The notes under the pieces: generated by a model
The model's database searches: none
The model's input: the letters and a program-made list of their open reading frames with translations, nothing else
What the model was told of the DNA's origin: nothing
NCBI GenBank assembly: GCA_020052895.1
Contig: JAGVOE010000048.1
Location: 1 to 39,466, forward strand
Origin: Candidatus Woesebacteria bacterium
GTDB taxonomy: Bacteria; Patescibacteriota; Microgenomatia; UBA1400; MFAQ01
DNA length: 39,466 nucleotides
Reading direction: 5' to 3'
Part shown: positions 1 through 39,466 of the stretch, in pieces
Layout of the letters: every line of letters starts with the position of its first letter
Numbering within the stretch: position 1 is the first letter of the stretch
Program-made: the position numbers and the translations under genes

Positions 1-530
1 AGATCGATTATGTTGAGATTATTAAAGAAAAACTGGGAATTGATATCTTTAAATCTACCGAAGCGGAGATGCTGACCGCGGTGAAGAAAAACGGAGTAGT
101 GTTGACCGGAGCAATTAACAGAAGCCGTTTGATTGATAACTGCTGGAAGATAGTTCGCAAAACCATCGCCGGCCCGGCGTTTCTTTTGAACGAGCCGAAG
201 TTTATGTCGCCCTTAGCTAAGAGCAAACCGGAAAACCCGGACCTCACCGAAAGATTTCATGTCATTATAGCCGGCTCCGAGCTGGGTAATGGCTACACAG
301 AATTGAATGATCCTGAGGATCAAAAAGCTCGCTTTGAAGAGCAGCAAGGACAGAGAGAAGCCGGAGATGAAGAGGCTCAGATGCTGGACGCTGACTTTGT
401 AGAGATGCTGGAGTATGGTATGCCACCTACTTCTGGCTGGGGCCACTCAGAAAGACTTTTCTGGTTCCTGGAAGATATATCCGGAAGAGAAGGAGTGCTA
501 TTTCCACCATTAAGAATTAAAAAAGATTAA
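1..530 (+). CDS. lysS: lysyl-tRNA synthetase, class II, C-terminal part (5' end outside window)
   Basis: The frame is open from base 3. The translation contains FHVIIAGSELGNGYTELNDPEDQ and LEYGMPPTSGWGHSERL, typical of the class II LysRS catalytic core. Confidence 0.9.
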   Translation, partial: IDYVEIIKEKLGIDIFKSTEAEMLTAVKKNGVVLTGAINRSRLIDNCWKIVRKTIAGPAFLLNEPKFMSPLAKSKPENPDLTERFHVIIAGSELGNGYTELNDPEDQKARFEEQQGQREAGDEEAQMLDADFVEMLEYGMPPTSGWGHSERLFWFLEDISGREGVLFPPLRIKKD

Positions 531-580
531 AATTTATTTAGATTCCGGATCAACCCGTTTGTCGATGAGTCAGGTCTGGA

Positions 581-1861
581 ATGACAAGAAACAATATGGA
601 AGAAAAAAAGATAGATCAGACTGAGGAACATCTAGACCCAAGAGATCATCGTGTCTTGGGACGCGAACTAGATCTATTTACATTTTCGGATACAGTCGGG
701 AAAGGCTTACCTCTTTGGACACCTAGAGGGGCGACTTTTCGAAGAGAGCTGGAAAAGTTTGTCGTAGAGACGGAAATTGAGTGGGGATATCAACACGTCT
801 ATACCCCAGATATTGCCAAGATCGACCTGTACAAGAAGTCGGGTCACTACCCTTACTATAAGGACACCATGTATGCGCCAATTCAAATAGATGAAGAGGA
901 ATTTATGCTTCGCCCGATGACCTGCCCGCACCACTTCGAACTTTTCTTGTCCAAGCCGAGAAGCTACAAAGAATTGCCAATGCGAATTGCAGAGATTGCC
1001 AAACTGTATAGATACGAGCTGTCCGGAGTGCTTTCGGGACTGACAAGAGTTCGTTCTTTTTGTTTGGCGGATGCGCACATAATCTGTGCTGATGAAGACC
1101 AGGCAAAAACGGAAATTGCTCACGCTATAGATCTGATTGAGTATATGGCCGGAGTTTTTGGTTTGAAGATGGGCAAAGACTTTTCTTACAGATTGTCACT
1201 GGGTGACAGAAACGATAAAAAGAAGTATTTTGACGATGACAAATCTTGGGATAAATCGGAAGGAATTTTGAGAGAAGTACTAAACGAAAGAAAAAGCAAG
1301 TTTGTGGAAGCCGAGGGAGAGGCGGCTTTTTATGGCCCCAAGATCGACATTCAGATGAAAAAGATCAATGGGGTCGAAGAAACAGCTTTTACGGTGCAGT
1401 ACGACTTTGTGATGCCGACACGGTTTGACTTGAAGTTTACAGCGAGTGATGGCACCGAAAAGTTGCCTTTGGTGATTCACCGATCCAGTATTGGGGCGAT
1501 CGAAAGAATCGCGGCGTTTTTGCTGGAGCACTTCAACGGAGCCTTACCTCTGTGGTTATCACCATACCAAGTAGCAGTGCTGCCGATCTCCGAGAAAACC
1601 TTGGAGTACTCGGAAAAGATAGTCAAAGAGCTAAAGGCTCAAGGGATTCGAGTAGAGCTGAATACCGAAGCTGACTCTCTGGGCAAGAAGATCAGAAATG
1701 CCGAAGCTTCGAAAGTGCCATACATGCTAATCATTGGCGAAAAAGAGGTCAAGAGCGAACAGGTGTCCGTGCGAGCTAGGGGACAGAAAGATCTGGGTGC
1801 GATGACACTAGCTGATTTTGCCAAAAAAATTATTAAAGAAGATAAGGAGAAAAGCTTGTAA
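581..1861 (+). CDS. thrS: threonyl-tRNA synthetase, short form (catalytic plus anticodon-binding domains only)
   Basis: From residue ~20 it matches the E. coli ThrRS catalytic core (RDHRVLGRELDLF, MLRPMTCPHH, ADAHII, VIHRS). The Zn ligands Cys/His/His are present. No TGS or N-terminal editing domain is present. Confidence 0.9.
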   Translation: MTRNNMEEKKIDQTEEHLDPRDHRVLGRELDLFTFSDTVGKGLPLWTPRGATFRRELEKFVVETEIEWGYQHVYTPDIAKIDLYKKSGHYPYYKDTMYAPIQIDEEEFMLRPMTCPHHFELFLSKPRSYKELPMRIAEIAKLYRYELSGVLSGLTRVRSFCLADAHIICADEDQAKTEIAHAIDLIEYMAGVFGLKMGKDFSYRLSLGDRNDKKKYFDDDKSWDKSEGILREVLNERKSKFVEAEGEAAFYGPKIDIQMKKINGVEETAFTVQYDFVMPTRFDLKFTASDGTEKLPLVIHRSSIGAIERIAAFLLEHFNGALPLWLSPYQVAVLPISEKTLEYSEKIVKELKAQGIRVELNTEADSLGKKIRNAEASKVPYMLIIGEKEVKSEQVSVRARGQKDLGAMTLADFAKKIIKEDKEKSL

Positions 1862-1870
1862 AATAGAGTT

Positions 1871-3088
1871 ATGGATGAAGCTAAGAAGAAACAACTAATT
1901 GAGAGTTTTTTAACTCGTGGAGTAGAAAATATTATTCCTGGGCGATCCGAACTGGAGAAATTGCTGTATTCTGGTAAGAAACTAAACGTGTACCTGGGGA
2001 TTGATCCGACGGCAACTCGCATCCACCTTGGGCATGCCTTTCCCCTTAGAAAATTGCAAATATTGGCAGATTTAGGACATAACGTGACTTTTTTGATAGG
2101 GGACTTTACGGCTAAAGTGGGTGACACTTCTGACAAAGAAGCCGAGAGACCAATCTTAACTGACGAGCAAATTGAAGAGAATTTTCAGACATACAAAAGA
2201 CAGGCGGCTAGGTTTTTGGATTTTGCCAAAATAAAAGTGGTTCATAACAGTGAATGGCTATCAAAGCTAAATTTTGGTGATGTTTTAAAACTGGCACAGA
2301 ATTTTTCCTTGAATGACTTTATTAGTCGTGAGCTGATTAAAAAGAGGTGGACTGAGGGGAAAAGAATCGCTCTGCCGGAAGTGTTTTATCCCATGATGCA
2401 AGGTTATGACAGCTATATCATGGATACCGACCTTCAGCTGGGTGGAACAGACCAGACTTTTAATATGCAAGCCGGTAGAACCCTGCAGAAGAATTTGAGA
2501 AGCAAGGAGTCGTTTGTAATGGCTAATGGATTTTTACCTGGAACTGATGGTAGGAAGATGAGCAAGAGTTGGGGGAATGCTGTCTGGATTGAAGATGCAC
2601 CAGAAGAGATCTACGGCAAGATAATGTCTACCAGCGATGATGTTTTGGGAGTTTACTTTGAAATGGGTACAAACGCACCGGTTGAAGTGATTGAAGATGC
2701 GAAGAAAAGACTTTCTGCTGGAGAGAACCCGATGAACCTGAAGAAAGAACTAGCAAAGGTAATTGTCAAAGAGTTGCATGGTGACGAAGCAGTGGCATTG
2801 GCTGAAGAGCACTTTAGAAAAACAGTGGTGGAAAAAGTTGCTGGGGAAGACACTCCGGTGATAAAGATTAACTTTGCGGTTCCAGTACTAGGTGCAGAGG
2901 CTTCACTGGCAGCTTACGCGATGGCCAACGGTCTTGTGTCGAGCAACACTGAATTCAAAACTCTTTTGAAAGAAGGTGCCATATATTTGAATGAAAAGAG
3001 AGTATCAACGGAACCAGAGTTGGAGCTTAAACAAGGTGAAAACGTGGTGAGAATTGGAAAGAGAAAGTATCTGAAGCTAGTTAAGTAA
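1871..3088 (+). CDS. tyrS: tyrosyl-tRNA synthetase
   Basis: It has the HIGH-type motif (RIHLGHAFPL) and KMSKS. GIDPTA and LQLGGTDQ are TyrRS-type. The C-terminus is S4-like. Confidence 0.9.
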   Translation: MDEAKKKQLIESFLTRGVENIIPGRSELEKLLYSGKKLNVYLGIDPTATRIHLGHAFPLRKLQILADLGHNVTFLIGDFTAKVGDTSDKEAERPILTDEQIEENFQTYKRQAARFLDFAKIKVVHNSEWLSKLNFGDVLKLAQNFSLNDFISRELIKKRWTEGKRIALPEVFYPMMQGYDSYIMDTDLQLGGTDQTFNMQAGRTLQKNLRSKESFVMANGFLPGTDGRKMSKSWGNAVWIEDAPEEIYGKIMSTSDDVLGVYFEMGTNAPVEVIEDAKKRLSAGENPMNLKKELAKVIVKELHGDEAVALAEEHFRKTVVEKVAGEDTPVIKINFAVPVLGAEASLAAYAMANGLVSSNTEFKTLLKEGAIYLNEKRVSTEPELELKQGENVVRIGKRKYLKLVK

Positions 3089-3094
3089 GCGGTT

Positions 3095-3433
3095 GTGGAA
3101 ACTGAAGACTTAATAGAAATAATACTTAAAAAAGAGTCGATCGTGAGATGGCAAGCGCTTGGGTGGTGCAGAACCTGGTCTGATCAGGTAATGGATATGT
3201 TGGGAGGAATGCCTGATATATTTACCGATATTGAGGCTAGAGAGGTCGAGCTTAGTCCTGCTTATTGGCACACCTTTGTGTCTGCAAAGACAAAAGAAGA
3301 GGGGAGGTATTTTTTCGACGTTAGAGGATTTGTGGGAAAAGAAGATGACGCACCTCCGAGCCTACAAGGTAGCAGGAGAGATAGTCTCTTAATGACCGAA
3401 AGAGAGATAAGGTACAAAAGTATTGACAAATAA
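3095..3433 (+). CDS. hypothetical protein (GTG start)
   Basis: A 112-aa ORF packed 6 nt after tyrS. No recognisable motif. Confidence 0.45.
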   Translation: METEDLIEIILKKESIVRWQALGWCRTWSDQVMDMLGGMPDIFTDIEAREVELSPAYWHTFVSAKTKEEGRYFFDVRGFVGKEDDAPPSLQGSRRDSLLMTEREIRYKSIDK

Positions 3434-3451
3434 ATTTATTATTGATAGATT
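3423..3451 (+). promoter_or_regulatory. sigma70-type promoter for the T-box leader
   Basis: TTGACA (3423-3428), a 17-nt spacer ending in TGA, then TAGATT (3446-3451). It lies about 28 nt upstream of T-box Stem I. Confidence 0.6.
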
Positions 3452-3478
3452 TGTATATTCTTTAACAGAATTGTGAAT

Positions 3479-3754
3479 GCGTCGAAGGAGAAATAGTAGG
3501 CAGTAAAGGTGACAAGAGAGAGCTTGCGGGTGGTGAAAGCAAGTCGAACTTTATTCGTCGAATTAACCCTCCCGAGCCGGTTTTGGTAACAAGACCCGGG
3601 TTCTCCCGTAATAGAGTTGTAGTGTGTCACCCCAGAAGGTAAACCGAGCACTAGAAAAGTTCATCTCCGCGAGGAGATGAAAAACACAAGGTGGTACCGT
3701 CTTTAATAAAAGGCCCTTGTCTGATCCTATTTTGGGGTTGGACGAGGGTTTTTT
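3479..3754 (+). promoter_or_regulatory. T-box riboswitch leader (tRNA-sensing transcription attenuator)
   Basis: Stem I has a GA/K-turn base (GCGUCGAAGGAG ... CUCCCGAGC), the AGUA S-turn element, an AGAGAGAG bulge and a GGUGGUGAAAGC distal loop. The specifier loop reads GAA-UUA-A (3560-3566). Stem III is CAUCUCC-GCGA-GGAGAUG (3662-3679). The T-box sequence is ACAAGGUGGUACCGUC. The antiterminator has helices ACAAGG/CCUUGU and GUCUUU/AAAGGC around a 7-nt UGGUACC bulge. A competing terminator follows. Confidence 0.85.
3714..3754 (+). terminator. intrinsic terminator of the T-box leader
   Basis: CCCUUGUC (3714-3721) pairs with GACGAGGG (3741-3748) and is followed by UUUUUU. The 5' strand overlaps the 3' strand of the antiterminator. 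Confidence 0.8.
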
Positions 3755-3771
3755 ATTATATAAATAACAAA

Positions 3772-6066
3772 ATGAAAGAAAAAAATACACAAGTTGAGTT
3801 TCTTAAAAAAGTCGAGGTTGACAAAAAGGTCAAGGAAATAGAGTTTTTGGGTAACTTGGTTTTGAAGTCGGATTTGTTTGCCGATGACAACAACGATGAG
3901 TTTCAGGTAATACTGCCCAATGGTGAAATGGTGGGAATATTTAAAACCTGGGCAGTTCCAGCGATACCCTTGATTGAGTCTGGAGTTGCTGATGGGTGGA
4001 AAACAGTCGAAAACTGGTCAAAAAAAATGAAGACGGAACCAGTAAAAGCATGGGAAAACTTGGAGCGGTGGAGAGGATTTGCTGAAAATAACGACAGACG
4101 TTTGTACAAAGTATTTTCCGAAATAGAGTTGCCGACAGACAAAAGGGAGAGAATTGCAGAACTATACACTAGACTAAAAATTGCTTTTGGATATGCCTCG
4201 CCTTTTTACCACATTGAAGCGATGGTGGGGGATGGAAACAATACCCAAGGAAACCCTTTTGCGGGAATAGATAAAGGAGTTTCAGGTGGATTTTTGGATA
4301 TGGTGGGAATGTTGCTGCCATCTGCTCTCGAAGATAGATTGACGGCAGAAAAACTTAATTGGAAAGGACTGTCGTGGAAAGAATTACAACAGAAAGTAGA
4401 AACTGAGGCGGACGTAAAGAAGCTGTCAGTTTTGTTGCGGGTAGCAAGAGCAGCGGGAATAAAAACGGAAGAAGTGCTTTTCGCTGCCAATGTACTAGAG
4501 TGGATACCTGTAAGTGTCGGTGGAAAGAAAGGAGACCTTTTTTCGGAGGAAGCCACTAGCCAATTGCTTCAAATTTCGGGATCATCAAGCGAGCTGGATT
4601 TGGATAGGGTTGCTAGAGATATGAATGGGCTGATTAGGTTTTTGAACTGGACTCCTTTGGTCAGAGGTCAAAATAACTTTTCGGAAACGGCGGGATGGAA
4701 GTATTCCGCTGTGTGTGAGACAGCCAATCTCTTGATTAAGGAACTATCGGATGGAAAACAAATGAGAGCCAATATCTCAAGTGACTTTGTGGAATTTGTT
4801 TTGCCTCAACTAACCAACTTGGATGCTTCTTCGGCTAGGGGAAGGTTCGCTTTGTGGATGCTAGAAAATAATTGGTTGGATAGAAATTTGGAGATAAAAA
4901 TCCGGTCCGGTGAGAAGAAAATAGTTAGAGAGATAGCAATAAGAATGGTGGAAGCAGAAAATGAAGATGAAGTAATTGATCTGGGTGCCAGTAACAGCCG
5001 ACAGCTAGTGGGAGGAAAAGCGGCTGGACTGTACGAGGCCTCGGTAATATTTGGAAAAGAGTTTGTGGACAATGGGGCGGTGGTGACAACGGAGGCAATT
5101 GACAGATGGCTTAAGTCCGACAGTGCTTTGTTTGACTTGATTAAAGATCTTGAAAGCTCAACGAGCATTCAAAGAAAGCTGAGTATCGGTGAAGAAATAA
5201 GAAAAAGGATATTGAATAAAAAGTTTCCAGAAGCTATTGTGGAAAAAATTCGGCAGAAGGTATCTTCGGAGCTAGTGGCGGTGAGATCTTCTTCTTTTGA
5301 TGAGGACACCCTAGTAAATGGCAGTGCTGCTGGAATTTATGAGAGTGAGGTGCCGGTGCTTCGTGAGCATATTGGTGACGGCCTAGTGTCTGTGGTGTCC
5401 TCCTTTTTCTCGGAGAAAGCCATTAGCTACAGACACCTACACAAGTTGTCTGACATACCCATGTTCGCTGGCCTGGTACATGATTACGTTGATGGCAGGG
5501 GTGGGGTCGTGTTTTCTGGAGGGAATTCGTCTGATTGGTCTGTGTTTACAGGAGCGACGCCTGGCCACATTGTGTCTGGAGATAGCCAGTTTGATAGTAT
5601 TGAAAAACGAGGAAGCAGGATCCAGACTAGCCTAAAAAATGGCTGGGTTGAAGCAGAAACTGTGAATTTATTGGGTGAAATGTCTGTTTTGGGAGAGGAA
5701 GTTCTGGGTGGAAAAGCGGACATAGAATTTGTAGTTGGTATCGAAGGAATCAAAATTTTGCAACTAAGAATGTTAAATGAGAAAAGCGAAGCGACTAAAA
5801 GAAAAATTGAGAAACCAAAACGCTGGTTTAATCTGACAGAAACTAAGAACTTGGCAGATGTTACTATTGATGGATCTGATCCTGTGGGACTAATAGTAGA
5901 TAGCTCGATGAATATAGAACAGTTCCAAGGAGAGCTTTTCCGATGTCTAGTTAGAAATAAAAACAGAATCACCGAGGTGAACCTGCCAAAGAAAATACCC
6001 GGAACTAGCCATTTTGCAAATATTTGTTTAAACTTAGGGATAAATTTAACTTTCAGAAATGAATAA
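3772..6066 (+). CDS. PEP-synthase/PPDK-family phosphotransferase (dikinase-like): novel N-terminal ~400 aa, ATP-grasp PPDK_N-type domain, C-terminal swivel phosphohistidine-like domain
   Basis: GGKAAGLYEA, VAVRSSSFDEDTLVNGSAAGIYES and GVVFSG match the PEP/pyruvate-binding ATP-grasp domain. The C-terminal PGTSHFANICLNLGI resembles the GGxTSHAAIvAReLGIP mobile His domain. The start is set at ATG 3772, because the upstream part of the 3691 ORF is the T-box terminator. Confidence 0.7.
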   Translation: MKEKNTQVEFLKKVEVDKKVKEIEFLGNLVLKSDLFADDNNDEFQVILPNGEMVGIFKTWAVPAIPLIESGVADGWKTVENWSKKMKTEPVKAWENLERWRGFAENNDRRLYKVFSEIELPTDKRERIAELYTRLKIAFGYASPFYHIEAMVGDGNNTQGNPFAGIDKGVSGGFLDMVGMLLPSALEDRLTAEKLNWKGLSWKELQQKVETEADVKKLSVLLRVARAAGIKTEEVLFAANVLEWIPVSVGGKKGDLFSEEATSQLLQISGSSSELDLDRVARDMNGLIRFLNWTPLVRGQNNFSETAGWKYSAVCETANLLIKELSDGKQMRANISSDFVEFVLPQLTNLDASSARGRFALWMLENNWLDRNLEIKIRSGEKKIVREIAIRMVEAENEDEVIDLGASNSRQLVGGKAAGLYEASVIFGKEFVDNGAVVTTEAIDRWLKSDSALFDLIKDLESSTSIQRKLSIGEEIRKRILNKKFPEAIVEKIRQKVSSELVAVRSSSFDEDTLVNGSAAGIYESEVPVLREHIGDGLVSVVSSFFSEKAISYRHLHKLSDIPMFAGLVHDYVDGRGGVVFSGGNSSDWSVFTGATPGHIVSGDSQFDSIEKRGSRIQTSLKNGWVEAETVNLLGEMSVLGEEVLGGKADIEFVVGIEGIKILQLRMLNEKSEATKRKIEKPKRWFNLTETKNLADVTIDGSDPVGLIVDSSMNIEQFQGELFRCLVRNKNRITEVNLPKKIPGTSHFANICLNLGINLTFRNE

Positions 6067-6787
6067 AAGCCAAATAGATTTGACTGATAAAATTGGAAAA
6101 GAAGCGGTGAGGCTTGACTGGGAAGAAGCCTTTGGAGGGAAGTCTTATGGGAACACTCATCTCTACAGAGTGAATAAGATTGCTAAACATTTACAAGAAA
6201 AAGAAGGGGGTAACTTGTTTATTATCCTGGTGGGCGCGTGGGTGCACGATGTTTCACTTGCAACTGGTAGCGACTATGATTCAGAGAGGGTGTCAATTGA
6301 GACAAAAAAGTTTTTGGACAAATTTAATTTATCTGAGAATGATAAAACGGTGATAGTTGAATCCGTTGCGGGACATGAAATTGAAGATGGGGAAAAAAGC
6401 CTTGAGGCGAAGATAGTACATGATGCTGATGCAGTTGATAAGTGTGGATCTCTAGGAATTGTTCGTCATATATGGAAAACAACAAATATGCTGAAAAATA
6501 GGGTACTTGAAAGTGATAAAGATTTGAGTGAGATTGAAAATCATATTAAAACTAGACAAGCTCACTTGATGACCATCACTGCTAATAATTTGGTAAAAGA
6601 TTTGAACGCACAAGGAAATAAATTTTTTGATGATAGAGATAAGGCAAGAATGATGATGAAAGAAATCTCTCGGTTAGCATGGTCAGGAATGAATGCAGAT
6701 AAAATTGTTAAGAAACTGAAAGAAACAAAAGACAGTGAATGGGTGGAAAATTTAGCCGGACAACTAAAGTGCAAATATTTGAAATAA
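6059..6787 (+). CDS. HD-domain metal-dependent phosphohydrolase
   Basis: It has H...HD...H...D signatures (HLYRV, AWVHDV, VAGHE, HDADAVDK). It overlaps the upstream gene by 8 nt. Confidence 0.7.
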   Translation: MNKSQIDLTDKIGKEAVRLDWEEAFGGKSYGNTHLYRVNKIAKHLQEKEGGNLFIILVGAWVHDVSLATGSDYDSERVSIETKKFLDKFNLSENDKTVIVESVAGHEIEDGEKSLEAKIVHDADAVDKCGSLGIVRHIWKTTNMLKNRVLESDKDLSEIENHIKTRQAHLMTITANNLVKDLNAQGNKFFDDRDKARMMMKEISRLAWSGMNADKIVKKLKETKDSEWVENLAGQLKCKYLK

Positions 6788-6788
6788 A

Positions 6789-7664
6789 ATGGAGACAGAG
6801 TACACAGAAACACAGATGGAGAGAAGCAGGCTGGTTGTAGAAATAGATGAACTTATAGAACAAAAAGAAGTCAAGGAATTAATTAAACTATTGTCTGTAA
6901 AAGGACAATCGGTCGGTAATTTGTTTGGCTTTGAGGTGATTTCTCTATTATCGGTAGACTTTGAGACAGTGGATCAGAAAATTGGTCTAGCCCTATTGGC
7001 TTCTGCTTGTTTTCAAAAACCAATGAGTTTAAATGGCGTAAGTTTAGTGGAATTTGATAAAGCGAAAATAAATATTGTAACCAACGAAGAAAAACTTTAC
7101 GGATTTTGGGGAGAGAAGTTTACCAAAGACGATAAGGGGAGAAATATATATTATGTTGATATTGTTGGGATATCCAATAACGTGAGATCAACTGGAATTG
7201 GAGGTGCTTTGGGTGAGATGTGTCTGTATAATTTTTTGGAAAATAACAGAAGTCAAGATACAGTGATACTGACAAGAACACAGAACCCAATAATGGTAGG
7301 AGCTTTAAAAAAATGTTTACCAAAATACTTGAAACTTTACCCATTTGAAGAAGATCCTTCTTTGGCATGGGTTGAATCTGTAAACTGGCTTGTTTCGAAT
7401 GGATTTATTTCACGGAATGATCGCCATGATACTCATTTCGACGCGCGGGAATCCTTAATACATTGGGGTGCTTATGGAGAGTGTGGAGATGGAAGTACGT
7501 GGGAAAACATGATCGAAAATTATATGGGAGAGATAGATTGGTCTAAAAATATTCCTATTGGAATGGTCAATTACCTAGTTAGAAATGGAACCAGTTTGGA
7601 AGAGAGTTTGACTAGAGGTCATGCATTTATCGTGGGTGGATTCATAGATAGATTAAAAAAGTGA
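6789..7664 (+). CDS. hypothetical protein, possibly GNAT-fold acyltransferase-like
   Basis: A 291-aa ORF starting 1 nt after the HD gene. VDIVGISNNVRSTGIGGALGE resembles GNAT motif A (R-x-x-G-x-G). The assignment is weak. Confidence 0.4.
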   Translation: METEYTETQMERSRLVVEIDELIEQKEVKELIKLLSVKGQSVGNLFGFEVISLLSVDFETVDQKIGLALLASACFQKPMSLNGVSLVEFDKAKINIVTNEEKLYGFWGEKFTKDDKGRNIYYVDIVGISNNVRSTGIGGALGEMCLYNFLENNRSQDTVILTRTQNPIMVGALKKCLPKYLKLYPFEEDPSLAWVESVNWLVSNGFISRNDRHDTHFDARESLIHWGAYGECGDGSTWENMIENYMGEIDWSKNIPIGMVNYLVRNGTSLEESLTRGHAFIVGGFIDRLKK

Positions 7665-7722
7665 TTGTTTGCGAATTATTTTTAAAATAAAAATCTTCTT
7701 ACCACTTTACCACTTCATACTA

Positions 7723-7750
7723 TTGACAGGAGATAAAACAATGGTACGAT
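7723..7750 (+). promoter_or_regulatory. candidate promoter (TTGACA, 16 nt, TGG-TACGAT)
   Basis: TTGACA 7723-7728 and an extended -10-like TGGTACGAT at 7742-7750. Confidence 0.4.
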
Positions 7751-7794
7751 GAGCTACAACATGAAATACTATTTGGATAGTAAGTAAGAGTTTG

Positions 7795-7815
7795 ACACCC
7801 ATTTGGGTGTTTTTT
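7795..7815 (+). terminator. intrinsic terminator-like hairpin
   Basis: ACACCC-AUUU-GGGUGU followed by UUUUU. It lies between the GNAT-like gene and the decarboxylase gene. Confidence 0.65.
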
Positions 7816-7844
7816 GTATCTAGTAATTAATAATCTCATAAAAT

Positions 7845-9314
7845 ATGAAAAAAATTGAAGAAGTTAGAGAGTATTTTATAAATCCGAGAAACGTCGAGAA
7901 TGTTGAGGTGGTGGCTCAGCTAGGAGCCGATACAATACGCGCAATGGCGCTGATTTATGTTACAGGAGGAGATATTTCGCTAATGGACGAAAAAACTCAA
8001 AACTGGCTAAGTAGATCCAAAGACTCTGATGCCATCAATGAAATTATGGGTGAATTGCTTTTTCGTGAGTCATCAACCAGAAAATTTGATCATAAATTCA
8101 TGGGGCAAATTCATCCGAGTGGGGGAAAGATAGGTATCTTGGCAACATTAGTGGCGGCGTATATGAATACCAATACCATAGTAAAAGAAGTTTCTTCTTC
8201 TGAGCACAGAATGGAACATGAGGCTATAGATTGGCTCGGAGAAATGTTTGGCTATGACAAAGAAAAATTTAGTGGAAATATCGTCACAGATGGAACTTTG
8301 GCCAACCTGGCAGCATTATGGGTAGCTAGAGAGAAAAAGATTAAAGAATTGAAAGAATCCGGTAAGTGGAAGTCAGACACGGTAATGCATGTCTTGGTAA
8401 ACGACATGAGGCATTATTCGATAGACAAAGCTTGCGTGATACTAGGCACGGGGAATGTGGTGTTAACTCTGCTTCCTAGAAAAGGATATAAAACTGACTT
8501 GGGGGAGGCACAAAAGGCAATTTGGAAGATAAATAGAAGGGGCGAGCAGGTCCTGGCACTAATAGGACTTGCTGGAGAAACTGAAACTGGAGAAGTTGAT
8601 AATATAGATTCTCTGGCTGATTTAGCTGATTCAACGGGAGTGTTTTTACACGTTGATGCGGCTTATGGTGGACCATTCATAATGTCTCAAAGAAGCGGTT
8701 TGTTTAGGGGAATTAATCGAGCAGATTCGATTACGGTAGATCCTCACAAAATGCTTTATGTTCCATACGAGGCTGGGGCTGTGCTATTTAAAGATAAGAA
8801 AGACCACGCCTTGATACAAAGGAGCGCTAGATATTTACAACCAGAGGATAATATGGGTTTATTGGGAGACCCTGAAGAAAGAAATTTTGGTTTTGCGGCA
8901 CGTGTGGAAGGTTCGATGGGATCTGGGGGGGTAATGGCTACCTGGGCCACAGAGAAACTATTGGGTAAAGAAGGATTTACGGCTTTACTTGATCACACGC
9001 TGGAGTTAACAAATCACTGCTTTGACAGAGTCAGCGGTTCTAAGTTTCTTAGACCAATTCACACTCCAGAATTAAACACTCTGTTAATAGGATTATCTAA
9101 TAGTATTCATCTGAGCAAGAAAGATCATTTAGAGTTGGTACAAGATGTCCAACAAGCTGTGGACAAAGAACACGGATACTATGTTTCAACAAATGATGAA
9201 GTGGACAATGGGAAGGCGGCGTTTAGATTTGTAGCAACCCATCCTTGGACAGATATTGTGGATGTTGATGGACTAATCGATTGTTTGGAACTAGAGATTG
9301 CCTCAAGGATATAG
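7845..9314 (+). CDS. group II pyridoxal-phosphate-dependent amino acid decarboxylase
   Basis: VTDGTLANLAALWVARE, HVDAAYGG and SITVDPHKMLYVPYEAG (PLP lysine in DPHK) are typical of the Tyr/Glu/aromatic decarboxylase family. Confidence 0.85.
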   Translation: MKKIEEVREYFINPRNVENVEVVAQLGADTIRAMALIYVTGGDISLMDEKTQNWLSRSKDSDAINEIMGELLFRESSTRKFDHKFMGQIHPSGGKIGILATLVAAYMNTNTIVKEVSSSEHRMEHEAIDWLGEMFGYDKEKFSGNIVTDGTLANLAALWVAREKKIKELKESGKWKSDTVMHVLVNDMRHYSIDKACVILGTGNVVLTLLPRKGYKTDLGEAQKAIWKINRRGEQVLALIGLAGETETGEVDNIDSLADLADSTGVFLHVDAAYGGPFIMSQRSGLFRGINRADSITVDPHKMLYVPYEAGAVLFKDKKDHALIQRSARYLQPEDNMGLLGDPEERNFGFAARVEGSMGSGGVMATWATEKLLGKEGFTALLDHTLELTNHCFDRVSGSKFLRPIHTPELNTLLIGLSNSIHLSKKDHLELVQDVQQAVDKEHGYYVSTNDEVDNGKAAFRFVATHPWTDIVDVDGLIDCLELEIASRI

Positions 9315-9332
9315 TATTTGAGGTTAAATTGA

Positions 9333-9352
9333 CCTGCCTACCGGCAGGCAGG
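9333..9352. repeat. GC-rich palindromic element, variant CTGCCTACCGGCAGGC
   Basis: CCTGCCTACCGGCAGGCAGG. The same 16-mer recurs at 33893-33908, and the close variant TGCCTGCCGGCAGGCA occurs at 30604-30619 and 32385-32400. Confidence 0.8.
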
Positions 9353-9359
9353 CACGATG

Positions 9360-9368
9360 TGATAGAAT
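9360..9368 (+). promoter_or_regulatory. extended -10 promoter element TGATAGAAT
   Basis: TGa+TAGAAT. The ATG of the mini-ORF begins 7 nt after the hexamer. Confidence 0.45.
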
Positions 9369-9374
9369 ACTCTC

Positions 9375-9434
9375 ATGAATAAGTCCTTTTGGTCTCATCA
9401 TACCTATTTCAACCATTCGTTTGGGAGGGTTTGA
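9375..9434 (+). CDS. candidate 19-aa leader peptide MNKSFWSHHTYFNHSFGRV (His-His plus one further His)
   Basis: A short ORF read directly from the sequence. Its last six codons and stop overlap the 5' arm of a long hairpin that competes with a terminator upstream of hisS. Confidence 0.35.
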   Translation: MNKSFWSHHTYFNHSFGRV

Positions 9435-9473
9435 TGTGCTTATTCGATAGTTATCGACACAACCTCCCAAACG
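9418..9473 (+). promoter_or_regulatory. long hairpin (candidate antiterminator)
   Basis: CGUUUGGGAGG (9418-9428) pairs perfectly with CCUCCCAAACG (9463-9473). There are additional UU/AA and GUG/CAC pairs and an apical UCGAUA-GU-UAUCGA hairpin. Confidence 0.55.
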
Positions 9474-9490
9474 GAGGTTTTTTCGTTTTT
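9461..9490 (+). terminator. intrinsic terminator
   Basis: AACCUCC-CAAAC-GGAGGUU followed by UUUUUCGUUUUU. Its 5' arm is the 3' arm of the long hairpin. Confidence 0.65.
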
Positions 9491-9636
9491 GGAGGGTTAG
9501 GAGGTATTATTAAAATAGTGGTGAAAAATAAGAGCTTGCTCGTCTTCTTTTCAATAATCTAATTATTGAAATATCCAGACTGTGCTTCCTCTTATATTTG
9601 CTCATAACTTCGTTATGATGCTTAAATATAAAAAAT

Positions 9637-10848
9637 ATGAATAATATACAAACATTAAAGGGATTTCGTGACTTTTTGCCGAAAGAAGCGAAGGGGCGAC
9701 AGTGGCTGAAAAGAAAAATTGAGGATATTTTTGAGTTGTGGGGGTTCGATCCGATGGAAACACCGACTTTGGAACCCTTGGAACTATTTGAGGGTAAAAT
9801 TGGGGAAGAGGAACAACTATTCTTTAAATTTAAAGATAATGCCGGGCGAGATGTTGCCCTCCGATACGACCAGACGGTACCGACTTGCCGAGTAGTCGGG
9901 CAGTACGCACAGTCACTACCCATGCCTTTTCGCAGATATCAAATTCAACCAGCCTTTAGGGCCGAAAAACCACAGAAAGGGAGGTATCGAGAATTTGTCC
10001 AGTGTGATGCAGATATCTTTGGCGAAAGTTCCTATCTGGCTGATGCTGAAGTAATTGGTTTGTCGATCGATATATACAAAAGATTGGGATTTAAGAATGC
10101 TTGCGTGTCGGTGAACGACCGTGAACTACTAGCTAAAATACCTTACAAGGCGATAGTAGCTATCGACAAGCTAGAAAAGATTGGTGAATTGGGAGTAATA
10201 AGGGACATGATCGAGAAAGGAATTGAGAGAGAAGAAGCAATAAAGTATCTCAAACAGGTTCGTGAACTTCGACCAAATGAAAGGATATTGAAAATATTTG
10301 ATTATTTAAAGAACCTTGGGTTTGATGAAAGTTGGTACAAATTTGAACCGACATTATCCAGATCCTTTTCTTATTCGAGCGGTCCGATTTGGGAGGTTAA
10401 AATAAAAAACTCAACGGGAGGATCAGTGCTGGGTGGAGAAAGATATGATGGGTTGGTAGAAAAAATATCCGGAATTAAAATGCCTGGAACGGGATTTGGT
10501 TTGGGTTTTGATAGAACTTTGGAAGCTTGTCAGGAATTCGGGCTGTTGCCGGAATTTTCGACGGTAACTAAAGTGTTGGTATGTGTGATGGATGGGGAAT
10601 ATTTTGAATATGGGATGCAGATATTAAAAAATTTAAGAGATGTGGGTGTGGAATCGGAAATTTACCCAAGTAAAGAAGTAAAAATAGACAAACAACTAAG
10701 GTATGCAAATAAGAAAGGTATTCCGTATGTGATGATTGTTGGGGCTGACGAAGTACAAGCCAAAAAGGTGTCTCTGAAAAATATGAAGACCGGGGAGCAA
10801 GAGACAACGTTTGTTGAAGATGCGATTAAAAAACTAAAAACAAAATGA
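9637..10848 (+). CDS. hisS: histidyl-tRNA synthetase
   Basis: LKGFRDFLP, RYDQTVP and RRYQIQPAFRAEKPQKGRYREFVQCD are HisRS signatures, followed by a C-terminal anticodon-binding domain. Confidence 0.9.
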   Translation: MNNIQTLKGFRDFLPKEAKGRQWLKRKIEDIFELWGFDPMETPTLEPLELFEGKIGEEEQLFFKFKDNAGRDVALRYDQTVPTCRVVGQYAQSLPMPFRRYQIQPAFRAEKPQKGRYREFVQCDADIFGESSYLADAEVIGLSIDIYKRLGFKNACVSVNDRELLAKIPYKAIVAIDKLEKIGELGVIRDMIEKGIEREEAIKYLKQVRELRPNERILKIFDYLKNLGFDESWYKFEPTLSRSFSYSSGPIWEVKIKNSTGGSVLGGERYDGLVEKISGIKMPGTGFGLGFDRTLEACQEFGLLPEFSTVTKVLVCVMDGEYFEYGMQILKNLRDVGVESEIYPSKEVKIDKQLRYANKKGIPYVMIVGADEVQAKKVSLKNMKTGEQETTFVEDAIKKLKTK

Positions 10849-11927
10849 CAAAAGAAAATTTAATCAAACAGCTGGGTGACTTGGTGGCTTTCAAGACACT
10901 TCCCGGAGAAATCGAGGAGAATTCAAAAGCACTCGACTATGTGGAGAAATTGATTGATAAAGACGTTGTGGTGGAAAGAGTAAAAAATGGAAAGGCTGAG
11001 GTACTAAGAGCCTGGGTGAATAAAAGCAATACTCCTAAGTACTGCTACATGGTCCACATGGATATTGTGGCTGGCCGTGATGATCAGTTTGTGATGCGAA
11101 TTGAAGGTGATAAGGCCATAGGAAGAGGAACAAGTGACATGAAGTTCTCGATTCCTTTGGGTGTGGCCCTTCTAAACGAAGCCAAGTCAAAGAATATCGA
11201 CTTTTGTCTCATGATTACGACCGATGAAGAAGTAGGGGGATTTGAAGGAGCGAAACCAATCGCAGAAAGTGGCTTTGCTCCACAGGTCTTTATAGTGCCA
11301 GATGGAGGGGACAACCTGAACTTCGTGGACAAAGCCAAGGGTGTTTGTCAACTTCGTCTAGTAGCTAAAGGAGTCCCTGCTCACGCCTCCAGACCCTGGC
11401 AGGGTAAAAATGCCATAGATTCGCTGGTGAGACTGGGTGATGAACTACTGAAAATTTACGGCAAGAATAATTTGCAAGAAGGCTGGGAGACGACCATGAA
11501 CTTTGGAACTATAAATGGTGGAATCTCAACTAATCAGGTATGTCCAGAAGCGGAAATGAAAATTGATTTCCGCTATCCTGAAACAGATTCGGTTGAGAAC
11601 ATTACTTCGGTGGTTGAAACAAGAATAAAAGATTTGAACGTAGAAATAGAAGTATCGAAAATGTCTACCGGTTTGCCGACGTTCATCGACATTAACGATC
11701 CTGAAGTAAAAAAATACTTGTCATCGATGGAGAAGGTATTTTGTAAAAAAGTTGAAATAAAACAAACTTATGGAGCATCCGATGCCCGACACTTTGCTTT
11801 ACTAAAGAGTCCGGTTTTAATGCACAAACCACTTGGGGGAGAAATTCACTCGGCAAATGAATGGGAAGATATTGCCTCGGTAATGACGTTTTACGAAGGA
11901 TTGAGAAAATATCTAGGTTTAGCCTAA
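10845..11927 (+). CDS. M20-family metallopeptidase/deacylase (ArgE/DapE-like)
   Basis: MVHMDIV, GRGTSDMKFS, ITTDEEVGG and HSANEW match the M20 family. It overlaps hisS in an ATGA junction. Confidence 0.75.
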   Translation: MTKENLIKQLGDLVAFKTLPGEIEENSKALDYVEKLIDKDVVVERVKNGKAEVLRAWVNKSNTPKYCYMVHMDIVAGRDDQFVMRIEGDKAIGRGTSDMKFSIPLGVALLNEAKSKNIDFCLMITTDEEVGGFEGAKPIAESGFAPQVFIVPDGGDNLNFVDKAKGVCQLRLVAKGVPAHASRPWQGKNAIDSLVRLGDELLKIYGKNNLQEGWETTMNFGTINGGISTNQVCPEAEMKIDFRYPETDSVENITSVVETRIKDLNVEIEVSKMSTGLPTFIDINDPEVKKYLSSMEKVFCKKVEIKQTYGASDARHFALLKSPVLMHKPLGGEIHSANEWEDIASVMTFYEGLRKYLGLA

Positions 11928-13312
11928 AGATTTTTCTTAAGAAAATCGGGGAGAGCGTCGAGATTGATTCTTTCTTGGGTCATGGTGTCTCGGTCTCTTA
12001 CGGTCACTGTGTTGTCTTCTAAAGTGTCGAAGTCGATGGTGACGCAGTAAGGCGTACCTATCTCATCCTGACGACGGTAGCGTTTGCCGATGTTACCCGA
12101 GTCGTCGAATTCGCACATGTAGGTCCACTTTAGAGAGTCAAAGAGCTCTTTGGCCTTGGCAACCAACTCCGACTTGTTCTTAAGTAGGGGGAAAACGGCC
12201 ACTTTGACAGGAGCCATTTTCTTTGGGAACTTCAACACAGTTCGGATGTCATCTCCGACCTTTTCTTCGGTATAGGCTTCGCAGAGGAGGGCAAAGATGG
12301 TACGACCAACACCGACCGAAGACTCGATAATGTGGGGCATGTACTTGGTATTGGTTTCGGTGTCGAGATAAGAAAGATCGGTACCGGAGAATTTACTGTG
12401 CTGAGTTAGATCGTAGTCACCTCTAGCGTGAACACCCTCCAACTCATCAAAACCCCAGGGATATTGATACTCGATGTCATAAGCTTCTTGGGCATAGAAA
12501 ACCAGATGGTCATGTTTGTGCCATTGGAGATTTTCTGTTTTGATACCAAGCAATTTGTAGTATTCCCAGCGATTGTCTCTGAGCTTCTCGTACTGGTTCA
12601 TTTCGTCTTCGGGCTTGGTGAAGTATTGCATCTCCATCTGCTCGAACTCTCGGGTGCGAAAAATGAATTTTCTGGCGGTGATTTCGTTTCTAAAAGCTTT
12701 ACCGATCTGAGCAATACCAAAAGGGATCTTGACGCGGGAAGAGTCGGTAACTGACTTGAAATTAACGTAGATTCCTTGGCAGGTTTCGCCGCGAAGATAA
12801 GAGGGGTTTTCGTTTGCATCGCCGGAAAAATTACCGAGGTTGGATTTTACCAACAGATTAAAATTTTTGGCATCGCTGAAATTGTTCTGACCACAGTCGG
12901 GGCATTTAATTTTGGTCTTGTTGGCCTTAAAAAGCTTGTCGATTTCTTCGATGGGCATTTTTTCGTCGGCTTTCACTCCAATTTCATTGAGCATTTTGTC
13001 GACGCGGGTGCGGGCGTGACACTCTTTACACTCGGCGAGAGGATCAGCAAAACCACCAACGTGACCGCTGGCTTCCCAGATCTTGGGAGCCATAAAGATA
13101 GAAGAATCGAGACCGACAATATCTTCTCGAGTTTGGACCATGTACTTCCACCAGAAGTCCTTGACATTCTTCTCGAGCTCCACTCCGTAGGGGCCGAAGT
13201 CGTAAATAGCGGCAAAACCACCATAGATTTCGGAGCTTGGGTAAACAAAACCGCGGCGCTTGGCCAGAGAGATAATTTTTTCGATAGTGACCGGTGGGCT
13301 AGTTTTTGACAT
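11924..13312 (-). CDS. glyQS: glycyl-tRNA synthetase, alpha2 dimeric type
   Basis: The N-terminus LAKRRGFVYPSSEIYGGFAAIYDFGPYG, together with class II motifs and a C-terminal anticodon-binding domain. Confidence 0.9.
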   Translation of the reverse strand: MSKTSPPVTIEKIISLAKRRGFVYPSSEIYGGFAAIYDFGPYGVELEKNVKDFWWKYMVQTREDIVGLDSSIFMAPKIWEASGHVGGFADPLAECKECHARTRVDKMLNEIGVKADEKMPIEEIDKLFKANKTKIKCPDCGQNNFSDAKNFNLLVKSNLGNFSGDANENPSYLRGETCQGIYVNFKSVTDSSRVKIPFGIAQIGKAFRNEITARKFIFRTREFEQMEMQYFTKPEDEMNQYEKLRDNRWEYYKLLGIKTENLQWHKHDHLVFYAQEAYDIEYQYPWGFDELEGVHARGDYDLTQHSKFSGTDLSYLDTETNTKYMPHIIESSVGVGRTIFALLCEAYTEEKVGDDIRTVLKFPKKMAPVKVAVFPLLKNKSELVAKAKELFDSLKWTYMCEFDDSGNIGKRYRRQDEIGTPYCVTIDFDTLEDNTVTVRDRDTMTQERINLDALPDFLKKNL

Positions 13313-13321
13313 TTGATGTGG

Positions 13322-14644
13322 TTATTGAGCAGAAAGGTGGATGTCGATGCGCTCCATGTCCCTAGGGAACATAGATGCTTCGCGGACATTCTTGAGGCCT
13401 AAGATGTACATAGTAATGCGCTCGGCTCCAAGAGCAAAGCCACCGAGCTGAGGTGAGCCATATTTGAAAGCTTGGAGATAAAGGGCGACATCTTCTTCCT
13501 GGAGACCCCATTCCTTAACATTCTTGAGGATGGTATCGTAATCGTTTAAGCGCTGACCACCGGAGGACCACTCGACACCACGGCAAAGTAAGTCGACACT
13601 TAGACAGTAAGTTGGATCGGCCGGATCTGGGTAGACGTAAAAAGGTTTTTTCTTAGTCAGGAAGTGAGAAACAAAAATAAGGTCGGAACCCTTTTCTTCT
13701 TTGGCCCAGGCGCAAATCTCACGCTCGTCTTCTGGAGCCAGATCTTTTTCTTCTCGGCAGTCTCGACCGGTGCGCTTGAAGATAATTTCTTGAGCCTCGC
13801 GAAGTTTAAGGATGGGAAATTTATTGGACATGAGAGGAATGGTGGCTTCAAAGAGGGCTAATTCTTTTTGGCATCTTTCTTCCACTTCCTTAAAGATAAA
13901 ACGAACGACATATTCTTCCATGTCTAGGACATCTTCCCAGGACTCTAAAAAATTAAACTCGGCATCTAAACTGGTAGCTTCGGTCAGGTGACGAGAAGTG
14001 GTGGAGGGCTCGGCCCGAAACATTTGATTGACGCTAAAGACTCTTTCGAAGGCAGTGGTGAGAAGTGACTTGTAAAGCTGTGGGCTTTGAGAAAGGTAGG
14101 CTTCTTTGTCGAAATATTTTACTTTGAAAACCTCGGCTCCACCCTCGGGAACGGCGTTAATAATTGCAGGGGCTTGAAATTCCAAAAAGTCTTTAGCCAC
14201 CATAGCTTTTCTAAAAGCATCGATAACGACGGCTTGGAGTTTGAAGATAGCTTGAATCTTGGGGTGACGGAAGGAGAGAGAGCGATGATCAAGTAAGGTA
14301 GGTAGCTCAACTTCTAGAGTTTCTTTGCCTAGATCGATGGGTAATTCGGACGAGGGAGAAAGAACAGTCATTTTGAGAGCCTCTATTTCGACAGTGCCGG
14401 TTTCGAGATGGGGATTGACCAATTTTTCAGGTCGGACTTTTACTAACCCTTCAATGGCGATGACATCTTCAGGCTTAAGTGAACTAAGGAGATCGCCTGT
14501 GCCGACAATTTGGACTAGTCCCGTACGGTCTCGAAGATCAATAAAAACAATTTTGCTGTGATCTCTCTTGGTATTGACCCATCCTTTGACGGTGACGGTT
14601 TTACCAACCTTATTAAGAGTATCTTTGACGAGTGTTCTTTCCAT
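13322..14644 (-). CDS. aspS: aspartyl-tRNA synthetase, short archaeal/eukaryal-like type (no GAD insertion)
   Basis: An OB-fold N-terminus (VKGWVNTKRDHSKIVFIDLRD), QSPQLYK, FRAEPSTTSRHLTEATSLDAE and GGFALGAERI. The length of 440 aa fits the short type. Confidence 0.85.
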   Translation of the reverse strand: MERTLVKDTLNKVGKTVTVKGWVNTKRDHSKIVFIDLRDRTGLVQIVGTGDLLSSLKPEDVIAIEGLVKVRPEKLVNPHLETGTVEIEALKMTVLSPSSELPIDLGKETLEVELPTLLDHRSLSFRHPKIQAIFKLQAVVIDAFRKAMVAKDFLEFQAPAIINAVPEGGAEVFKVKYFDKEAYLSQSPQLYKSLLTTAFERVFSVNQMFRAEPSTTSRHLTEATSLDAEFNFLESWEDVLDMEEYVVRFIFKEVEERCQKELALFEATIPLMSNKFPILKLREAQEIIFKRTGRDCREEKDLAPEDEREICAWAKEEKGSDLIFVSHFLTKKKPFYVYPDPADPTYCLSVDLLCRGVEWSSGGQRLNDYDTILKNVKEWGLQEEDVALYLQAFKYGSPQLGGFALGAERITMYILGLKNVREASMFPRDMERIDIHLSAQ

Positions 14645-14703
14645 GTATGAATAATTATACGATGAATAAGAACTGAGAGAACCAAGAGCTCAGGGGAATG
14701 GAG

Positions 14704-14733
14704 ATGACAGCAAGCGGGATACTGGAGTAGAAT
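14704..14733 (+). promoter_or_regulatory. candidate promoter of rel (ATGACA, 18 nt, TAGAAT)
   Basis: The hexamers were read directly. The rel ATG begins 8 nt after the -10 hexamer, which implies a leaderless or near-leaderless mRNA. Confidence 0.45.
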
Positions 14734-14740
14734 CCAGGTA

Positions 14741-16564
14741 ATGAAAACGGAAACGAGCCCACTGCTTCGTCCCCAGATAGATTTTGATCGTAGCTTGGCA
14801 GAGTTTCAAGCAAATGTCTCGCCCAGAGTGATTGAGGCTTTGAAAGTAGCGGCTGAGATTCATAAAAATGACTTCAGAATAGTCACGGGAGAGCCCTACC
14901 TGAATCATTGCGTGGCTGTAGCTAGCTTATTGACCAACTGGGGAGCTGATGAAGATGAAGTGGTGGCTGGATTGCTGCACGACACTTGGGAAGACCATCC
15001 AGAAAAAATTACCTTGGATGATATCGCTGACAATTTTAACGAGAGGGTGTCTCACCTGGTATCCGGAGTGACAAAGCTCAAGTCTAGACGGGGTGAAAAA
15101 AACGAATTTGAGACACTCAAAAAAGTAACTAAAGAGAGTTTTATTGAGCGAGGGGTGGCTCTAATTAAGCTGGCGGACAGACTACATAATATGCTGACGA
15201 TGGAAGGAATGTCCCCCATGACCCAAGAAAGGAAAGCGAGAGAAACACTGGCGGTTTATGCCCCACTGGCCGAGTCTTTTGGACTATGGCAAGTAAAGAA
15301 TCTACTTCAAGATCTATCTTTTAAGTACGTTGAGCCGAAGAGATACTCTCTGACCACAGAAATGATAGATGGTGACCCGAGACTGGAAACGACCTTTATT
15401 GAGAAAAGAGAGGAAGAACTCCAAAAACTACTAGCCCAAAATGGTATTCGAGCCGAGGTGGGACATCAGGTAGGAGGATACTGGGAGATGGCCGAAAAGC
15501 AGAAAAAGTTTGGCATGAGAGCCAGCGCCCAGCCAAACAGCTTTGCTGAGATATCGGATGTGATTAGTTTTAGGGTGGTAGTAGAAGACGGCGAGCTAGC
15601 TGATTGCTACAAAGCTTTGGGGATAGTCCGTCTTTTTTACGAAGGAAAACTAATGAAACAAAGACACAATGACTACCTGGGCGTGAGCGCCGTCAATGGC
15701 TACTCCGCCCTTCATGATACTTACAGATTTGAGGAAGGAGATATTGAAGTAGCTTTTTCGACTAAAAGTAAAGAAAGTTTTAACAACTGGGGAGTGGTGA
15801 GTCTTGACAAAGAGGAACTAAAGAAAAATCCAGAGCTCTACCAAAGGAAGCTGATCTTTACGCCCAAGAAAGAGCTGGTCTTTATGGAGATTGCGGCTAG
15901 GGGAATTGATGTGGCTTATAAACTTAATCCCCTGCTGGGATTGAGGGCTGTGGGCATAATGATAGATGGAAAAATGAACCCGCTGGAGGCGGTAGTGCCC
16001 AATGCCAGCGAAGTTGAGGTGATGTTTGACCGAGATCAGACCAGGCCCAAAGTCGAGTGCCTAGAGTACGGTAATCCCAGTACCAGGAGGTGGATTGAGC
16101 ATCAGCTGTTGGTGGCTCAGAGAGACGAGGAAGTAGCTCGAGGAGAAGAGATGATAAGGTCTGAGATTTTGTCCGAGAGAGGTATCTTAAATATTGTAGA
16201 TTTGGATAGGAGCTTGGTGGACAAACTGTTAATGGAACTGGGCTGCTGGAATGGCCTAGCCGACCTTTACTACAAAGCGGCTTATGGACTGGATCTAAAG
16301 CTGGTCGGTAAAAAAATGGATGAGCTGGGAGTGGTTCGGGGTAGATACACTTCGATTCAGATCCGGGGAATAAATGAAATTGGAATATCTAAAGATCTGG
16401 CACAAATAGTAAATCGATTTGGAGGAGATGTCCGAAGTAAGGTGGAGAAGGTGGATGATCGGGATAAATTTGTGGTCAGAGTTCTCTTGACGATTGGCTA
16501 TGAGGCCAAGAAGAAAATGGAGTTTGAGCTAAAAGAAAAGTTTCCCGACTGTGTGGTGATTTGA
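14741..16564 (+). CDS. rel: RelA/SpoT-homologue (p)ppGpp synthetase/hydrolase
   Basis: An HD hydrolase domain (HCVAVASLL, LLHDTWED), a synthetase region (ISFRVVV, GYSALHDTY), a TGS-like segment and an ACT-like C-terminus. Confidence 0.85.
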   Translation: MKTETSPLLRPQIDFDRSLAEFQANVSPRVIEALKVAAEIHKNDFRIVTGEPYLNHCVAVASLLTNWGADEDEVVAGLLHDTWEDHPEKITLDDIADNFNERVSHLVSGVTKLKSRRGEKNEFETLKKVTKESFIERGVALIKLADRLHNMLTMEGMSPMTQERKARETLAVYAPLAESFGLWQVKNLLQDLSFKYVEPKRYSLTTEMIDGDPRLETTFIEKREEELQKLLAQNGIRAEVGHQVGGYWEMAEKQKKFGMRASAQPNSFAEISDVISFRVVVEDGELADCYKALGIVRLFYEGKLMKQRHNDYLGVSAVNGYSALHDTYRFEEGDIEVAFSTKSKESFNNWGVVSLDKEELKKNPELYQRKLIFTPKKELVFMEIAARGIDVAYKLNPLLGLRAVGIMIDGKMNPLEAVVPNASEVEVMFDRDQTRPKVECLEYGNPSTRRWIEHQLLVAQRDEEVARGEEMIRSEILSERGILNIVDLDRSLVDKLLMELGCWNGLADLYYKAAYGLDLKLVGKKMDELGVVRGRYTSIQIRGINEIGISKDLAQIVNRFGGDVRSKVEKVDDRDKFVVRVLLTIGYEAKKKMEFELKEKFPDCVVI

Positions 16565-16576
16565 GGAAAAGCCAGC

Positions 16577-17650
16577 GTGGTAGAATTTAAAGGTTTGATC
16601 AATACAGATAGTTTGGTAAAAACCCTAGGTGAGGACAGAGTTAAGCTAAATGAGCCTTTGTCTCGACACACAAGTTTGAAGATTGGTGGGCCGGCTGAGC
16701 TCTTTTTTGAGACCAGAGACTCTGGTGACTTGATTAAAGCAGTTAGGCTGGCTAGAAGCTTTGGAGTGCCGGTAACGGTAATTGGTGGGGGGAGTAACGT
16801 GCTAGTGTCTGACCAGGGACTCAGAGGGCTAGTGGTAAAAAACGCGGGAGGTGAAGTGAAGATTCGAAGAATGAAGTTTTTTGGTTTTCACCGAGATAAA
16901 GTAATCCCAATTGAAGCTCGATGGATGGGGACCGAAGAAGGGACTCAAAAGTATGACTTTCATGACTTAAACTATGACGAAAGTAGCTTTCCAGAGATAG
17001 AGGTTTCGATAGATAGCGGGGTGAACCTGCAGGTGGCTATGTTCAAACTATTTGATGAAGGAATTACAGGGCTTCAGTGGTATGCCAGAATTCCCGGGAC
17101 GGTGGGTGGGGCGGTCTACAACAATATCCATGGTGGAAGCCATATCCTATCCGAAATAATTAAAGAGGTGGTGGTGCTGGATAATCATGGCGGGGTAAAG
17201 AAAATTCCGGCCAAAAATATGGAGTTTGGTTATGACAAATCCAGAATTCATGAAACAGGAGAAGTTATCTTGGAAGTAGTATTGAAACTGAAAAAGGGTG
17301 AGGTGGAAAAAGCTAAAGGTGTGGCAGAAGAATGGAGAAAGAGAAAAGCAAGTCAACCGTTTAATTCAGCCGGGTGTGTGTTTAAAAATATTCCCGAGGA
17401 GGATGCCTCTATACTCGGCTACCCCACCACTTCAACGGGATACATCATCGAACATATTCTAAATATGACCGGGTATAAAGTGGGCGGGGCAATGATCTCC
17501 CCGGATCACCACAACTTCATCGTGAATACCGGCGGGGCGACGGCCAAGGATTTCTTGGCGGTGATGGATGAAATTCAGAGACGTGCCAAGGAAGCGATTG
17601 GCTTGGAGCTGGAAGATGAGATAATACGACTGGGTGATTTTAATTATTAA
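16577..17650 (+). CDS. murB: UDP-N-acetylenolpyruvoylglucosamine reductase
   Basis: LNEPLSRHTSLKIGGPAE and VIGGGSNVLVSD indicate the FAD-binding MurB type. The start is GTG. It contains an internal insertion of ~50 aa relative to B. subtilis MurB as I recall it. Confidence 0.85.
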   Translation: MVEFKGLINTDSLVKTLGEDRVKLNEPLSRHTSLKIGGPAELFFETRDSGDLIKAVRLARSFGVPVTVIGGGSNVLVSDQGLRGLVVKNAGGEVKIRRMKFFGFHRDKVIPIEARWMGTEEGTQKYDFHDLNYDESSFPEIEVSIDSGVNLQVAMFKLFDEGITGLQWYARIPGTVGGAVYNNIHGGSHILSEIIKEVVVLDNHGGVKKIPAKNMEFGYDKSRIHETGEVILEVVLKLKKGEVEKAKGVAEEWRKRKASQPFNSAGCVFKNIPEEDASILGYPTTSTGYIIEHILNMTGYKVGGAMISPDHHNFIVNTGGATAKDFLAVMDEIQRRAKEAIGLELEDEIIRLGDFNY

Positions 17651-17666
17651 TTTAATTAACTAAATT

Positions 17667-18983
17667 GTGAATGGAGTATTGAGAATTACTGGAGGAAGAA
17701 AGCTGGAGGGAACGGTAACACCGATATCGAATAAGAATTCTTTAGTGGCGGTGTTGCCGGCGGCGATACTGACAAATGAAACAGTGACCTACAAAAATGT
17801 ACCGGGAACAAGTGATGCGGCCAAGATACTACAAATACTAAAGCTCTTGGGAGCAGAAGTAAATCAGGATGCGACCGGAGAAGTGAAGATAAATTGTTCG
17901 AGGATTAAGCACTACAAGGTGGATCGGGCACTAGGAGGCCAGTTTCGAGCTTCACTGATGTTTGCCGGCCCACTACTAGCAAGATTTGGAATAGCAGAGA
18001 TTCCTTTGCCCGGAGGGTGTGATCTGGGTATGAGATCGATATCTGCTCATTTGGACTCTTTGACAAAAGTGGGAGTGAAGTTTAAGTACGCAGATGGAAT
18101 CGTAAGGTTTGTGGCACCCAAGAAAACAGCCAAGTCTTACGACGTTTGGCAACTGGAAGCGAGTGTGACGGCGACGGAAAACCTTTTGCTATATGCGGCT
18201 GGTACGGGGGCGGAGTTTACCATTACTGATGCGGCCTGTGAACCTCATGTAAGTGAGTTACTGAGAATGTTGCAAACAATGGGGGCGACGGTAGAAGGAA
18301 TTGGGTCTAATAAAGTGTATATAAAAGGAAGTAAAAAATTGGGTGGGGCGAGCTATGAACCTGGCCCGGACTTTGTCGATGTGGCCGGACTGATGGTGGC
18401 CGCGGCGGTAACGGATGGAAAGATCCGCATAAAAGGGGCTAATGTCCCCGAGGTGGTAAACGGCATGATCAATTGGTTTGAACTTTTTAACGTCATGATA
18501 GAGAGAGAGGGAGGGGACTTGATTGTCAGTAGAAAGGGAGAGCTTTGGGTGGACACGGTCAATTCTGGAGTGCCCATGGCGGCACCAGGACTACCTAAGC
18601 TATATCCCCGTCCTTGGCCCGGTTTTCCGGTAGACGCGATCCCGGTTATGGCGGTACTGGCCAGTAAATCTAAAGGGAGAGTGTTACTTAAGAACTGGAT
18701 GTATGAGTCAGGACTGGAGTTTGTTCGAGAGCTGAACGCTATGGGAGCCGATATCTTTGTGTCTGATCCCGAGAGAGTAATTGTCTCCGGGCCGGTAACC
18801 TTTAAAGGAGGGGTGGTGGTATCCCCCAACGTGATTCAAGCCTGCAAAGCGATCTTTATTGCGGCACTTTGCGACCCAGTGGTGACCGAAATTCATGGAG
18901 TAGACATCTTGCGCAGAAGATACCCCAATGTATTTGAAACTTACACTAGCCTGGGGGCGATAATAGAAAGGGTAAATGACTAA
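17667..18983 (+). CDS. murA: UDP-N-acetylglucosamine 1-carboxyvinyltransferase
   Basis: LRITGGRKLEGTV, SNKNSLVAVLPAA and the active-site Cys context LPGGCDLGMRSI. The start is GTG. Confidence 0.9.
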   Translation: MNGVLRITGGRKLEGTVTPISNKNSLVAVLPAAILTNETVTYKNVPGTSDAAKILQILKLLGAEVNQDATGEVKINCSRIKHYKVDRALGGQFRASLMFAGPLLARFGIAEIPLPGGCDLGMRSISAHLDSLTKVGVKFKYADGIVRFVAPKKTAKSYDVWQLEASVTATENLLLYAAGTGAEFTITDAACEPHVSELLRMLQTMGATVEGIGSNKVYIKGSKKLGGASYEPGPDFVDVAGLMVAAAVTDGKIRIKGANVPEVVNGMINWFELFNVMIEREGGDLIVSRKGELWVDTVNSGVPMAAPGLPKLYPRPWPGFPVDAIPVMAVLASKSKGRVLLKNWMYESGLEFVRELNAMGADIFVSDPERVIVSGPVTFKGGVVVSPNVIQACKAIFIAALCDPVVTEIHGVDILRRRYPNVFETYTSLGAIIERVND

Positions 18984-19596
18984 AATAATAAATAAGATTC
19001 CATATTTTTCGCAGTGGGAGTCGTCGAAGTTGGTTGAACAAATAATAAAGAGAAAAATTTTGGCAAGAGATGACCCGAATTGGAAAATATCTGGGGCAAC
19101 TACTCAAGAAGAATATGAACTTTGGAGCTGGAATGTCTGTGGAATGGCTTGTTTGAAAATGATCTTGTCAAGTAAGTTTGGAAAAAATTACAAGACGATT
19201 GAACTAGCTAAGAGATGTGAAACCTATGCCGGCTATGACAAAAATGGGGACAAAATTGAGGGGTTGTTTTATAAAGAATTTTGTAAATTTTTGGCAAAGG
19301 AATTTGAGATTAAATCTAGATTTTTTAGATTCTTTTTGACCATTGGGCAGATTAAAAGAGAACTTAAAAAAGGTAATTATTTGATGGTTTCGGTGAGTGC
19401 TAGCATTAGAAAGCCAGATCACACACCCGAACACAAAGGAGGGCATTTGGTATTAATTACTGGTTTTGACGACGATAAAAAAACCTTGTTTATACATAAC
19501 CCATCCGGGTTTTTCGGTGAATCTCAAGAAAATTATGAAATAGCCGAAAAGGACTTTAAAAAATTCTTTGCCGGTAGGGGGATATTAGTGTATTAA
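18976..19596 (+). CDS. papain-like cysteine peptidase, C39-like domain (copy 1)
   Basis: IPYFSQWES...WSWNVCGMACLKMIL (Gln/Cys) and GGHLVLITGFDD...IHNP (His/Asp-Asn) fit the C39-like pattern. It overlaps murA by 8 nt. Confidence 0.6.
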   Translation: MTKIINKIPYFSQWESSKLVEQIIKRKILARDDPNWKISGATTQEEYELWSWNVCGMACLKMILSSKFGKNYKTIELAKRCETYAGYDKNGDKIEGLFYKEFCKFLAKEFEIKSRFFRFFLTIGQIKRELKKGNYLMVSVSASIRKPDHTPEHKGGHLVLITGFDDDKKTLFIHNPSGFFGESQENYEIAEKDFKKFFAGRGILVY

Positions 19597-19605
19597 AATA
19601 AAACA

Positions 19606-20757
19606 ATGAATCCAAAAAAAGTGATGGTGGTGTATGGAGGAGTGAGTCCGGAACACGATGTAGCGGTGGTGACGGCTTGGCAGGTGATGCACGCTTTGAA
19701 AAAAGCGGGATTTGAAGTGATGCCGGTTTACATCAGTAAAAATGGAAGCTGGTATCTGGGGGATGATAAGTTTCTCGACTCTAAGTCTTATCAAAATAGT
19801 AAACTGCTACTGAGGGGAGCAAAAGAAATCATTCTTTCGCCTGAAACGGAAAGGGGTGTACTCCAAAAGGGTCTGTGGAACTTTGGGATGACTGAAAATC
19901 AACCGGACGTAATTTTTCCAGTGGTTCACGGGAGGGGTGGGGAGGATGGAACCCTCCAAGGGCTCTTTGAGATGTCAGGTATTCCCTATGTGGGCTGTGG
20001 GGTGACGGCAAGCGCGGTAAAGATCGACAAGTATCTAGCCAAAATTATTGCCAAATCAATCGGTATTGACGTTTTGGCTGACAGATTGGTCACAAAGGGA
20101 GAAACATTGAGTATGGCGGAAAGAAAAGAAATTAAATACCCTGTGATGGTGAAGCCGGTGGGCCTGGGGTCGAGCATCGGTTTATCCCGAGTAGAGAAAG
20201 AAAGGGATCTGGAAGACGCCCTGGAGGTGGCCTTTTGCTATGACAGAAGAGTGATGATCGAAGAAGCTCTCAGCGACTTTGCTGAAGTAAATATTTCTAT
20301 CATGGGAAACGGACCTTACGAACTATCCATGACGGAGCGGCCAGTGGCAAGTGGAGAGGTGTTGTCCTTCTCGGATAAGTATGAAGGGCAGACAAAACAA
20401 AAGGGGATGGCTGGAGCTAAGAGGCTGATCCCGGCTGATCAGAAACCAGAGGTAATAAAAAAGATTGAGAAGTTTACAGTGGACTATTTCCGAGCCATAG
20501 GGGGAAAGGGTATTGCCAGAATAGATTTTATGGTTTCAAAGTCTGGCAAAATTTTCTTTAACGAAATAAATACCATGCCGGGGTCGCTGGCGTTTTATCT
20601 TTGGGCGGCGAGCGGGGTGACTTTTGAAGAACTGGTAACTAGACTGGTAAATTTTGCCCTGGAGGAAAAAGAAAGTAAGAAGGGCTTGATAAATACTTTT
20701 GAAAGTAATATCCTAGCCGGATTTGCCAATTTGGGGCTTAAGGGCGGGAAGGTTTAG
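19606..20757 (+). CDS. ddl: D-alanine--D-alanine ligase
   Basis: VVYGGVSPEHDVAV, FPVVHGRGGEDGTLQGLFE and EINTMPG are ATP-grasp Ddl signatures. Confidence 0.9.
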   Translation: MNPKKVMVVYGGVSPEHDVAVVTAWQVMHALKKAGFEVMPVYISKNGSWYLGDDKFLDSKSYQNSKLLLRGAKEIILSPETERGVLQKGLWNFGMTENQPDVIFPVVHGRGGEDGTLQGLFEMSGIPYVGCGVTASAVKIDKYLAKIIAKSIGIDVLADRLVTKGETLSMAERKEIKYPVMVKPVGLGSSIGLSRVEKERDLEDALEVAFCYDRRVMIEEALSDFAEVNISIMGNGPYELSMTERPVASGEVLSFSDKYEGQTKQKGMAGAKRLIPADQKPEVIKKIEKFTVDYFRAIGGKGIARIDFMVSKSGKIFFNEINTMPGSLAFYLWAASGVTFEELVTRLVNFALEEKESKKGLINTFESNILAGFANLGLKGGKV

Positions 20758-21695
20758 TGATTAAAATGAATATTTTTGCTGCTGCAAATACGAAGAACGT
20801 GTTTCACAAGGGAAAAGGTGGAAATTTGTATCAACTAGATACTATCTCTAATCAGATAAACCTGGAGAGTAAGATGACAGAATTTGGGTGGAATATAAAC
20901 TATATTTCCTCTGAGGGTAAGGAAAAAGAGTCTTGTGAAATGGTGAACCTGGTCCATAGAAATAATTATCTGGACATTTTTAGACAAGAAAAATCTCAAA
21001 CGACATATCTGTCAAATGGACTAATGCTTCAACCGTCACTGTACCCTACCGCGCTCGAGCATGCTTTAATTGCCAAAAGAATGGTTGACTCTGCATTAAA
21101 AAATGGTTCTGCTTTTTCAACTGTTGGAGGAGGTCATCATTGTGAATTTGGCATGCCTTTTGGTTTTGGATTGGTTAATACTCTGGCAATAAGTGCGGTG
21201 TATGCTACCACCTTAAAGCAGAGGGTAGTCATCTTGGACTTAGACACACATTATAGTAATGGATGTAATGATTTACTTCACAATAGAGAAGATATCCTCA
21301 TGACGAGTTTGTGGAATCAAAGTATTCCAGCATGGAAGTATTGTGACAGCAAAGACAATCTGTTCCATGTAAAAGTTACTAGCTCTAACGATTATTTTGT
21401 TGAATTGAAGAAGTTGATGGACAAAATTGAGGACTTCAAACCCTCTTTGTTTATATATCATTTGGGTTTCGACGTTTTAGACTCAGACAGGATGGGTGGT
21501 GTTCACGGAATGAACAAGGCAAAACTACTGTTGAGAGAAAAACTGGTGAGAAAGTTCATAGATAAACTTCAAACTCCTTACTTAGTTTATAGGGGTGGTG
21601 GATATGTTGATTATCGCGACGGAGAATTGGAAACTTCAGCAAGAAAAGCAGGACTACTTGAGATACAAATGTCAGCGATTAAAGTTTATATTTAG
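20757..21695 (+). CDS. histone-deacetylase/acetoin-utilisation (arginase-fold) family deacetylase-like protein
   Basis: GGGHHCEFG, VVILDLDTHYSNG and HLGFDVLDSDRMGG match the HDAC-family metal and catalytic motifs. The start is either GTG 20757 or ATG 20766. Confidence 0.65.
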   Translation: MIKMNIFAAANTKNVFHKGKGGNLYQLDTISNQINLESKMTEFGWNINYISSEGKEKESCEMVNLVHRNNYLDIFRQEKSQTTYLSNGLMLQPSLYPTALEHALIAKRMVDSALKNGSAFSTVGGGHHCEFGMPFGFGLVNTLAISAVYATTLKQRVVILDLDTHYSNGCNDLLHNREDILMTSLWNQSIPAWKYCDSKDNLFHVKVTSSNDYFVELKKLMDKIEDFKPSLFIYHLGFDVLDSDRMGGVHGMNKAKLLLREKLVRKFIDKLQTPYLVYRGGGYVDYRDGELETSARKAGLLEIQMSAIKVYI

Positions 21696-21701
21696 ATTCT
21701 C

Positions 21702-23108
21702 CTAGAAATTGTCTGGGAGGTCGTTTTCCAATAGTATCCAGTCGTAGTCCTGGGATAATTCTTCGATAAGTGGCCAGAGGTTGGTGGAGTTCGGAATGTA
21801 GGAAATGGGTGGAGTGAGCCCCGCCATGGCGGGGGACGAGTTGAGGCCCTGTTCAAGACTGAGGGTGCGGATGGATTTGCCCACCAGGATAAATTTGTCA
21901 AAAACTTTTGAGGCAAGACCACCAATTCTTTGGTGAACTTCGACAGTCCTGATTCCCAGCTCGACGATACCTGGGGTGATGAGTACTTTTTTGCCCGGTA
22001 ACTTGGAAAGATCACTAATTAAGGAAGTAAAGCCATCTTCGTTACTTGAAAAAGCGTTATCTATGAGTGTAGCCTGGTTAATTTTCTTTAGTTCCAGCCG
22101 GTGGGGTGAGGAGGTAATTTTGGCAACTTGACGGGAGATAATCTCTTTGGGAACTTTAAGGATTAAGGCCATAGAGATGGCGGCGGTGAGATTGTAAAGA
22201 TTGCTGGTGCCAAAAAGAGAAGGGGTGTAGGAGTATTCTTTGTTTTGGTAAATGAGAACAAAATTTAAGCCTTCGGGTGAAAAGGTGTATTCTTTGATGA
22301 AAAAATCAGCTTTTGGATTGGTGATAGAGTAAGTCTGAACTCCATGATACTGAAGAAGAGATAGTCGGTTGGCAATATGTGAATTGTCAAGATTAACTAA
22401 AGCATGGCTTGGTTTAACTGCATCAATCAATTCAAACTTGGCCAGGGTGGTGTTTGAAAGGCTTTTGAATCTTTCGAGGTGCTGGCTACCAATGGCCGTT
22501 AGGATAGCGTACTTGGGAGGTACCATACGACAAAGTTCGGTTATCTCCCCGCGGATATAGGCGCCCATTTCGCAGATAAAGTATTTTGACTTGGACAGTA
22601 ACTCCAAATCAACAACTTTGGCGATGCCAAAAATAGTGTTGTAACTTTCCGGAGTTTTTAAGGTTTCTTGATAGCCACTAAGAATAGTAAAAAGAAAATC
22701 TTTAACCGAGGTTTTGCCGTAGGAGCCGGTAACTCCAATTACGGTGAGATGGGGATGGGATGTAATCTGACGGTTGATGATCTTGATGGTCCGCTGGCGA
22801 TTTATTTTTTCGTAAGGCCAGAGAACAATGAGAGCTACAAAAAAGTAGAGAAAGGGAGAGACAAGAAAAACAAAGATGGGGATTAAGGTAAAGTAGGTAA
22901 GTCCATAGAAGAACAAGAAAAGGAGGGAAACGGTGAGGACAATGTAAGAAAGACGAATTATAAACCGAGCTTTGGGGGTAATGATCAGAGGTTTTTTGGA
23001 TGAAATGGAGAAGGTTAAAGGATGTCTTATCCACCAAGCCAGAAAACGAATGATAGAGTAGCCTTCCTGCTGAAGAATGGTGAGCTGAGCTTTGAGTGAC
23101 TTAAACAT
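21702..23108 (-). CDS. Mur-ligase family protein, MurF-like core with an N-terminal multi-transmembrane region
   Basis: VIGVTGSYGKTSVKDFL (P-loop), ESYNTIFG and EMGAYIRGEI...AIGSQHLERF resemble MurF. The first ~100 aa are hydrophobic helices instead of the usual MurF N-domain. Confidence 0.7.
   Translation of the reverse strand: MFKSLKAQLTILQQEGYSIIRFLAWWIRHPLTFSISSKKPLIITPKARFIIRLSYIVLTVSLLFLFFYGLTYFTLIPIFVFLVSPFLYFFVALIVLWPYEKINRQRTIKIINRQITSHPHLTVIGVTGSYGKTSVKDFLFTILSGYQETLKTPESYNTIFGIAKVVDLELLSKSKYFICEMGAYIRGEITELCRMVPPKYAILTAIGSQHLERFKSLSNTTLAKFELIDAVKPSHALVNLDNSHIANRLSLLQYHGVQTYSITNPKADFFIKEYTFSPEGLNFVLIYQNKEYSYTPSLFGTSNLYNLTAAISMALILKVPKEIISRQVAKITSSPHRLELKKINQATLIDNAFSSNEDGFTSLISDLSKLPGKKVLITPGIVELGIRTVEVHQRIGGLASKVFDKFILVGKSIRTLSLEQGLNSSPAMAGLTPPISYIPNSTNLWPLIEELSQDYDWILLENDLPDNF
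21819..21835. repeat. GC-rich palindrome CCCCGCCATGGCGGGG(G), copy inside the MurF-like CDS
   Basis: A perfect 16-nt palindrome. The identical 17-mer occurs at 37329-37345. Here it is translated on the minus strand as SPAMAG. Confidence 0.85.
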
Positions 23109-23856
23109 ATTTGTCTGTGATTATTTGGTTGATTATGTCGGCGAGCTGGTGTGATTGACTCAGGTGGATCAGATGATTGGCACCATAAATAACATGAAGA
23201 TGACTGTTGGGAATATTTTCAGCTAGAAATTTGCCCATATTGGGAATAACGAAGTCTTCACTACCCCAAATAATATCGGTCGGAATGGTAACGGCCTTTA
23301 GAAATGGTTTAAGGTTGTAAATAACGATTTTATTTAGAACCCCCCTTTGGTATTCGTTTGAATTGCTGTAGTCACTGGGAGTGGACCAACCTAGAAATTT
23401 TTCAAAAGTATTGTGGGGGAGTAAGGAAAAAAGGGGTTTGATAACCTTGGTAAGTTTGATTTTGGTTTGGGTGAATTTACTTCTTTCTCGGATGGCGGCG
23501 GGGGCGATGAGAATAATAGACTTGAGATCTTTTGGGTCCTTGAGAGCATAATCGAGAGTGATCTGACCACCAAAAGAGTGACCAGCCAAAATGAAGTTTT
23601 TTAAATTGAGTTTTTGAGTAAAGTGTCTGACAAAAATGGTGTATTCCGGCACGCCCGGCTTGTCTGGAAGAGGGCTGGTAGAACCAAAGCCGGGGAGATC
23701 GATGAGGATCACTCTGACCTTGAGTGGTAGGAGCTTGGTTAGAGGTAGCCAATAAGAAATGGATGAGCCCCAACCGTGAAGGATGACGATAGTCCTTTTT
23801 TGTTTTGGATTGATGTCTGAGTAATTCGTTAAAACTCCGTTGATGACAGTTTGCAT
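23101..23856 (-). CDS. alpha/beta-fold hydrolase
   Basis: VILHGWGSS and the nucleophile elbow LAGHSFGG. The start is set at ATG 23856, because the longer TTG-started ORF to 23901 would be translated from repeat DNA. Its stop overlaps the MurF-like start (ATGTTTAA). Confidence 0.75.
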   Translation of the reverse strand: MQTVINGVLTNYSDINPKQKRTIVILHGWGSSISYWLPLTKLLPLKVRVILIDLPGFGSTSPLPDKPGVPEYTIFVRHFTQKLNLKNFILAGHSFGGQITLDYALKDPKDLKSIILIAPAAIRERSKFTQTKIKLTKVIKPLFSLLPHNTFEKFLGWSTPSDYSNSNEYQRGVLNKIVIYNLKPFLKAVTIPTDIIWGSEDFVIPNMGKFLAENIPNSHLHVIYGANHLIHLSQSHQLADIINQIITDKYV

Positions 23857-23884
23857 TGATTTTATTATACGGACAAAAAAATCT

Positions 23885-23911
23885 AAAACTCCAAAACTCA
23901 AAAAATCAAAG
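23885..23911 (+). repeat. degenerate octamer repeat (AAAACTCC AAAACTCA AAAAATCA AAG), intergenic
   Basis: It has 8-nt periodicity and is related to the AAGAACTC arrays found in CDSs. Confidence 0.5.
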
Positions 23912-23919
23912 CGATAGAG

Positions 23920-23928
23920 TGGTAGAAT
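23920..23928 (+). promoter_or_regulatory. extended -10 element TGGTAGAAT upstream of leuS
   Basis: TGG+TAGAAT. The second in-frame ATG of leuS (23936) begins 8 nt after the hexamer. Confidence 0.45.
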
Positions 23929-23929
23929 T

Positions 23930-26353
23930 ATGCCTATGGAGAGTTATAATTTTCGAGAAGTAGAAAAGAAGTGGATAGAAAAGTTTGATAATCTTGATGG
24001 CTATAAGGGGAAAGACTTTGACACCCGAGAAAAGAAATATGTGTTGGTTGAGTTTCCTTATCCCTCGGGGGAAGGGCTGCATGTGGGGCATGCTTTTTCG
24101 ATGACGGGAGCCGATGTTTACGCTCGTTTTATGAGAATGATAGGCTTTAATGTCTTGTTTCCCATGGGCTGGGACGCCTTTGGCTTGCCGGCCGAAAACT
24201 ATGCCATCAAGACCGGTATTCAGCCGCAAGTAACAACAGATAGAATTACCAAGTTGTTTAAGGAGCAGATGAGGCGGATGGCTTTTTCCTTTGATTGGGA
24301 GCGCGAGATAAATACTACTTTGCCGGAGTACTACAAGTGGACTCAGTGGATTTTTACCAAACTTTTTGAGAAAGGCTTGGCCCACAAAGAAGAGATGCCG
24401 ATTAATTGGTGTCCTTCATGCAAGATTGGTCTGGCCAATGAAGAGGTGGTGGACGGAGACTGTGAGAGATGTGGGGCGATTACGGAAAAAAGAAATATTT
24501 CACAGTGGGTGGTGAAGATTACCGAGTACGCTGATCGCTTGATCGAAGGGCTAAAAGACACTGATTTTATCGAGAAGGTAAAAGCGGCTCAGGTGAACTG
24601 GATAGACCGGAAAGAGGGGATAAATATAAGGTTTAAAATTGTCTTGGATCCAGAAATCCCTCTCGGCTGCGCCGCCTCTCCCTTTGACAAGGAAGACTTT
24701 TTAGAGGTGTTTACGACTAGACCGGATACTTTGGAGGGAGTAGAGTTTTTGGTGGTGGCGCCGGGGCACAAACTAGCGCAAGAACTCAAGGAATCAAGAA
24801 CTCAAGAACTCAAGATTTTGAGTGACTATTTGGAAGAGTATGACAAGAGAGACTTAAAGGATAGAAGTGAGAGGCAAAAGACGGGAGTACTTTTGCCAAT
24901 TAAAGTGATTAATCCGTTAAATAATAGAGAAGTGCCGGTGTATGTAGCCGATTATGTTTCGATGGATTTTGGGACCGGGGCTATTATGGGAGTACCTTCG
25001 ACAGACGCTCGAGATGCTGACTTTGCTAAGGTGATGAGAATCAACTTTGAACCGACATTGGTGCCAAACGCGGGTCTGTGGGGTGAAGCAGTTAATAAGG
25101 GTTGGGGTAGGAAAAAAATTTCCTACCATCTAAGAGATTGGATTTTTTCACGACAACATTACTGGGGAGAACCAATACCAATGGTGTGGTGCGAAAAATG
25201 TGCTCTCCATGGCGGACAAGGTTGGGTACCGGTGCCAGAAGAGCAGCTACCAGTAGTATTACCAGATATAGAAAAATATCAGCCGACAGATACAGGGGAG
25301 TCGCCACTAGCCAACATTAAAGACTGGGTAGAGACGAAGTGTCCGAAATGCGGTGGAAAGGCCAGACGAGAAACGGATACGATGCCAAACTGGGCGGGGA
25401 GCGACTGGTACTTTTTGCGTTACTGTGATTCTAAAAACGACAAGAAACTGGCTGAGGTGGATAAAATGAAGTATTGGCTGCCAGTAGATGTTTATATAGG
25501 TGGAGACGAACACAACACCTTACATCTGCTTTATAGTCGATTTATTTATCAGTTCTTGTACGACTTAGGAGTAGTGCCGACGGAGGTTCCCGAGCCGTAT
25601 AAAAAACGTCTTTCTCATGGAGTAATCTTGGCACCGGATGGAAAACGGATGAGTAAGAGTAAGGGAAATGTGATTGCGCCAGAAGCAATGACAGATAAGT
25701 ATGGGACGGATGTGGTGCGAATGTACATGATGTTTATGGGGCCGTTTGATGCCACGATGGCTTGGAACGAGAGATCTCTTATTGGAGTAAGTCGTTTCTT
25801 AGAAAGGTTCTATAAATTGGTGACGGAAAATATTGGCAAGAACTCGAGAACTCGAGAACTCAAGAACTCAAGACAAGATGTAGAGGGGAAAAGATTAATA
25901 AATAAATTAATTAAGAGTGCGGGTGAGGACTTGGAAGTTTTTAAATTCAATACAGTTATTGCGAAACTGATGGAAACGACTAACGGCTTGAGTAAATTGA
26001 CCGGAACAATTGCTAATGATGATCTAAGACTCCTCATCAAAGTGATAGCGCCTTTCGCCCCATTTGTGTCTCAGGAGCTATGGGTCGCTTTGGGTGGGAG
26101 TGGCAGTGTCCACGCTGAACAGTTTCCTAGACTGGATGAAAAATATCTGTATGCCAGTGGGGTGACTTTGGCAGTGCAGGTAAATGGTAAATTGAGAGGC
26201 ACAGTAGTAATTGATGTGGAAGCCACAGAAGAAATGGCGATCACAGAGGCCAAAAAGATGGATAAAATCGCTAAGTACTTGAGCGATGGAGAAATAAAGA
26301 AAGTGATTTTTATCAGGGGTAAGGTTTTGAATTTTGTGGTGAATAGGGAGTAA
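23930..26353 (+). CDS. leuS: leucyl-tRNA synthetase (start 23930 or, more likely, 23936)
   Basis: YPSGEGLHVGHAF (HIGH), KMSKSKGN and TTRPDT plus the CP1 region. It carries two in-frame octamer-repeat insertions. Confidence 0.9.
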   Translation: MPMESYNFREVEKKWIEKFDNLDGYKGKDFDTREKKYVLVEFPYPSGEGLHVGHAFSMTGADVYARFMRMIGFNVLFPMGWDAFGLPAENYAIKTGIQPQVTTDRITKLFKEQMRRMAFSFDWEREINTTLPEYYKWTQWIFTKLFEKGLAHKEEMPINWCPSCKIGLANEEVVDGDCERCGAITEKRNISQWVVKITEYADRLIEGLKDTDFIEKVKAAQVNWIDRKEGINIRFKIVLDPEIPLGCAASPFDKEDFLEVFTTRPDTLEGVEFLVVAPGHKLAQELKESRTQELKILSDYLEEYDKRDLKDRSERQKTGVLLPIKVINPLNNREVPVYVADYVSMDFGTGAIMGVPSTDARDADFAKVMRINFEPTLVPNAGLWGEAVNKGWGRKKISYHLRDWIFSRQHYWGEPIPMVWCEKCALHGGQGWVPVPEEQLPVVLPDIEKYQPTDTGESPLANIKDWVETKCPKCGGKARRETDTMPNWAGSDWYFLRYCDSKNDKKLAEVDKMKYWLPVDVYIGGDEHNTLHLLYSRFIYQFLYDLGVVPTEVPEPYKKRLSHGVILAPDGKRMSKSKGNVIAPEAMTDKYGTDVVRMYMMFMGPFDATMAWNERSLIGVSRFLERFYKLVTENIGKNSRTRELKNSRQDVEGKRLINKLIKSAGEDLEVFKFNTVIAKLMETTNGLSKLTGTIANDDLRLLIKVIAPFAPFVSQELWVALGGSGSVHAEQFPRLDEKYLYASGVTLAVQVNGKLRGTVVIDVEATEEMAITEAKKMDKIAKYLSDGEIKKVIFIRGKVLNFVVNRE
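24780..24816 (+). repeat. tandem octamer array AAGAACTC/AAGGAATC inside leuS (empty-site form)
   Basis: AAGAACTC AAGGAATC AAGAACTC AAGAACTC AAGAT, translated as QELKESRTQELKI. Confidence 0.9.
25838..25874 (+). repeat. tandem octamer array inside leuS
   Basis: AAGAACTC GAGAACTC GAGAACTC AAGAACTC AAGAC, translated as KNSRTRELKNSRQ. Confidence 0.9.
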
Positions 26354-26371
26354 TTCTGGTATTATTCTTAT

Positions 26372-27109
26372 ATGTCAAAAATAAATAAAGATTTTACTAA
26401 GTTCTATACGCCGGTAATGGTGGTACTACTAATAGTAGCCGCCTTTTATCTCGGGAGATTGTCTTCACAAGTAGATGGACTAAAGGGTAACACTGGAGAA
26501 GCTCCGGCAGTGGCCCCCTCAGCGGCGGCCCCAGCGGCTGGTGAAAGAGACTTGAGTGTTGCCAGTTTGAAAGAGAGAGCTAAGAGCCTGGGGTTGGACA
26601 GCGGTCAGTTTGATCAGTGTCTAGACGGTGGGACTATGGCCCAGAGAGTGAGTGACGAACAAAAGGAAGGTGCAGCACTAGGGGTAAGCGGAACACCCTC
26701 TTTTTTGATAAATGGAGTTATGATAGTGGGGGCCCAACCACAGTCTAGTTTTGAGAGTGTTATTGAAGCTGAGCTGAAAGACGGAACGGGGGACAAGGCG
26801 GCAGCGGCTTTGGGAGAGAGTGGAAAACGAGAAAAGCTAAAACTGGCCGACAGCTACGTGACTGGTGAAAAAAATGCCAAAATTAAAATAGTTGAGTTTA
26901 CCGACTTTGAGTGCCCTTTCTGTGAGAGAGCTTTCCCCACTGTGAACGCAATTATGGAGAAATACCAAGGAAAGATTAGTTTGGAGTATAAGAGTTTCCC
27001 TTTATCCTTTCACGCCAGCGCCCAAAAAGCGGCTGAAGCGGCTCTATGTGCCGGAGAACAAGGTAAATTTTGGGAGATGCATGACAATCTGTTTGCTCCA
27101 GCCAACTAA
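26372..27109 (+). CDS. membrane-anchored DsbA-like thiol:disulfide oxidoreductase with apparently permuted domain order
   Basis: An N-terminal TM helix. The CPFC motif sits in IVEFTDFECPFCERAF near the C-terminus, while the GVSGTPSFLINGVMIVG (cis-Pro loop) segment that normally follows it lies upstream. Confidence 0.65.
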   Translation: MSKINKDFTKFYTPVMVVLLIVAAFYLGRLSSQVDGLKGNTGEAPAVAPSAAAPAAGERDLSVASLKERAKSLGLDSGQFDQCLDGGTMAQRVSDEQKEGAALGVSGTPSFLINGVMIVGAQPQSSFESVIEAELKDGTGDKAAAALGESGKREKLKLADSYVTGEKNAKIKIVEFTDFECPFCERAFPTVNAIMEKYQGKISLEYKSFPLSFHASAQKAAEAALCAGEQGKFWEMHDNLFAPAN

Positions 27110-27183
27110 GTTGGCCTAGACCTAGTAATTTTGAGATTAGATAGGCCACTGGTCTGATGGTGGCGGTGAGGGTAATTATAGGG

Positions 27184-27189
27184 TAAAAT
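27184..27189 (+). promoter_or_regulatory. candidate -10 hexamer TAAAAT
   Basis: The ATG of the 7TM gene begins 8 nt after the hexamer. No Shine-Dalgarno sequence is present. Confidence 0.3.
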
Positions 27190-27196
27190 ATGGGTC

Positions 27197-28063
27197 ATGG
27201 AAAAAATCGTTTTGATTATGTATCTCTTTCTCTCTCTTGGTGTCAGACCTATCTTGGCAGTGGTCAAGGTCGAGCCAGCTAGTTTGGCTACGGTGTCTGG
27301 TGTGGTAGCAGAAGTCAAAACAGAGAAAGAGGCCGACTTAACGGCTCCTAAGGAAGAACAAAATAGACTGATTAACTTGATGAAGTCTCAGAAAGTAAGC
27401 GGTTGGTGGGTGACCAATTCCTTGAAGCTAGGCATCCGAAAAGCGGTGGCCGACGGAGTCTCACCGAACACTTTGGTTTTGTTGTTCTTGTTTCCTTTGG
27501 TAGCGGCTTTGGTAGCTTTTTCGCGTCAGGTGATAGGGGTAAATGGCTTTGGAATGATTGTGCCAGCTTTGCTGTCGGTGGCTTTTTTATCCACCGGTGG
27601 GCTGGTGGGACTAGTACTACTAGCTTTTATTCTGCTGGCCGCCACCTTGGGAAGGGTAGCCATAAAGAGGATAAAGGTACCTTACTTGCCCAAATTGGCA
27701 ATCCTGCTTTGGCTAGTCTCTATGTCGGTCCTGGGACTACTATTAATGTCTCCCATGATTGGCTTGGAGAGACTGTCGACGGTGGGAATTTTTCCGATCA
27801 TGCTTTTTGTCCTACTGGCCGAGACCTTTATCGAGGCCCAGATTACGAGAAATTTGACGACGGCGATGGGCATGACCCTGGAAACAGTGGTCCTGGCTTT
27901 TATTGCCTACAAAGTGATTAGCAATCCTTGGATCCAAGCAGTGGTACTTCTCCATCCAGAGGTGGCTGTGATTTTGATCTTGAGTATTGATCTGCTGATT
28001 GGGAAGTACAAGGGTCTGCGTTTGTCTGAAATTTGGAGATTTAGAAAATTAGTATCAAGATAA
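27197..28063 (+). CDS. multi-pass (about 7 TM) membrane protein of the type associated with ATP-grasp ligases
   Basis: A signal/anchor, then a run of hydrophobic helices starting at RQVIGVNGFGMIVPALL and ending in IGKYKGLRLSEIWRFRK. I recall this pattern from the 7TM module fused to inactive transglutaminases. Confidence 0.6.
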   Translation: MEKIVLIMYLFLSLGVRPILAVVKVEPASLATVSGVVAEVKTEKEADLTAPKEEQNRLINLMKSQKVSGWWVTNSLKLGIRKAVADGVSPNTLVLLFLFPLVAALVAFSRQVIGVNGFGMIVPALLSVAFLSTGGLVGLVLLAFILLAATLGRVAIKRIKVPYLPKLAILLWLVSMSVLGLLLMSPMIGLERLSTVGIFPIMLFVLLAETFIEAQITRNLTTAMGMTLETVVLAFIAYKVISNPWIQAVVLLHPEVAVILILSIDLLIGKYKGLRLSEIWRFRKLVSR

Positions 28064-29368
28064 ATGCCTAGACTGTCTGACATATTAGGTCTTAACGCCA
28101 GATCGTCTGACTATCTGAGTCTCAATAGAAAAAGAGCTAGAAAAAGAGCTGACGATAAACTGTTGACCAAAAAAATGCTTAAAAAGGCCAAGGTGCCTCA
28201 CCCCAAACTTTTGGGCGTACTGACGGAGGTGGCTCAGGTCAGAGCCTTTAACTGGAGCAAGCTAAAAGATGGCTTTGCCATAAAACCGGTACGAGGATTT
28301 GGAGGTCAAGGAATACTTTTAATAAAGAAACAGACAAAGGAAAAAGACCTTTTTTTGACCGTGGATGGAAAAACAATCGGGGTGGAGGATCTGGTGCTAC
28401 ACAGTCTGGACATTATTGAGGGAAAATTTTCCCACAACAATCTACCCGACAAAGCGATGGTCGAGGAAAGAATCAAGATCCACCCTAAGTTTAAAAAAAT
28501 GGCTGTGGGTGGGGCTCCTGACGTAAGAGTGATAGTTTTTAACAGAGTGCCGGTGATGGCGATGCTTCGACTGCCGACTGAAGAAAGTAATGGGAAAGCC
28601 AACTTACATCAGGGAGCCATCGGTCTGGGAATTGATATGGCGACAGGGATAACGACACACGGAGTGTATAAAAACGGATCGGTAAAATACTTCCCGGACA
28701 CCAATATTAAGGTGAACGGTATAACAGTGCCGTCTTGGAATAAAATTCTCAAAATGTCGGTGGAGACTGAAATTGTCTCGAAGCTAAACTACTTGTCTGT
28801 AGACATGCTAATTGACGAAGACCAAGGGCCGGTAGTACTGGAGCTGAACGATCAGCCCGGTCTTTCGATACAGCTCGCCAACATGGCTGGCCTAAGAAGA
28901 CGACTGGAGAGAGTGGAGGGGCTAGAGGTAGAGGAGCCGGAAAAGGGGGTAAAAATTAGTAAAGCCCTTTTTGCCAGTAAGTTTGCCAATAGAGTCCGAT
29001 TTACCGGAGAAGAAAGACCAGCGATTGGTATATTTGAAAAGGTCAGTGTTAAAAACGGCAAAAAGAAAATGGTAGAGGTGCGAGCTAAGATAGATACAGG
29101 AGCAAAAGGAACCTCTATAGATCAGGCTTTGGCTCTGGAACTAGGTCTTTTGACCCCAGAAAATGTTTTATGGACAAAAAAAGTCAAAAATTCTCTGGGA
29201 TTTGAAGAAAGAACTTTAGTGGCTTTGACCATTAAACTAAAAGGGAAAGTGATTAAGACCCGAGCTAGTTTGACAGAGAGAAAGCACTTGCGGAGACAGC
29301 TATTAATTGGGAGAAGGGATCTGAAAGAGTTTGTGGTAGATCCTGGATTAGTTAAAATAAGAAGATAA
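28064..29368 (+). CDS. ATP-grasp ligase (alpha-L-glutamate-ligase-related type) fused to a C-terminal retropepsin-like (RimB / putative zinc protease family) domain
   Basis: The N-terminus LGLNARSSDYLSLNRKRARKRADDKLLTKKML is typical of this ATP-grasp subfamily. The C-terminus has VEVRAKIDTGAKGTSID with a D-T-G-A motif. Confidence 0.65.
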   Translation: MPRLSDILGLNARSSDYLSLNRKRARKRADDKLLTKKMLKKAKVPHPKLLGVLTEVAQVRAFNWSKLKDGFAIKPVRGFGGQGILLIKKQTKEKDLFLTVDGKTIGVEDLVLHSLDIIEGKFSHNNLPDKAMVEERIKIHPKFKKMAVGGAPDVRVIVFNRVPVMAMLRLPTEESNGKANLHQGAIGLGIDMATGITTHGVYKNGSVKYFPDTNIKVNGITVPSWNKILKMSVETEIVSKLNYLSVDMLIDEDQGPVVLELNDQPGLSIQLANMAGLRRRLERVEGLEVEEPEKGVKISKALFASKFANRVRFTGEERPAIGIFEKVSVKNGKKKMVEVRAKIDTGAKGTSIDQALALELGLLTPENVLWTKKVKNSLGFEERTLVALTIKLKGKVIKTRASLTERKHLRRQLLIGRRDLKEFVVDPGLVKIRR

Positions 29369-30312
29369 TGAAAATAGCCTACTTACACCGACTAACCTTT
29401 GATGAGAGTGAAGCCAGATTCGTTGAGGAAGCCAGGAAGATCGAGATTGATTTGGTGCCAATTAAGTATCGAAAGCTAAAAATGATAGAGGGAAAGATAC
29501 AGTTTGGAGAGTGGGACTTGAAAGATTTTGATGGCTGGTACTTACGCTCGGTGGGCTCAGAGCTGGAGTGGAGCAAACTGCTGCAGTTTTATGCCAAGAA
29601 ACATGAGGTTCCCTTGGTAGATGAGTATCTGAAAACGGAAGGACCTTTGCGGAGATTCAAGTCGATAATGGGGTGGCAACTGGAGGAGGCGGGGGTATCT
29701 TATCCCAAGACGGCTTACGTTGAGAATCTTAAAGATCTAGAGAAAGAGCTAAAGACCTGGAAATTACCGGCGGTGGTGAAGCTGTCGGCTGGGGGTAGAC
29801 ATGGTATGGGTACTTTTTGGATAAGAGAGCTGGCTGACCTGGAAAAACTGAAACATATCCTGGAAGCCAGACGAGAGAAGGCCTTGGAAATGAACCAAAA
29901 AAGACCAATTTTTAGAGGATTTTTGCTTCAGGAGTACATAAAAAATGATGGGGATTACCGTGTGATGACGGTGGGGTATAAGTGTATTGGAGGATTTAAG
30001 AGGCAAGTAAAAGAAGAAAAACTGATACTCAACAAAAGCCAGGGTAACTCGGTAGCGGTGAAAGATTTGCCGGCCGAGGTAATCGAGATAGCCGAAAGAG
30101 CAGCTCGGGTTCTGGAGGTGGAGGTAGCGGGAACAGACATTATTCGAAATTTGGAAACAGGGAAGTTCTACGTTGTCGAAGTAAATGAAGCACCACAGTT
30201 TAAGGTGTTTGAGAGAAGAACCAAGATTAACGCGGCCAGAAAGATATTGGAATTTTGTAGGACAAAATTCCAAAAGAACTCAAGAACTCAAAAACTCAAA
30301 AACTCAAGATGA
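29368..30312 (+). CDS. RimK-like ATP-grasp ligase (paralogue 2)
   Basis: PAVVKLSAGGRHGMG, LLQEYIKNDGDYRVMTVG and AGTDIIRNLETGKFYVVEVNEAPQF. The C-terminal 13 aa are encoded by an octamer array. Confidence 0.7.
   Translation: MKIAYLHRLTFDESEARFVEEARKIEIDLVPIKYRKLKMIEGKIQFGEWDLKDFDGWYLRSVGSELEWSKLLQFYAKKHEVPLVDEYLKTEGPLRRFKSIMGWQLEEAGVSYPKTAYVENLKDLEKELKTWKLPAVVKLSAGGRHGMGTFWIRELADLEKLKHILEARREKALEMNQKRPIFRGFLLQEYIKNDGDYRVMTVGYKCIGGFKRQVKEEKLILNKSQGNSVAVKDLPAEVIEIAERAARVLEVEVAGTDIIRNLETGKFYVVEVNEAPQFKVFERRTKINAARKILEFCRTKFQKNSRTQKLKNSR
30274..30310 (+). repeat. tandem octamer array forming the 3' end of a CDS and the following start codon
   Basis: AAGAACTC AAGAACTC AAAAACTC AAAAACTC AAGAT. 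The terminal AAGATGA provides the ATG of the next gene and the TGA of this one. Confidence 0.9.
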
Positions 30313-31298
30313 TGAAAGTACTGATACTAACACGATTTAGGGGGGAGTATGAGCCCAGGCGACTGGCTGAGGAGGCGGTAGAACTAGGGTATAAGGTAGA
30401 CAAAGTTAACTATGAACATGTTCGTTTGGGGGTTAGTCGATTGGGGAAGCCAATTGTTGATCTAGGGACCGGCCGGAAACTGGAAGAGTATGACTTAATC
30501 GTACCAAGGGCGGCGACCAAGAGGGGTGGTCCTAGCATGCTGGGGGTGAAGTCGGTGATTTTGGAGTATATTGAAAATAAAAGAACTCAAGAACTCAAGG
30601 CCATGCCTGCCGGCAGGCAGGAATCAAGAACTCGAGACAGTAACAGTGAAAGAAAAAGTGTAAAGGTGATAAACGGAGAGAGCTTTAAGCACTTTCCTCT
30701 GATGGGTAAACTGGAGCAAGGAGTGCTCCTGGCGCAGGCCGGTCTGCCGGTGATTCCTTTTACTTCGTTTAATGGGGTGAGGGGGTGGAAGAGATACTTG
30801 GAAATATTAAATAAACGGAAAAAAGAGTTTGTGCCGGTGATGGTAAAGGCGAGGTTTGGGTCTCATGGTAAAAATGTCAAGCTGGCCGAGTCCTTAACAA
30901 AGCTAAACAAGCTAGCGATAAAGTATAGCGAAGGCGACGTGCTGATTCAGCCAGTGCTAAAAGTGCGGAGATGGTACCGAGTGCTGATTTTGAACGGAAA
31001 GGTGTTGGGGACGATGAAACACCGACAAAAAGACAGATTCCAGGTGCTGGCTCACCAGGAAGAGCTAGCCAAGATCAAACCTAGGTTCTCTAAAGATCAA
31101 ATGAAGGAACTAGAAAAATTGAGTCTAGAGGCGGTGAGAGTTTTGAAAGCAGACTTTGCCGGACTGGATGTAGCTTGGGATGAAGAGAGTGGACAGTGGC
31201 GAATCTTGGAAGTAAATCGAACGGCTCAGTTTAAGTGGTTTGAAAAGGCTTTTCCGGAGGTGAACGTGGCGGAAAGAATAGTGAGGGTCGATGGCTAG
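30309..31298 (+). CDS. RimK-like ATP-grasp ligase (paralogue 3)
   Basis: PVMVKARFGSHGKNV, VLIQPVLKVRRWYRVLILNG and AGLDVAWDEESGQWRILEVNRTAQF. It carries an in-frame composite repeat. Confidence 0.7.
   Translation: MMKVLILTRFRGEYEPRRLAEEAVELGYKVDKVNYEHVRLGVSRLGKPIVDLGTGRKLEEYDLIVPRAATKRGGPSMLGVKSVILEYIENKRTQELKAMPAGRQESRTRDSNSERKSVKVINGESFKHFPLMGKLEQGVLLAQAGLPVIPFTSFNGVRGWKRYLEILNKRKKEFVPVMVKARFGSHGKNVKLAESLTKLNKLAIKYSEGDVLIQPVLKVRRWYRVLILNGKVLGTMKHRQKDRFQVLAHQEELAKIKPRFSKDQMKELEKLSLEAVRVLKADFAGLDVAWDEESGQWRILEVNRTAQFKWFEKAFPEVNVAERIVRVDG
30581..30638 (+). repeat. composite element: octamer array with a nested 21-nt insertion (16-nt palindrome core; filled-site form)
   Basis: AAGAACTC AAGAACTC AAGG [CCATGCCTGCCGGCAGGCAGG] AATC AAGAACTC GAGAC, translated as RTQELKAMPAGRQESRTRD. 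Confidence 0.9.
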
Positions 31299-32535
31299 AG
31301 TAGCGGTAGGATTGTCTGGAGGGGTAGATAGTGCGGTCTGCACTTTACTTTTGAAAAAGGCGGGGTATGACGTGACAGGGGTGCACCTTTACTGTTGGCC
31401 ACCTAAGAGTGAAATAGAAAAGGACAGACTGACTCGTGCAGAATGGTTTAAGAAAAATGGCTGTCGGGCGGACGAAGACAGAGCTAGTGCTTTGAAGATA
31501 GCTTTGGAGATAGGAATTCCTTTTAAGGAACTGGACTTTTCTGAAGAGTACAACAGTAAGGTAATTAAATATTTTTATGATGAATATGAAGCGGGGCGAA
31601 CTCCAAACCCGGATGTCTTATGTAATAGTGAGATAAAGTTCGGCCTTTTCCTTGATTGGGCTATGAAAAATGGTTTTGATTATATCGCGACGGGGCACTA
31701 CGCGAAACTTCTTTCCGTTTCGAGCCGCGCCAAAACCGTACTCGGACCTCCCGCAAAAGCGGGTTCCCGCCTCCGTTCGGTTTTAGCTAGCGCCTCTGTA
31801 GCGGACGAAGTTTCGTTAAATATTCCGAAGGATAAACACAAGGATCAGACGTATTTTTTGTGGAAATTGACGCAGAAAGAATTGGCTCATGTACTGTTTC
31901 CTTTGGGGGACTTATTAAAAAGTAAGGTGAGAGAAATTGCCAGGGAGGCAGGGCTATCGGTGGCAGACAAAAAAGATAGTCAGGGGATTTGCTTTGTCGG
32001 TAACGTGGAAGTCAGAGAGTTTTTGACCAGAAGACTAAAAGTGAAAACAGGTAAAGTAATGGATATTGAGGGAAATGAGATAGGGATGCACGACGGGGTT
32101 TGGTTTTATACCGTGGGGCAAAGAGGAGGGTGGATTCTGGATCCAAGAACTCAAGAACTCAAGAACTCAAGAACTCAAGACGGGGAGACACCGATATATT
32201 ACGTAATTTCTAAGGATGCCAAGACAAATACTTTGGTAGTGGGTGAAGCCAACGAGGCAGTCAAAGACCTCTTTGAGTTGAAAGAAACGAGCTGGATCAG
32301 TGACACAGTGCCACGGTTTTACGGTGACATGTTTGTGCGAATCCGGCATGGAGGCGAACTTCTAAGGGCAAGAACTCAAGGCCATGCCTGCCGGCAGGCA
32401 GGAATCAAGAACTCAAGAAATCAAGATGGGATACATGTAGTGCTAGATAAGGCAGTGAGGGGGATTGCCAGTGGTCAAAGTGCGGTTTTTTACGATGGAG
32501 AGGGTGAGTGCCTGGGCGGTGGAGTGATCCAATAA
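31291..32535 (+). CDS. mnmA: tRNA-specific 2-thiouridylase
   Basis: VAVGLSGGVDSAV (PP-loop), ATGHYA, KDQTYFL, DSQGICF and GQSAVFYDG. It carries three in-frame insertions. It overlaps the upstream ligase by 8 nt. Confidence 0.9.
   Translation: MARVAVGLSGGVDSAVCTLLLKKAGYDVTGVHLYCWPPKSEIEKDRLTRAEWFKKNGCRADEDRASALKIALEIGIPFKELDFSEEYNSKVIKYFYDEYEAGRTPNPDVLCNSEIKFGLFLDWAMKNGFDYIATGHYAKLLSVSSRAKTVLGPPAKAGSRLRSVLASASVADEVSLNIPKDKHKDQTYFLWKLTQKELAHVLFPLGDLLKSKVREIAREAGLSVADKKDSQGICFVGNVEVREFLTRRLKVKTGKVMDIEGNEIGMHDGVWFYTVGQRGGWILDPRTQELKNSRTQDGETPIYYVISKDAKTNTLVVGEANEAVKDLFELKETSWISDTVPRFYGDMFVRIRHGGELLRARTQGHACRQAGIKNSRNQDGIHVVLDKAVRGIASGQSAVFYDGEGECLGGGVIQ
31703..31815 (+). repeat. GC-rich 113-nt imperfect hairpin element embedded in frame in mnmA
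   Basis: The terminal inverted repeats CGAAACTTC (31703-31711) and GAAGTTTCG (31807-31815) are perfect. Internal pairings include AAAACCG/CGGTTTT and GCGC/GCGC, plus a CCCGC-AAAA-GCGGG hairpin. The element lies where MnmA homologues have a much shorter segment after ATGHYA. Confidence 0.7.
32145..32181 (+). repeat. tandem octamer array (4 perfect AAGAACTC units) inside mnmA
   Basis: AAGAACTC x4 followed by AAGAC, translated as RTQELKNSRTQD. Confidence 0.9.
32370..32427 (+). repeat. composite element with nested 21-nt insertion (16-nt palindrome core) inside mnmA (filled-site form)
   Basis: AAGAACTC AAGG [CCATGCCTGCCGGCAGGCAGG] AATC AAGAACTC AAGAAATC AAGAT, translated as RTQGHACRQAGIKNSRNQD. 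Confidence 0.9.
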
Positions 32536-32561
32536 AAAACTCCGCTTGTGGCGGAGTTTTT
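32534..32561. terminator. bidirectional intrinsic terminator between convergent genes
   Basis: AAAAAA-CTCCGC-TTGTG-GCGGAG-TTTTT. Confidence 0.8.
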
Positions 32562-32565
32562 GAGT

Positions 32566-33297
32566 TTAGCTTTCAACCTTCACGATCACACAATAGGGTG
32601 GTTTAAGACTCTTTGAGAGCGATGAGACGAAGTTGTCGTAGACCATACCGTTCCCATCGGTACCGCGGCTAACGACCAAGAAAAATTTTTCGTCATCACT
32701 TCTGAACTCTATCTGGGCGATCCGAAGGTCTCTTTCATTCTGAGTGAATATCTTTAGGCCAGTTGGCTTATAACTCTTGGTGATGGAGATGGTTTCTCTG
32801 TTCTGAGAAGCACCATAATCCAGCTTTTTGATGGAGGCGATGAGGTACTCCAAGGCACTGACTTGGTAGTGGTCTGAGCAGACCAAAGATAATCCATCAA
32901 ACCAGAAATCGTCTTTGCCACAAACCGGACAATTTAAGTTTTCTGGTTCTCCCTGAAGGGTGATCTCAAAAGATTCCAAAAAAGCAGGAAAATGCTGACG
33001 CAGAACCTGGATGGCCTTGACTGTTTGCTGAGAAAAGTCCTGTTCAAGGCTGATATATATATTTTGAAGATTACCGGACTGGGAGAAGTTACGACGACCA
33101 ATGTGTTTGCTAAGGGCTTCCTCATAAAGCGAATCAGCTTTTCCTCTGTAACCGCACAAACTGTGGGTGACGAGCCAGGACAGGGTACTTCTGTGCGGAT
33201 CCGGTGAAAGTTGGGCGGTGTATCTGCCGCAACTTGGGCAGTGGATGTCGTGGTAAACATCCGGACGACGGGTGGGTGAAGCTTTTTTAGCGACCAT
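32566..33297 (-). CDS. hypothetical protein with two CxxC zinc-ribbon-like motifs
   Basis: HCPSCGRY...HSLCG and NCPVCGKDD...CSDH. A strong AGGAGG lies 8 nt upstream of the ATG. Confidence 0.55.
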   Translation of the reverse strand: MVAKKASPTRRPDVYHDIHCPSCGRYTAQLSPDPHRSTLSWLVTHSLCGYRGKADSLYEEALSKHIGRRNFSQSGNLQNIYISLEQDFSQQTVKAIQVLRQHFPAFLESFEITLQGEPENLNCPVCGKDDFWFDGLSLVCSDHYQVSALEYLIASIKKLDYGASQNRETISITKSYKPTGLKIFTQNERDLRIAQIEFRSDDEKFFLVVSRGTDGNGMVYDNFVSSLSKSLKPPYCVIVKVES

Positions 33298-33387
33298 GGG
33301 TTGTGCCTCCTGAATTGAAATGTACTGGGGGCATTATACCTTATAGTGTTAATTTGTCAAGTTTTTGAGAGTATTTTAGGCTGGGAG

Positions 33388-33416
33388 TTGTATTATGGGA
33401 CTTATTGGGGTATAAT
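33388..33416 (+). promoter_or_regulatory. candidate promoter TTGTAT, 17 nt, TATAAT
   Basis: The hexamers were read directly. AAGGAG follows, 5 nt before ATG 33455. Confidence 0.5.
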
Positions 33417-33454
33417 ACCCATACCTAAAAAATCTTGCACGTTAAGGAGTCAGT

Positions 33455-33784
33455 ATGAATGAAGGTAGGGTGTTGTTTGTGCCCGTAAACCGGTTTGGGA
33501 ACTACAACTGCTCGGTAGAGATTCAGAAAACAAAAGAGGGCTGTCGAGTGTTTTTGCGTCCCAGCCCAGGAAGAACCTATACCGATGAAGACGACCTATT
33601 GTGGCTAATGGACACCAAGTGGGGTAAACAGGACAAACCACTACCGGTTTGGGTCGGTAAAGTTAAAATTACCAAGATGATTGTTCCAGACTACGAACTG
33701 ATGTTGTCTTGGAGCGATAAACCACTTTCGTTTGAGGAAGCGGTGGAATTTATGAGGGGATTTTCGACTTTTAAAAGAGGATGA
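33455..33784 (+). CDS. hypothetical protein
   Basis: A 109-aa ORF with a Shine-Dalgarno sequence and a downstream terminator. No recognisable motif. Confidence 0.5.
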   Translation: MNEGRVLFVPVNRFGNYNCSVEIQKTKEGCRVFLRPSPGRTYTDEDDLLWLMDTKWGKQDKPLPVWVGKVKITKMIVPDYELMLSWSDKPLSFEEAVEFMRGFSTFKRG

Positions 33785-33790
33785 AATTGT

Positions 33791-33817
33791 AACCCAGGTG
33801 AAAATCCTGGGTTTTTT
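33791..33817 (+). terminator. intrinsic terminator
   Basis: AACCCAGG-TGAAAAT-CCTGGGTT followed by TTTT. Confidence 0.8.
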
Positions 33818-33892
33818 GTGATAAAATGGAGATACCGATTGGGTTTTCGGTCAGTTCTTTTTTTGCTTCTTTACCGGTCATTGAAAGATGAT

Positions 33893-33911
33893 CTGCCTAC
33901 CGGCAGGCGGG
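33893..33911. repeat. GC-rich palindromic element CTGCCTACCGGCAGGC(GGG)
   Basis: The same 16-mer as at 9334-9349. It lies immediately upstream of the -35 of the 16S promoter. Confidence 0.8.
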
Positions 33912-33913
33912 CC

Positions 33914-33942
33914 TTGCATAGGTGGAATGAGGCTGTTAAAAT
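33914..33942 (+). promoter_or_regulatory. rRNA promoter: TTGCAT, 17 nt (ending TGT), TAAAAT
   Basis: Near-consensus -35, extended -10 and -10 elements about 170 nt upstream of the 16S 5' end. Confidence 0.65.
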
Positions 33943-33997
33943 ACCCAAGCACTTCGGCTAAAGCTCAGTGCAGGTCCTTCGGAGATACTCAGGACTA

Positions 33998-34009
33998 GCT
34001 CGTTAACAA
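33998..34009 (+). promoter_or_regulatory. boxA-like rRNA antitermination element
   Basis: GCTCGTTAACAA matches the consensus GCTCTTTAACAA at 11 of 12 positions. It is preceded by small hairpins. Confidence 0.55.
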
Positions 34010-34060
34010 GTGAAGCAGCAAATAGAATAATTGAGCTGATTTCAATTATTTTATATTTTT

Positions 34061-34085
34061 TTATCGTTTGAAGAGTGGTAAGAGT
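34061..34085 (+). other. 5' strand of the 16S processing stem
   Basis: TTATCGTTTGAAGAGTGGTAAGAGT pairs with 36397-36421, giving about 24 bp with one G-G mismatch and one G-U pair. Confidence 0.75.
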
Positions 34086-34336
34086 GACGTAAACTTTTCA
34101 ATTTTTTTTGAGAATTTGATCCTGGTTCAGGACGAACGCTGGCAGTGTACCTTAAGCATGCAAGTCGAACGGACCCACATCGCTCCGTAAGGAGCTATGC
34201 GGGTCAGTGGCAGACGGGTGAGGAAAGACAGGAATCTACCTTTTTGTGGGGAATAGCTAGCCGAAAGGCTAATTAATACCGCATAAGTCCGCAAGGAGAA
34301 AGGCCTTAACTGGCCGCAGAAAGATGAGCCTGTTCG

Positions 34337-34373
<37 letters not shown>

Positions 34374-34947
34374 TATGACGGCTAGGGGGCGTGAGAGCGT
34401 GGCCCCCCACAATGTTACTTAGACACGGAGCATACATCTACGGATGGCAGCAACTGGGAATTTTGCACAATGGACGAAAGTCTGATGCAGTGACACTGCG
34501 TGTGGGATGAAGGCCCTCGGGTCGTAAACCACTGTGATAGGGGAAAAAATTTTGATGGTACCCTATTAGAAAGCGCCTGCTAACTACGTGCCAGAAGCCT
34601 CGGTAATACGTAGGGCGCAAGCGTTGTCCGGATTTATTGGGCGTAAAGAGTATCGTAGGCGGTCTTTTAAGTATCGGGTTAAAGCCTGGGGCTCAACTCC
34701 AGAGATGCTCGGTAAACTACTAGACTAGTGGGTGTTCGGGGTTGCTAGAATTCTTGGTGGAGGAGTGAAATCCATTGATATCAAGAAGAATACCAAAAGC
34801 GAAGGCAGGCAACTAGAACATTCCAGACGCTGATGAACGAAAGCTAGGGGAGCGAAAAGGATTAGAGACCCTTGTAGTCCTAGCCGTAAACAATGAACAC
34901 TAGCTATTTCCCGCAAGGGGAGTGGCGTAAGCTAACGCGTTAAGTGT

Positions 34948-34998
<51 letters not shown>

Positions 34999-35557
34999 AA
35001 ACGCACAATCAGCGTGCCATGTGGTTTAATTGGATACGAAACCTTGAACCTTACCAAGATTTGACATGTAACTGCTAAGTCGCCGAAAGGCGACCTTCTT
35101 CGAGAGTGTTACACAGCTGCTGCATGGTTGTCGTCAGTTCGTGTCGTGAGGCGTCGGCTTAAGTGCCGTAACGAACGCAACCCCTGTGCTATGTTAAATA
35201 TCCATAGCAGACTGCCTCGGTTTTTTCCGCGGAGGAAGGAGGGGATGACGTCAAATCAGCATGGCGCTTATATCTTGGGCTACACACATGGCGTAATGGG
35301 CAATACAACGGGATGCCAAGGCGCGAGCCGGAGCTAATCCTTATAAAGTTGTCCTCAGTTCGGATTGCAGGCTGAAATTCGCCTGCATGAAGGGGAGTTG
35401 ATAGTAATCGCGGATCAGCATCACCGCGGTGAATACGTTCTCGTTTCTTGTACACACTGCCCGTCAAGTCAACAAAGTTAGTAGTGCCCGAAGTAGGTAC
35501 CCACAACCGCAAGGATTGGGCCTCCTAAGGTAAGACTAGCGATGGGGGCTAAGTCGT

Positions 35558-36272
35558 GAATTTGTTGCGACCGCAGAGAGTAATTTCTGTGAAAAATCTC
35601 GCTGTATCGGTGAACCCTAATTATTCGGCATACCTTCGGGTATAATGAATATATGGCAATACCGAGGGAACCTATTAAAGAGTCATCTTTAAATGGACTC
35701 CGTAGAGACTACACGCGAGCGCCACAAATATCGAAAGCTTATATTATCGGTATTCTTCATGACGCCACCGAAAGAAAAACTACTTTTAGAGTTTCACAAA
35801 AGTCTAAAGAGTTTGTCGAAATGGTGGCTAATGGAATTAGAAGTTTGGGTGGAAACGCTTGGACTTATAAAGAAGGAAGTACTCGAAGTGTATATATTGT
35901 CGAATTTTCTAAATCTTTTCTTAAAGGATTTGAAATTCAATCTGAAAAAGATAAACAAGATTACACCAGAGGATACTTTGATACCGATGGGGGAGTCGCA
36001 AAGAGCACAAAAGTTAGGTTTTATATCTATTTTTGTCAGAAGGACTATAAAGATTTGGATCAAGTGAGGAATTATCTGGAAGAAATGAAAATTTCTTGCG
36101 GGATAATCCACAATCCAAGTGTAAAAGTAGATCCTGAATACTGGAGATTTTTTGTAAAAGCAAGATCTTATGTAGATTTTGTACAGAAAATTGGCTCTTG
36201 GCACCCACAAAAAGCTAAATATTTGGGGATGAAGATATAGTCCACGCCCGTAGAAATACGTGGAATACCGCG
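35558..36272 (+). mobile_element. group I intron in 16S rRNA carrying a LAGLIDADG homing endonuclease gene
   Basis: The 5' exon ends in U (AAGUCGU) and the intron ends in G. The internal guide sequence UUGUU-GCGAC (35562-35571) pairs with the 5' exon GUCGU (P1, with a U-G wobble at the splice site) and with the 3' exon AACAA (P10). Confidence 0.8.
35653..36240 (+). CDS. LAGLIDADG-family homing endonuclease (two-motif, single-chain type)
   Basis: AYIIGILHDATE and YTRGYFDTDGGV are the two LAGLIDADG-type motifs. The ORF lies wholly inside the intron. Confidence 0.85.
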   Translation: MAIPREPIKESSLNGLRRDYTRAPQISKAYIIGILHDATERKTTFRVSQKSKEFVEMVANGIRSLGGNAWTYKEGSTRSVYIVEFSKSFLKGFEIQSEKDKQDYTRGYFDTDGGVAKSTKVRFYIYFCQKDYKDLDQVRNYLEEMKISCGIIHNPSVKVDPEYWRFFVKARSYVDFVQKIGSWHPQKAKYLGMKI

Positions 36273-36396
36273 AACAAGGTATCCGTACTGGAAGGTGCGG
36301 ATGGATCACCTCCTTTCTAGGAGTTAAGGACTTCACGAGTCCGATGATAATATCGCCACACTATTGGTGAATGAGTGTCTAAATACAATTCACCTG

Positions 36397-36421
36397 ACTC
36401 TTGCCACTCTTGAAACGATAA
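36397..36421 (+). other. 3' strand of the 16S processing stem
   Basis: ACTCTTGCCACTCTTGAAACGATAA is complementary to 34061-34085. Confidence 0.75.
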
Positions 36422-36436
36422 GAAGCTGCTTTGCTT

Positions 36437-36462
36437 AAAAACCCTTCGAAAGGTGGGTTTTT
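36437..36462 (+). terminator. terminator-like hairpin after the 16S gene
   Basis: AAAAACCCTTCGAAAGGTGGGTTTTT. It is an imperfect stem followed by a T-run. Confidence 0.45.
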
Positions 36463-36516
36463 GTGGCCTGTGGTAGTATAATATAAGATAAGAACATTCA
36501 AAATTGAGGAGGAAGA

Positions 36517-36777
36517 ATGGAAGAAAGATATCCTGATTGGTCGATTACTGATTATTTCAAAAGGGTAATGAGCTTTGTTGGGTACGGTGTGTCTCAGCCT
36601 GGAGATTTTTGGATGAAGCTGGGAGCTTTATTTTTTTCGGTGCTTCTGTCGGCCGGATTCATTCCTTTTTCGATCCTTTGGTTCATTGTCAAGAACAAGG
36701 GTCGAGTAGGGGGCTTGACCTGGGCATTGCTGATTGCGACTCCTATAATTGGATTTATTTGGTTGGCTTTGTCTTGA
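36517..36777 (+). CDS. small membrane protein (two predicted TM helices)
   Basis: An 86-aa ORF. GAGGAGG lies 5 nt upstream, and there are two hydrophobic stretches. Confidence 0.5.
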   Translation: MEERYPDWSITDYFKRVMSFVGYGVSQPGDFWMKLGALFFSVLLSAGFIPFSILWFIVKNKGRVGGLTWALLIATPIIGFIWLALS

Positions 36778-36817
36778 GAGGTTCTCTGTTGAACAGTAGT
36801 TTTTGTGGCTGAAATAG

Positions 36818-36845
36818 TTGCAAAAGACCTATATTATGGTATAAT
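36818..36845 (+). promoter_or_regulatory. promoter TTGCAA, 16 nt (ending TGG), TATAAT
   Basis: Near-consensus elements. GGAGG follows, 5 nt before ATG 36891. Confidence 0.6.
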
Positions 36846-36890
36846 CTGGTCTAGAAGTTAACCTTAATATATTTTCTCCTGGAGGTAAAA

Positions 36891-37238
36891 ATGAGTATTG
36901 TGAGAGCCCTTTTTGGTTTATCGCCCAAAAAATCAGTAAGGAAGGGCCTGTCGGGATTCCAACAGGCTGGGCCGATATTTGATGAGCAAACCAGTGCCAC
37001 ACCCTTCGAGTATCTGAAGCTGAAGATGGTTGACCATTTTTCTTGGTCACCGAAGGCTGCGGAGGTTTGGCTCCGCAAAAAAATCTCGAGTGGGGACTTA
37101 GAGAGAGTCAACTTAACAAGAAAGGGGATTGTCCTAACCAGCCCAGATGGCAGCGTTGAATATAAATTCAAGAGGTTGGCCGAGGGAAGCTGGGAAGTGA
37201 TCAGAATTAAGCCCGACACTCCCATGCCCGAGGCATGA
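36891..37238 (+). CDS. hypothetical protein
   Basis: A 115-aa ORF with a promoter, a Shine-Dalgarno sequence and a terminator. No recognisable motif. Confidence 0.5.
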   Translation: MSIVRALFGLSPKKSVRKGLSGFQQAGPIFDEQTSATPFEYLKLKMVDHFSWSPKAAEVWLRKKISSGDLERVNLTRKGIVLTSPDGSVEYKFKRLAEGSWEVIRIKPDTPMPEA

Positions 37239-37247
37239 GTTATAACT

Positions 37248-37274
37248 GCTCTGGTTAAATGCCAGGGCTTTTTT
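37248..37274 (+). terminator. intrinsic terminator
   Basis: GCTCTGG-TTAAATG-CCAGGGC followed by TTTTTT. Confidence 0.75.
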
Positions 37275-37296
37275 GTGCTTACTTACAGCCTCTTTG

Positions 37297-37305
37297 TGCT
37301 AAAAT
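37297..37305 (+). promoter_or_regulatory. extended -10 element TGCTAAAAT upstream of tRNA-Ile
   Basis: Read directly. It lies about 65 nt upstream of the tRNA. Confidence 0.4.
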
Positions 37306-37328
37306 ATACGGGTAGTTTCTGGCGCTTA

Positions 37329-37345
37329 CCCCGCCATGGCGGGGG
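37329..37345. repeat. GC-rich palindrome CCCCGCCATGGCGGGG(G), intergenic copy in the tRNA leader
   Basis: Identical to the 17-mer at 21819-21835. Confidence 0.85.
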
Positions 37346-37370
37346 CGGTCCTGATAAATTACATTTACTT

Positions 37371-37444
37371 GGGCGTTTAGCTCAGTTGGTTAGAGCGCAG
37401 TCCTGATAAGACTGAGGTCTCTGGTTCGATTCCAGAAACGCCCA
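37371..37444 (+). tRNA. tRNA-Ile (anticodon GAU), no encoded CCA
   Basis: A cloverleaf was read by hand: acceptor GGGCGTT/AACGCCC, D arm GCTC/GAGC, anticodon stem CAGTC/GACTG with loop CTGATAA, and T arm TCTGG-TTCGATT-CCAGA. Confidence 0.9.
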
Positions 37445-37509
37445 CAAAACAATTAATGAGGCTAAGGTGGCGGTTGTAAAAGGCCTTGGGTGGATCTAGA
37501 ATTGGGGCC

Positions 37510-38031
37510 ATGAGTAACAAGAAAGAACAGATATTCCTGGTGCCAGTAAAGCCCTCTAGGCAGGAAAACGGCTATGAGTGTGGCTTGTCTTGTGTAATGA
37601 CAATCTTGAATAGTCTGGGTATCAGGCAGAGAAAAGAGGCCTTGAAAAAGAGGCTAGGCACGAGTAGCAAGTCAGGCACCCACCCAGAGCGTATAAAAGG
37701 CTTCCTAAGGGAAACGGGCCTAAAGTATCGGGAAACCCACGGAGGGGCACTAAGCGACCTGGAGAGTAGGCTTAAAAGGCAGAAGCTTTGTCTGGTGGTC
37801 TACCAGGCTTGGGGAAGCCAAAAGTACTACGACCGACTGGAAAGCGGCCATTACTCGGTGGTTTTTGGCTTTGAAAACGAGTATTTGTGGCTGGCGGACC
37901 CTTTTGTAAAGGGTGGCAAGACCAGGTATGGGAAGGGAGTAAGAAAGATCAGGAAGACGGTTTTTGAGAGCCGGTGGAAAGACATGGACCACAAAGGGGT
38001 GACCTATGATCACTGGATGCTGGCAGTATAG
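37510..38031 (+). CDS. papain-like cysteine peptidase, C39-like domain (copy 2; alternative TTG start 37486)
   Basis: QENGYECGLSCVMTILN (Gln/Cys) and SGHYSVVFGFENEYLWLADP (His/Asp). Confidence 0.6.
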   Translation: MSNKKEQIFLVPVKPSRQENGYECGLSCVMTILNSLGIRQRKEALKKRLGTSSKSGTHPERIKGFLRETGLKYRETHGGALSDLESRLKRQKLCLVVYQAWGSQKYYDRLESGHYSVVFGFENEYLWLADPFVKGGKTRYGKGVRKIRKTVFESRWKDMDHKGVTYDHWMLAV

Positions 38032-38096
38032 ATAGTTATCTGTTCATGGTTCTTAGGTTTTAGATATGCTATGTTAAATATTTGTATGATTATGCT

Positions 38097-38900
38097 ATGA
38101 AGATAATTTTTGATCCGAAACTACGGAAGTTAGCTGAGAAGCTGGGGAAGGCGCTTGGAATAAGAACTCAAGAACTCAAGGAATCAAGAACTCAAGATAA
38201 TGAGGAGACAGTGTTTGTGGGAAGAGGGGTGGCAAATAAGGCGTTGAAGAATATGAATAAATATCCTAAGTGCTGGGAGGTGGGAAGGGTGATTGATAAT
38301 ATTGACTATTTGCGCAAAGTAATATTAGATGAGAAGACCTTGGAAAAAACTGAATCCAAATGTGAGTGTCGGAAAAGTCCCGAGCACATTGTGACTCAAA
38401 AGTTTGATTATGATTGTGGGGGTGCCTCATTTTGTACATGGATGATCATGATAAATCGAGAAGATGTCCTGAAGACCGACATTTACCGAAGGCTCGATGT
38501 GAACCCGGTAGACGGCACCAAGTCGGAAAGGATAAAAGAAGTGCTGGAGGAAGAAAAGATTCCTTATTTGGAAATTTTTGAGGCAGACCTGACCGATGTG
38601 GAAAACGTTTTAAACAATGATGGCGTAGTCCTAGTTAGTTATCAGTCTGAAGGAACGGAGGAGGAAATAGAAAAATTGGAGTGCGGACACTACTCGATTA
38701 TTTTTGACATGAACGAGGCGAGTGTGAGACTCATTGATCCATCTCACGACGAAGAATATATCCCAGGGGCCGGTATAGGAGTTTTTAGTATGGCCAGAGC
38801 GGAGTTTGAAAAACGCTGGATTGACAAAGGGGTTGATGGAGAGATCTACAAAAAGTGGATGATGGGAGTACGAAGAGTCCAGGCGAATAAGGTAGAATAG
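38097..38900 (+). CDS. papain-like cysteine peptidase, C39-like domain (copy 3) with an N-terminal extension containing an octamer array (alternative TTG start 38082)
   Basis: QKFDYDCGGASFCTWMIM and CGHYSIIFDMNEASVRLIDP. It is a paralogue of the preceding gene. Confidence 0.6.
   Translation: MKIIFDPKLRKLAEKLGKALGIRTQELKESRTQDNEETVFVGRGVANKALKNMNKYPKCWEVGRVIDNIDYLRKVILDEKTLEKTESKCECRKSPEHIVTQKFDYDCGGASFCTWMIMINREDVLKTDIYRRLDVNPVDGTKSERIKEVLEEEKIPYLEIFEADLTDVENVLNNDGVVLVSYQSEGTEEEIEKLECGHYSIIFDMNEASVRLIDPSHDEEYIPGAGIGVFSMARAEFEKRWIDKGVDGEIYKKWMMGVRRVQANKVE
38162..38198 (+). repeat. tandem octamer array (empty-site form) in the peptidase N-terminal region
   Basis: AAGAACTC AAGAACTC AAGGAATC AAGAACTC AAGAT, translated as RTQELKESRTQD. 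Confidence 0.9.
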
Positions 38901-38904
38901 ACGG

Positions 38905-39466
38905 GTGAATAAAGGTTTTTGGGATAAATTAGCTTGGCCGATTGTGGGGCTGTCGCCGATGGACGGAGTGACGGATGCCTCGATGCGTTTTGTGGCTAAG
39001 AAATATGGCCAGCCGGACATTATCTACACGGAGTTCGTCAGCGCGGAAGGACTGTGGCGAATTAAGAAAAGAGGTGATATGGAGCATAAAATTTGGAATG
39101 AGCTGAAATATAGTGAGACTGAACGGCCGGTAATTGCCCAGCTCTTTGGTAGTGACCCCGAGTCTTTCTATGAAGCGGCTAAGATTTGTGTCGAACTTGG
39201 CTTTGACGGAGTTGATATCAACATGGGTTGTCCTTCCCCGGGCTTGGAAAAAAGAGGAGGTGGGGCGGGACTAATTCGGGACAAGTGTAATGCCATAGAG
39301 GTCGTCGAGGCTACCAGAAGAGGGGCGGGGAATCTGCCTGTAAGCGTAAAGACCAGAATCGGGAGCGACGCGCCGGACCCGGAATGGTGGAAAACCCTGG
39401 CCGATATGAAACTACCGACAGTAGCCATGCACGGTAGAACCTTCAAGCAACTTTATTCAGGCGAGG
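38905..39466 (+). CDS. dus: tRNA-dihydrouridine synthase (3' end outside window, GTG start)
   Basis: The open frame runs to the window end. LSPMDGVTDASMRF, DGVDINMGCPS and PVSVKTRIG are Dus-family motifs. This ORF is not in the supplied track because it has no stop. Confidence 0.85.
   Translation, partial: MNKGFWDKLAWPIVGLSPMDGVTDASMRFVAKKYGQPDIIYTEFVSAEGLWRIKKRGDMEHKIWNELKYSETERPVIAQLFGSDPESFYEAAKICVELGFDGVDINMGCPSPGLEKRGGGAGLIRDKCNAIEVVEATRRGAGNLPVSVKTRIGSDAPDPEWWKTLADMKLPTVAMHGRTFKQLYSGE

What the first reader, a model, noticed from the sequence alone, without database searches (positions are those of the whole stretch)
3479..3754. Complete T-box riboswitch with apparent UUA (Leu) specifier controlling a non-synthetase operon
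All canonical T-box parts can be read:
- a K-turn base
- the AGUA/GAA S-turn
- an AG bulge and distal loop
- Stem III with a GCGA loop
- the T-box sequence with the 7-nt UGGUACC antiterminator bulge
- a mutually exclusive terminator

By analogy with glyQS leaders (GAA-GGC-A), the specifier position reads GAA-UUA-A (3563-3565). UGGU fits an A73 discriminator. This suggests tRNA-Leu.

Seven aminoacyl-tRNA synthetase genes lie in this window, including leuS, and none has a T-box. Instead the T-box precedes a dikinase-like enzyme of unknown substrate. That gives a rare regulatory clue that this uncharacterised operon responds to uncharged tRNA.
Basis: partly seen in the sequence, partly recalled or inferred. 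Interest (0 to 1): 0.75.

Follow-up and report, generated by a model that had tools for sequence, protein, structure and literature searches.

The report
Tyrosine-linked T-box before unknown dikinase
The T-box riboswitch is real, but relatives show that its family senses tyrosine tRNA rather than leucine tRNA, which ties an uncharacterised enzyme cassette of candidate-phyla bacteria to tyrosine supply.

Summary
The T-box at 3473-3754 is genuine. Rfam T-box scores 83 bits (E 1e-16 to 1e-18), just under the 93-bit curated cut-off. At least 28 distinct orthologous loci carry the same leader before the same 764-aa gene. Stem I shows compensatory changes in 18 of 18 predicted pairs, and all 24 leaders checked keep a terminator overlapping the antiterminator.

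The Leu (UUA) call is not supported. Nearly all orthologues read GAA-U-UAC-(C/A), a tyrosine codon. The context is tyrosine throughout:
- tyrS genes sit inside or beside the operon.
- tRNA-Tyr genes lie just upstream of the T-box in several loci.
- Orthologues without a T-box have leader peptides with YYY to YYYYYY runs plus a terminator instead, and some have both.

In this window and two sister lineages an extra A breaks UAC, giving GAAUUAACC. The ligand here is therefore uncertain: tRNA-Tyr is most likely, with Asn (AAC) and Leu (UUA) possible.

The regulated genes are a rifampin-phosphotransferase-like dikinase with a novel N-terminal domain, an HD hydrolase and an unknown protein. The cassette is accessory in Collierbacteria. 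A Tyr-codon leader peptide also precedes the downstream PLP decarboxylase.

The parts
3423..3451 (+). Promoter-like site: TTGACA, 17-nt spacer, TG-TAGATT. It would start the leader about 20 nt before Stem I.
   Evidence: 10 of 12 matches, extended -10 TG. This is a consensus match only.
3479..3577 (+). T-box Stem I. K-turn 3479-3486 with 3573-3577. S-turn AGUA 3495-3498 with GAA 3560-3562. AG bulge 3515-3521. Distal loop 3528-3538.
   Evidence: Rfam alignment. Alignment A2 of 20 orthologues: 18 of 18 RNAalifold pairs have compensatory changes.
3563..3568 (+). Specifier region UUAACC. Possible frames: UUA 3563-3565, UAA 3564-3566, AAC 3565-3567, ACC 3566-3568. Orthologues read UUAC(C/A). One of the two A's at 3565-3566 is extra.
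   Evidence: L069 is identical in this stretch except that it lacks the extra A.
3579..3616 (+). Stem II hairpin (3579-3596, no obvious S-turn) and the Stem IIA/B pseudoknot region (3597-3616).
   Evidence: Rfam alignment. The sequence is conserved in orthologues. The pseudoknot was read by eye and not tested.
3660..3681 (+). Stem III (9 bp, GCGA loop), flanked by AAAAG on the 5' side and AA on the 3' side.
   Evidence: The flanks fit the RRRxG-Stem III-AA motif described in PMC7583486.
3686..3720 (+). T-box sequence and antiterminator: helix A1 of 6 bp, 7-nt bulge UGGUACC at 3692-3698, helix A2 of 6 bp, loop AAUA.
   Evidence: -8.3 kcal/mol. AGGUGGUACCG is identical in 20 of the 24 leaders compared; the other four read AGGUGGUAUCG.
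3708..3754 (+). Intrinsic terminator (about 22 bp) plus a U-run. It is mutually exclusive with the antiterminator.
   Evidence: -28.5 kcal/mol. All 24 orthologous leaders have an equivalent hairpin plus U-run, with different stem sequences.
3772..6066 (+). Regulated gene 1, 764 aa. Novel helical N-terminal domain (about 1-400), ATP-grasp domain of the PEP-synthase / rifampin-phosphotransferase type (about 410-670), and a C-terminal small domain with an invariant TSH motif (H747).
   Evidence: Pfam PPDK_N. AF2 model with pLDDT 87.8. Foldseek matches to RPH, PEP synthase and HpeI. PDB profile search. Invariant residues. The N-domain occurs in only about 80 representative clusters.
6059..6787 (+). 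Regulated gene 2: HD-domain phosphohydrolase. Its start overlaps the dikinase stop by 8 nt.
   Evidence: It is adjacent to the dikinase in most orthologous loci.
6789..7664 (+). Regulated gene 3: 291-aa protein with no family match.
   Evidence: Among the fetched loci, a tblastn match (E <= 1e-8) was found only in L002; L067 has a 281-aa gene with no Pfam hit at the same position.
7749..7817 (+). Second, separate attenuator. Leader ORF MSYNMKYYLDSK (7749-7787) follows a promoter-like site at 7723-7750, then a terminator hairpin at 7794-7811 plus a U-run, all ahead of the PLP decarboxylase.
   Evidence: Most of the 14 orthologous loci examined have the same layout, with YY to YYYY in the short ORF.
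7845..9314 (+). Group II PLP-dependent decarboxylase. Its substrate is not assigned.
   Evidence: partial matches to PanP, MfnA and enterococcal Tyr decarboxylase models, all below their cut-offs.
1871..3088 (+). Housekeeping-type tyrS directly upstream of the cassette. It is not under the T-box.
   Evidence: TIGR00234 tyrS at 331.6 bits against a cut-off of 113.8.

Best explanation
This is a functional transcription-attenuating T-box leader. It belongs to a family confined to candidate-phyla (Microgenomates-type) bacteria. The family switches on a dikinase-HD operon when tRNA-Tyr is uncharged.

Proposed mechanism:
1. Transcription starts near 3458.
2. Stem I captures the tRNA through the specifier loop (anticodon) and the distal double T-loop platform (elbow).
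3. If the 3' end of the tRNA is free, ACCA pairs with UGGU (3692-3695). That stabilises the weak antiterminator (3686-3720) against the much stronger terminator (3708-3754).
4. RNA polymerase then reads on into the dikinase, the HD hydrolase and the 291-aa gene.

The family's specifier is UAC (Tyr), not UUA (Leu). In this contig and two sister lineages a single extra A turns UAC into UAAC. The tRNA read here is most probably still tRNA-Tyr, through imperfect or bulged pairing, but that is not settled.

Shown: the RNA parts, their conservation and covariation, the alternative structures, and the tyrosine-linked context.
Inferred: the ligand identity, the direction of regulation and the enzyme's substrate.
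For: The T-box itself:
- Rfam T-box matches at 83 bits, E 1e-16 to 1e-18.
- Orthologous leaders score 66-110 bits, and three exceed the gathering score.
- Stem I: 18 of 18 pairs have compensatory changes.
- A terminator overlapping the antiterminator is conserved in 24 leaders, with different stem sequences.

Tyrosine as the family's amino acid:
- The specifier side reads GAAUUAC(C/A) in all orthologues outside the window clade.
- The C/A column varies, so it lies outside the codon.
- The Rfam consensus for this bulge is GAA-a-uuc-a: one spacer, a codon ending in C, then a purine. That placement fits the TBDB rule of counting 2-4 nt from the bulge end (PMC7778990).
- L031 has a short Stem I whose loop ends UAC-A.
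- L004 has CAAUUACA.
- tyrS lies in the same gene string downstream of the T-box in L034/L035, L001, L002/L067, L018 and L069. Both tyrS types pass the TIGR00234 cut-off.
- tRNA-Tyr(GUA) genes with A73 lie just upstream of the T-box in L003, L024 and L032, and within about 2 kb in L004 and L025.
- Dikinase orthologues without a T-box carry leader peptides with YY to YYYYYY plus a terminator (L008, L009/L037, L041, L043, L048, L049). L027, L028 and L036 have both a T-box and such a peptide.
- Of roughly 17 distinct YYY small-ORF places in 431 kb, about 12 lie directly upstream of the dikinase or decarboxylase genes.
- The window itself keeps a Tyr-codon leader peptide at 7749-7787.
Against: - In this window UAC is not intact: the bulge reads GAAUUAACC. 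No clean three-base match to GUA exists.
- The same variant is kept in three lineages whose dikinases are only about 56% identical. It is therefore not a sequencing error and may reflect a changed specificity.
- UUA is the only codon at a fixed distance from the S-turn in all long-stem members. In glycyl T-boxes the codon does follow GAA directly (PMC11404447).
- The nucleotide 3' of UAC is C, not the usual purine, in most orthologues.
- In L052 and L027 the lower helix could extend up to the C of UAC.
- No tRNA-Tyr gene of the window lineage could be examined.
- The window scores below Rfam's gathering threshold.
- There is no experimental evidence of any kind.
Confidence: 0.7

Rival explanations
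1. The specifier is UUA, directly after the GAA S-turn as in glyQS leaders. The T-box senses uncharged tRNA-Leu(UAA).
For: GAA-UUA is invariant in every long and intermediate Stem I member. In the window clade the next base is a purine (A3566), which gives the glyQS-like GAA-NNN-A layout (PMC11404447). UGGU fits A73 of tRNA-Leu (general knowledge).
Against: - Nothing in the context is leucine-related, while tyrS, tRNA-Tyr and Tyr-run leader peptides are pervasive.
- In most orthologues UUA is followed by C, not a purine.
- L031 has no UUA.
- UUA accounts for about 1% of Leu T-box specifiers in TBDB.
- The leuS in the window lies 20 kb away and has no leader.
Confidence: 0.12
2. Specificity switch in the window clade. 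The inserted A converted the helix-anchored codon from UAC (Tyr) to AAC (Asn). The leader now senses tRNA-Asn(GUU), or two tRNAs through overlapping codons as in the two-codon NT-box.
For: Counting 2-4 nt from the 3' end of the bulge (the TBDB '+0' frame) gives AAC followed by C, the same spacing as UAC-C in sister leaders. AAC obeys the preference for a codon ending in C. Register shifts of one base are documented for a clostridial T-box (cited).
Against: - UGGU would need a G-U wobble with the usual G73 of bacterial tRNA-Asn (general knowledge; not checked for this lineage).
- L001 and L002 keep a tyrS paralogue in the operon.
- The window keeps a Tyr leader peptide downstream, so the cassette is still tyrosine-themed.
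- There is no asparagine-related gene in the operon.
Confidence: 0.1
3. The specifier is crippled. The leader no longer discriminates tRNAs and acts as a constitutive or leaky terminator in an accessory cassette that is decaying.
For: The Tyr codon is disrupted. The cassette is accessory and absent from the closest Collierbacteria. The window has lost the second tyrS. It also differs from its 98.6%-identical sister contig immediately after the dikinase stop codon.
Against: All other T-box motifs and both alternative structures are intact. The same GAAUUAACCCUC string is preserved in three lineages whose leaders have diverged elsewhere. The downstream ORFs are intact.
Confidence: 0.08

Closest known systems
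T-box leader family (Rfam RF00230), in particular tyrS T-boxes with a UAC specifier such as Bacillus subtilis tyrS
   Same: It has a K-turn, an AGUA/GAA S-turn, an AG bulge and distal loop, Stem II and IIA/B, and Stem III. It has the AGGUGGUACCG core with a UGGN bulge and a terminator/antiterminator switch. Orthologues carry UAC, and several have tyrS downstream.
   Different: The host is a candidate-phyla bacterium. No paper on T-boxes in this group was found in the held library. The first regulated genes are an unknown dikinase and an HD hydrolase. In this window the UAC is split by an extra A. The score is 10 bits under the curated cut-off.
Enterococcus tyramine (TDC) cluster: T-box(UAC)-tyrS next to tyrosine decarboxylase tdcA and tyrP (PMC3315439)
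   Same: It is an accessory cluster that combines a Tyr T-box, an extra tyrS and a PLP-dependent decarboxylase. The synthetase and the decarboxylase have separate control.
   Different: There is no antiporter here. A dikinase and an HD hydrolase are the conserved core. The decarboxylase has its own Tyr-codon leader peptide, and its substrate is unassigned. This window lacks the second tyrS.
Two-codon 'NT-box' of Clostridium acetobutylicum (Saad et al., as cited in PMC7778990 and PMC11404447)
   Same: It has an enlarged specifier loop in which overlapping codons in neighbouring registers could be read.
   Different: In that case dual reading was shown experimentally and links two metabolically related amino acids. 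Here it is only a possibility raised by a one-base insertion.
Small-molecule dikinases: rifampin phosphotransferase, HpeHI and phenylphosphate synthase (PMC12167813)
   Same: The ATP-grasp domain is the best structural and sequence match. The C-terminal TSH motif, with an invariant His, resembles the swivel phosphohistidine domain. Several members phosphorylate hydroxyl groups, including phenols.
   Different: The roughly 400-aa helical N-terminal domain has no detectable relative outside this family. There is no Pfam match to the mobile His domain. The substrate is unknown.
Leader-peptide transcription attenuators (trp, pheA, his type)
   Same: Orthologues without a T-box, and the decarboxylase gene in this window, have a short ORF with tandem codons for one amino acid followed by an intrinsic terminator.
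   Different: The codons are for tyrosine. Ahead of the decarboxylase the stop codon lies 0-11 nt from the terminator stem, and no obvious antiterminator was found, so the direction of control is unclear.

Membership tests
T-box leader (RF00230) | Covariance-model score at or above the curated gathering score (93 bits) | tested here: not met
   The window scores 83.0 bits with E 1e-16 to 1e-18. Orthologues L052, L039 and L036 score 109.9, 100.2 and 95.1 bits. The E-value and the homologues make membership secure despite the cut-off.
T-box leader (RF00230) | Stem I with a K-turn, an S-turn specifier loop, and an AG bulge plus distal loop | tested here: met
   All motifs are present. Covariation supports 18 of 18 predicted Stem I pairs.
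T-box leader (RF00230) | A specifier codon, normally followed by a purine, that matches a tRNA and the amino acid of the regulated genes | tested here: inconclusive
   Orthologues have UAC followed by C or A, with tyrS and tRNA-Tyr in the context. The window has UUAACC: no intact UAC, and possible frames UUA, UAA, AAC and ACC.
T-box leader (RF00230) | Conserved T-box sequence that forms an antiterminator with a 7-nt bulge starting UGGN | tested here: met
   AGGUGGUACCG, with the bulge UGGUACC at 3692-3698. The canonical shape is the MFE fold of 3686-3720.
T-box leader (RF00230) | A mutually exclusive intrinsic terminator (or sequestrator) | tested here: met
   Terminator at 3708-3754, -28.5 kcal/mol plus a U-run, sharing 3709-3720 with the antiterminator. 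It is conserved in 24 leaders.
T-box leader (RF00230) | Stem III with purine-rich flanks (RRRxG ... AA) | tested here: met
   AAAAG, then Stem III at 3660-3681, then AA. The motif is as described in PMC7583486.
T-box leader (RF00230) | Readthrough that depends on uncharged cognate tRNA | not testable with these tools
   This needs in vitro transcription or binding assays.
PEP-utilising / rifampin-phosphotransferase-type dikinases (the regulated 764-aa protein) | ATP-grasp nucleotide-binding domain | tested here: met
   Pfam PPDK_N at 79 bits. Foldseek match to RPH with E 8e-11. PDB profile search with E 5e-22.
PEP-utilising / rifampin-phosphotransferase-type dikinases (the regulated 764-aa protein) | Swivel domain with a catalytic histidine | tested here: inconclusive
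   H747 is invariant within a TSHFANIC motif, in a small alpha/beta C-terminal domain. There is no Pfam hit to the mobile domain. The resemblance to TSHAAIVAR is recalled from memory.
PEP-utilising / rifampin-phosphotransferase-type dikinases (the regulated 764-aa protein) | A known substrate-binding domain (PEP/pyruvate TIM barrel or rifampin-binding domain) | tested here: not met
   Residues 1-400 match nothing in Pfam, NCBIfam or PDB, by sequence or by fold. They occur only in this protein architecture.

The most novel reading that the evidence does not exclude
The dikinase-HD cassette is a mobile module induced by tyrosine starvation or TyrRS inhibition. Its rifampin-phosphotransferase-like enzyme would phosphorylate the phenolic hydroxyl of tyrosine or of a tyrosine-like antimetabolite. 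Some lineages back it with a second TyrRS and a tRNA-Tyr that lacks the variable arm. In this lineage the T-box would read tRNA-Tyr through a non-canonical four-base UAAC specifier, or would have been retargeted by a one-base insertion. Either case would be an unusual mode of T-box decoding or evolution.
Probability: 0.15. Interest if true: 0.8.

Novelty: new member of a known kind. Interest (0 to 1): 0.6.

Why it matters
T-boxes that control non-synthetase genes are well known, and their specifiers have been used to assign functions to unknown genes.

This case adds the following:
- It places a T-box family in candidate-phyla bacteria.
- The corrected amino acid is tyrosine, not leucine.
- The same unknown dikinase-HD pair is wired to tRNA-Tyr charging by two interchangeable mechanisms, a T-box or a Tyr-run leader peptide. 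This is unusually strong regulatory evidence for the biology of a protein family with no other annotation.
- It gives biochemists a short list of substrates to try: tyrosine, tyramine and tyrosine analogues.
- It offers a natural one-base specifier-loop variant for testing how strictly T-boxes fix the codon register.

Tried and rejected
- The default Rfam scan at gathering threshold found no T-box. The permissive scan was needed.
- A regex scan for other T-box cores across about 700 kb of related loci found only one unrelated candidate, L012:2495, ahead of small ORFs. It was not informative for the register.
- ACC/ACA (Thr) was considered because thrS is syntenic. It was rejected because its third base would be the variable C/A column, it would abut the helix with no trailing base, and no tRNA-Thr or Thr-rich leader accompanies the cassette.
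- AUU (Ile) followed by A was considered. It was rejected because it would use the last A of the S-turn, has no isoleucine context, and is absent from L031.
- PADLOC defence models gave no hits for the dikinase, the HD protein, the 291-aa protein or the 112-aa protein.
- The 291-aa protein matched nothing in Pfam, NCBIfam or PDB sequences.
- I looked up the closest tyrS relatives (85-87% identity) hoping for more window-clade leaders. Those four contigs lack the whole cassette and any T-box. That is informative about mobility but not about the specifier.
- No tRNA genes of the window lineage other than tRNA-Ile were available.
- The Vitreschak 2008 comparative T-box paper is not held.
- No paper on T-boxes in Patescibacteria or candidate phyla was found.
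- The Mukai 2017 paper on CPR TyrRS/tRNA-Tyr describes C1-G72 archaeal-type pairs, not the G1-C72 tRNA-Tyr without a variable arm seen here.
Full report
**1. Is the T-box there?**

Yes.
- K-turn: GC/GUC/GA at 3479-3485, opposite GA/GC at 3574-3577.
- S-turn: AGUA 3495-3498 opposite GAA 3560-3562.
- AG bulge: 3515-3521.
- Distal loop: GGGUGGUGAAA 3528-3538.
- Stem II and the IIA/B region: 3579-3616.
- Stem III: 3660-3681 with a GCGA loop.
- T-box core: AGGUGGUACCG.

The default Rfam scan reported only 16S rRNA and tRNA-Ile. The permissive scans match RF00230 end to end at 3473-3721 with 83.0 bits. E is 1.4e-18 locally and 1.1e-16 for the whole window, against a gathering score of 93. No other T-box is found.

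The segment 3686-3720 folds by itself into the canonical antiterminator: 6 bp, the 7-nt bulge UGGUACC, 6 bp and a tetraloop, at -8.3 kcal/mol. The segment 3705-3754 folds into a 22-bp terminator (3708-3754) at -28.5 kcal/mol, followed by U6, and it reuses 3709-3720. A promoter-like TTGACA-17-TGnTAGATT lies at 3423-3451.

**2. Is it conserved?**

The downstream gene (3772-6066, 764 aa) has 36 relatives in the word-indexed search. Scanning genomes and metagenomes gave 66 loci.
- The exact core AGGUGGUACCG lies upstream of the orthologue in 25 of the 48 loci first checked.
- Relaxed patterns and extra look-ups add L002/L067, L039/L044/L045, L004, L030/L053, L068 and L069.
- Rfam scores these leaders at 66-110 bits, and three are above the gathering score.
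- In an alignment of 20 Stem I sequences (A2), RNAalifold predicts 18 pairs, and all 18 have sequences in which both sides changed and pairing is kept.
- All 24 leaders examined have a terminator hairpin plus U-run overlapping the 3' half of the antiterminator. The stems differ in sequence.

The element is therefore a real, selected, transcription-attenuating T-box.

**3. Which tRNA does the family sense?**

| Leaders | Sequence |
|---|---|
| Window (= L013), L001 (= L014, L017), L002 (= L067) | GAA-UUAACC-helix |
| All other long or intermediate Stem I leaders | GAA-UUAC(C/A)-helix |
| L004 | CAA-UUACA |
| L031 (short hairpin Stem I) | loop AAAUAAUACA |

L069 is identical to the window across this stretch except that it lacks the extra A.

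Arguments from the RNA itself:
- The C/A column varies, so it is not part of the codon. That leaves UUA or UAC (or AUU).
- The Rfam consensus for this bulge is GAA-a-uuc-a. It has a spacer, then a codon whose third base is the usual C, then the purine.
- TBDB calls the codon as nucleotides 2-4 from the 3' end of the bulge (PMC7778990).
- Both rules give UAC (Tyr).
- L031 keeps UAC-A at the 3' end of its loop, the position expected for short Stem I T-boxes (PMC7583486). It has neither UUA nor AUU.

**4. The context is decisive for tyrosine**

(a) *tyrS.* A gene string of T-box, dikinase, HD, sometimes the 291-aa gene, sometimes a second tyrS, then PLP decarboxylase and M20 recurs. Both the upstream housekeeping-type tyrS (window 1871-3088) and the in-operon paralogue (L067:9954-11177) pass the TIGR00234 cut-off. 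In L034/L035 the order is T-box, dikinase, HD, tyrS with gaps of 32 and 59 nt.

(b) *tRNA-Tyr.* tRNA-Tyr(GUA) genes lie about 140-350 nt upstream of the start of Stem I in L003, L024 and L032, and about 2 kb upstream of the dikinase gene in L004 and L025. They have A73, which matches UGGU.

(c) *Leader peptides in place of the T-box.* Orthologues without a T-box have a short ORF with a tyrosine run followed by a terminator:
- L008: ...QTYYYLLKKGG
- L009/L037: MKVINGKNTYYYYLLFREGGYYVP
- L048: MKDNQRKLNSYYYYYYDLFRGD
- L049/L050: ...NSYYYYSTSP
- L043: ...AGYYYYSH
- L041: ...AAYYAG

L027, L028 and L036 have both a T-box and such a peptide in tandem.

(d) *Enrichment.* Among 6,952 small ORFs in 431 kb of non-redundant loci, 23 contain YYY, at roughly 17 distinct places. 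About 12 of those places lie directly upstream of the dikinase or decarboxylase genes.

Two unrelated sensing devices for the same gene therefore point to the same amino acid. Nothing points to leucine.

**5. What about this window?**

The extra A destroys the intact UAC. Four frames are possible:
- UUA, adjacent to the S-turn as in glycyl T-boxes (PMC11404447).
- UAA.
- AAC, the TBDB '+0' frame.
- ACC.

The variant is shared by three lineages whose dikinases are only about 56% identical, and the surrounding 12 nt are identical in all three. It is therefore real and maintained.

The cassette remains tyrosine-themed in this clade. L001 and L002 keep the second tyrS, and the window keeps a Tyr-codon leader peptide at 7749-7787. 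I therefore regard tRNA-Tyr as the most likely ligand here too, with imperfect pairing.

My split for this one leader:

| Outcome | Estimate |
|---|---|
| tRNA-Tyr | about 0.55-0.6 |
| tRNA-Leu | about 0.12 |
| tRNA-Asn, or dual reading | about 0.1-0.15 |
| Crippled specifier | about 0.08 |

This part is inference. Register shifts of one base are documented elsewhere.

**6. What is regulated?**

*The 764-aa protein.*
- Pfam finds only PPDK_N at residues 411-584.
- The AlphaFold model is confident, with pLDDT 87.8 and pTM 0.87.
- Its best structural matches are the ATP-grasp domains of rifampin phosphotransferase, PEP synthase and HpeI. A profile search of PDB sequences agrees.
- The C-terminal roughly 90 residues form a small alpha/beta domain with an invariant TSH (H747). 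I read this, from memory of the TSHAAIVAR motif, as the swivel phosphohistidine domain.
- Residues 1-400 are helical and match nothing. An exhaustive search of 1.84 billion representatives finds this domain in only 80 clusters, almost all of them 720-840-aa proteins with the domain at the N-terminus; the rest are shorter, mostly fragment-length sequences.

*What its relatives do.* Enzymes with this ATP-grasp domain (RPH, HpeHI, phenylphosphate synthase) phosphorylate hydroxyl groups of small molecules, including phenols (PMC12167813). A tyrosine-like phenol is therefore an attractive substrate, but it is untested.

*The partner genes.* The HD hydrolase gene overlaps the dikinase stop codon and is its constant partner. 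The 291-aa protein has no match.

**7. The cassette is accessory**
- The window is an entire 39,466-nt contig of a Collierbacteria-like organism.
- It is 98.6% identical to L013 over 1-6065. It then diverges exactly after the dikinase stop codon and realigns at 85% from 10657.
- Four contigs whose tyrS is 85-87% identical lack the T-box, the dikinase, the HD gene and the decarboxylase. In L073 the order is thrS, tyrS, hisS, M20.
- The dikinase is only about 56% identical between genomes whose tyrS is 83-89% identical.

**8. Comparison with known systems**

The RNA is a T-box by every structural criterion tested. It fails only the curated bit score, by 10 bits.

The nearest functional analogue is the enterococcal tyramine cluster. 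There a UAC T-box controls an extra tyrS that sits next to a tyrosine decarboxylase (PMC3315439).

What is new:
- the host group;
- the regulated dikinase-HD pair;
- the interchange of a T-box with Tyr leader peptides;
- the split specifier in this lineage.

I found no paper describing T-boxes in candidate-phyla bacteria in the held library. That is not proof of absence, and TBDB itself could not be queried.

**9. Verdict**
- Observation: confirmed.
- Interpretation: partly supported. The T-box and the non-synthetase target in this window hold. The Leu assignment does not.
- The finding is an ordinary kind of element in an unusual host, and it gives a useful regulatory clue: tyrosine.

Noticed in passing
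window 7723-7845 (+): A promoter-like site (7723-7750) is followed by a 12-codon ORF, MSYNMKYYLDSK (7749-7787). Its stop lies 6 nt before a terminator hairpin (7794-7811 plus a U-run), just ahead of the PLP decarboxylase ATG at 7845. Most of the 14 orthologous loci examined show the same layout, with YY to YYYY, and the stop 0-11 nt from the terminator stem. No clear antiterminator was found, so stalling at the Tyr codons might lower rather than raise readthrough.
   Followed up: partly
L008:6787, L009:4502 (= L037:6806), L048:6803, L049:6810, L043:5022, L041:6823; tandem with a T-box in L027:3212, L028:1554, L036:5234: Leader peptides with YY to YYYYYY runs plus intrinsic terminators sit upstream of dikinase orthologues. 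They either replace the T-box or lie between the T-box terminator and the gene. In L009 the sequence allows a classical 1:2 / 2:3 / 3:4 alternative pairing (read by eye).
   Followed up: partly
L003:6420-6492, L024:6111-6182, L032:6488-6560, L004:4866-4936, L025:2820-2893: These tRNA-Tyr(GUA) genes are only 71-74 nt long. They have G1-C72 and A73 but no long variable arm, which is unlike normal bacterial tRNA-Tyr (L043 has the usual 88-nt form). They lie beside the T-box cassette. In L003 and L024 the tblastn match to the in-cluster tyrS covers only about residues 10-318 of the window's TyrRS, leaving out the C-terminal part where the variable-arm-binding domain lies. The CPR TyrRS paper (PMC5370408) describes C1-G72 types, not this combination.
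   Followed up: partly
L001:7433-8614, L002:10951-12132 (= L067:9954-11177), L006:11671-12771, L025:10705-11868, L018:10107-11270; two tandem copies in L004:13718-16140: A second, divergent tyrS (30-43% identical to the housekeeping copy but above the TIGR00234 cut-off) lies inside the cassette in many genomes that also have the housekeeping tyrS just upstream. This window lacks it.
   Followed up: partly
window 6066-10656 compared with L013: The window and the metagenome contig L013 are 98.6% identical for 1-6065 and then unrelated at the DNA level until 10657. The break falls exactly at the dikinase stop codon. Gene order after the break also differs: HD, 291-aa gene, decarboxylase, hisS, M20 here, against HD, decarboxylase, M20, hisS in L013. 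This is either cassette exchange between strains or an assembly chimera.
   Followed up: partly
L070-L073 (contigs of the closest tyrS relatives): Closely related Collierbacteria have thrS and tyrS followed soon after by hisS (directly adjacent only in L073), with no T-box, dikinase, HD gene or decarboxylase. The roughly 6.5-kb cassette (window about 3089-9636) therefore looks like an insertion between tyrS and hisS.
   Followed up: partly
window 581-1861 (+): The thrS gene encodes only 426 aa and aligns to positions 163-564 of the ThrRS model, so the N-terminal region is missing. L071 has the same short form, while L070, L072 and L073 have 597-599-aa versions with the tRNA_SAD domain.
   Followed up: no
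window 3617-3659 (+): The stretch between the IIA/B region and Stem III, which Rfam treats as an insertion, contains a motif conserved across orthologous leaders (GUGUGUCAC ... GAGCAC). It may form a family-specific extra hairpin.
   Followed up: no
window 35591-37370 (+): About 1.8 kb separates the end of the 16S rRNA gene (35590) from tRNA-Ile (37371), and it contains ORFs of 115-195 aa. This is an unusually long spacer that might hold an inserted element.
   Followed up: no
window 1-26353: The window has an unusual density of translation genes: seven aaRS genes, plus a RelA/SpoT-family gene (14741-16564) and the tRNA-modification gene mnmA (31291-32535).
   Followed up: no

What the first reader, a model, noticed from the sequence alone, without database searches (positions are those of the whole stretch)
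9360..9490. Candidate histidine leader-peptide attenuator upstream of hisS
An extended -10 (TGATAGAAT) is followed 7 nt after the hexamer by a 19-codon ORF, MNKSFWSHHTYFNHSFGRV, with CAT-CAT at codons 8-9 and CAT at codon 14. The last six codons and the stop overlap the 5' arm of a strong hairpin (9418-9473, with 11 perfect base pairs plus extensions). The 3' arm of that hairpin is also the 5' arm of a terminator (9461-9490).

A ribosome reaching the stop would melt the long hairpin and allow the terminator to form. A ribosome stalled at His-His would leave the long hairpin intact and prevent termination.

Attenuation by a cognate-codon leader peptide is established for E. coli pheST and for amino acid operons. 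I do not know of it for hisS, which is T-box-controlled in Firmicutes.

Caveats: about 145 nt and a second possible promoter (TGCTTAAAT at 9619-9627) lie between the terminator and hisS. The terminator could also simply end the decarboxylase transcript.
Basis: partly seen in the sequence, partly recalled or inferred. Interest (0 to 1): 0.6.

Follow-up and report, generated by a model that had tools for sequence, protein, structure and literature searches.

The report
Histidine-sensing leader-peptide attenuator before hisS
A 19-codon, histidine-rich mini-gene with a switchable terminator in front of the histidyl-tRNA synthetase gene of an ultra-small (CPR, Collierbacteria) bacterium is very probably a real ribosome-stalling attenuator, a known kind of control found here in an unstudied lineage and on a synthetase gene.

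Summary

- **Conservation.** The whole unit lies directly upstream of hisS in nine distinct Candidatus Collierbacteria sequences. The unit is an extended -10, then ATG after exactly 6 nt, a 19-20 codon ORF, an antiterminator/terminator pair and a U-run. It sits behind four different upstream genes and in front of two HisRS types only 38% identical.
- **His codons.** Every copy keeps 2-3 (one has 4) in-frame His codons: 14.7% of codons against 1.76% genome-wide. One CAT is invariant inside an otherwise variable stretch.
- **Structure.** The antiterminator and a second helix (5' AUG region with the post-stop region) show compensatory changes.
- **Independent cases.** Three unrelated-looking His-rich leaders with terminators lie upstream of hisS in other lineages of the same order.
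- **Physiology.** The genome shows no histidine biosynthesis genes, so HisRS is a sensible target.

Caveats:
- The long hairpin reaches the U-run through AACC:GGUU. Relief of termination therefore needs the stalled ribosome to block its base (inference).
- This window carries an extra ~120 nt and a possible proximal promoter before hisS.
- An invariant post-terminator block is unexplained.

This scan has already noted many similar leaderless attenuators in other CPR genomes. A His leader before a Bacillus hisS paralogue was predicted in 2010. I file it as a new member of a known kind.

The parts
9333..9352 (.). Copy of a genome-wide 20-nt palindrome (CCTGCCTACCGGCAGGCAGG). In this genome it is inserted between a TTGAC motif and the -10 of the leader promoter. 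It is not part of the conserved unit.
   Evidence: About 45 copies in the 733-kb genome. It is absent at this position in the relatives.
9360..9368 (+). Extended -10 promoter element TGATAGAAT (hexamer TAGAAT 9363-9368). It places the predicted transcription start at or next to A9375, giving a leaderless mRNA.
   Evidence: TA(G/T/A)AAT lies exactly 6 nt before the ATG in all 9 leaders. Genome-wide, TAnnnT at exactly 6 nt before the ATG occurs in 16% of long ORFs, against 1-7% at every other spacing tested. Only 9% of long ORFs have a strong SD.
9375..9434 (+). Leader ORF of 19 codons plus TGA: MNKSFWSHHTYFNHSFGRV. The sensor codons are His8-His9 (9396-9401). A third His codon is at 9414-9416.
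   Evidence: ORF start, frame and stop position are kept in 9 of 9 sequences. There are 26 in-frame His codons in 177 codons, against 3 and 2 in the other two frames; genome His content is 1.76%.
9376..9383 (+). 5' strand of helix P1 (UGAAUAAG). It pairs with 9439-9446 (CUUAUUCG) and sequesters the 5'-terminal start region when no ribosome is loaded.
   Evidence: Better than shuffles in 5 of 9 sequences at <=5%, mean z -2.5. Two pairs change on both sides (A-U to G-C at columns 5/72; A-U to U-A at 8/69).
9411..9428 (+). Arm 1, the 5' strand of the antiterminator. The core UUCGUUUGGGAGG is 9416-9428. AACC 9411-9414 can extend the helix to the U-run. Arm 1 overlaps the last codons of the leader ORF.
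   Evidence: Duplex of -27.4 kcal/mol with 9463-9479. Five pairs show changes on both sides across the 9 sequences.
9439..9446 (+). 3' strand of helix P1, just after the leader stop codon.
9461..9490 (+). Intrinsic terminator: stem AACCUCC/GGAGGUU (9461-9467 with 9473-9479), loop CAAAC, U-run UUUUCGUUUUU (9480-9490). Positions 9463-9475 are also the 3' strand of the antiterminator.
   Evidence: Scan hit. A hairpin of -7.6 to -12.6 kcal/mol plus U-run is present in all 9 sequences. CCUCC/GGAGG is replaced by CCCGC/GCGGG in three of them.
9491..9516 (+). Conserved post-terminator block GGAGGG..AGGAGGTATTATTAA(A)ATAG, made of two SD-like motifs plus TATTAT. Its function is unexplained. Candidates are a standby ribosome site for the SD-less hisS start, or a hisS-proximal -10.
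   Evidence: GAGGTATTATT is invariant in 9 of 9 leaders. It occurs only 1-3 times per genome, near background. The region is predicted unstructured in relatives.
9517..9636 (+). Spacer that is much longer here than in most relatives (43-78 nt from U-run to ATG in seven relatives, 156 nt here).
   Evidence: spacer lengths. (second copy at contig C74:112-181, upstream of a leaderless glycosyltransferase-like gene, with compensatory changes in the palindrome).
9637..10848 (+). hisS, histidine--tRNA ligase (403 aa), the regulated gene.
   Evidence: TIGR00442 at 349.9 bits, above its cut-off of 286.75. Pfam tRNA-synt_His plus HGTP_anticodon.
10845..11927 (+). M20-family metallopeptidase/deacylase gene. 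It overlaps the hisS stop by 4 nt and is presumably co-transcribed.
   Evidence: Pfam Peptidase_M20 plus M20_dimer. ArgE/DapE-like matches are below curated cut-offs.

Best explanation
This is a ribosome-mediated (leader-peptide) transcription attenuator that couples hisS expression to the supply of charged tRNA-His.

**Proposed sequence of events**
- Transcription starts at or next to A9375 from the extended -10 promoter. The 19-codon leader is translated as a leaderless mRNA.
- With ample His-tRNA, the ribosome runs to the TGA at 9432-9434 and covers arm 1 (9411-9428). The short terminator (9461-9479 plus U-run) then forms and transcription stops before hisS.
- With no ribosome loaded, helix P1 (9376-9383 with 9439-9446) and/or the complete long hairpin form. 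Transcription also stops.
- With scarce His-tRNA, the ribosome stalls at CAU-CAU (9396-9401). Arm 1 stays free and captures the terminator's 5' arm and loop (9463-9475). The bulk of the ribosome keeps the base of that helix (AACC:GGUU) from closing against the U-run. RNA polymerase then reads on into hisS and the overlapping M20 peptidase gene.

**Shown here**
- The anatomy.
- Its conservation and covariation.
- The His-codon enrichment.
- The exclusive linkage to hisS.
- The genome-wide leaderless signature.

**Inferred**
- The transcription start.
- Translation of the ORF.
- The steric exclusion that makes the long hairpin an antiterminator.
- The response to histidine.
For: 1. **Conservation with hisS.** The sequence model R1 gives E 1e-26 to 1e-36 only in genus g1 (Cand. 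Collierbacteria by record titles). Every strong hit lies directly upstream of hisS. Metagenome contigs add two more copies.
2. **Different flanks.** Upstream genes are a PLP decarboxylase, a YbaK-type tRNA_edit protein, an M20 peptidase, or a divergent gene. Downstream hisS is of two types, 38% identical.
3. **His codons.** There are 26 in 177 leader codons (14.7%), against 1.76% in long ORFs. Counts by frame are 26, 3 and 2. No copy has an in-frame stop. CAT at codon 8/9 is invariant.
4. **Helices.** On alignment A2, 79% of cells pair in register, against 35-55% when the partners are slid. Seven pairs change on both sides. The covariation score is 0.285 against 0.235 in shuffles, reached by 5 of 500. 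All 9 copies have a terminator, with a CCUCC/GGAGG to CCCGC/GCGGG swap in three.
5. **State-dependent folds.** Ribosome at the stop gives the short terminator with P = 1.0 in all 9. Ribosome at the early or middle His codons leaves arm 2 held by arm 1 (P 0.6-1.0).
6. **Leaderless signature.** There is a sharp genome-wide peak of TAnnnT exactly 6 nt before the ATG.
7. **Independent cases upstream of hisS.** G114 has MNETRIVLASHHHFHALRGSVSHI, G037 has MLLSNATTQVHHHTLL and G020 has MTAMSFSHHFHLSF. Each has an antiterminator/terminator pair.
8. **Physiology.** No Histidinol_dh or His_biosynth hits in the 91%-complete genome, while both families ring in all 14 control genomes. There is a single tRNA-His(GUG).
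Against: - **Flush hairpin.** In this window's copy, with the usual 16-nt ribosome exclusion, a stall at His8/His9 still leaves a hairpin flush with the U-run (P = 1.0). Relief needs 19 nt or more (His9) or 22 nt or more (His8) of exclusion.
- **Third His codon.** A stall at the third His codon predicts termination.
- **Possible proximal promoters.** 146 nt, including a repeated element and -10-like sequences, separate the terminator from hisS here. Some relatives also have -10-like hexamers near the hisS ATG. hisS may therefore have its own promoter, with the attenuator controlling only part of its transcription.
- **Unexplained block.** hisS has no SD, and the invariant post-terminator block is unexplained.
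- **Limited sample.** Nine related sequences give limited statistical power.
Confidence: 0.78

Rival explanations
1. Insulating terminator plus separate hisS promoter. The hairpin and U-run simply end transcription coming from the upstream gene and from the small promoter. hisS is expressed only from a proximal promoter (TATTAT in the conserved block, or TGCTTAAAT at 9619-9627). The His codons have no regulatory role.
For: - No other terminator lies between the decarboxylase stop (9314) and 9461.
- Both alternative hairpins end at the U-run.
- -10-like sequences exist near hisS.
- hisS genes of relatives without the leader are driven by a TATAAT or TAGAAT 6-7 nt before the ATG.
Against: - It does not explain the conserved start, frame and stop.
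- It does not explain the 8-fold His enrichment confined to one frame, or the invariant CAT.
- It does not explain the covarying antiterminator.
- It does not explain retention of the unit behind four different upstream genes.
- It does not explain the independent His-rich leaders before hisS in three other lineages.
Confidence: 0.08
2. Independent small gene. The terminated ~110-nt transcript, or its 19-aa peptide, is the functional product, acting in trans as reported for the Sinorhizobium trpL attenuator RNA and peptide. Its position next to hisS is then only a matter of linkage.
For: - The unit has its own promoter and terminator.
- The RNA is highly structured.
- Trans-acting attenuator products are documented in the abstracts of PMC7968998 and PMC7298713.
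Against: - The peptide sequence is not conserved apart from Met1, the His codons and the C-terminal residues that overlap arm 1.
- The unit never occurs away from hisS in the genomes and contigs searched.
- A trans role would add to cis attenuation rather than replace it.
Confidence: 0.07
3. A tRNA-sensing RNA of the T-box type. The invariant CAU acts as a specifier codon read by uncharged tRNA-His, and the UGGG in arm 1 pairs with the tRNA 3' end. No translation would be needed.
For: - The invariant codon is CAU.
- Arm 1 contains UGGG.
Against: - No T-box (RF00230) match even at E <= 10.
- The leader is only ~105 nt long and has no Stem I.
- The conserved AUG 6 nt after a -10, the conserved stop and the frame-specific His codons all point to translation.
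Confidence: 0.03

Closest known systems
Escherichia coli pheST attenuator (pheM leader peptide)
   Same: A leader-peptide transcription attenuator controls an aminoacyl-tRNA synthetase gene through codons for its own amino acid. The logic is the same: low charged tRNA, stall, antiterminator, more synthetase.
   Different: It senses Phe rather than His. It has an SD-led leader in a Gammaproteobacterium. There is no sequence relationship. Here the leader is apparently leaderless, and the antiterminator can extend to the U-run.
Predicted histidine leader peptide upstream of the Bacillus hisS paralogue (hisS*) and hisZ (Naville & Gautheret 2010, PMC2965389)
   Same: A short ORF with a stretch of His codons plus a premature terminator lies upstream of a hisS-family gene.
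   Different: It is from Firmicutes, precedes a paralogue or hisZ rather than the housekeeping hisS, and is a prediction only. I did not compare the sequences. The canonical Bacillus hisS carries a T-box.
Enterobacterial his operon leader (hisL; Rfam His_leader RF00514)
   Same: His codons act as the sensor, with a terminator/antiterminator alternative.
   Different: hisL has seven consecutive His codons and controls biosynthesis genes. No Rfam match was found here at E <= 10. This genome shows no His biosynthesis genes.
Leaderless short-ORF attenuators of Actinobacteria (mycobacterial polycysteine sORFs, bioRxiv 10.1101/834739; Corynebacterium ilvBNC leader, PMC11857589)
   Same: A leaderless mRNA begins with the AUG of an amino-acid-biased mini-ORF that governs downstream genes (abstracts).
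   Different: They are from another phylum, sense other amino acids and control other targets. I took only the abstracts, so I did not compare mechanistic details.

Membership tests
Leader-peptide (ribosome-mediated) transcription attenuators | Short translated ORF enriched in codons of the amino acid relevant to the regulated gene | tested here: met
   2-4 His in 19-20 codons in 9 of 9 sequences. That is 14.7% against 1.76% genome-wide, in one frame only. The downstream gene is hisS. Translation itself was not tested.
Leader-peptide (ribosome-mediated) transcription attenuators | Intrinsic terminator between the leader ORF and the regulated gene | tested here: met
   a hairpin plus U-run in all 9 sequences.
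Leader-peptide (ribosome-mediated) transcription attenuators | Antiterminator helix that shares a strand with the terminator and is conserved through compensatory changes | tested here: met
   Arm 1 with arm 2: 80% of cells paired and 5 pairs with changes on both sides. Caveat: the helix can extend to the U-run.
Leader-peptide (ribosome-mediated) transcription attenuators | Geometry in which a ribosome at the regulatory codons favours the antiterminator and a ribosome at the stop favours the terminator | tested here: inconclusive
   The stop-codon state gives the terminator in 9 of 9. The His-stall state keeps arm 2 sequestered. In this window's copy, however, the 3' arm end is free only if the ribosome excludes 19-22 nt or more.
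Leader-peptide (ribosome-mediated) transcription attenuators | Readthrough rises when the cognate charged tRNA is limiting | not testable with these tools
Rfam His_leader (RF00514) | Match to the covariance model | tested here: not met
   cmscan of 9200-9800 at E <= 10 returned only sub-threshold miRNA/snoRNA-type matches.
T-box riboswitch (RF00230) | Match to the covariance model (Stem I with specifier loop, T-box antiterminator bulge) | tested here: not met
   No match at E <= 10. The leader is too short for a Stem I.
Leaderless mRNAs | Transcription start at or within a few nt of the start codon, and no SD | tested here: inconclusive
   A -10 hexamer lies exactly 6 nt before the ATG in 9 of 9 sequences, with no SD. 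There is a genome-wide peak at the same spacing. The transcription start was not mapped.

The most novel reading that the evidence does not exclude
The hisS leader would be one visible member of a large, unpublished regulon of leaderless leader-peptide attenuators in CPR/Patescibacteria. Besides aaRS genes, these attenuators gate peptidases, aminotransferases and orphan genes, and so reveal which amino acids these auxotrophic symbionts monitor.

This particular design would also be a 'two-terminator' switch. Both alternative hairpins abut the U-run. Only the physical presence of a stalled ribosome at the base of the long hairpin (the invariant CC of AACC, 9413-9414) prevents termination.

The invariant tandem SD-like block after the terminator would be a second, translational layer for the SD-less hisS start.
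Probability: 0.3. Interest if true: 0.65.

Novelty: new member of a known kind. Interest (0 to 1): 0.5.

Why it matters
CPR/Patescibacteria are uncultured, ultra-small and auxotrophic, and almost nothing is known about how they regulate genes.

- **A classical mechanism in CPR.** A well-supported cis-acting sensor of charged tRNA-His in front of hisS shows that ribosome-coupled attenuation operates in this group. It works from leaderless mRNAs and is applied to a synthetase rather than to a biosynthetic operon the organism does not have.
- **A lead for annotation.** The co-transcribed M20 peptidase may belong to the histidine-scavenging response.
- **A handle for experiments.** The element is small, which makes it suitable for in-vitro study of CPR transcription-translation coupling.
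- **Limits on novelty.** The mechanism is known. A His leader for a hisS paralogue was predicted in Bacillus. This scan has already met many CPR attenuators on other DNA.

Tried and rejected
- **Rfam.** The scan of 9200-9800 at E <= 10 gave only spurious hairpin matches to miRNA models, with no T-box and no His_leader.
- **RNAalifold on the raw MAFFT alignment A1.** It gave a poor consensus because the terminators were misaligned. I used explicit helices on A2 instead. The terminator register differs between two sequence classes, so I tabulated it by hand.
- **Classical '1:2' helix.** A helix between the His-codon region and arm 1 is not better than shuffles in most sequences. I rejected it as a conserved feature. 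The conserved upstream helix is P1 (5' AUG region with the post-stop region).
- **First family-level pattern search.** The gap was set too narrow and it missed half the copies.
- **Genome-contig scan.** It returned only the copies already found, plus chance hits in unrelated phyla.
- **Second mini-ORF in the post-terminator block.** ATT-ATT-AAA-TAG, or an upstream in-frame start for hisS, is not consistent across sequences because of indels and frame changes.
- **The block as a general promoter or RBS motif.** It occurs at background frequency elsewhere.
- **Two 'T-run then GGAGGAGG' sites elsewhere in the genome.** These (C10, C76) showed no attenuator-like mini-ORF architecture upstream.

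Full report
**What is in the sequence**

The decarboxylase gene ends at 9314 and hisS starts at 9637. Between them the window holds, in order:
- A copy of a genome-wide palindrome at 9333-9352.
- TGATAGAAT at 9360-9368.
- Six nt later, ATG 9375, which opens a 19-codon ORF, MNKSFWSHHTYFNHSFGRV, with its stop at 9432-9434.
- A long hairpin whose core pairs 9416-9428 with 9463-9475.
- A short hairpin, AACCUCC-CAAAC-GGAGGUU (9461-9479), followed by UUUUCGUUUUU (to 9490).

The terminator scan finds the short hairpin on its own. The 128-nt stretch folds at -37 kcal/mol, z = -3.08 against shuffles. I add one point: AACC 9411-9414 pairs with GGUU 9476-9479, so the long hairpin can run flush to the U-run.

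**Organism**

The assembly is 733 kb in 84 contigs, 45% GC and about 91% complete. Public records carrying the same element are titled Candidatus Collierbacteria or Patescibacteria. I found no Histidinol_dh or His_biosynth family hits, although both searches ring in all 14 control genomes. The genome has one tRNA-His(GUG).

**Conservation**

- I compared 400 nt upstream of hisS in 15 of the best-matching loci from the 40 relatives searched. The same unit appeared in five same-genus genomes.
- Pattern scans of public genomes and metagenomes added a full-length copy of a contig-cut leader (G011) and one new copy.
- A sequence-only covariance model searched in 151 genomes of the order added a copy in G004.
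- In total there are nine non-identical leaders.
- All strong matches (E 1e-26 to 1e-36) lie directly upstream of hisS. I found none elsewhere.
- The upstream gene is a PLP decarboxylase in three, a YbaK-type tRNA-editing protein in three, an M20 peptidase in two and a divergent gene in one.
- The downstream HisRS is of two types, only 38% identical.
- The unit therefore travels with hisS, not with the decarboxylase.

**The mini-ORF**

- All nine leaders keep the ATG exactly 6 nt after a TA(G/T/A)AAT hexamer, an open frame of 19-20 codons, and a stop at the same place inside GG(G)UUUAA/UGA.
- The peptides are otherwise poorly conserved. Examples are MSKLNGAIHHTHLNPNSERA, MNKVTLKSHRSHTFHSLGLV and MNLIVFAYHFHSDHTFGRV.
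- Each has 2-4 His. In all, 26 of 177 codons (14.7%) are His, against 1.76% in the genome's long ORFs.
- CAT/CAC occurs 26 times in frame and 3 and 2 times in the other frames.
- One CAT (codon 8 or 9) is invariant within a variable stretch.
- This pattern is what a sensor ORF should look like. A functional small protein would not look like this.

**Leaderless start**

- In this genome only about 9% of long ORFs have a strong SD.
- TAnnnT exactly 6 nt before the ATG occurs in 16% of long ORFs, against 1-7% at every other spacing from 0 to 39.
- The leader has exactly this spacing and no SD.
- I infer a leaderless mRNA starting at about 9375. The start was not mapped.

**RNA structures**

- All nine leaders have a terminator hairpin of -7.6 to -12.6 kcal/mol plus a U-run. 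In three of them CCUCC/GGAGG is replaced by CCCGC/GCGGG, which makes two compensated positions.
- On alignment A2 I tested two helices that I named. One is the antiterminator (columns 45-58 with 93-106; in the window 9416-9429 with 9462-9475, whose last pair, 9429:9462, is a G-A mismatch here, leaving the 13-bp core 9416-9428:9463-9475). The other is P1 (columns 2-14 with 63-75), of which only 9376-9383 with 9439-9446 pair in the window.
- 79% of cells pair in register, against 35-55% when the partners are slid by 1-3 columns. Seven pairs change on both sides, five of them in the antiterminator. The covariation score is 0.285 against 0.235 in shuffles, reached by 5 of 500.
- P1 beats mononucleotide shuffles of its 5' strand at <=5% in five of nine sequences, with mean z -2.5.
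- A trp-like '1:2' helix between the His codons and arm 1 is not supported.

**Mechanism**

I ran constrained folds with a ribosome mask.
- With the A site on the stop codon, arm 1 is covered and the short terminator forms (P = 1.0 in 9 of 9).
- Without a ribosome, most relatives fold P1 plus the terminator. The window's copy folds the complete long hairpin, which also abuts the U-run.
- With the A site on the early His codons, the terminator's 5' arm is held by arm 1 (P 0.6-1.0).

This is the classical attenuation logic. The weak point is quantitative.
- With the usual 16-nt exclusion, the AACC:GGUU extension can still close in the window's copy. The hairpin would then be terminator-like.
- The 3' arm end becomes free only with 19 nt or more of exclusion at His9, or 22 nt or more at His8.
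- In four relatives a middle His codon (11 or 12) gives relief already at 16 nt.
- I consider a larger effective exclusion plausible. The base of a terminator hairpin must form inside the RNA exit channel of RNA polymerase, only 0-3 nt from the ribosome's leading edge. This is inference.
- The CC of AACC (9413-9414) is invariant whether the codons read Asn-His or Asn-Pro. That suggests the extension is selected, perhaps so that a ribosome-free long hairpin still terminates.
- A stall at the third His codon (9414-9416) predicts termination, so that codon is unlikely to be the sensor.

**Independent support**

I scanned 450 nt upstream of hisS in the other loci, and checked the weak model hits. 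This gave three His-rich leaders of quite different sequence, each with its own antiterminator and terminator before hisS:
- G114, another family: MNETRIVLASHHHFHALRGSVSHI.
- G037, another family: MLLSNATTQVHHHTLL.
- G020, another genus: MTAMSFSHHFHLSF.

The weak model hits show the same architecture with other biases:
- Cys-rich: MNKFACCCEGDCCGGECEC.
- Phe-rich: ..KFFFFQ...
- HH.AWYY leaders before class I/II aminotransferase genes and an M20 peptidase gene.

The window itself holds a Tyr-Tyr mini-ORF (7761-7787) plus a terminator (7794-7811) before the decarboxylase.

**Open points**

1. After the terminator, all nine leaders keep GGAG..(A)GGAGGUAUUAUUAA almost invariant. GAGGTATTATT is not a general motif, occurring 1-3 times per genome. 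In relatives the region down to the SD-less hisS AUG is essentially unstructured. It could be a standby ribosome site for readthrough transcripts or a proximal -10. I could not decide between these.
2. In this window the distance from the U-run to hisS is 156 nt, against 43-78 nt in seven relatives. A proximal promoter for hisS is therefore possible here. The attenuator would then control only transcripts from the distal promoter.

**Comparison with the known**

- There is no Rfam match to His_leader or T-box.
- The mechanistic class is that of the enterobacterial leader-peptide attenuators. The closest functional parallel is E. coli pheST.
- A histidine leader peptide upstream of a Bacillus hisS paralogue and hisZ was predicted by Naville and Gautheret (PMC2965389).
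- Leaderless sensor ORFs are described in mycobacteria (10.1101/834739).
- No paper in the held library combines 'leader peptide', 'attenuator' and 'Patescibacteria'.
- This scan has already recorded many similar CPR attenuators on other DNA. Those notes are leads, not evidence.

**Verdict**

This is a real, conserved, His-codon leader-peptide attenuator linked to hisS. It is a new member of a known kind. Confidence is about 0.78 and interest is moderate.

Noticed in passing
window 9333-9352, 30602-30621, 32383-32402, 33892-33911; genome-wide: The 20-nt palindrome CCTGCCTGCCGGCAGGCAGG occurs about 45 times in the 733-kb genome. It often sits inside a larger repeat (cgtcattgcgagg...ggcaatctcactcca) or between gaactcaag units. 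One copy sits right after what looks like the D-arm of a tRNA gene (contig C22:4648-4667).
   Followed up: partly
window 9528-9597 (palindrome 9550-9570) and contig C74:112-181: A 70-nt element is repeated at 80% identity upstream of two promoters. It contains TTCAATAAT-CTA-ATTATTGAA here and TTCGATAAT-ATTT-ATTATCGAA in the other copy, so the changes are compensatory. It is a candidate operator or small hairpin element.
   Followed up: partly
window 7761-7811: The mini-ORF MKYYLDSK (7761-7787) has tandem Tyr codons and is followed by the terminator GACACCCATTTGGGTGTT plus a T-run (7794-7811), about 30 nt before the PLP decarboxylase start. It is a second candidate leader-peptide attenuator in the same window, and earlier notes had also flagged it.
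   Followed up: partly
loci L094, L096, L100, L105, L103, L104, L107 (other genera of the same order): The same attenuator architecture appears with other leader peptides. HH.AWYY leaders precede class I/II aminotransferase genes (three genomes) and an M20 peptidase gene. A FFFF leader precedes a 224-aa orphan, a 7-Cys leader precedes a 72-aa orphan, and HLHHVHH precedes a 272-aa protein with no Pfam match.
   Followed up: partly
window 10845-10848: hisS and the following M20-family peptidase/deacylase gene overlap by 4 nt. M20 genes recur next to hisS or behind His-type leaders in relatives (L018, L064, L105, L109). This suggests a link between peptide hydrolysis and histidine supply.
   Followed up: no
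L012, L018, L091 and window 9330-9334: A TTGAC(A) motif lies only 7-8 nt upstream of the -10 hexamer in three relatives, too close to be a -35. In the window the palindrome insertion splits it from the -10. Its role is unknown.
   Followed up: no
genome-wide (G000): There is a sharp peak of TAnnnT exactly 6 nt upstream of ATG (16% of long ORFs), and strong SD motifs are scarce (9%). Leaderless mRNAs appear to be a major mode of initiation in this Collierbacteria genome.
   Followed up: yes
G004 contig C15 (about 21.7-25.7 kb): This relative carries two HisRS-like genes within 4 kb. One is a 441-aa type behind the His leader. The other is a convergent 464-aa paralogue.
   Followed up: no

What the first reader, a model, noticed from the sequence alone, without database searches (positions are those of the whole stretch)
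27197..32535. Translationally coupled 7TM protein plus three ATP-grasp ligases (one fused to a retropepsin-like domain), running into mnmA
Five genes are joined with 0 to 8 nt overlaps (28063/28064, TAATG at 29368, ATGA at 30309, 8 nt at 31291):
- a 7TM protein of the kind known as a fusion partner of inactive transglutaminases
- an alpha-L-glutamate-ligase-related ATP-grasp fused to a D-T-G-A retropepsin-like (RimB-type) domain
- two RimK-like ATP-grasp paralogues
- mnmA

RimK adds poly-Glu tails to ribosomal protein S6. The 7TM/ATP-grasp pairing was predicted computationally to make or modify peptides, but to my knowledge it has no experimentally defined product.

Three ligases plus a protease-like domain and a membrane component suggest a multi-step peptide or poly-amino-acid tailing system. 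That would be unusual in a minimal genome. Two of these genes also carry the octamer repeats.
Basis: partly seen in the sequence, partly recalled or inferred. Interest (0 to 1): 0.65.

Follow-up and report, generated by a model that had tools for sequence, protein, structure and literature searches.

The report
Membrane-linked peptide ligase–protease gene cluster
A tiny-genome groundwater bacterium (Collierbacteria) carries a tightly packed, very strongly conserved operon that is an undescribed relative of the Pseudomonas Rlo/Rim systems and probably builds and trims an acidic peptide at the cell membrane, though its product is unknown.

Summary
Five + strand genes (27197-32535) are joined by 0 to 8 nt junctions. 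They encode:
- a 7TM_transglut membrane protein;
- an RloC-type (TIGR02291-like) ATP-grasp ligase fused to a C-terminal D-T-G-A retropepsin domain;
- two RimK-like ligases;
- mnmA.

The fused domain models confidently as a retropepsin. Its closest solved structures are RloA, RloA2 and Lpg0085. It keeps the Lys/Arg residues that RloA uses to grip poly-glutamate.

ATP and Mg ligands are intact in all three ligases. The third ligase has a remodelled acceptor loop.

Among 80 species-level genomes of Microgenomates (at least 552 matched):
- the 7TM gene sits directly upstream of the fusion in 74 of 74 loci;
- 66 of 73 have at least one RimK-like gene downstream.

mnmA is only a lineage-specific neighbour. 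The cluster proteins are more conserved than LeuS or MnmA.

Relatives fuse the same ligase to the 7TM protein, to a second ATP-grasp, or to a MATCAP carboxypeptidase (35 of 80 representatives). Microgenomates S6 proteins lack acidic tails, which argues against an S6-tailing role.

Best reading: a membrane-docked peptide (probably oligo/poly-alpha-glutamate-like) synthesis, trimming and export module. It is a new variant of the genetically studied but biochemically undefined Rlo/Rim kind.

The parts
27197..28063 (+). 7TM membrane protein (288 aa). It is an RloB-like 7TM module without the inactive-transglutaminase ectodomain. Layout: N-terminal hydrophobic segment (residues 4-22), about 65 aa hydrophilic linker, seven hydrophobic segments (residues 91-268), basic C-terminal tail.
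   Evidence: PF14402 at 86 bits (cutoff 25), residues 93-285. NF052267 RloB matches only profile positions 313-506 of 508. Hydropathy and conserved E209, Q215, E229, T230, Q247, E255, R110 and R153. The gene is directly upstream of the fusion gene in 74 of 74 loci.
28064..28993 (+). ATP-grasp ligase domain (residues 1-310) of the 434-aa fusion protein. It is of the RloC / alpha-L-glutamate-ligase-like type.
   Evidence: PF14397 at 218 bits. TIGR02291 E 5e-81, 272 bits (cutoff 314). Foldseek top hits are RimK, ArgX/LysX and CphA1. Invariant K32, K74, E134/E135, D153/R155, N180, H182, G184, D247, E260 and N262 align to RimK catalytic positions.
29015..29365 (+). Retropepsin-like (RimB/RloA-type) aspartic peptidase domain, residues 318-434 of the same protein. 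D-T-G-A lies at 29093-29104 and G-R-R-D at 29309-29320.
   Evidence: PF05618 at 39.6 bits (cutoff 27). AF2 pLDDT 90.4. Foldseek top hits are 2pma, 9g58 RloA and 9g59 RloA2, then Ddi1 and the EIAV/HIV/HTLV proteases. A profile of the domain against PDB finds only those three bacterial entries. D344, T345, G346, A347, K342, R383, R406 and G416-L420 are invariant or nearly so.
29368..30312 (+). RimK-like ATP-grasp ligase G2 (314 aa). Its last 11 codons are made of the octamer repeat.
   Evidence: PF08443 at 78.7 bits. TIGR00768 at 94.5 bits (below the 143 cutoff). RimK structures E 4e-11. K98, K138, Q188/E189, R198, N222, G226, D257, E271 and N273 are conserved in 82 orthologues.
30309..31298 (+). 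RimK-like ATP-grasp ligase G3 (329 aa) with a RimK pre-ATP-grasp N-domain. It carries a 50-nt repeat-element insertion (residues about 92-110).
   Evidence: PF08443 at 44.8 bits and PF18030 at 32 bits. K134, K180, Q214, R224, D287, E301 and N303 are invariant. RimK E178 is replaced by P215, and the R211/N213/G217-G218 loop is replaced by Q245/L247/E251-E252.
31291..32535 (+). mnmA (tRNA 2-thiouridine-34 synthase). It is translationally coupled here but is a lineage-specific neighbour, not a core component.
   Evidence: NF001138 at 366 bits (cutoff 284). It lies downstream of the cluster mainly in loci at or above 53% identity and in only 1 of about 45 Woesebacteria-type loci.
32536..32561 (.). 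Hairpin AAAA-CTCCGC-TTGTG-GCGGAG-TTTTT between convergent genes. It is a likely bidirectional terminator that closes the operon.
   Evidence: Read directly from the sequence printed. The consensus scanner did not list it. My guess at the reason is that the A and T runs can pair and leave no free T tail.
30274..30305 (+). Tandem octamer repeat (AAGAACTC and variants) forming the C-terminal ..KNSRTQKLKNSR of G2. It runs into the G2 stop and G3 start.
30581..30637 (+). Octamer repeat plus a 50-nt composite element with an internal palindrome, inserted in frame in G3. A 98% identical copy lies in mnmA at 32369-32418.

Best explanation
**Core of the system.** The core is a three-part module:
- a 7TM membrane protein;
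- an RloC-type ATP-grasp amino-acid ligase that docks by its N-terminus on the cytoplasmic tail of the 7TM protein;
- a retropepsin-type endopeptidase fused in cis to the ligase.

One to three RimK-like ligases (two here) accompany this core as accessories.

**Proposed working (inferred).**
1. The ligases use ATP to join amino acids, most likely glutamate, through alpha-peptide bonds into an acidic oligo- or polypeptide, or onto a carboxylate acceptor.
2. The fused protease acts as a homodimer, brought together by oligomerisation of the ligase. It cuts the acidic chain to size or releases it, as RimB does for RimK products.
3. The 7TM partner couples the reaction to the membrane and most likely passes the product to the cell surface.
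4. G2 looks like a fully competent RimK-type ligase.
5. G3 keeps the ATP/Mg site but has a different acceptor loop. It probably handles a different substrate step (priming or capping) or acts as a partner subunit.
6. mnmA is simply co-transcribed.

**Shown here:** domain identities, fold, conserved catalytic and substrate-gripping residues, co-conservation, gene fusions and strong purifying selection.

**Inferred only:** the chemistry (glutamate, alpha linkage), export, and the roles of G2 and G3.
For: **Family and fold**
- The ligase is closest to TIGR02291, the RloC family (5e-81). Its model resembles RimK, ArgX and LysX.
- The C-terminal domain is a confident retropepsin fold. Its nearest structures are RloA, RloA2 and Lpg0085.

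**Poly-glutamate-gripping residues**
- RloA residues K46, D48, R114 and R137 coordinate and cleave poly-Glu (PMC12239564).
- They align with K342, D344, R383 and R406 of the fusion, all invariant in 33 homologues.
- The Arg-to-Arg spacing is the same, 23 residues.

**Cytosolic location of the protease domain**
- The domain has no Cys and no signal peptide, so it is cytosolic like RimB.

**Catalytic residues**
- ATP/Mg ligands are conserved in all three ligases.

**Co-conservation**
- The 7TM gene precedes the fusion in 74 of 74 loci, with a median gap of about 2 nt.
- At least one RimK-like gene lies within 6 kb in 66 of 73 loci, and at least two in 46 of 73.

**Gene fusions in relatives**
- 7TM fused to the ligase in one chain, with the ligase N-terminus about 25 aa after the last TM (P0223, P0237, P0242).
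- Ligase-protease fused to a second ATP-grasp (P0138).
- Ligase-protease fused to a MATCAP carboxypeptidase, in 35 of 80 nearest cluster representatives.
- Locus L086 strings together a PKD-7TM protein, the ligase-protease-MATCAP fusion, three more ATP-grasp genes and a second MATCAP.

**Selection**
- Median identity to the window across 16 genomes is 79% for G1, 75% for G2, 72% for G3 and 73% for RP. The comparison values are 62% for LeuS and 63% for MnmA.

**Genetics in Pseudomonas**
- Loss of RloB or RloC suppresses the defects caused by loss of the periplasmic RloA proteases.
- This fits a cytoplasmic ligase product that reaches the far side of the membrane through the 7TM protein (PMC12239564).
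Against: - No product is known for any member of this kind, so glutamate and alpha linkage are extrapolated from RimK, RimB and RloA.
- The ligase scores below the TIGR02291 trusted cutoff (272 against 314 bits).
- The conserved membrane-embedded residues of the 7TM protein include several glutamates (E209, E229, E255). These are not what one expects in a pore for a polyanion.
- Here the protease is on the cytoplasmic side. In Pseudomonas it is periplasmic, so the logic of the two systems may differ.
- Seven of 73 loci have no RimK-like gene nearby, so G2 and G3 could belong to a separate process.
- Pfam's name for the ligase family (sugar-transfer associated), one YdjC fusion and nearby glycosyltransferases leave room for a glycan-linked acceptor.
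Confidence: 0.48

Rival explanations
1. A Rim-type ribosome-modification system. [quoted passage not shown] The 7TM protein would be only an anchor or regulator.
For: G2 and G3 match RimK structures and the RimK Pfam domain. The protease domain is RimB/RloA-like and cytosolic. RimB-RimK hybrids are known and active (PMC11957791).
Against: - S6 in two cluster-bearing relatives ends in ..LLIVIE and ..LIVLKF.
- Of 120 Microgenomates-type S6 proteins (89-127 aa), 92 end in a non-acidic residue, 27 in a single D/E and 1 in two. None has an acidic tail.
- No ORF in the window has an acidic C-terminus.
- G2 and G3 score far below the RimK equivalog cutoff (51 and 24 bits against 331).
- The ligase fused to the protease is RloC-type, not RimK-type, and is always paired with a 7TM protein.
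Confidence: 0.1
2. A cell-envelope decoration system. The ligases would attach amino acids or short peptides to a carboxylated glycan, lipid-linked precursor or peptidoglycan stem at the membrane. The 7TM protein would hold or flip the acceptor.
For: - The Pfam family is named sugar-transfer associated ATP-grasp.
- One relative fuses the ligase-protease to a YdjC deacetylase-like domain.
- A TMTC/TPR glycosyltransferase-like gene lies between G3 and mnmA in 12 loci.
- The window holds murA, murB, ddl and a Mur ligase 4 to 10 kb upstream.
- Rlo mutants show cell-shape and beta-lactam phenotypes (PMC12239564).
Against: - The universally fused partner is a peptidase with poly-Glu-gripping residues.
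- The commonest extra fusion is a carboxypeptidase (MATCAP, 35 of 80), which speaks for a peptide substrate.
- No glycosyltransferase or flippase is consistently linked.
- The peptidoglycan genes are separated from the cluster by leuS and a DsbA-like gene.
Confidence: 0.2
3. A sensor-controlled cytoplasmic polymer or osmolyte buffer. The 7TM protein would sense membrane or osmotic state and switch the ligase and protease. Glutamate would then be stored as, or released from, a cytosolic poly-amino acid (cyanophycin-like logic), with no export.
For: - Ligase and protease are both on the cytoplasmic side.
- Foldseek also hits cyanophycin synthetase.
- Rlo is tied to hypo-osmotic tolerance, and glutamate is an osmolyte (PMC12239564).
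- The ectodomain of the 7TM partner varies (none, PKD, inactive transglutaminase), as in receptors.
Against: In Pseudomonas the matching proteases are periplasmic, yet their loss is suppressed by deleting the cytoplasmic ligase. That implies the product crosses the membrane. The conserved polar residues inside the TM helices would fit either a sensor or a conduit.
Confidence: 0.17
4. A ribosomal-peptide (graspetide/microviridin-like) maturation cluster with ATP-grasp cyclases, a leader protease and an exporter.
For: Weak hits of G2 and G3 to the ATP-grasp ribosomal peptide maturase model TIGR04187 (E 1e-4 and 2e-3). PsnB appears among the distant Foldseek hits.
Against: - No conserved small precursor ORF accompanies the cluster.
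- The ligases are RimK/RloC-type.
- The 7TM protein is not an ABC or other known peptide exporter.
- Those scores are far below cutoff (350).
Confidence: 0.03

Closest known systems
Pseudomonas rloABC operon (Lormand et al. 2025, mBio, PMC12239564)
   Same: - It pairs a 7TM_transglut-family membrane protein with a TIGR02291-type ATP-grasp ligase and a D-T-G-A retropepsin-like peptidase of the PF05618 family.
- The peptidase keeps the K/R residues that grip poly-glutamate.
- The product is unknown in both systems.
   Different: - Here the 7TM protein has no inactive-transglutaminase ectodomain.
- The peptidase is not a secreted, disulfide-stapled stand-alone protein. It is fused to the C-terminus of the cytoplasmic ligase.
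- Its flap region is about 27 residues shorter.
- One to three extra RimK-like ligases are attached.
- The host is a CPR bacterium, not a proteobacterium.
RimK-RimB and the RimBK hybrid (Little et al. 2025, JBC, PMC11957791)
   Same: - A cytosolic retropepsin-like endopeptidase is physically coupled to a RimK-superfamily alpha-L-glutamate ligase.
- RimB cuts poly-alpha-glutamate and stimulates its synthesis.
- Fusion proteins exist and are active.
   Different: - In RimBK the protease is N-terminal to a true RimK. Here it is C-terminal to an RloC-type ligase.
- The Rim system has no membrane partner.
- The Rim acceptor is S6 with a Glu-rich end, which Microgenomates S6 lacks.
ATP-grasp / 7TM / peptidase neighbourhoods predicted by Iyer, Abhiman, Burroughs and Aravind 2009 (Mol Biosyst 5:1636). 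I cite this from memory and from the reference list of PMC12096838; the paper itself was not held.
   Same: These are the source of the Pfam families found here (ATPgrasp_ST and 7TM_transglut; DUF1704, now called MATCAP). They carry the general prediction that such clusters make or modify peptides.
   Different: That work is a prediction across families. I found no description of the Microgenomates architecture, of its distribution, or of the protease fused in cis.
Eukaryotic tubulin tail cycle (TTL/TTLL ATP-grasp ligases with MATCAP, vasohibin and CCP peptidases). This comparison is from my own knowledge.
   Same: ATP-grasp ligases that add Glu or Tyr to a C-terminal tail are paired with peptidases that remove them. 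MATCAP-family domains are fused to this ligase in 35 of 80 close relatives.
   Different: The window's own cluster has no MATCAP domain. The acceptor here is unknown. The resemblance is in logic only.

Membership tests
RloABC system | RloC: cytoplasmic ATP-grasp of the alpha-L-glutamate-ligase-like family (TIGR02291) | tested here: inconclusive
   E 4.9e-81 with profile positions 10-308 of 317 covered, but 272 bits against a trusted cutoff of 314. It is clearly the nearest family but falls below the equivalog line.
RloABC system | [quoted passage not shown] | tested here: not met
   Only the 7TM half matches (NF052267 positions 313-506 of 508, 58.7 bits against a cutoff of 900; PF14402 at 86 bits). 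Residues 1-90 are a hydrophobic segment plus a short linker with no domain hit.
RloABC system | RloA: stand-alone secreted retropepsin-like peptidase with a signal peptide and a conserved disulfide | tested here: not met
   The domain is fused after residue about 317 of a ligase that has no TM segment or signal peptide. It has no cysteine. RloA1-3 models score 16-32 bits against cutoffs of 210-280.
RloA/RimB peptidase family (Pfam PF05618) | Retropepsin fold with D-T-G-A, a G-R-(x)-D motif and basic residues lining the substrate channel | tested here: met
   PF05618 at 39.6 bits, above the cutoff of 27. pLDDT 90 model with 2pma, 9g58 and 9g59 as top structural matches. D344-A347, G416-D419, K342, R383 and R406 are invariant.
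RloA/RimB peptidase family (Pfam PF05618) | Homodimer that forms the two-aspartate active site | not testable with these tools
   No multimer prediction was available. Dimerisation is inferred from the family and from RimK-type ligases being oligomers.
RimK (S6 glutamate ligase) / RimBK | RimK equivalog-level similarity | tested here: not met
   NF007764 scores 51 bits (G2) and 24 bits (G3) against a cutoff of 331. TIGR00768 scores 94.5 and 66 bits against 143. Only the Pfam RimK domain cutoff is passed.
RimK (S6 glutamate ligase) / RimBK | Acceptor: ribosomal protein S6 ending in glutamates | tested here: inconclusive
   rpsF is not in the window. S6 in cluster-bearing loci L043 and L046 and in 120 Microgenomates-type S6 proteins has no acidic tail. 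S6 of this exact genome was not obtainable.
RimK (S6 glutamate ligase) / RimBK | Hybrid order: RimB domain N-terminal to RimK | tested here: not met
   Here the peptidase domain is C-terminal and the ligase is RloC-type (PMC11957791).
ATP-grasp amidoligases (catalytically competent) | Two ATP-binding lysines, hinge Glu, Arg of the D-x-R motif, and the Asp/Glu/Asn Mg ligands (E. coli RimK K100, K141, E178, R189, D248, E260, N262) | tested here: met
   - G1: K32, K74, E134/E135, R155, D247, E260, N262, all invariant.
- G2: K98, K138, E189, R198, D257, E271, N273.
- G3: all of these except the hinge Glu, which is P215.

The residue roles are from general ATP-grasp knowledge.
ATP-grasp amidoligases (catalytically competent) | RimK-type acceptor/phosphate loop R-x-N-x-H-x-G-G | tested here: inconclusive
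   - G1: K178-A-N180-L-H182-Q-G184, conserved.
- G2: N222 and G226 are kept, but the Arg position varies (I, R, V or K).
- G3: the loop is replaced by Q245/L247/E251-E252.
Pfam 7TM_transglut (PF14402) | Profile match above the gathering score and adjacency to an ATP-grasp gene | tested here: met
   86 bits against a cutoff of 25. Adjacent to the ligase in 74 of 74 loci. Fused to it in P0223, P0237 and P0242.

The most novel reading that the evidence does not exclude
The Microgenomates cluster is a self-contained, membrane-coupled, non-ribosomal peptide-polymer machine. The 7TM protein, the ligase, the in-cis protease and the helper ligases together would make and export a sized anionic (oligo-alpha-glutamate-like) peptide to the surface of these wall-poor, host-dependent cells.

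The product could serve as an osmotic or charge buffer, or as an attachment polymer.

On this reading the compact CPR form, not the proteobacterial rlo operon, is closer to the ancestral design from which Rlo and Rim diverged.
Probability: 0.22. Interest if true: 0.72.

Novelty: new variant of a known kind. Interest (0 to 1): 0.5.

Why it matters
**Open question in the field.** The 7TM + ATP-grasp + retropepsin combination was predicted long ago. It has recently been shown to matter for stress tolerance, antibiotic resistance and biofilms in Pseudomonas. Nobody yet knows what it makes.

**What this finding adds.**
- The same logic exists in a compact form in at least 552 species of Microgenomates.
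- There it is held under tighter constraint than LeuS or MnmA, although these genomes discard most non-essential genes.
- This contradicts the published picture that the 7TM partner is essentially proteobacterial and that rlo arose from rim within Gammaproteobacteria.

**Why the compact form is useful.**
- It offers a simpler set of proteins for reconstitution: the protease is fused, there is no ectodomain, and there are no redundant proteases.
- The fusion partners found in relatives (7TM, a second ligase, MATCAP carboxypeptidase) give direct, testable hints that the substrate is a peptide tail or chain.

Tried and rejected
**Acceptor and precursor searches**
- rpsF or any ORF with an acidic C-terminus in the window: none found.
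- A conserved small precursor ORF or another universal partner in 83 loci: none found. The only recurring extras are lineage-specific: a SAM methyltransferase between the RimK-like genes in 12 loci, a TMTC/TPR protein in 12 loci, and ribosomal-protein genes downstream in Woesebacteria.
- S6 of Collierbacteria itself. Two database searches returned only Shapiro-, Davies- and Woesebacteria-type S6.

**Other system types**
- Anti-phage defence models (PADLOC): no hit.

**Signals and structure**
- A sigma-70-type promoter upstream of the 7TM gene: nothing on the + strand, and overall fewer sites than in shuffled sequence.
- A whole-protein Foldseek search to see the C-terminal domain: the ATP-grasp hits swamped it. 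I therefore modelled the domain separately.

**Literature**
- Iyer et al. 2009 (PMC3268129) is not held.
- I found no paper linking RimK-type ligases to CPR bacteria, and none defining the RloC product.

**Rejected idea: mnmA belongs to the system.** The link would have been via tRNA-Glu/Gln/Lys. The linkage disappears in Woesebacteria-type loci, and elsewhere it is often interrupted by 1 to 4 kb of other genes.

Full report
**1. The observation**

The window has five consecutive + strand ORFs at exactly the stated coordinates: 27197-28063, 28064-29368, 29368-30312, 30309-31298 and 31291-32535.

Reading the junctions directly gives:
- stop TAA followed immediately by ATG at 28063/28064;
- TAATG at 29368 (1 nt shared);
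- ATGA at 30309-30312 (4 nt shared);
- an 8-nt overlap at 31291-31298.

After mnmA comes the hairpin AAAA-CTCCGC-TTGTG-GCGGAG-TTTTT (32536-32561). Then comes a convergent gene of unknown function (32566-33297, minus strand). So the five genes look like one transcription unit that ends there. A simple sigma-70 consensus scan finds no promoter on the + strand in the 87-nt gap upstream.

The organism is a Collierbacteria-like member of the Microgenomates (CPR). The best named homologue of the fusion protein is from Candidatus Collierbacteria, at 87% identity.

**2. What each gene encodes**

Pfam and NCBIfam scans give the following.

*Protein 1 (288 aa).*
- It matches 7TM_transglut (PF14402, 86 bits, cutoff 25) over residues 93-285.
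- Against NCBIfam's RloB model it matches only the C-terminal 7TM half (positions 313-506 of 508).
- A hydropathy scan shows an N-terminal hydrophobic segment, a hydrophilic linker of about 65 aa, seven hydrophobic segments and a basic C-terminal tail.
- Polar residues inside the helices are conserved in 66 orthologues: E209, Q215, E229, T230, Q247 and E255.

*Protein 2 (434 aa).*
- Over residues 5-303 it is an ATPgrasp_ST (PF14397, 218 bits) and alpha-L-glutamate-ligase-like protein (TIGR02291, E 5e-81, 272 bits against a cutoff of 314).
- Its C-terminal 120 residues hit PF05618 (Zn_protease, now RimB-like; 39.6 bits, cutoff 27).
- They also hit the RloA3 and RimB models weakly.

*Proteins 3 and 4 (G2 and G3).*
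- Both are RimK-domain proteins (78.7 and 44.8 bits).
- G3 also carries the RimK pre-ATP-grasp N-domain.
- Neither reaches any NCBIfam equivalog cutoff (RimK, MptN, LysX, CofF).

*Protein 5.* It is MnmA (366 bits, cutoff 284).

**3. The protease-like domain**

- An AlphaFold2 model of the whole fusion (33-sequence alignment) has mean pLDDT 81, with a low-confidence linker at residues 311-316. Its Foldseek hits are all ATP-grasp enzymes, led by RimK, ArgX/LysX and cyanophycin synthetase.
- Modelled alone, residues 314-434 reach pLDDT 90.4.
- The best PDB matches of that model are Lpg0085 (2pma), P. fluorescens RloA (9g58) and P. aeruginosa RloA2 (9g59). These are followed by the Ddi1 retroviral-protease-like domains and the EIAV, HIV-1 and HTLV-1 proteases.
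- A sequence profile of the domain finds only 9g58, 2pma and 9g59 in the whole PDB (E 4e-6 to 1e-5).
- In 33 homologues, D344 and G346-A347 are invariant and T345 nearly so (a few have D-S-G-A). G416-R-R-D-L420 is invariant.

Lormand et al. showed that RloA cleaves runs of 8 or more glutamates. K46, R114 and R137 coordinate the glutamates, and R114A and R137A abolish function (PMC12239564). Via the 9g58 alignment these residues correspond to K342, R383 and R406 here, all invariant. The Arg-to-Arg spacing is the same, 23 residues.

The intervening flap region is about 27 residues shorter than in RloA.

The domain has no cysteine and no signal peptide. In that respect it resembles cytosolic RimB rather than the periplasmic, disulfide-stapled RloA.

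**4. The ligases' active sites**

I compared the ligases with E. coli RimK. It agrees with the PDB alignments over residues 1-68 and 136-286. The residue roles come from general ATP-grasp knowledge.

| Ligase | Residues at RimK catalytic positions | Conservation |
|---|---|---|
| G1 | K32, K74, E134/E135, D153/R155, K178-x-N180-x-H182-x-G184, D247, E260, N262 | all invariant or nearly so |
| G2 | K98, K138, Q188/E189, R198, N222, G226, D257, E271, N273 | conserved in 82 orthologues; the RimK R211 position varies (I/R/V/K) |
| G3 | K134, K180, Q214, R224, D287, E301, N303 | invariant in 37 orthologues |

G3 differs in two places. The hinge Glu is Pro (P215 in 31 of 37). The R-x-N...G-G loop is replaced by Q245/L247/E251-E252.

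So all three ligases should bind ATP and Mg. G3 probably has a different acceptor, or acts as a partner subunit.

**5. Co-conservation**

- The fusion protein has 5334 database homologues at E below 1e-5. The top 120 are all about 430-460 aa, and most carry both domains.
- A scan of one genome per species found at least 552 encoding loci. The 80 fetched are all Microgenomates-type: Collier-, Woese- and Shapirobacteria. Several records are evidently mislabelled as Pseudomonadales, Gammaproteobacteria or archaea.
- I annotated the loci with the window's proteins:
  - 74 of 74 loci with enough upstream sequence have the 7TM gene directly upstream on the same strand, with a median gap of about 2 nt;
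  - 66 of 73 have at least one RimK-like gene within 6 kb downstream;
  - 59 of 73 have one within 250 nt;
  - 46 of 73 have two or more.
- Called-gene tables from three longer contigs agree.
- mnmA follows the cluster in the Collierbacteria-like clade, sometimes with 4 to 8 nt overlaps and sometimes after 1 to 4 kb of inserted genes. It follows in only one of about 45 Woesebacteria-type loci.
- No other gene family is consistently linked.

Across 16 genomes where all the genes could be compared, median identity to the window is:

| Protein | Median identity to the window |
|---|---|
| G1 | 79% |
| G2 | 75% |
| RP domain | 73% |
| G3 | 72% |
| 7TM | 68% |
| LeuS | 62% |
| MnmA | 63% |
| DsbA-like | 63% |

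The cluster is therefore under stronger constraint than its housekeeping neighbours.

**6. Fusions and larger versions in relatives**

An exhaustive search of 50%-identity cluster representatives found 2081 clusters at E up to 1e-3 and 413 at 1e-30. Pfam scans of representatives show these architectures:
- 7TM_transglut fused N-terminally to the ligase in one chain (P0223, P0237, P0242). The ligase's residue-6 equivalent starts about 25 residues after the last helix.
- Ligase-protease fused to a second ATP-grasp (P0138).
- Ligase-protease fused to a YdjC-like domain (P0126).
- Ligase-protease fused to a MATCAP (formerly DUF1704) metallocarboxypeptidase domain, in 35 of 80 representatives.

Gene neighbourhoods:
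- L086: PKD-PKD-7TM, then ligase-protease-MATCAP, then an ATP-grasp, a RimK-like gene, a second MATCAP and another ATP-grasp.
- L088: 7TM, then ligase-protease-ATP-grasp, with two RimK-like genes and a DUF3541 gene nearby.
- L090: a 7TM-ligase fusion followed by a transglutaminase-core protein, in an archaeal-looking context.

These fusions tie four components into one functional unit: the 7TM protein, the RloC-type ligase, the retropepsin domain and the additional ligases. They also repeatedly add peptidases, which points to a peptide substrate.

They fix the topology as well. The 7TM C-terminus and the ligase are cytoplasmic. The variable N-terminal part of the 7TM protein (short linker here, PKD or inactive transglutaminase elsewhere) is outside the cell.

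**7. The S6 question**

- rpsF is not in the window.
- No window ORF ends in acidic residues.
- By chance, two cluster-bearing loci contain rpsF. Their S6 proteins end in ..LLIVIE (L043) and ..LIVLKF (L046).
- A profile search returned 120 Microgenomates-type S6 proteins of 89-127 aa. Of these, 92 end in a non-acidic residue, 27 in a single D/E and one in two. None has an E. coli-like acidic tail.
- S6 of this exact genome could not be retrieved. The test is therefore indirect, but it argues against a Rim-type S6-tailing role.

**8. Mechanism**

The best-supported reading is a membrane-docked amino-acid ligase module that builds an acidic peptide, most likely alpha-linked glutamate. This is by analogy with RimK and with the poly-Glu specificity of RimB and RloA. 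Within this model:
- the in-cis retropepsin trims or releases the chain;
- the 7TM partner couples the process to the membrane and probably exports the product;
- G2 and G3 contribute further ligation steps.

The Pseudomonas genetics fit a product that crosses the membrane. Loss of the periplasmic RloA proteases is harmful, and deleting the 7TM protein RloB or the cytoplasmic ligase RloC suppresses the harm (PMC12239564).

The chemistry, the export and the roles of G2 and G3 are inferences.

Points against the model:
- the conserved intramembrane glutamates;
- the cytoplasmic position of the protease here;
- the seven loci that lack RimK-like genes;
- hints of a glycan link (the Pfam family name, the YdjC fusion, the TMTC-like neighbours).

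**9. Comparison with known systems, and novelty**

The cluster is neither a strict Rlo operon nor a Rim system.
- Against Rlo: there is no transglutaminase ectodomain, no secreted protease, and the ligase is below the equivalog cutoff.
- Against Rim: there is no RimK equivalog, the fusion order is different, a membrane partner is present, and S6 has no acidic tail.

It combines features of both. The component families and the general idea of peptide synthesis or modification go back to Iyer et al. 2009. I cite that paper from memory and from a reference list, because it was not held.

I found no paper on this architecture in CPR bacteria. I found none defining the product of RloC.

Lormand et al. 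report RloB as 96% proteobacterial and suggest that rlo arose from rim in Gammaproteobacteria. The breadth of the 7TM + ligase pair in Microgenomates does not sit easily with that view.

I rate the finding a new variant of a known kind, of moderate interest. It is not a new principle. It is a widespread, highly constrained and experimentally convenient form of a system whose product is a standing open question.

Noticed in passing
window 24780-24811, 25838-25869, 30274-30305, 30581-30637, 32145-32176, 32369-32422, 38162-38193; related copy at 9331-9352: - A tandem octamer AAGAACTC (3 to 5 units) occurs 17 times as a 16-mer with up to 2 mismatches, against 0.02 expected by chance.
- Every copy is on the + strand and inside a + strand ORF: leuS, G2, G3, mnmA and ORF 38082-38900. 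It is read as ..RTQELKNSR..
- A 50-nt composite element (octamers flanking the palindrome GCCTGCCGGCAGGC) is present in G3 and mnmA at 98% identity.
- Homologue P0077 of the fusion protein has an MPTGRQGS insertion. It resembles the AMPAGRQ peptide that the composite element encodes in G3.
- The pattern looks like a small mobile or slippage-prone element that inserts in frame into coding genes. The Rickettsia palindromic elements behave in a similar way.
   Followed up: partly
window 26372-27109 (+): In the DsbA-like protein upstream of the cluster, the Pfam matches are in swapped order. Residues 65-131 match the C-terminal end of the DSBA profile (positions 124-190 of 191). Residues 161-241, which include a CPFC motif, match the N-terminal part of Thioredoxin_4 (positions 5-87). 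The fold may be circularly permuted or rearranged. The gene is conserved next to leuS in relatives.
   Followed up: no
window 34104-35590, 35653-36240, 37371-37445: A complete 16S rRNA gene lies 1.5 kb downstream of mnmA. It is followed by an ORF with a LAGLIDADG homing-endonuclease domain and then by tRNA-Ile(GAT). The endonuclease therefore sits in the 16S-tRNA spacer region.
   Followed up: partly
loci L008, L011, L013 and others (record titles): Many third-party-assembled MAG records that carry this CPR cluster are titled 'uncultured Pseudomonadales' or 'Gammaproteobacteria', and a few 'Woesearchaeota', 'Bathyarchaeia' or 'Spirochaetia'. Their gene content and 60-82% identity to Collierbacteria proteins say they are Microgenomates. 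Taxon labels in that collection should not be trusted.
   Followed up: no
L043 and L046; proteins P0275-P0394: Ribosomal protein S6 in Microgenomates is minimal, mostly 89-99 aa. It ends right after the last strand with no acidic C-terminal extension.
   Followed up: yes
window 16577-23108: A block of cell-wall genes lies 4 to 10 kb upstream of the cluster: murB, murA, ddl and a Mur ligase on the minus strand. It is interleaved with a C39-like peptidase (18976-19596) and a histone-deacetylase-family protein (20757-21695). A second C39-like peptidase lies at 37486-38031.
   Followed up: no
L061 10172-10831 and 11 other Woesebacteria-type loci: A SAM-dependent methyltransferase-like gene (motif VLDIGCGFG) is inserted between the two RimK-like genes in 12 loci. 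It is a possible lineage-specific accessory of the system.
   Followed up: no
window 32566-33297 (-): The convergent 243-aa ORF has two CxxC pairs and no family assignment. The only matches are sub-threshold hits to small zinc-binding models.
   Followed up: no
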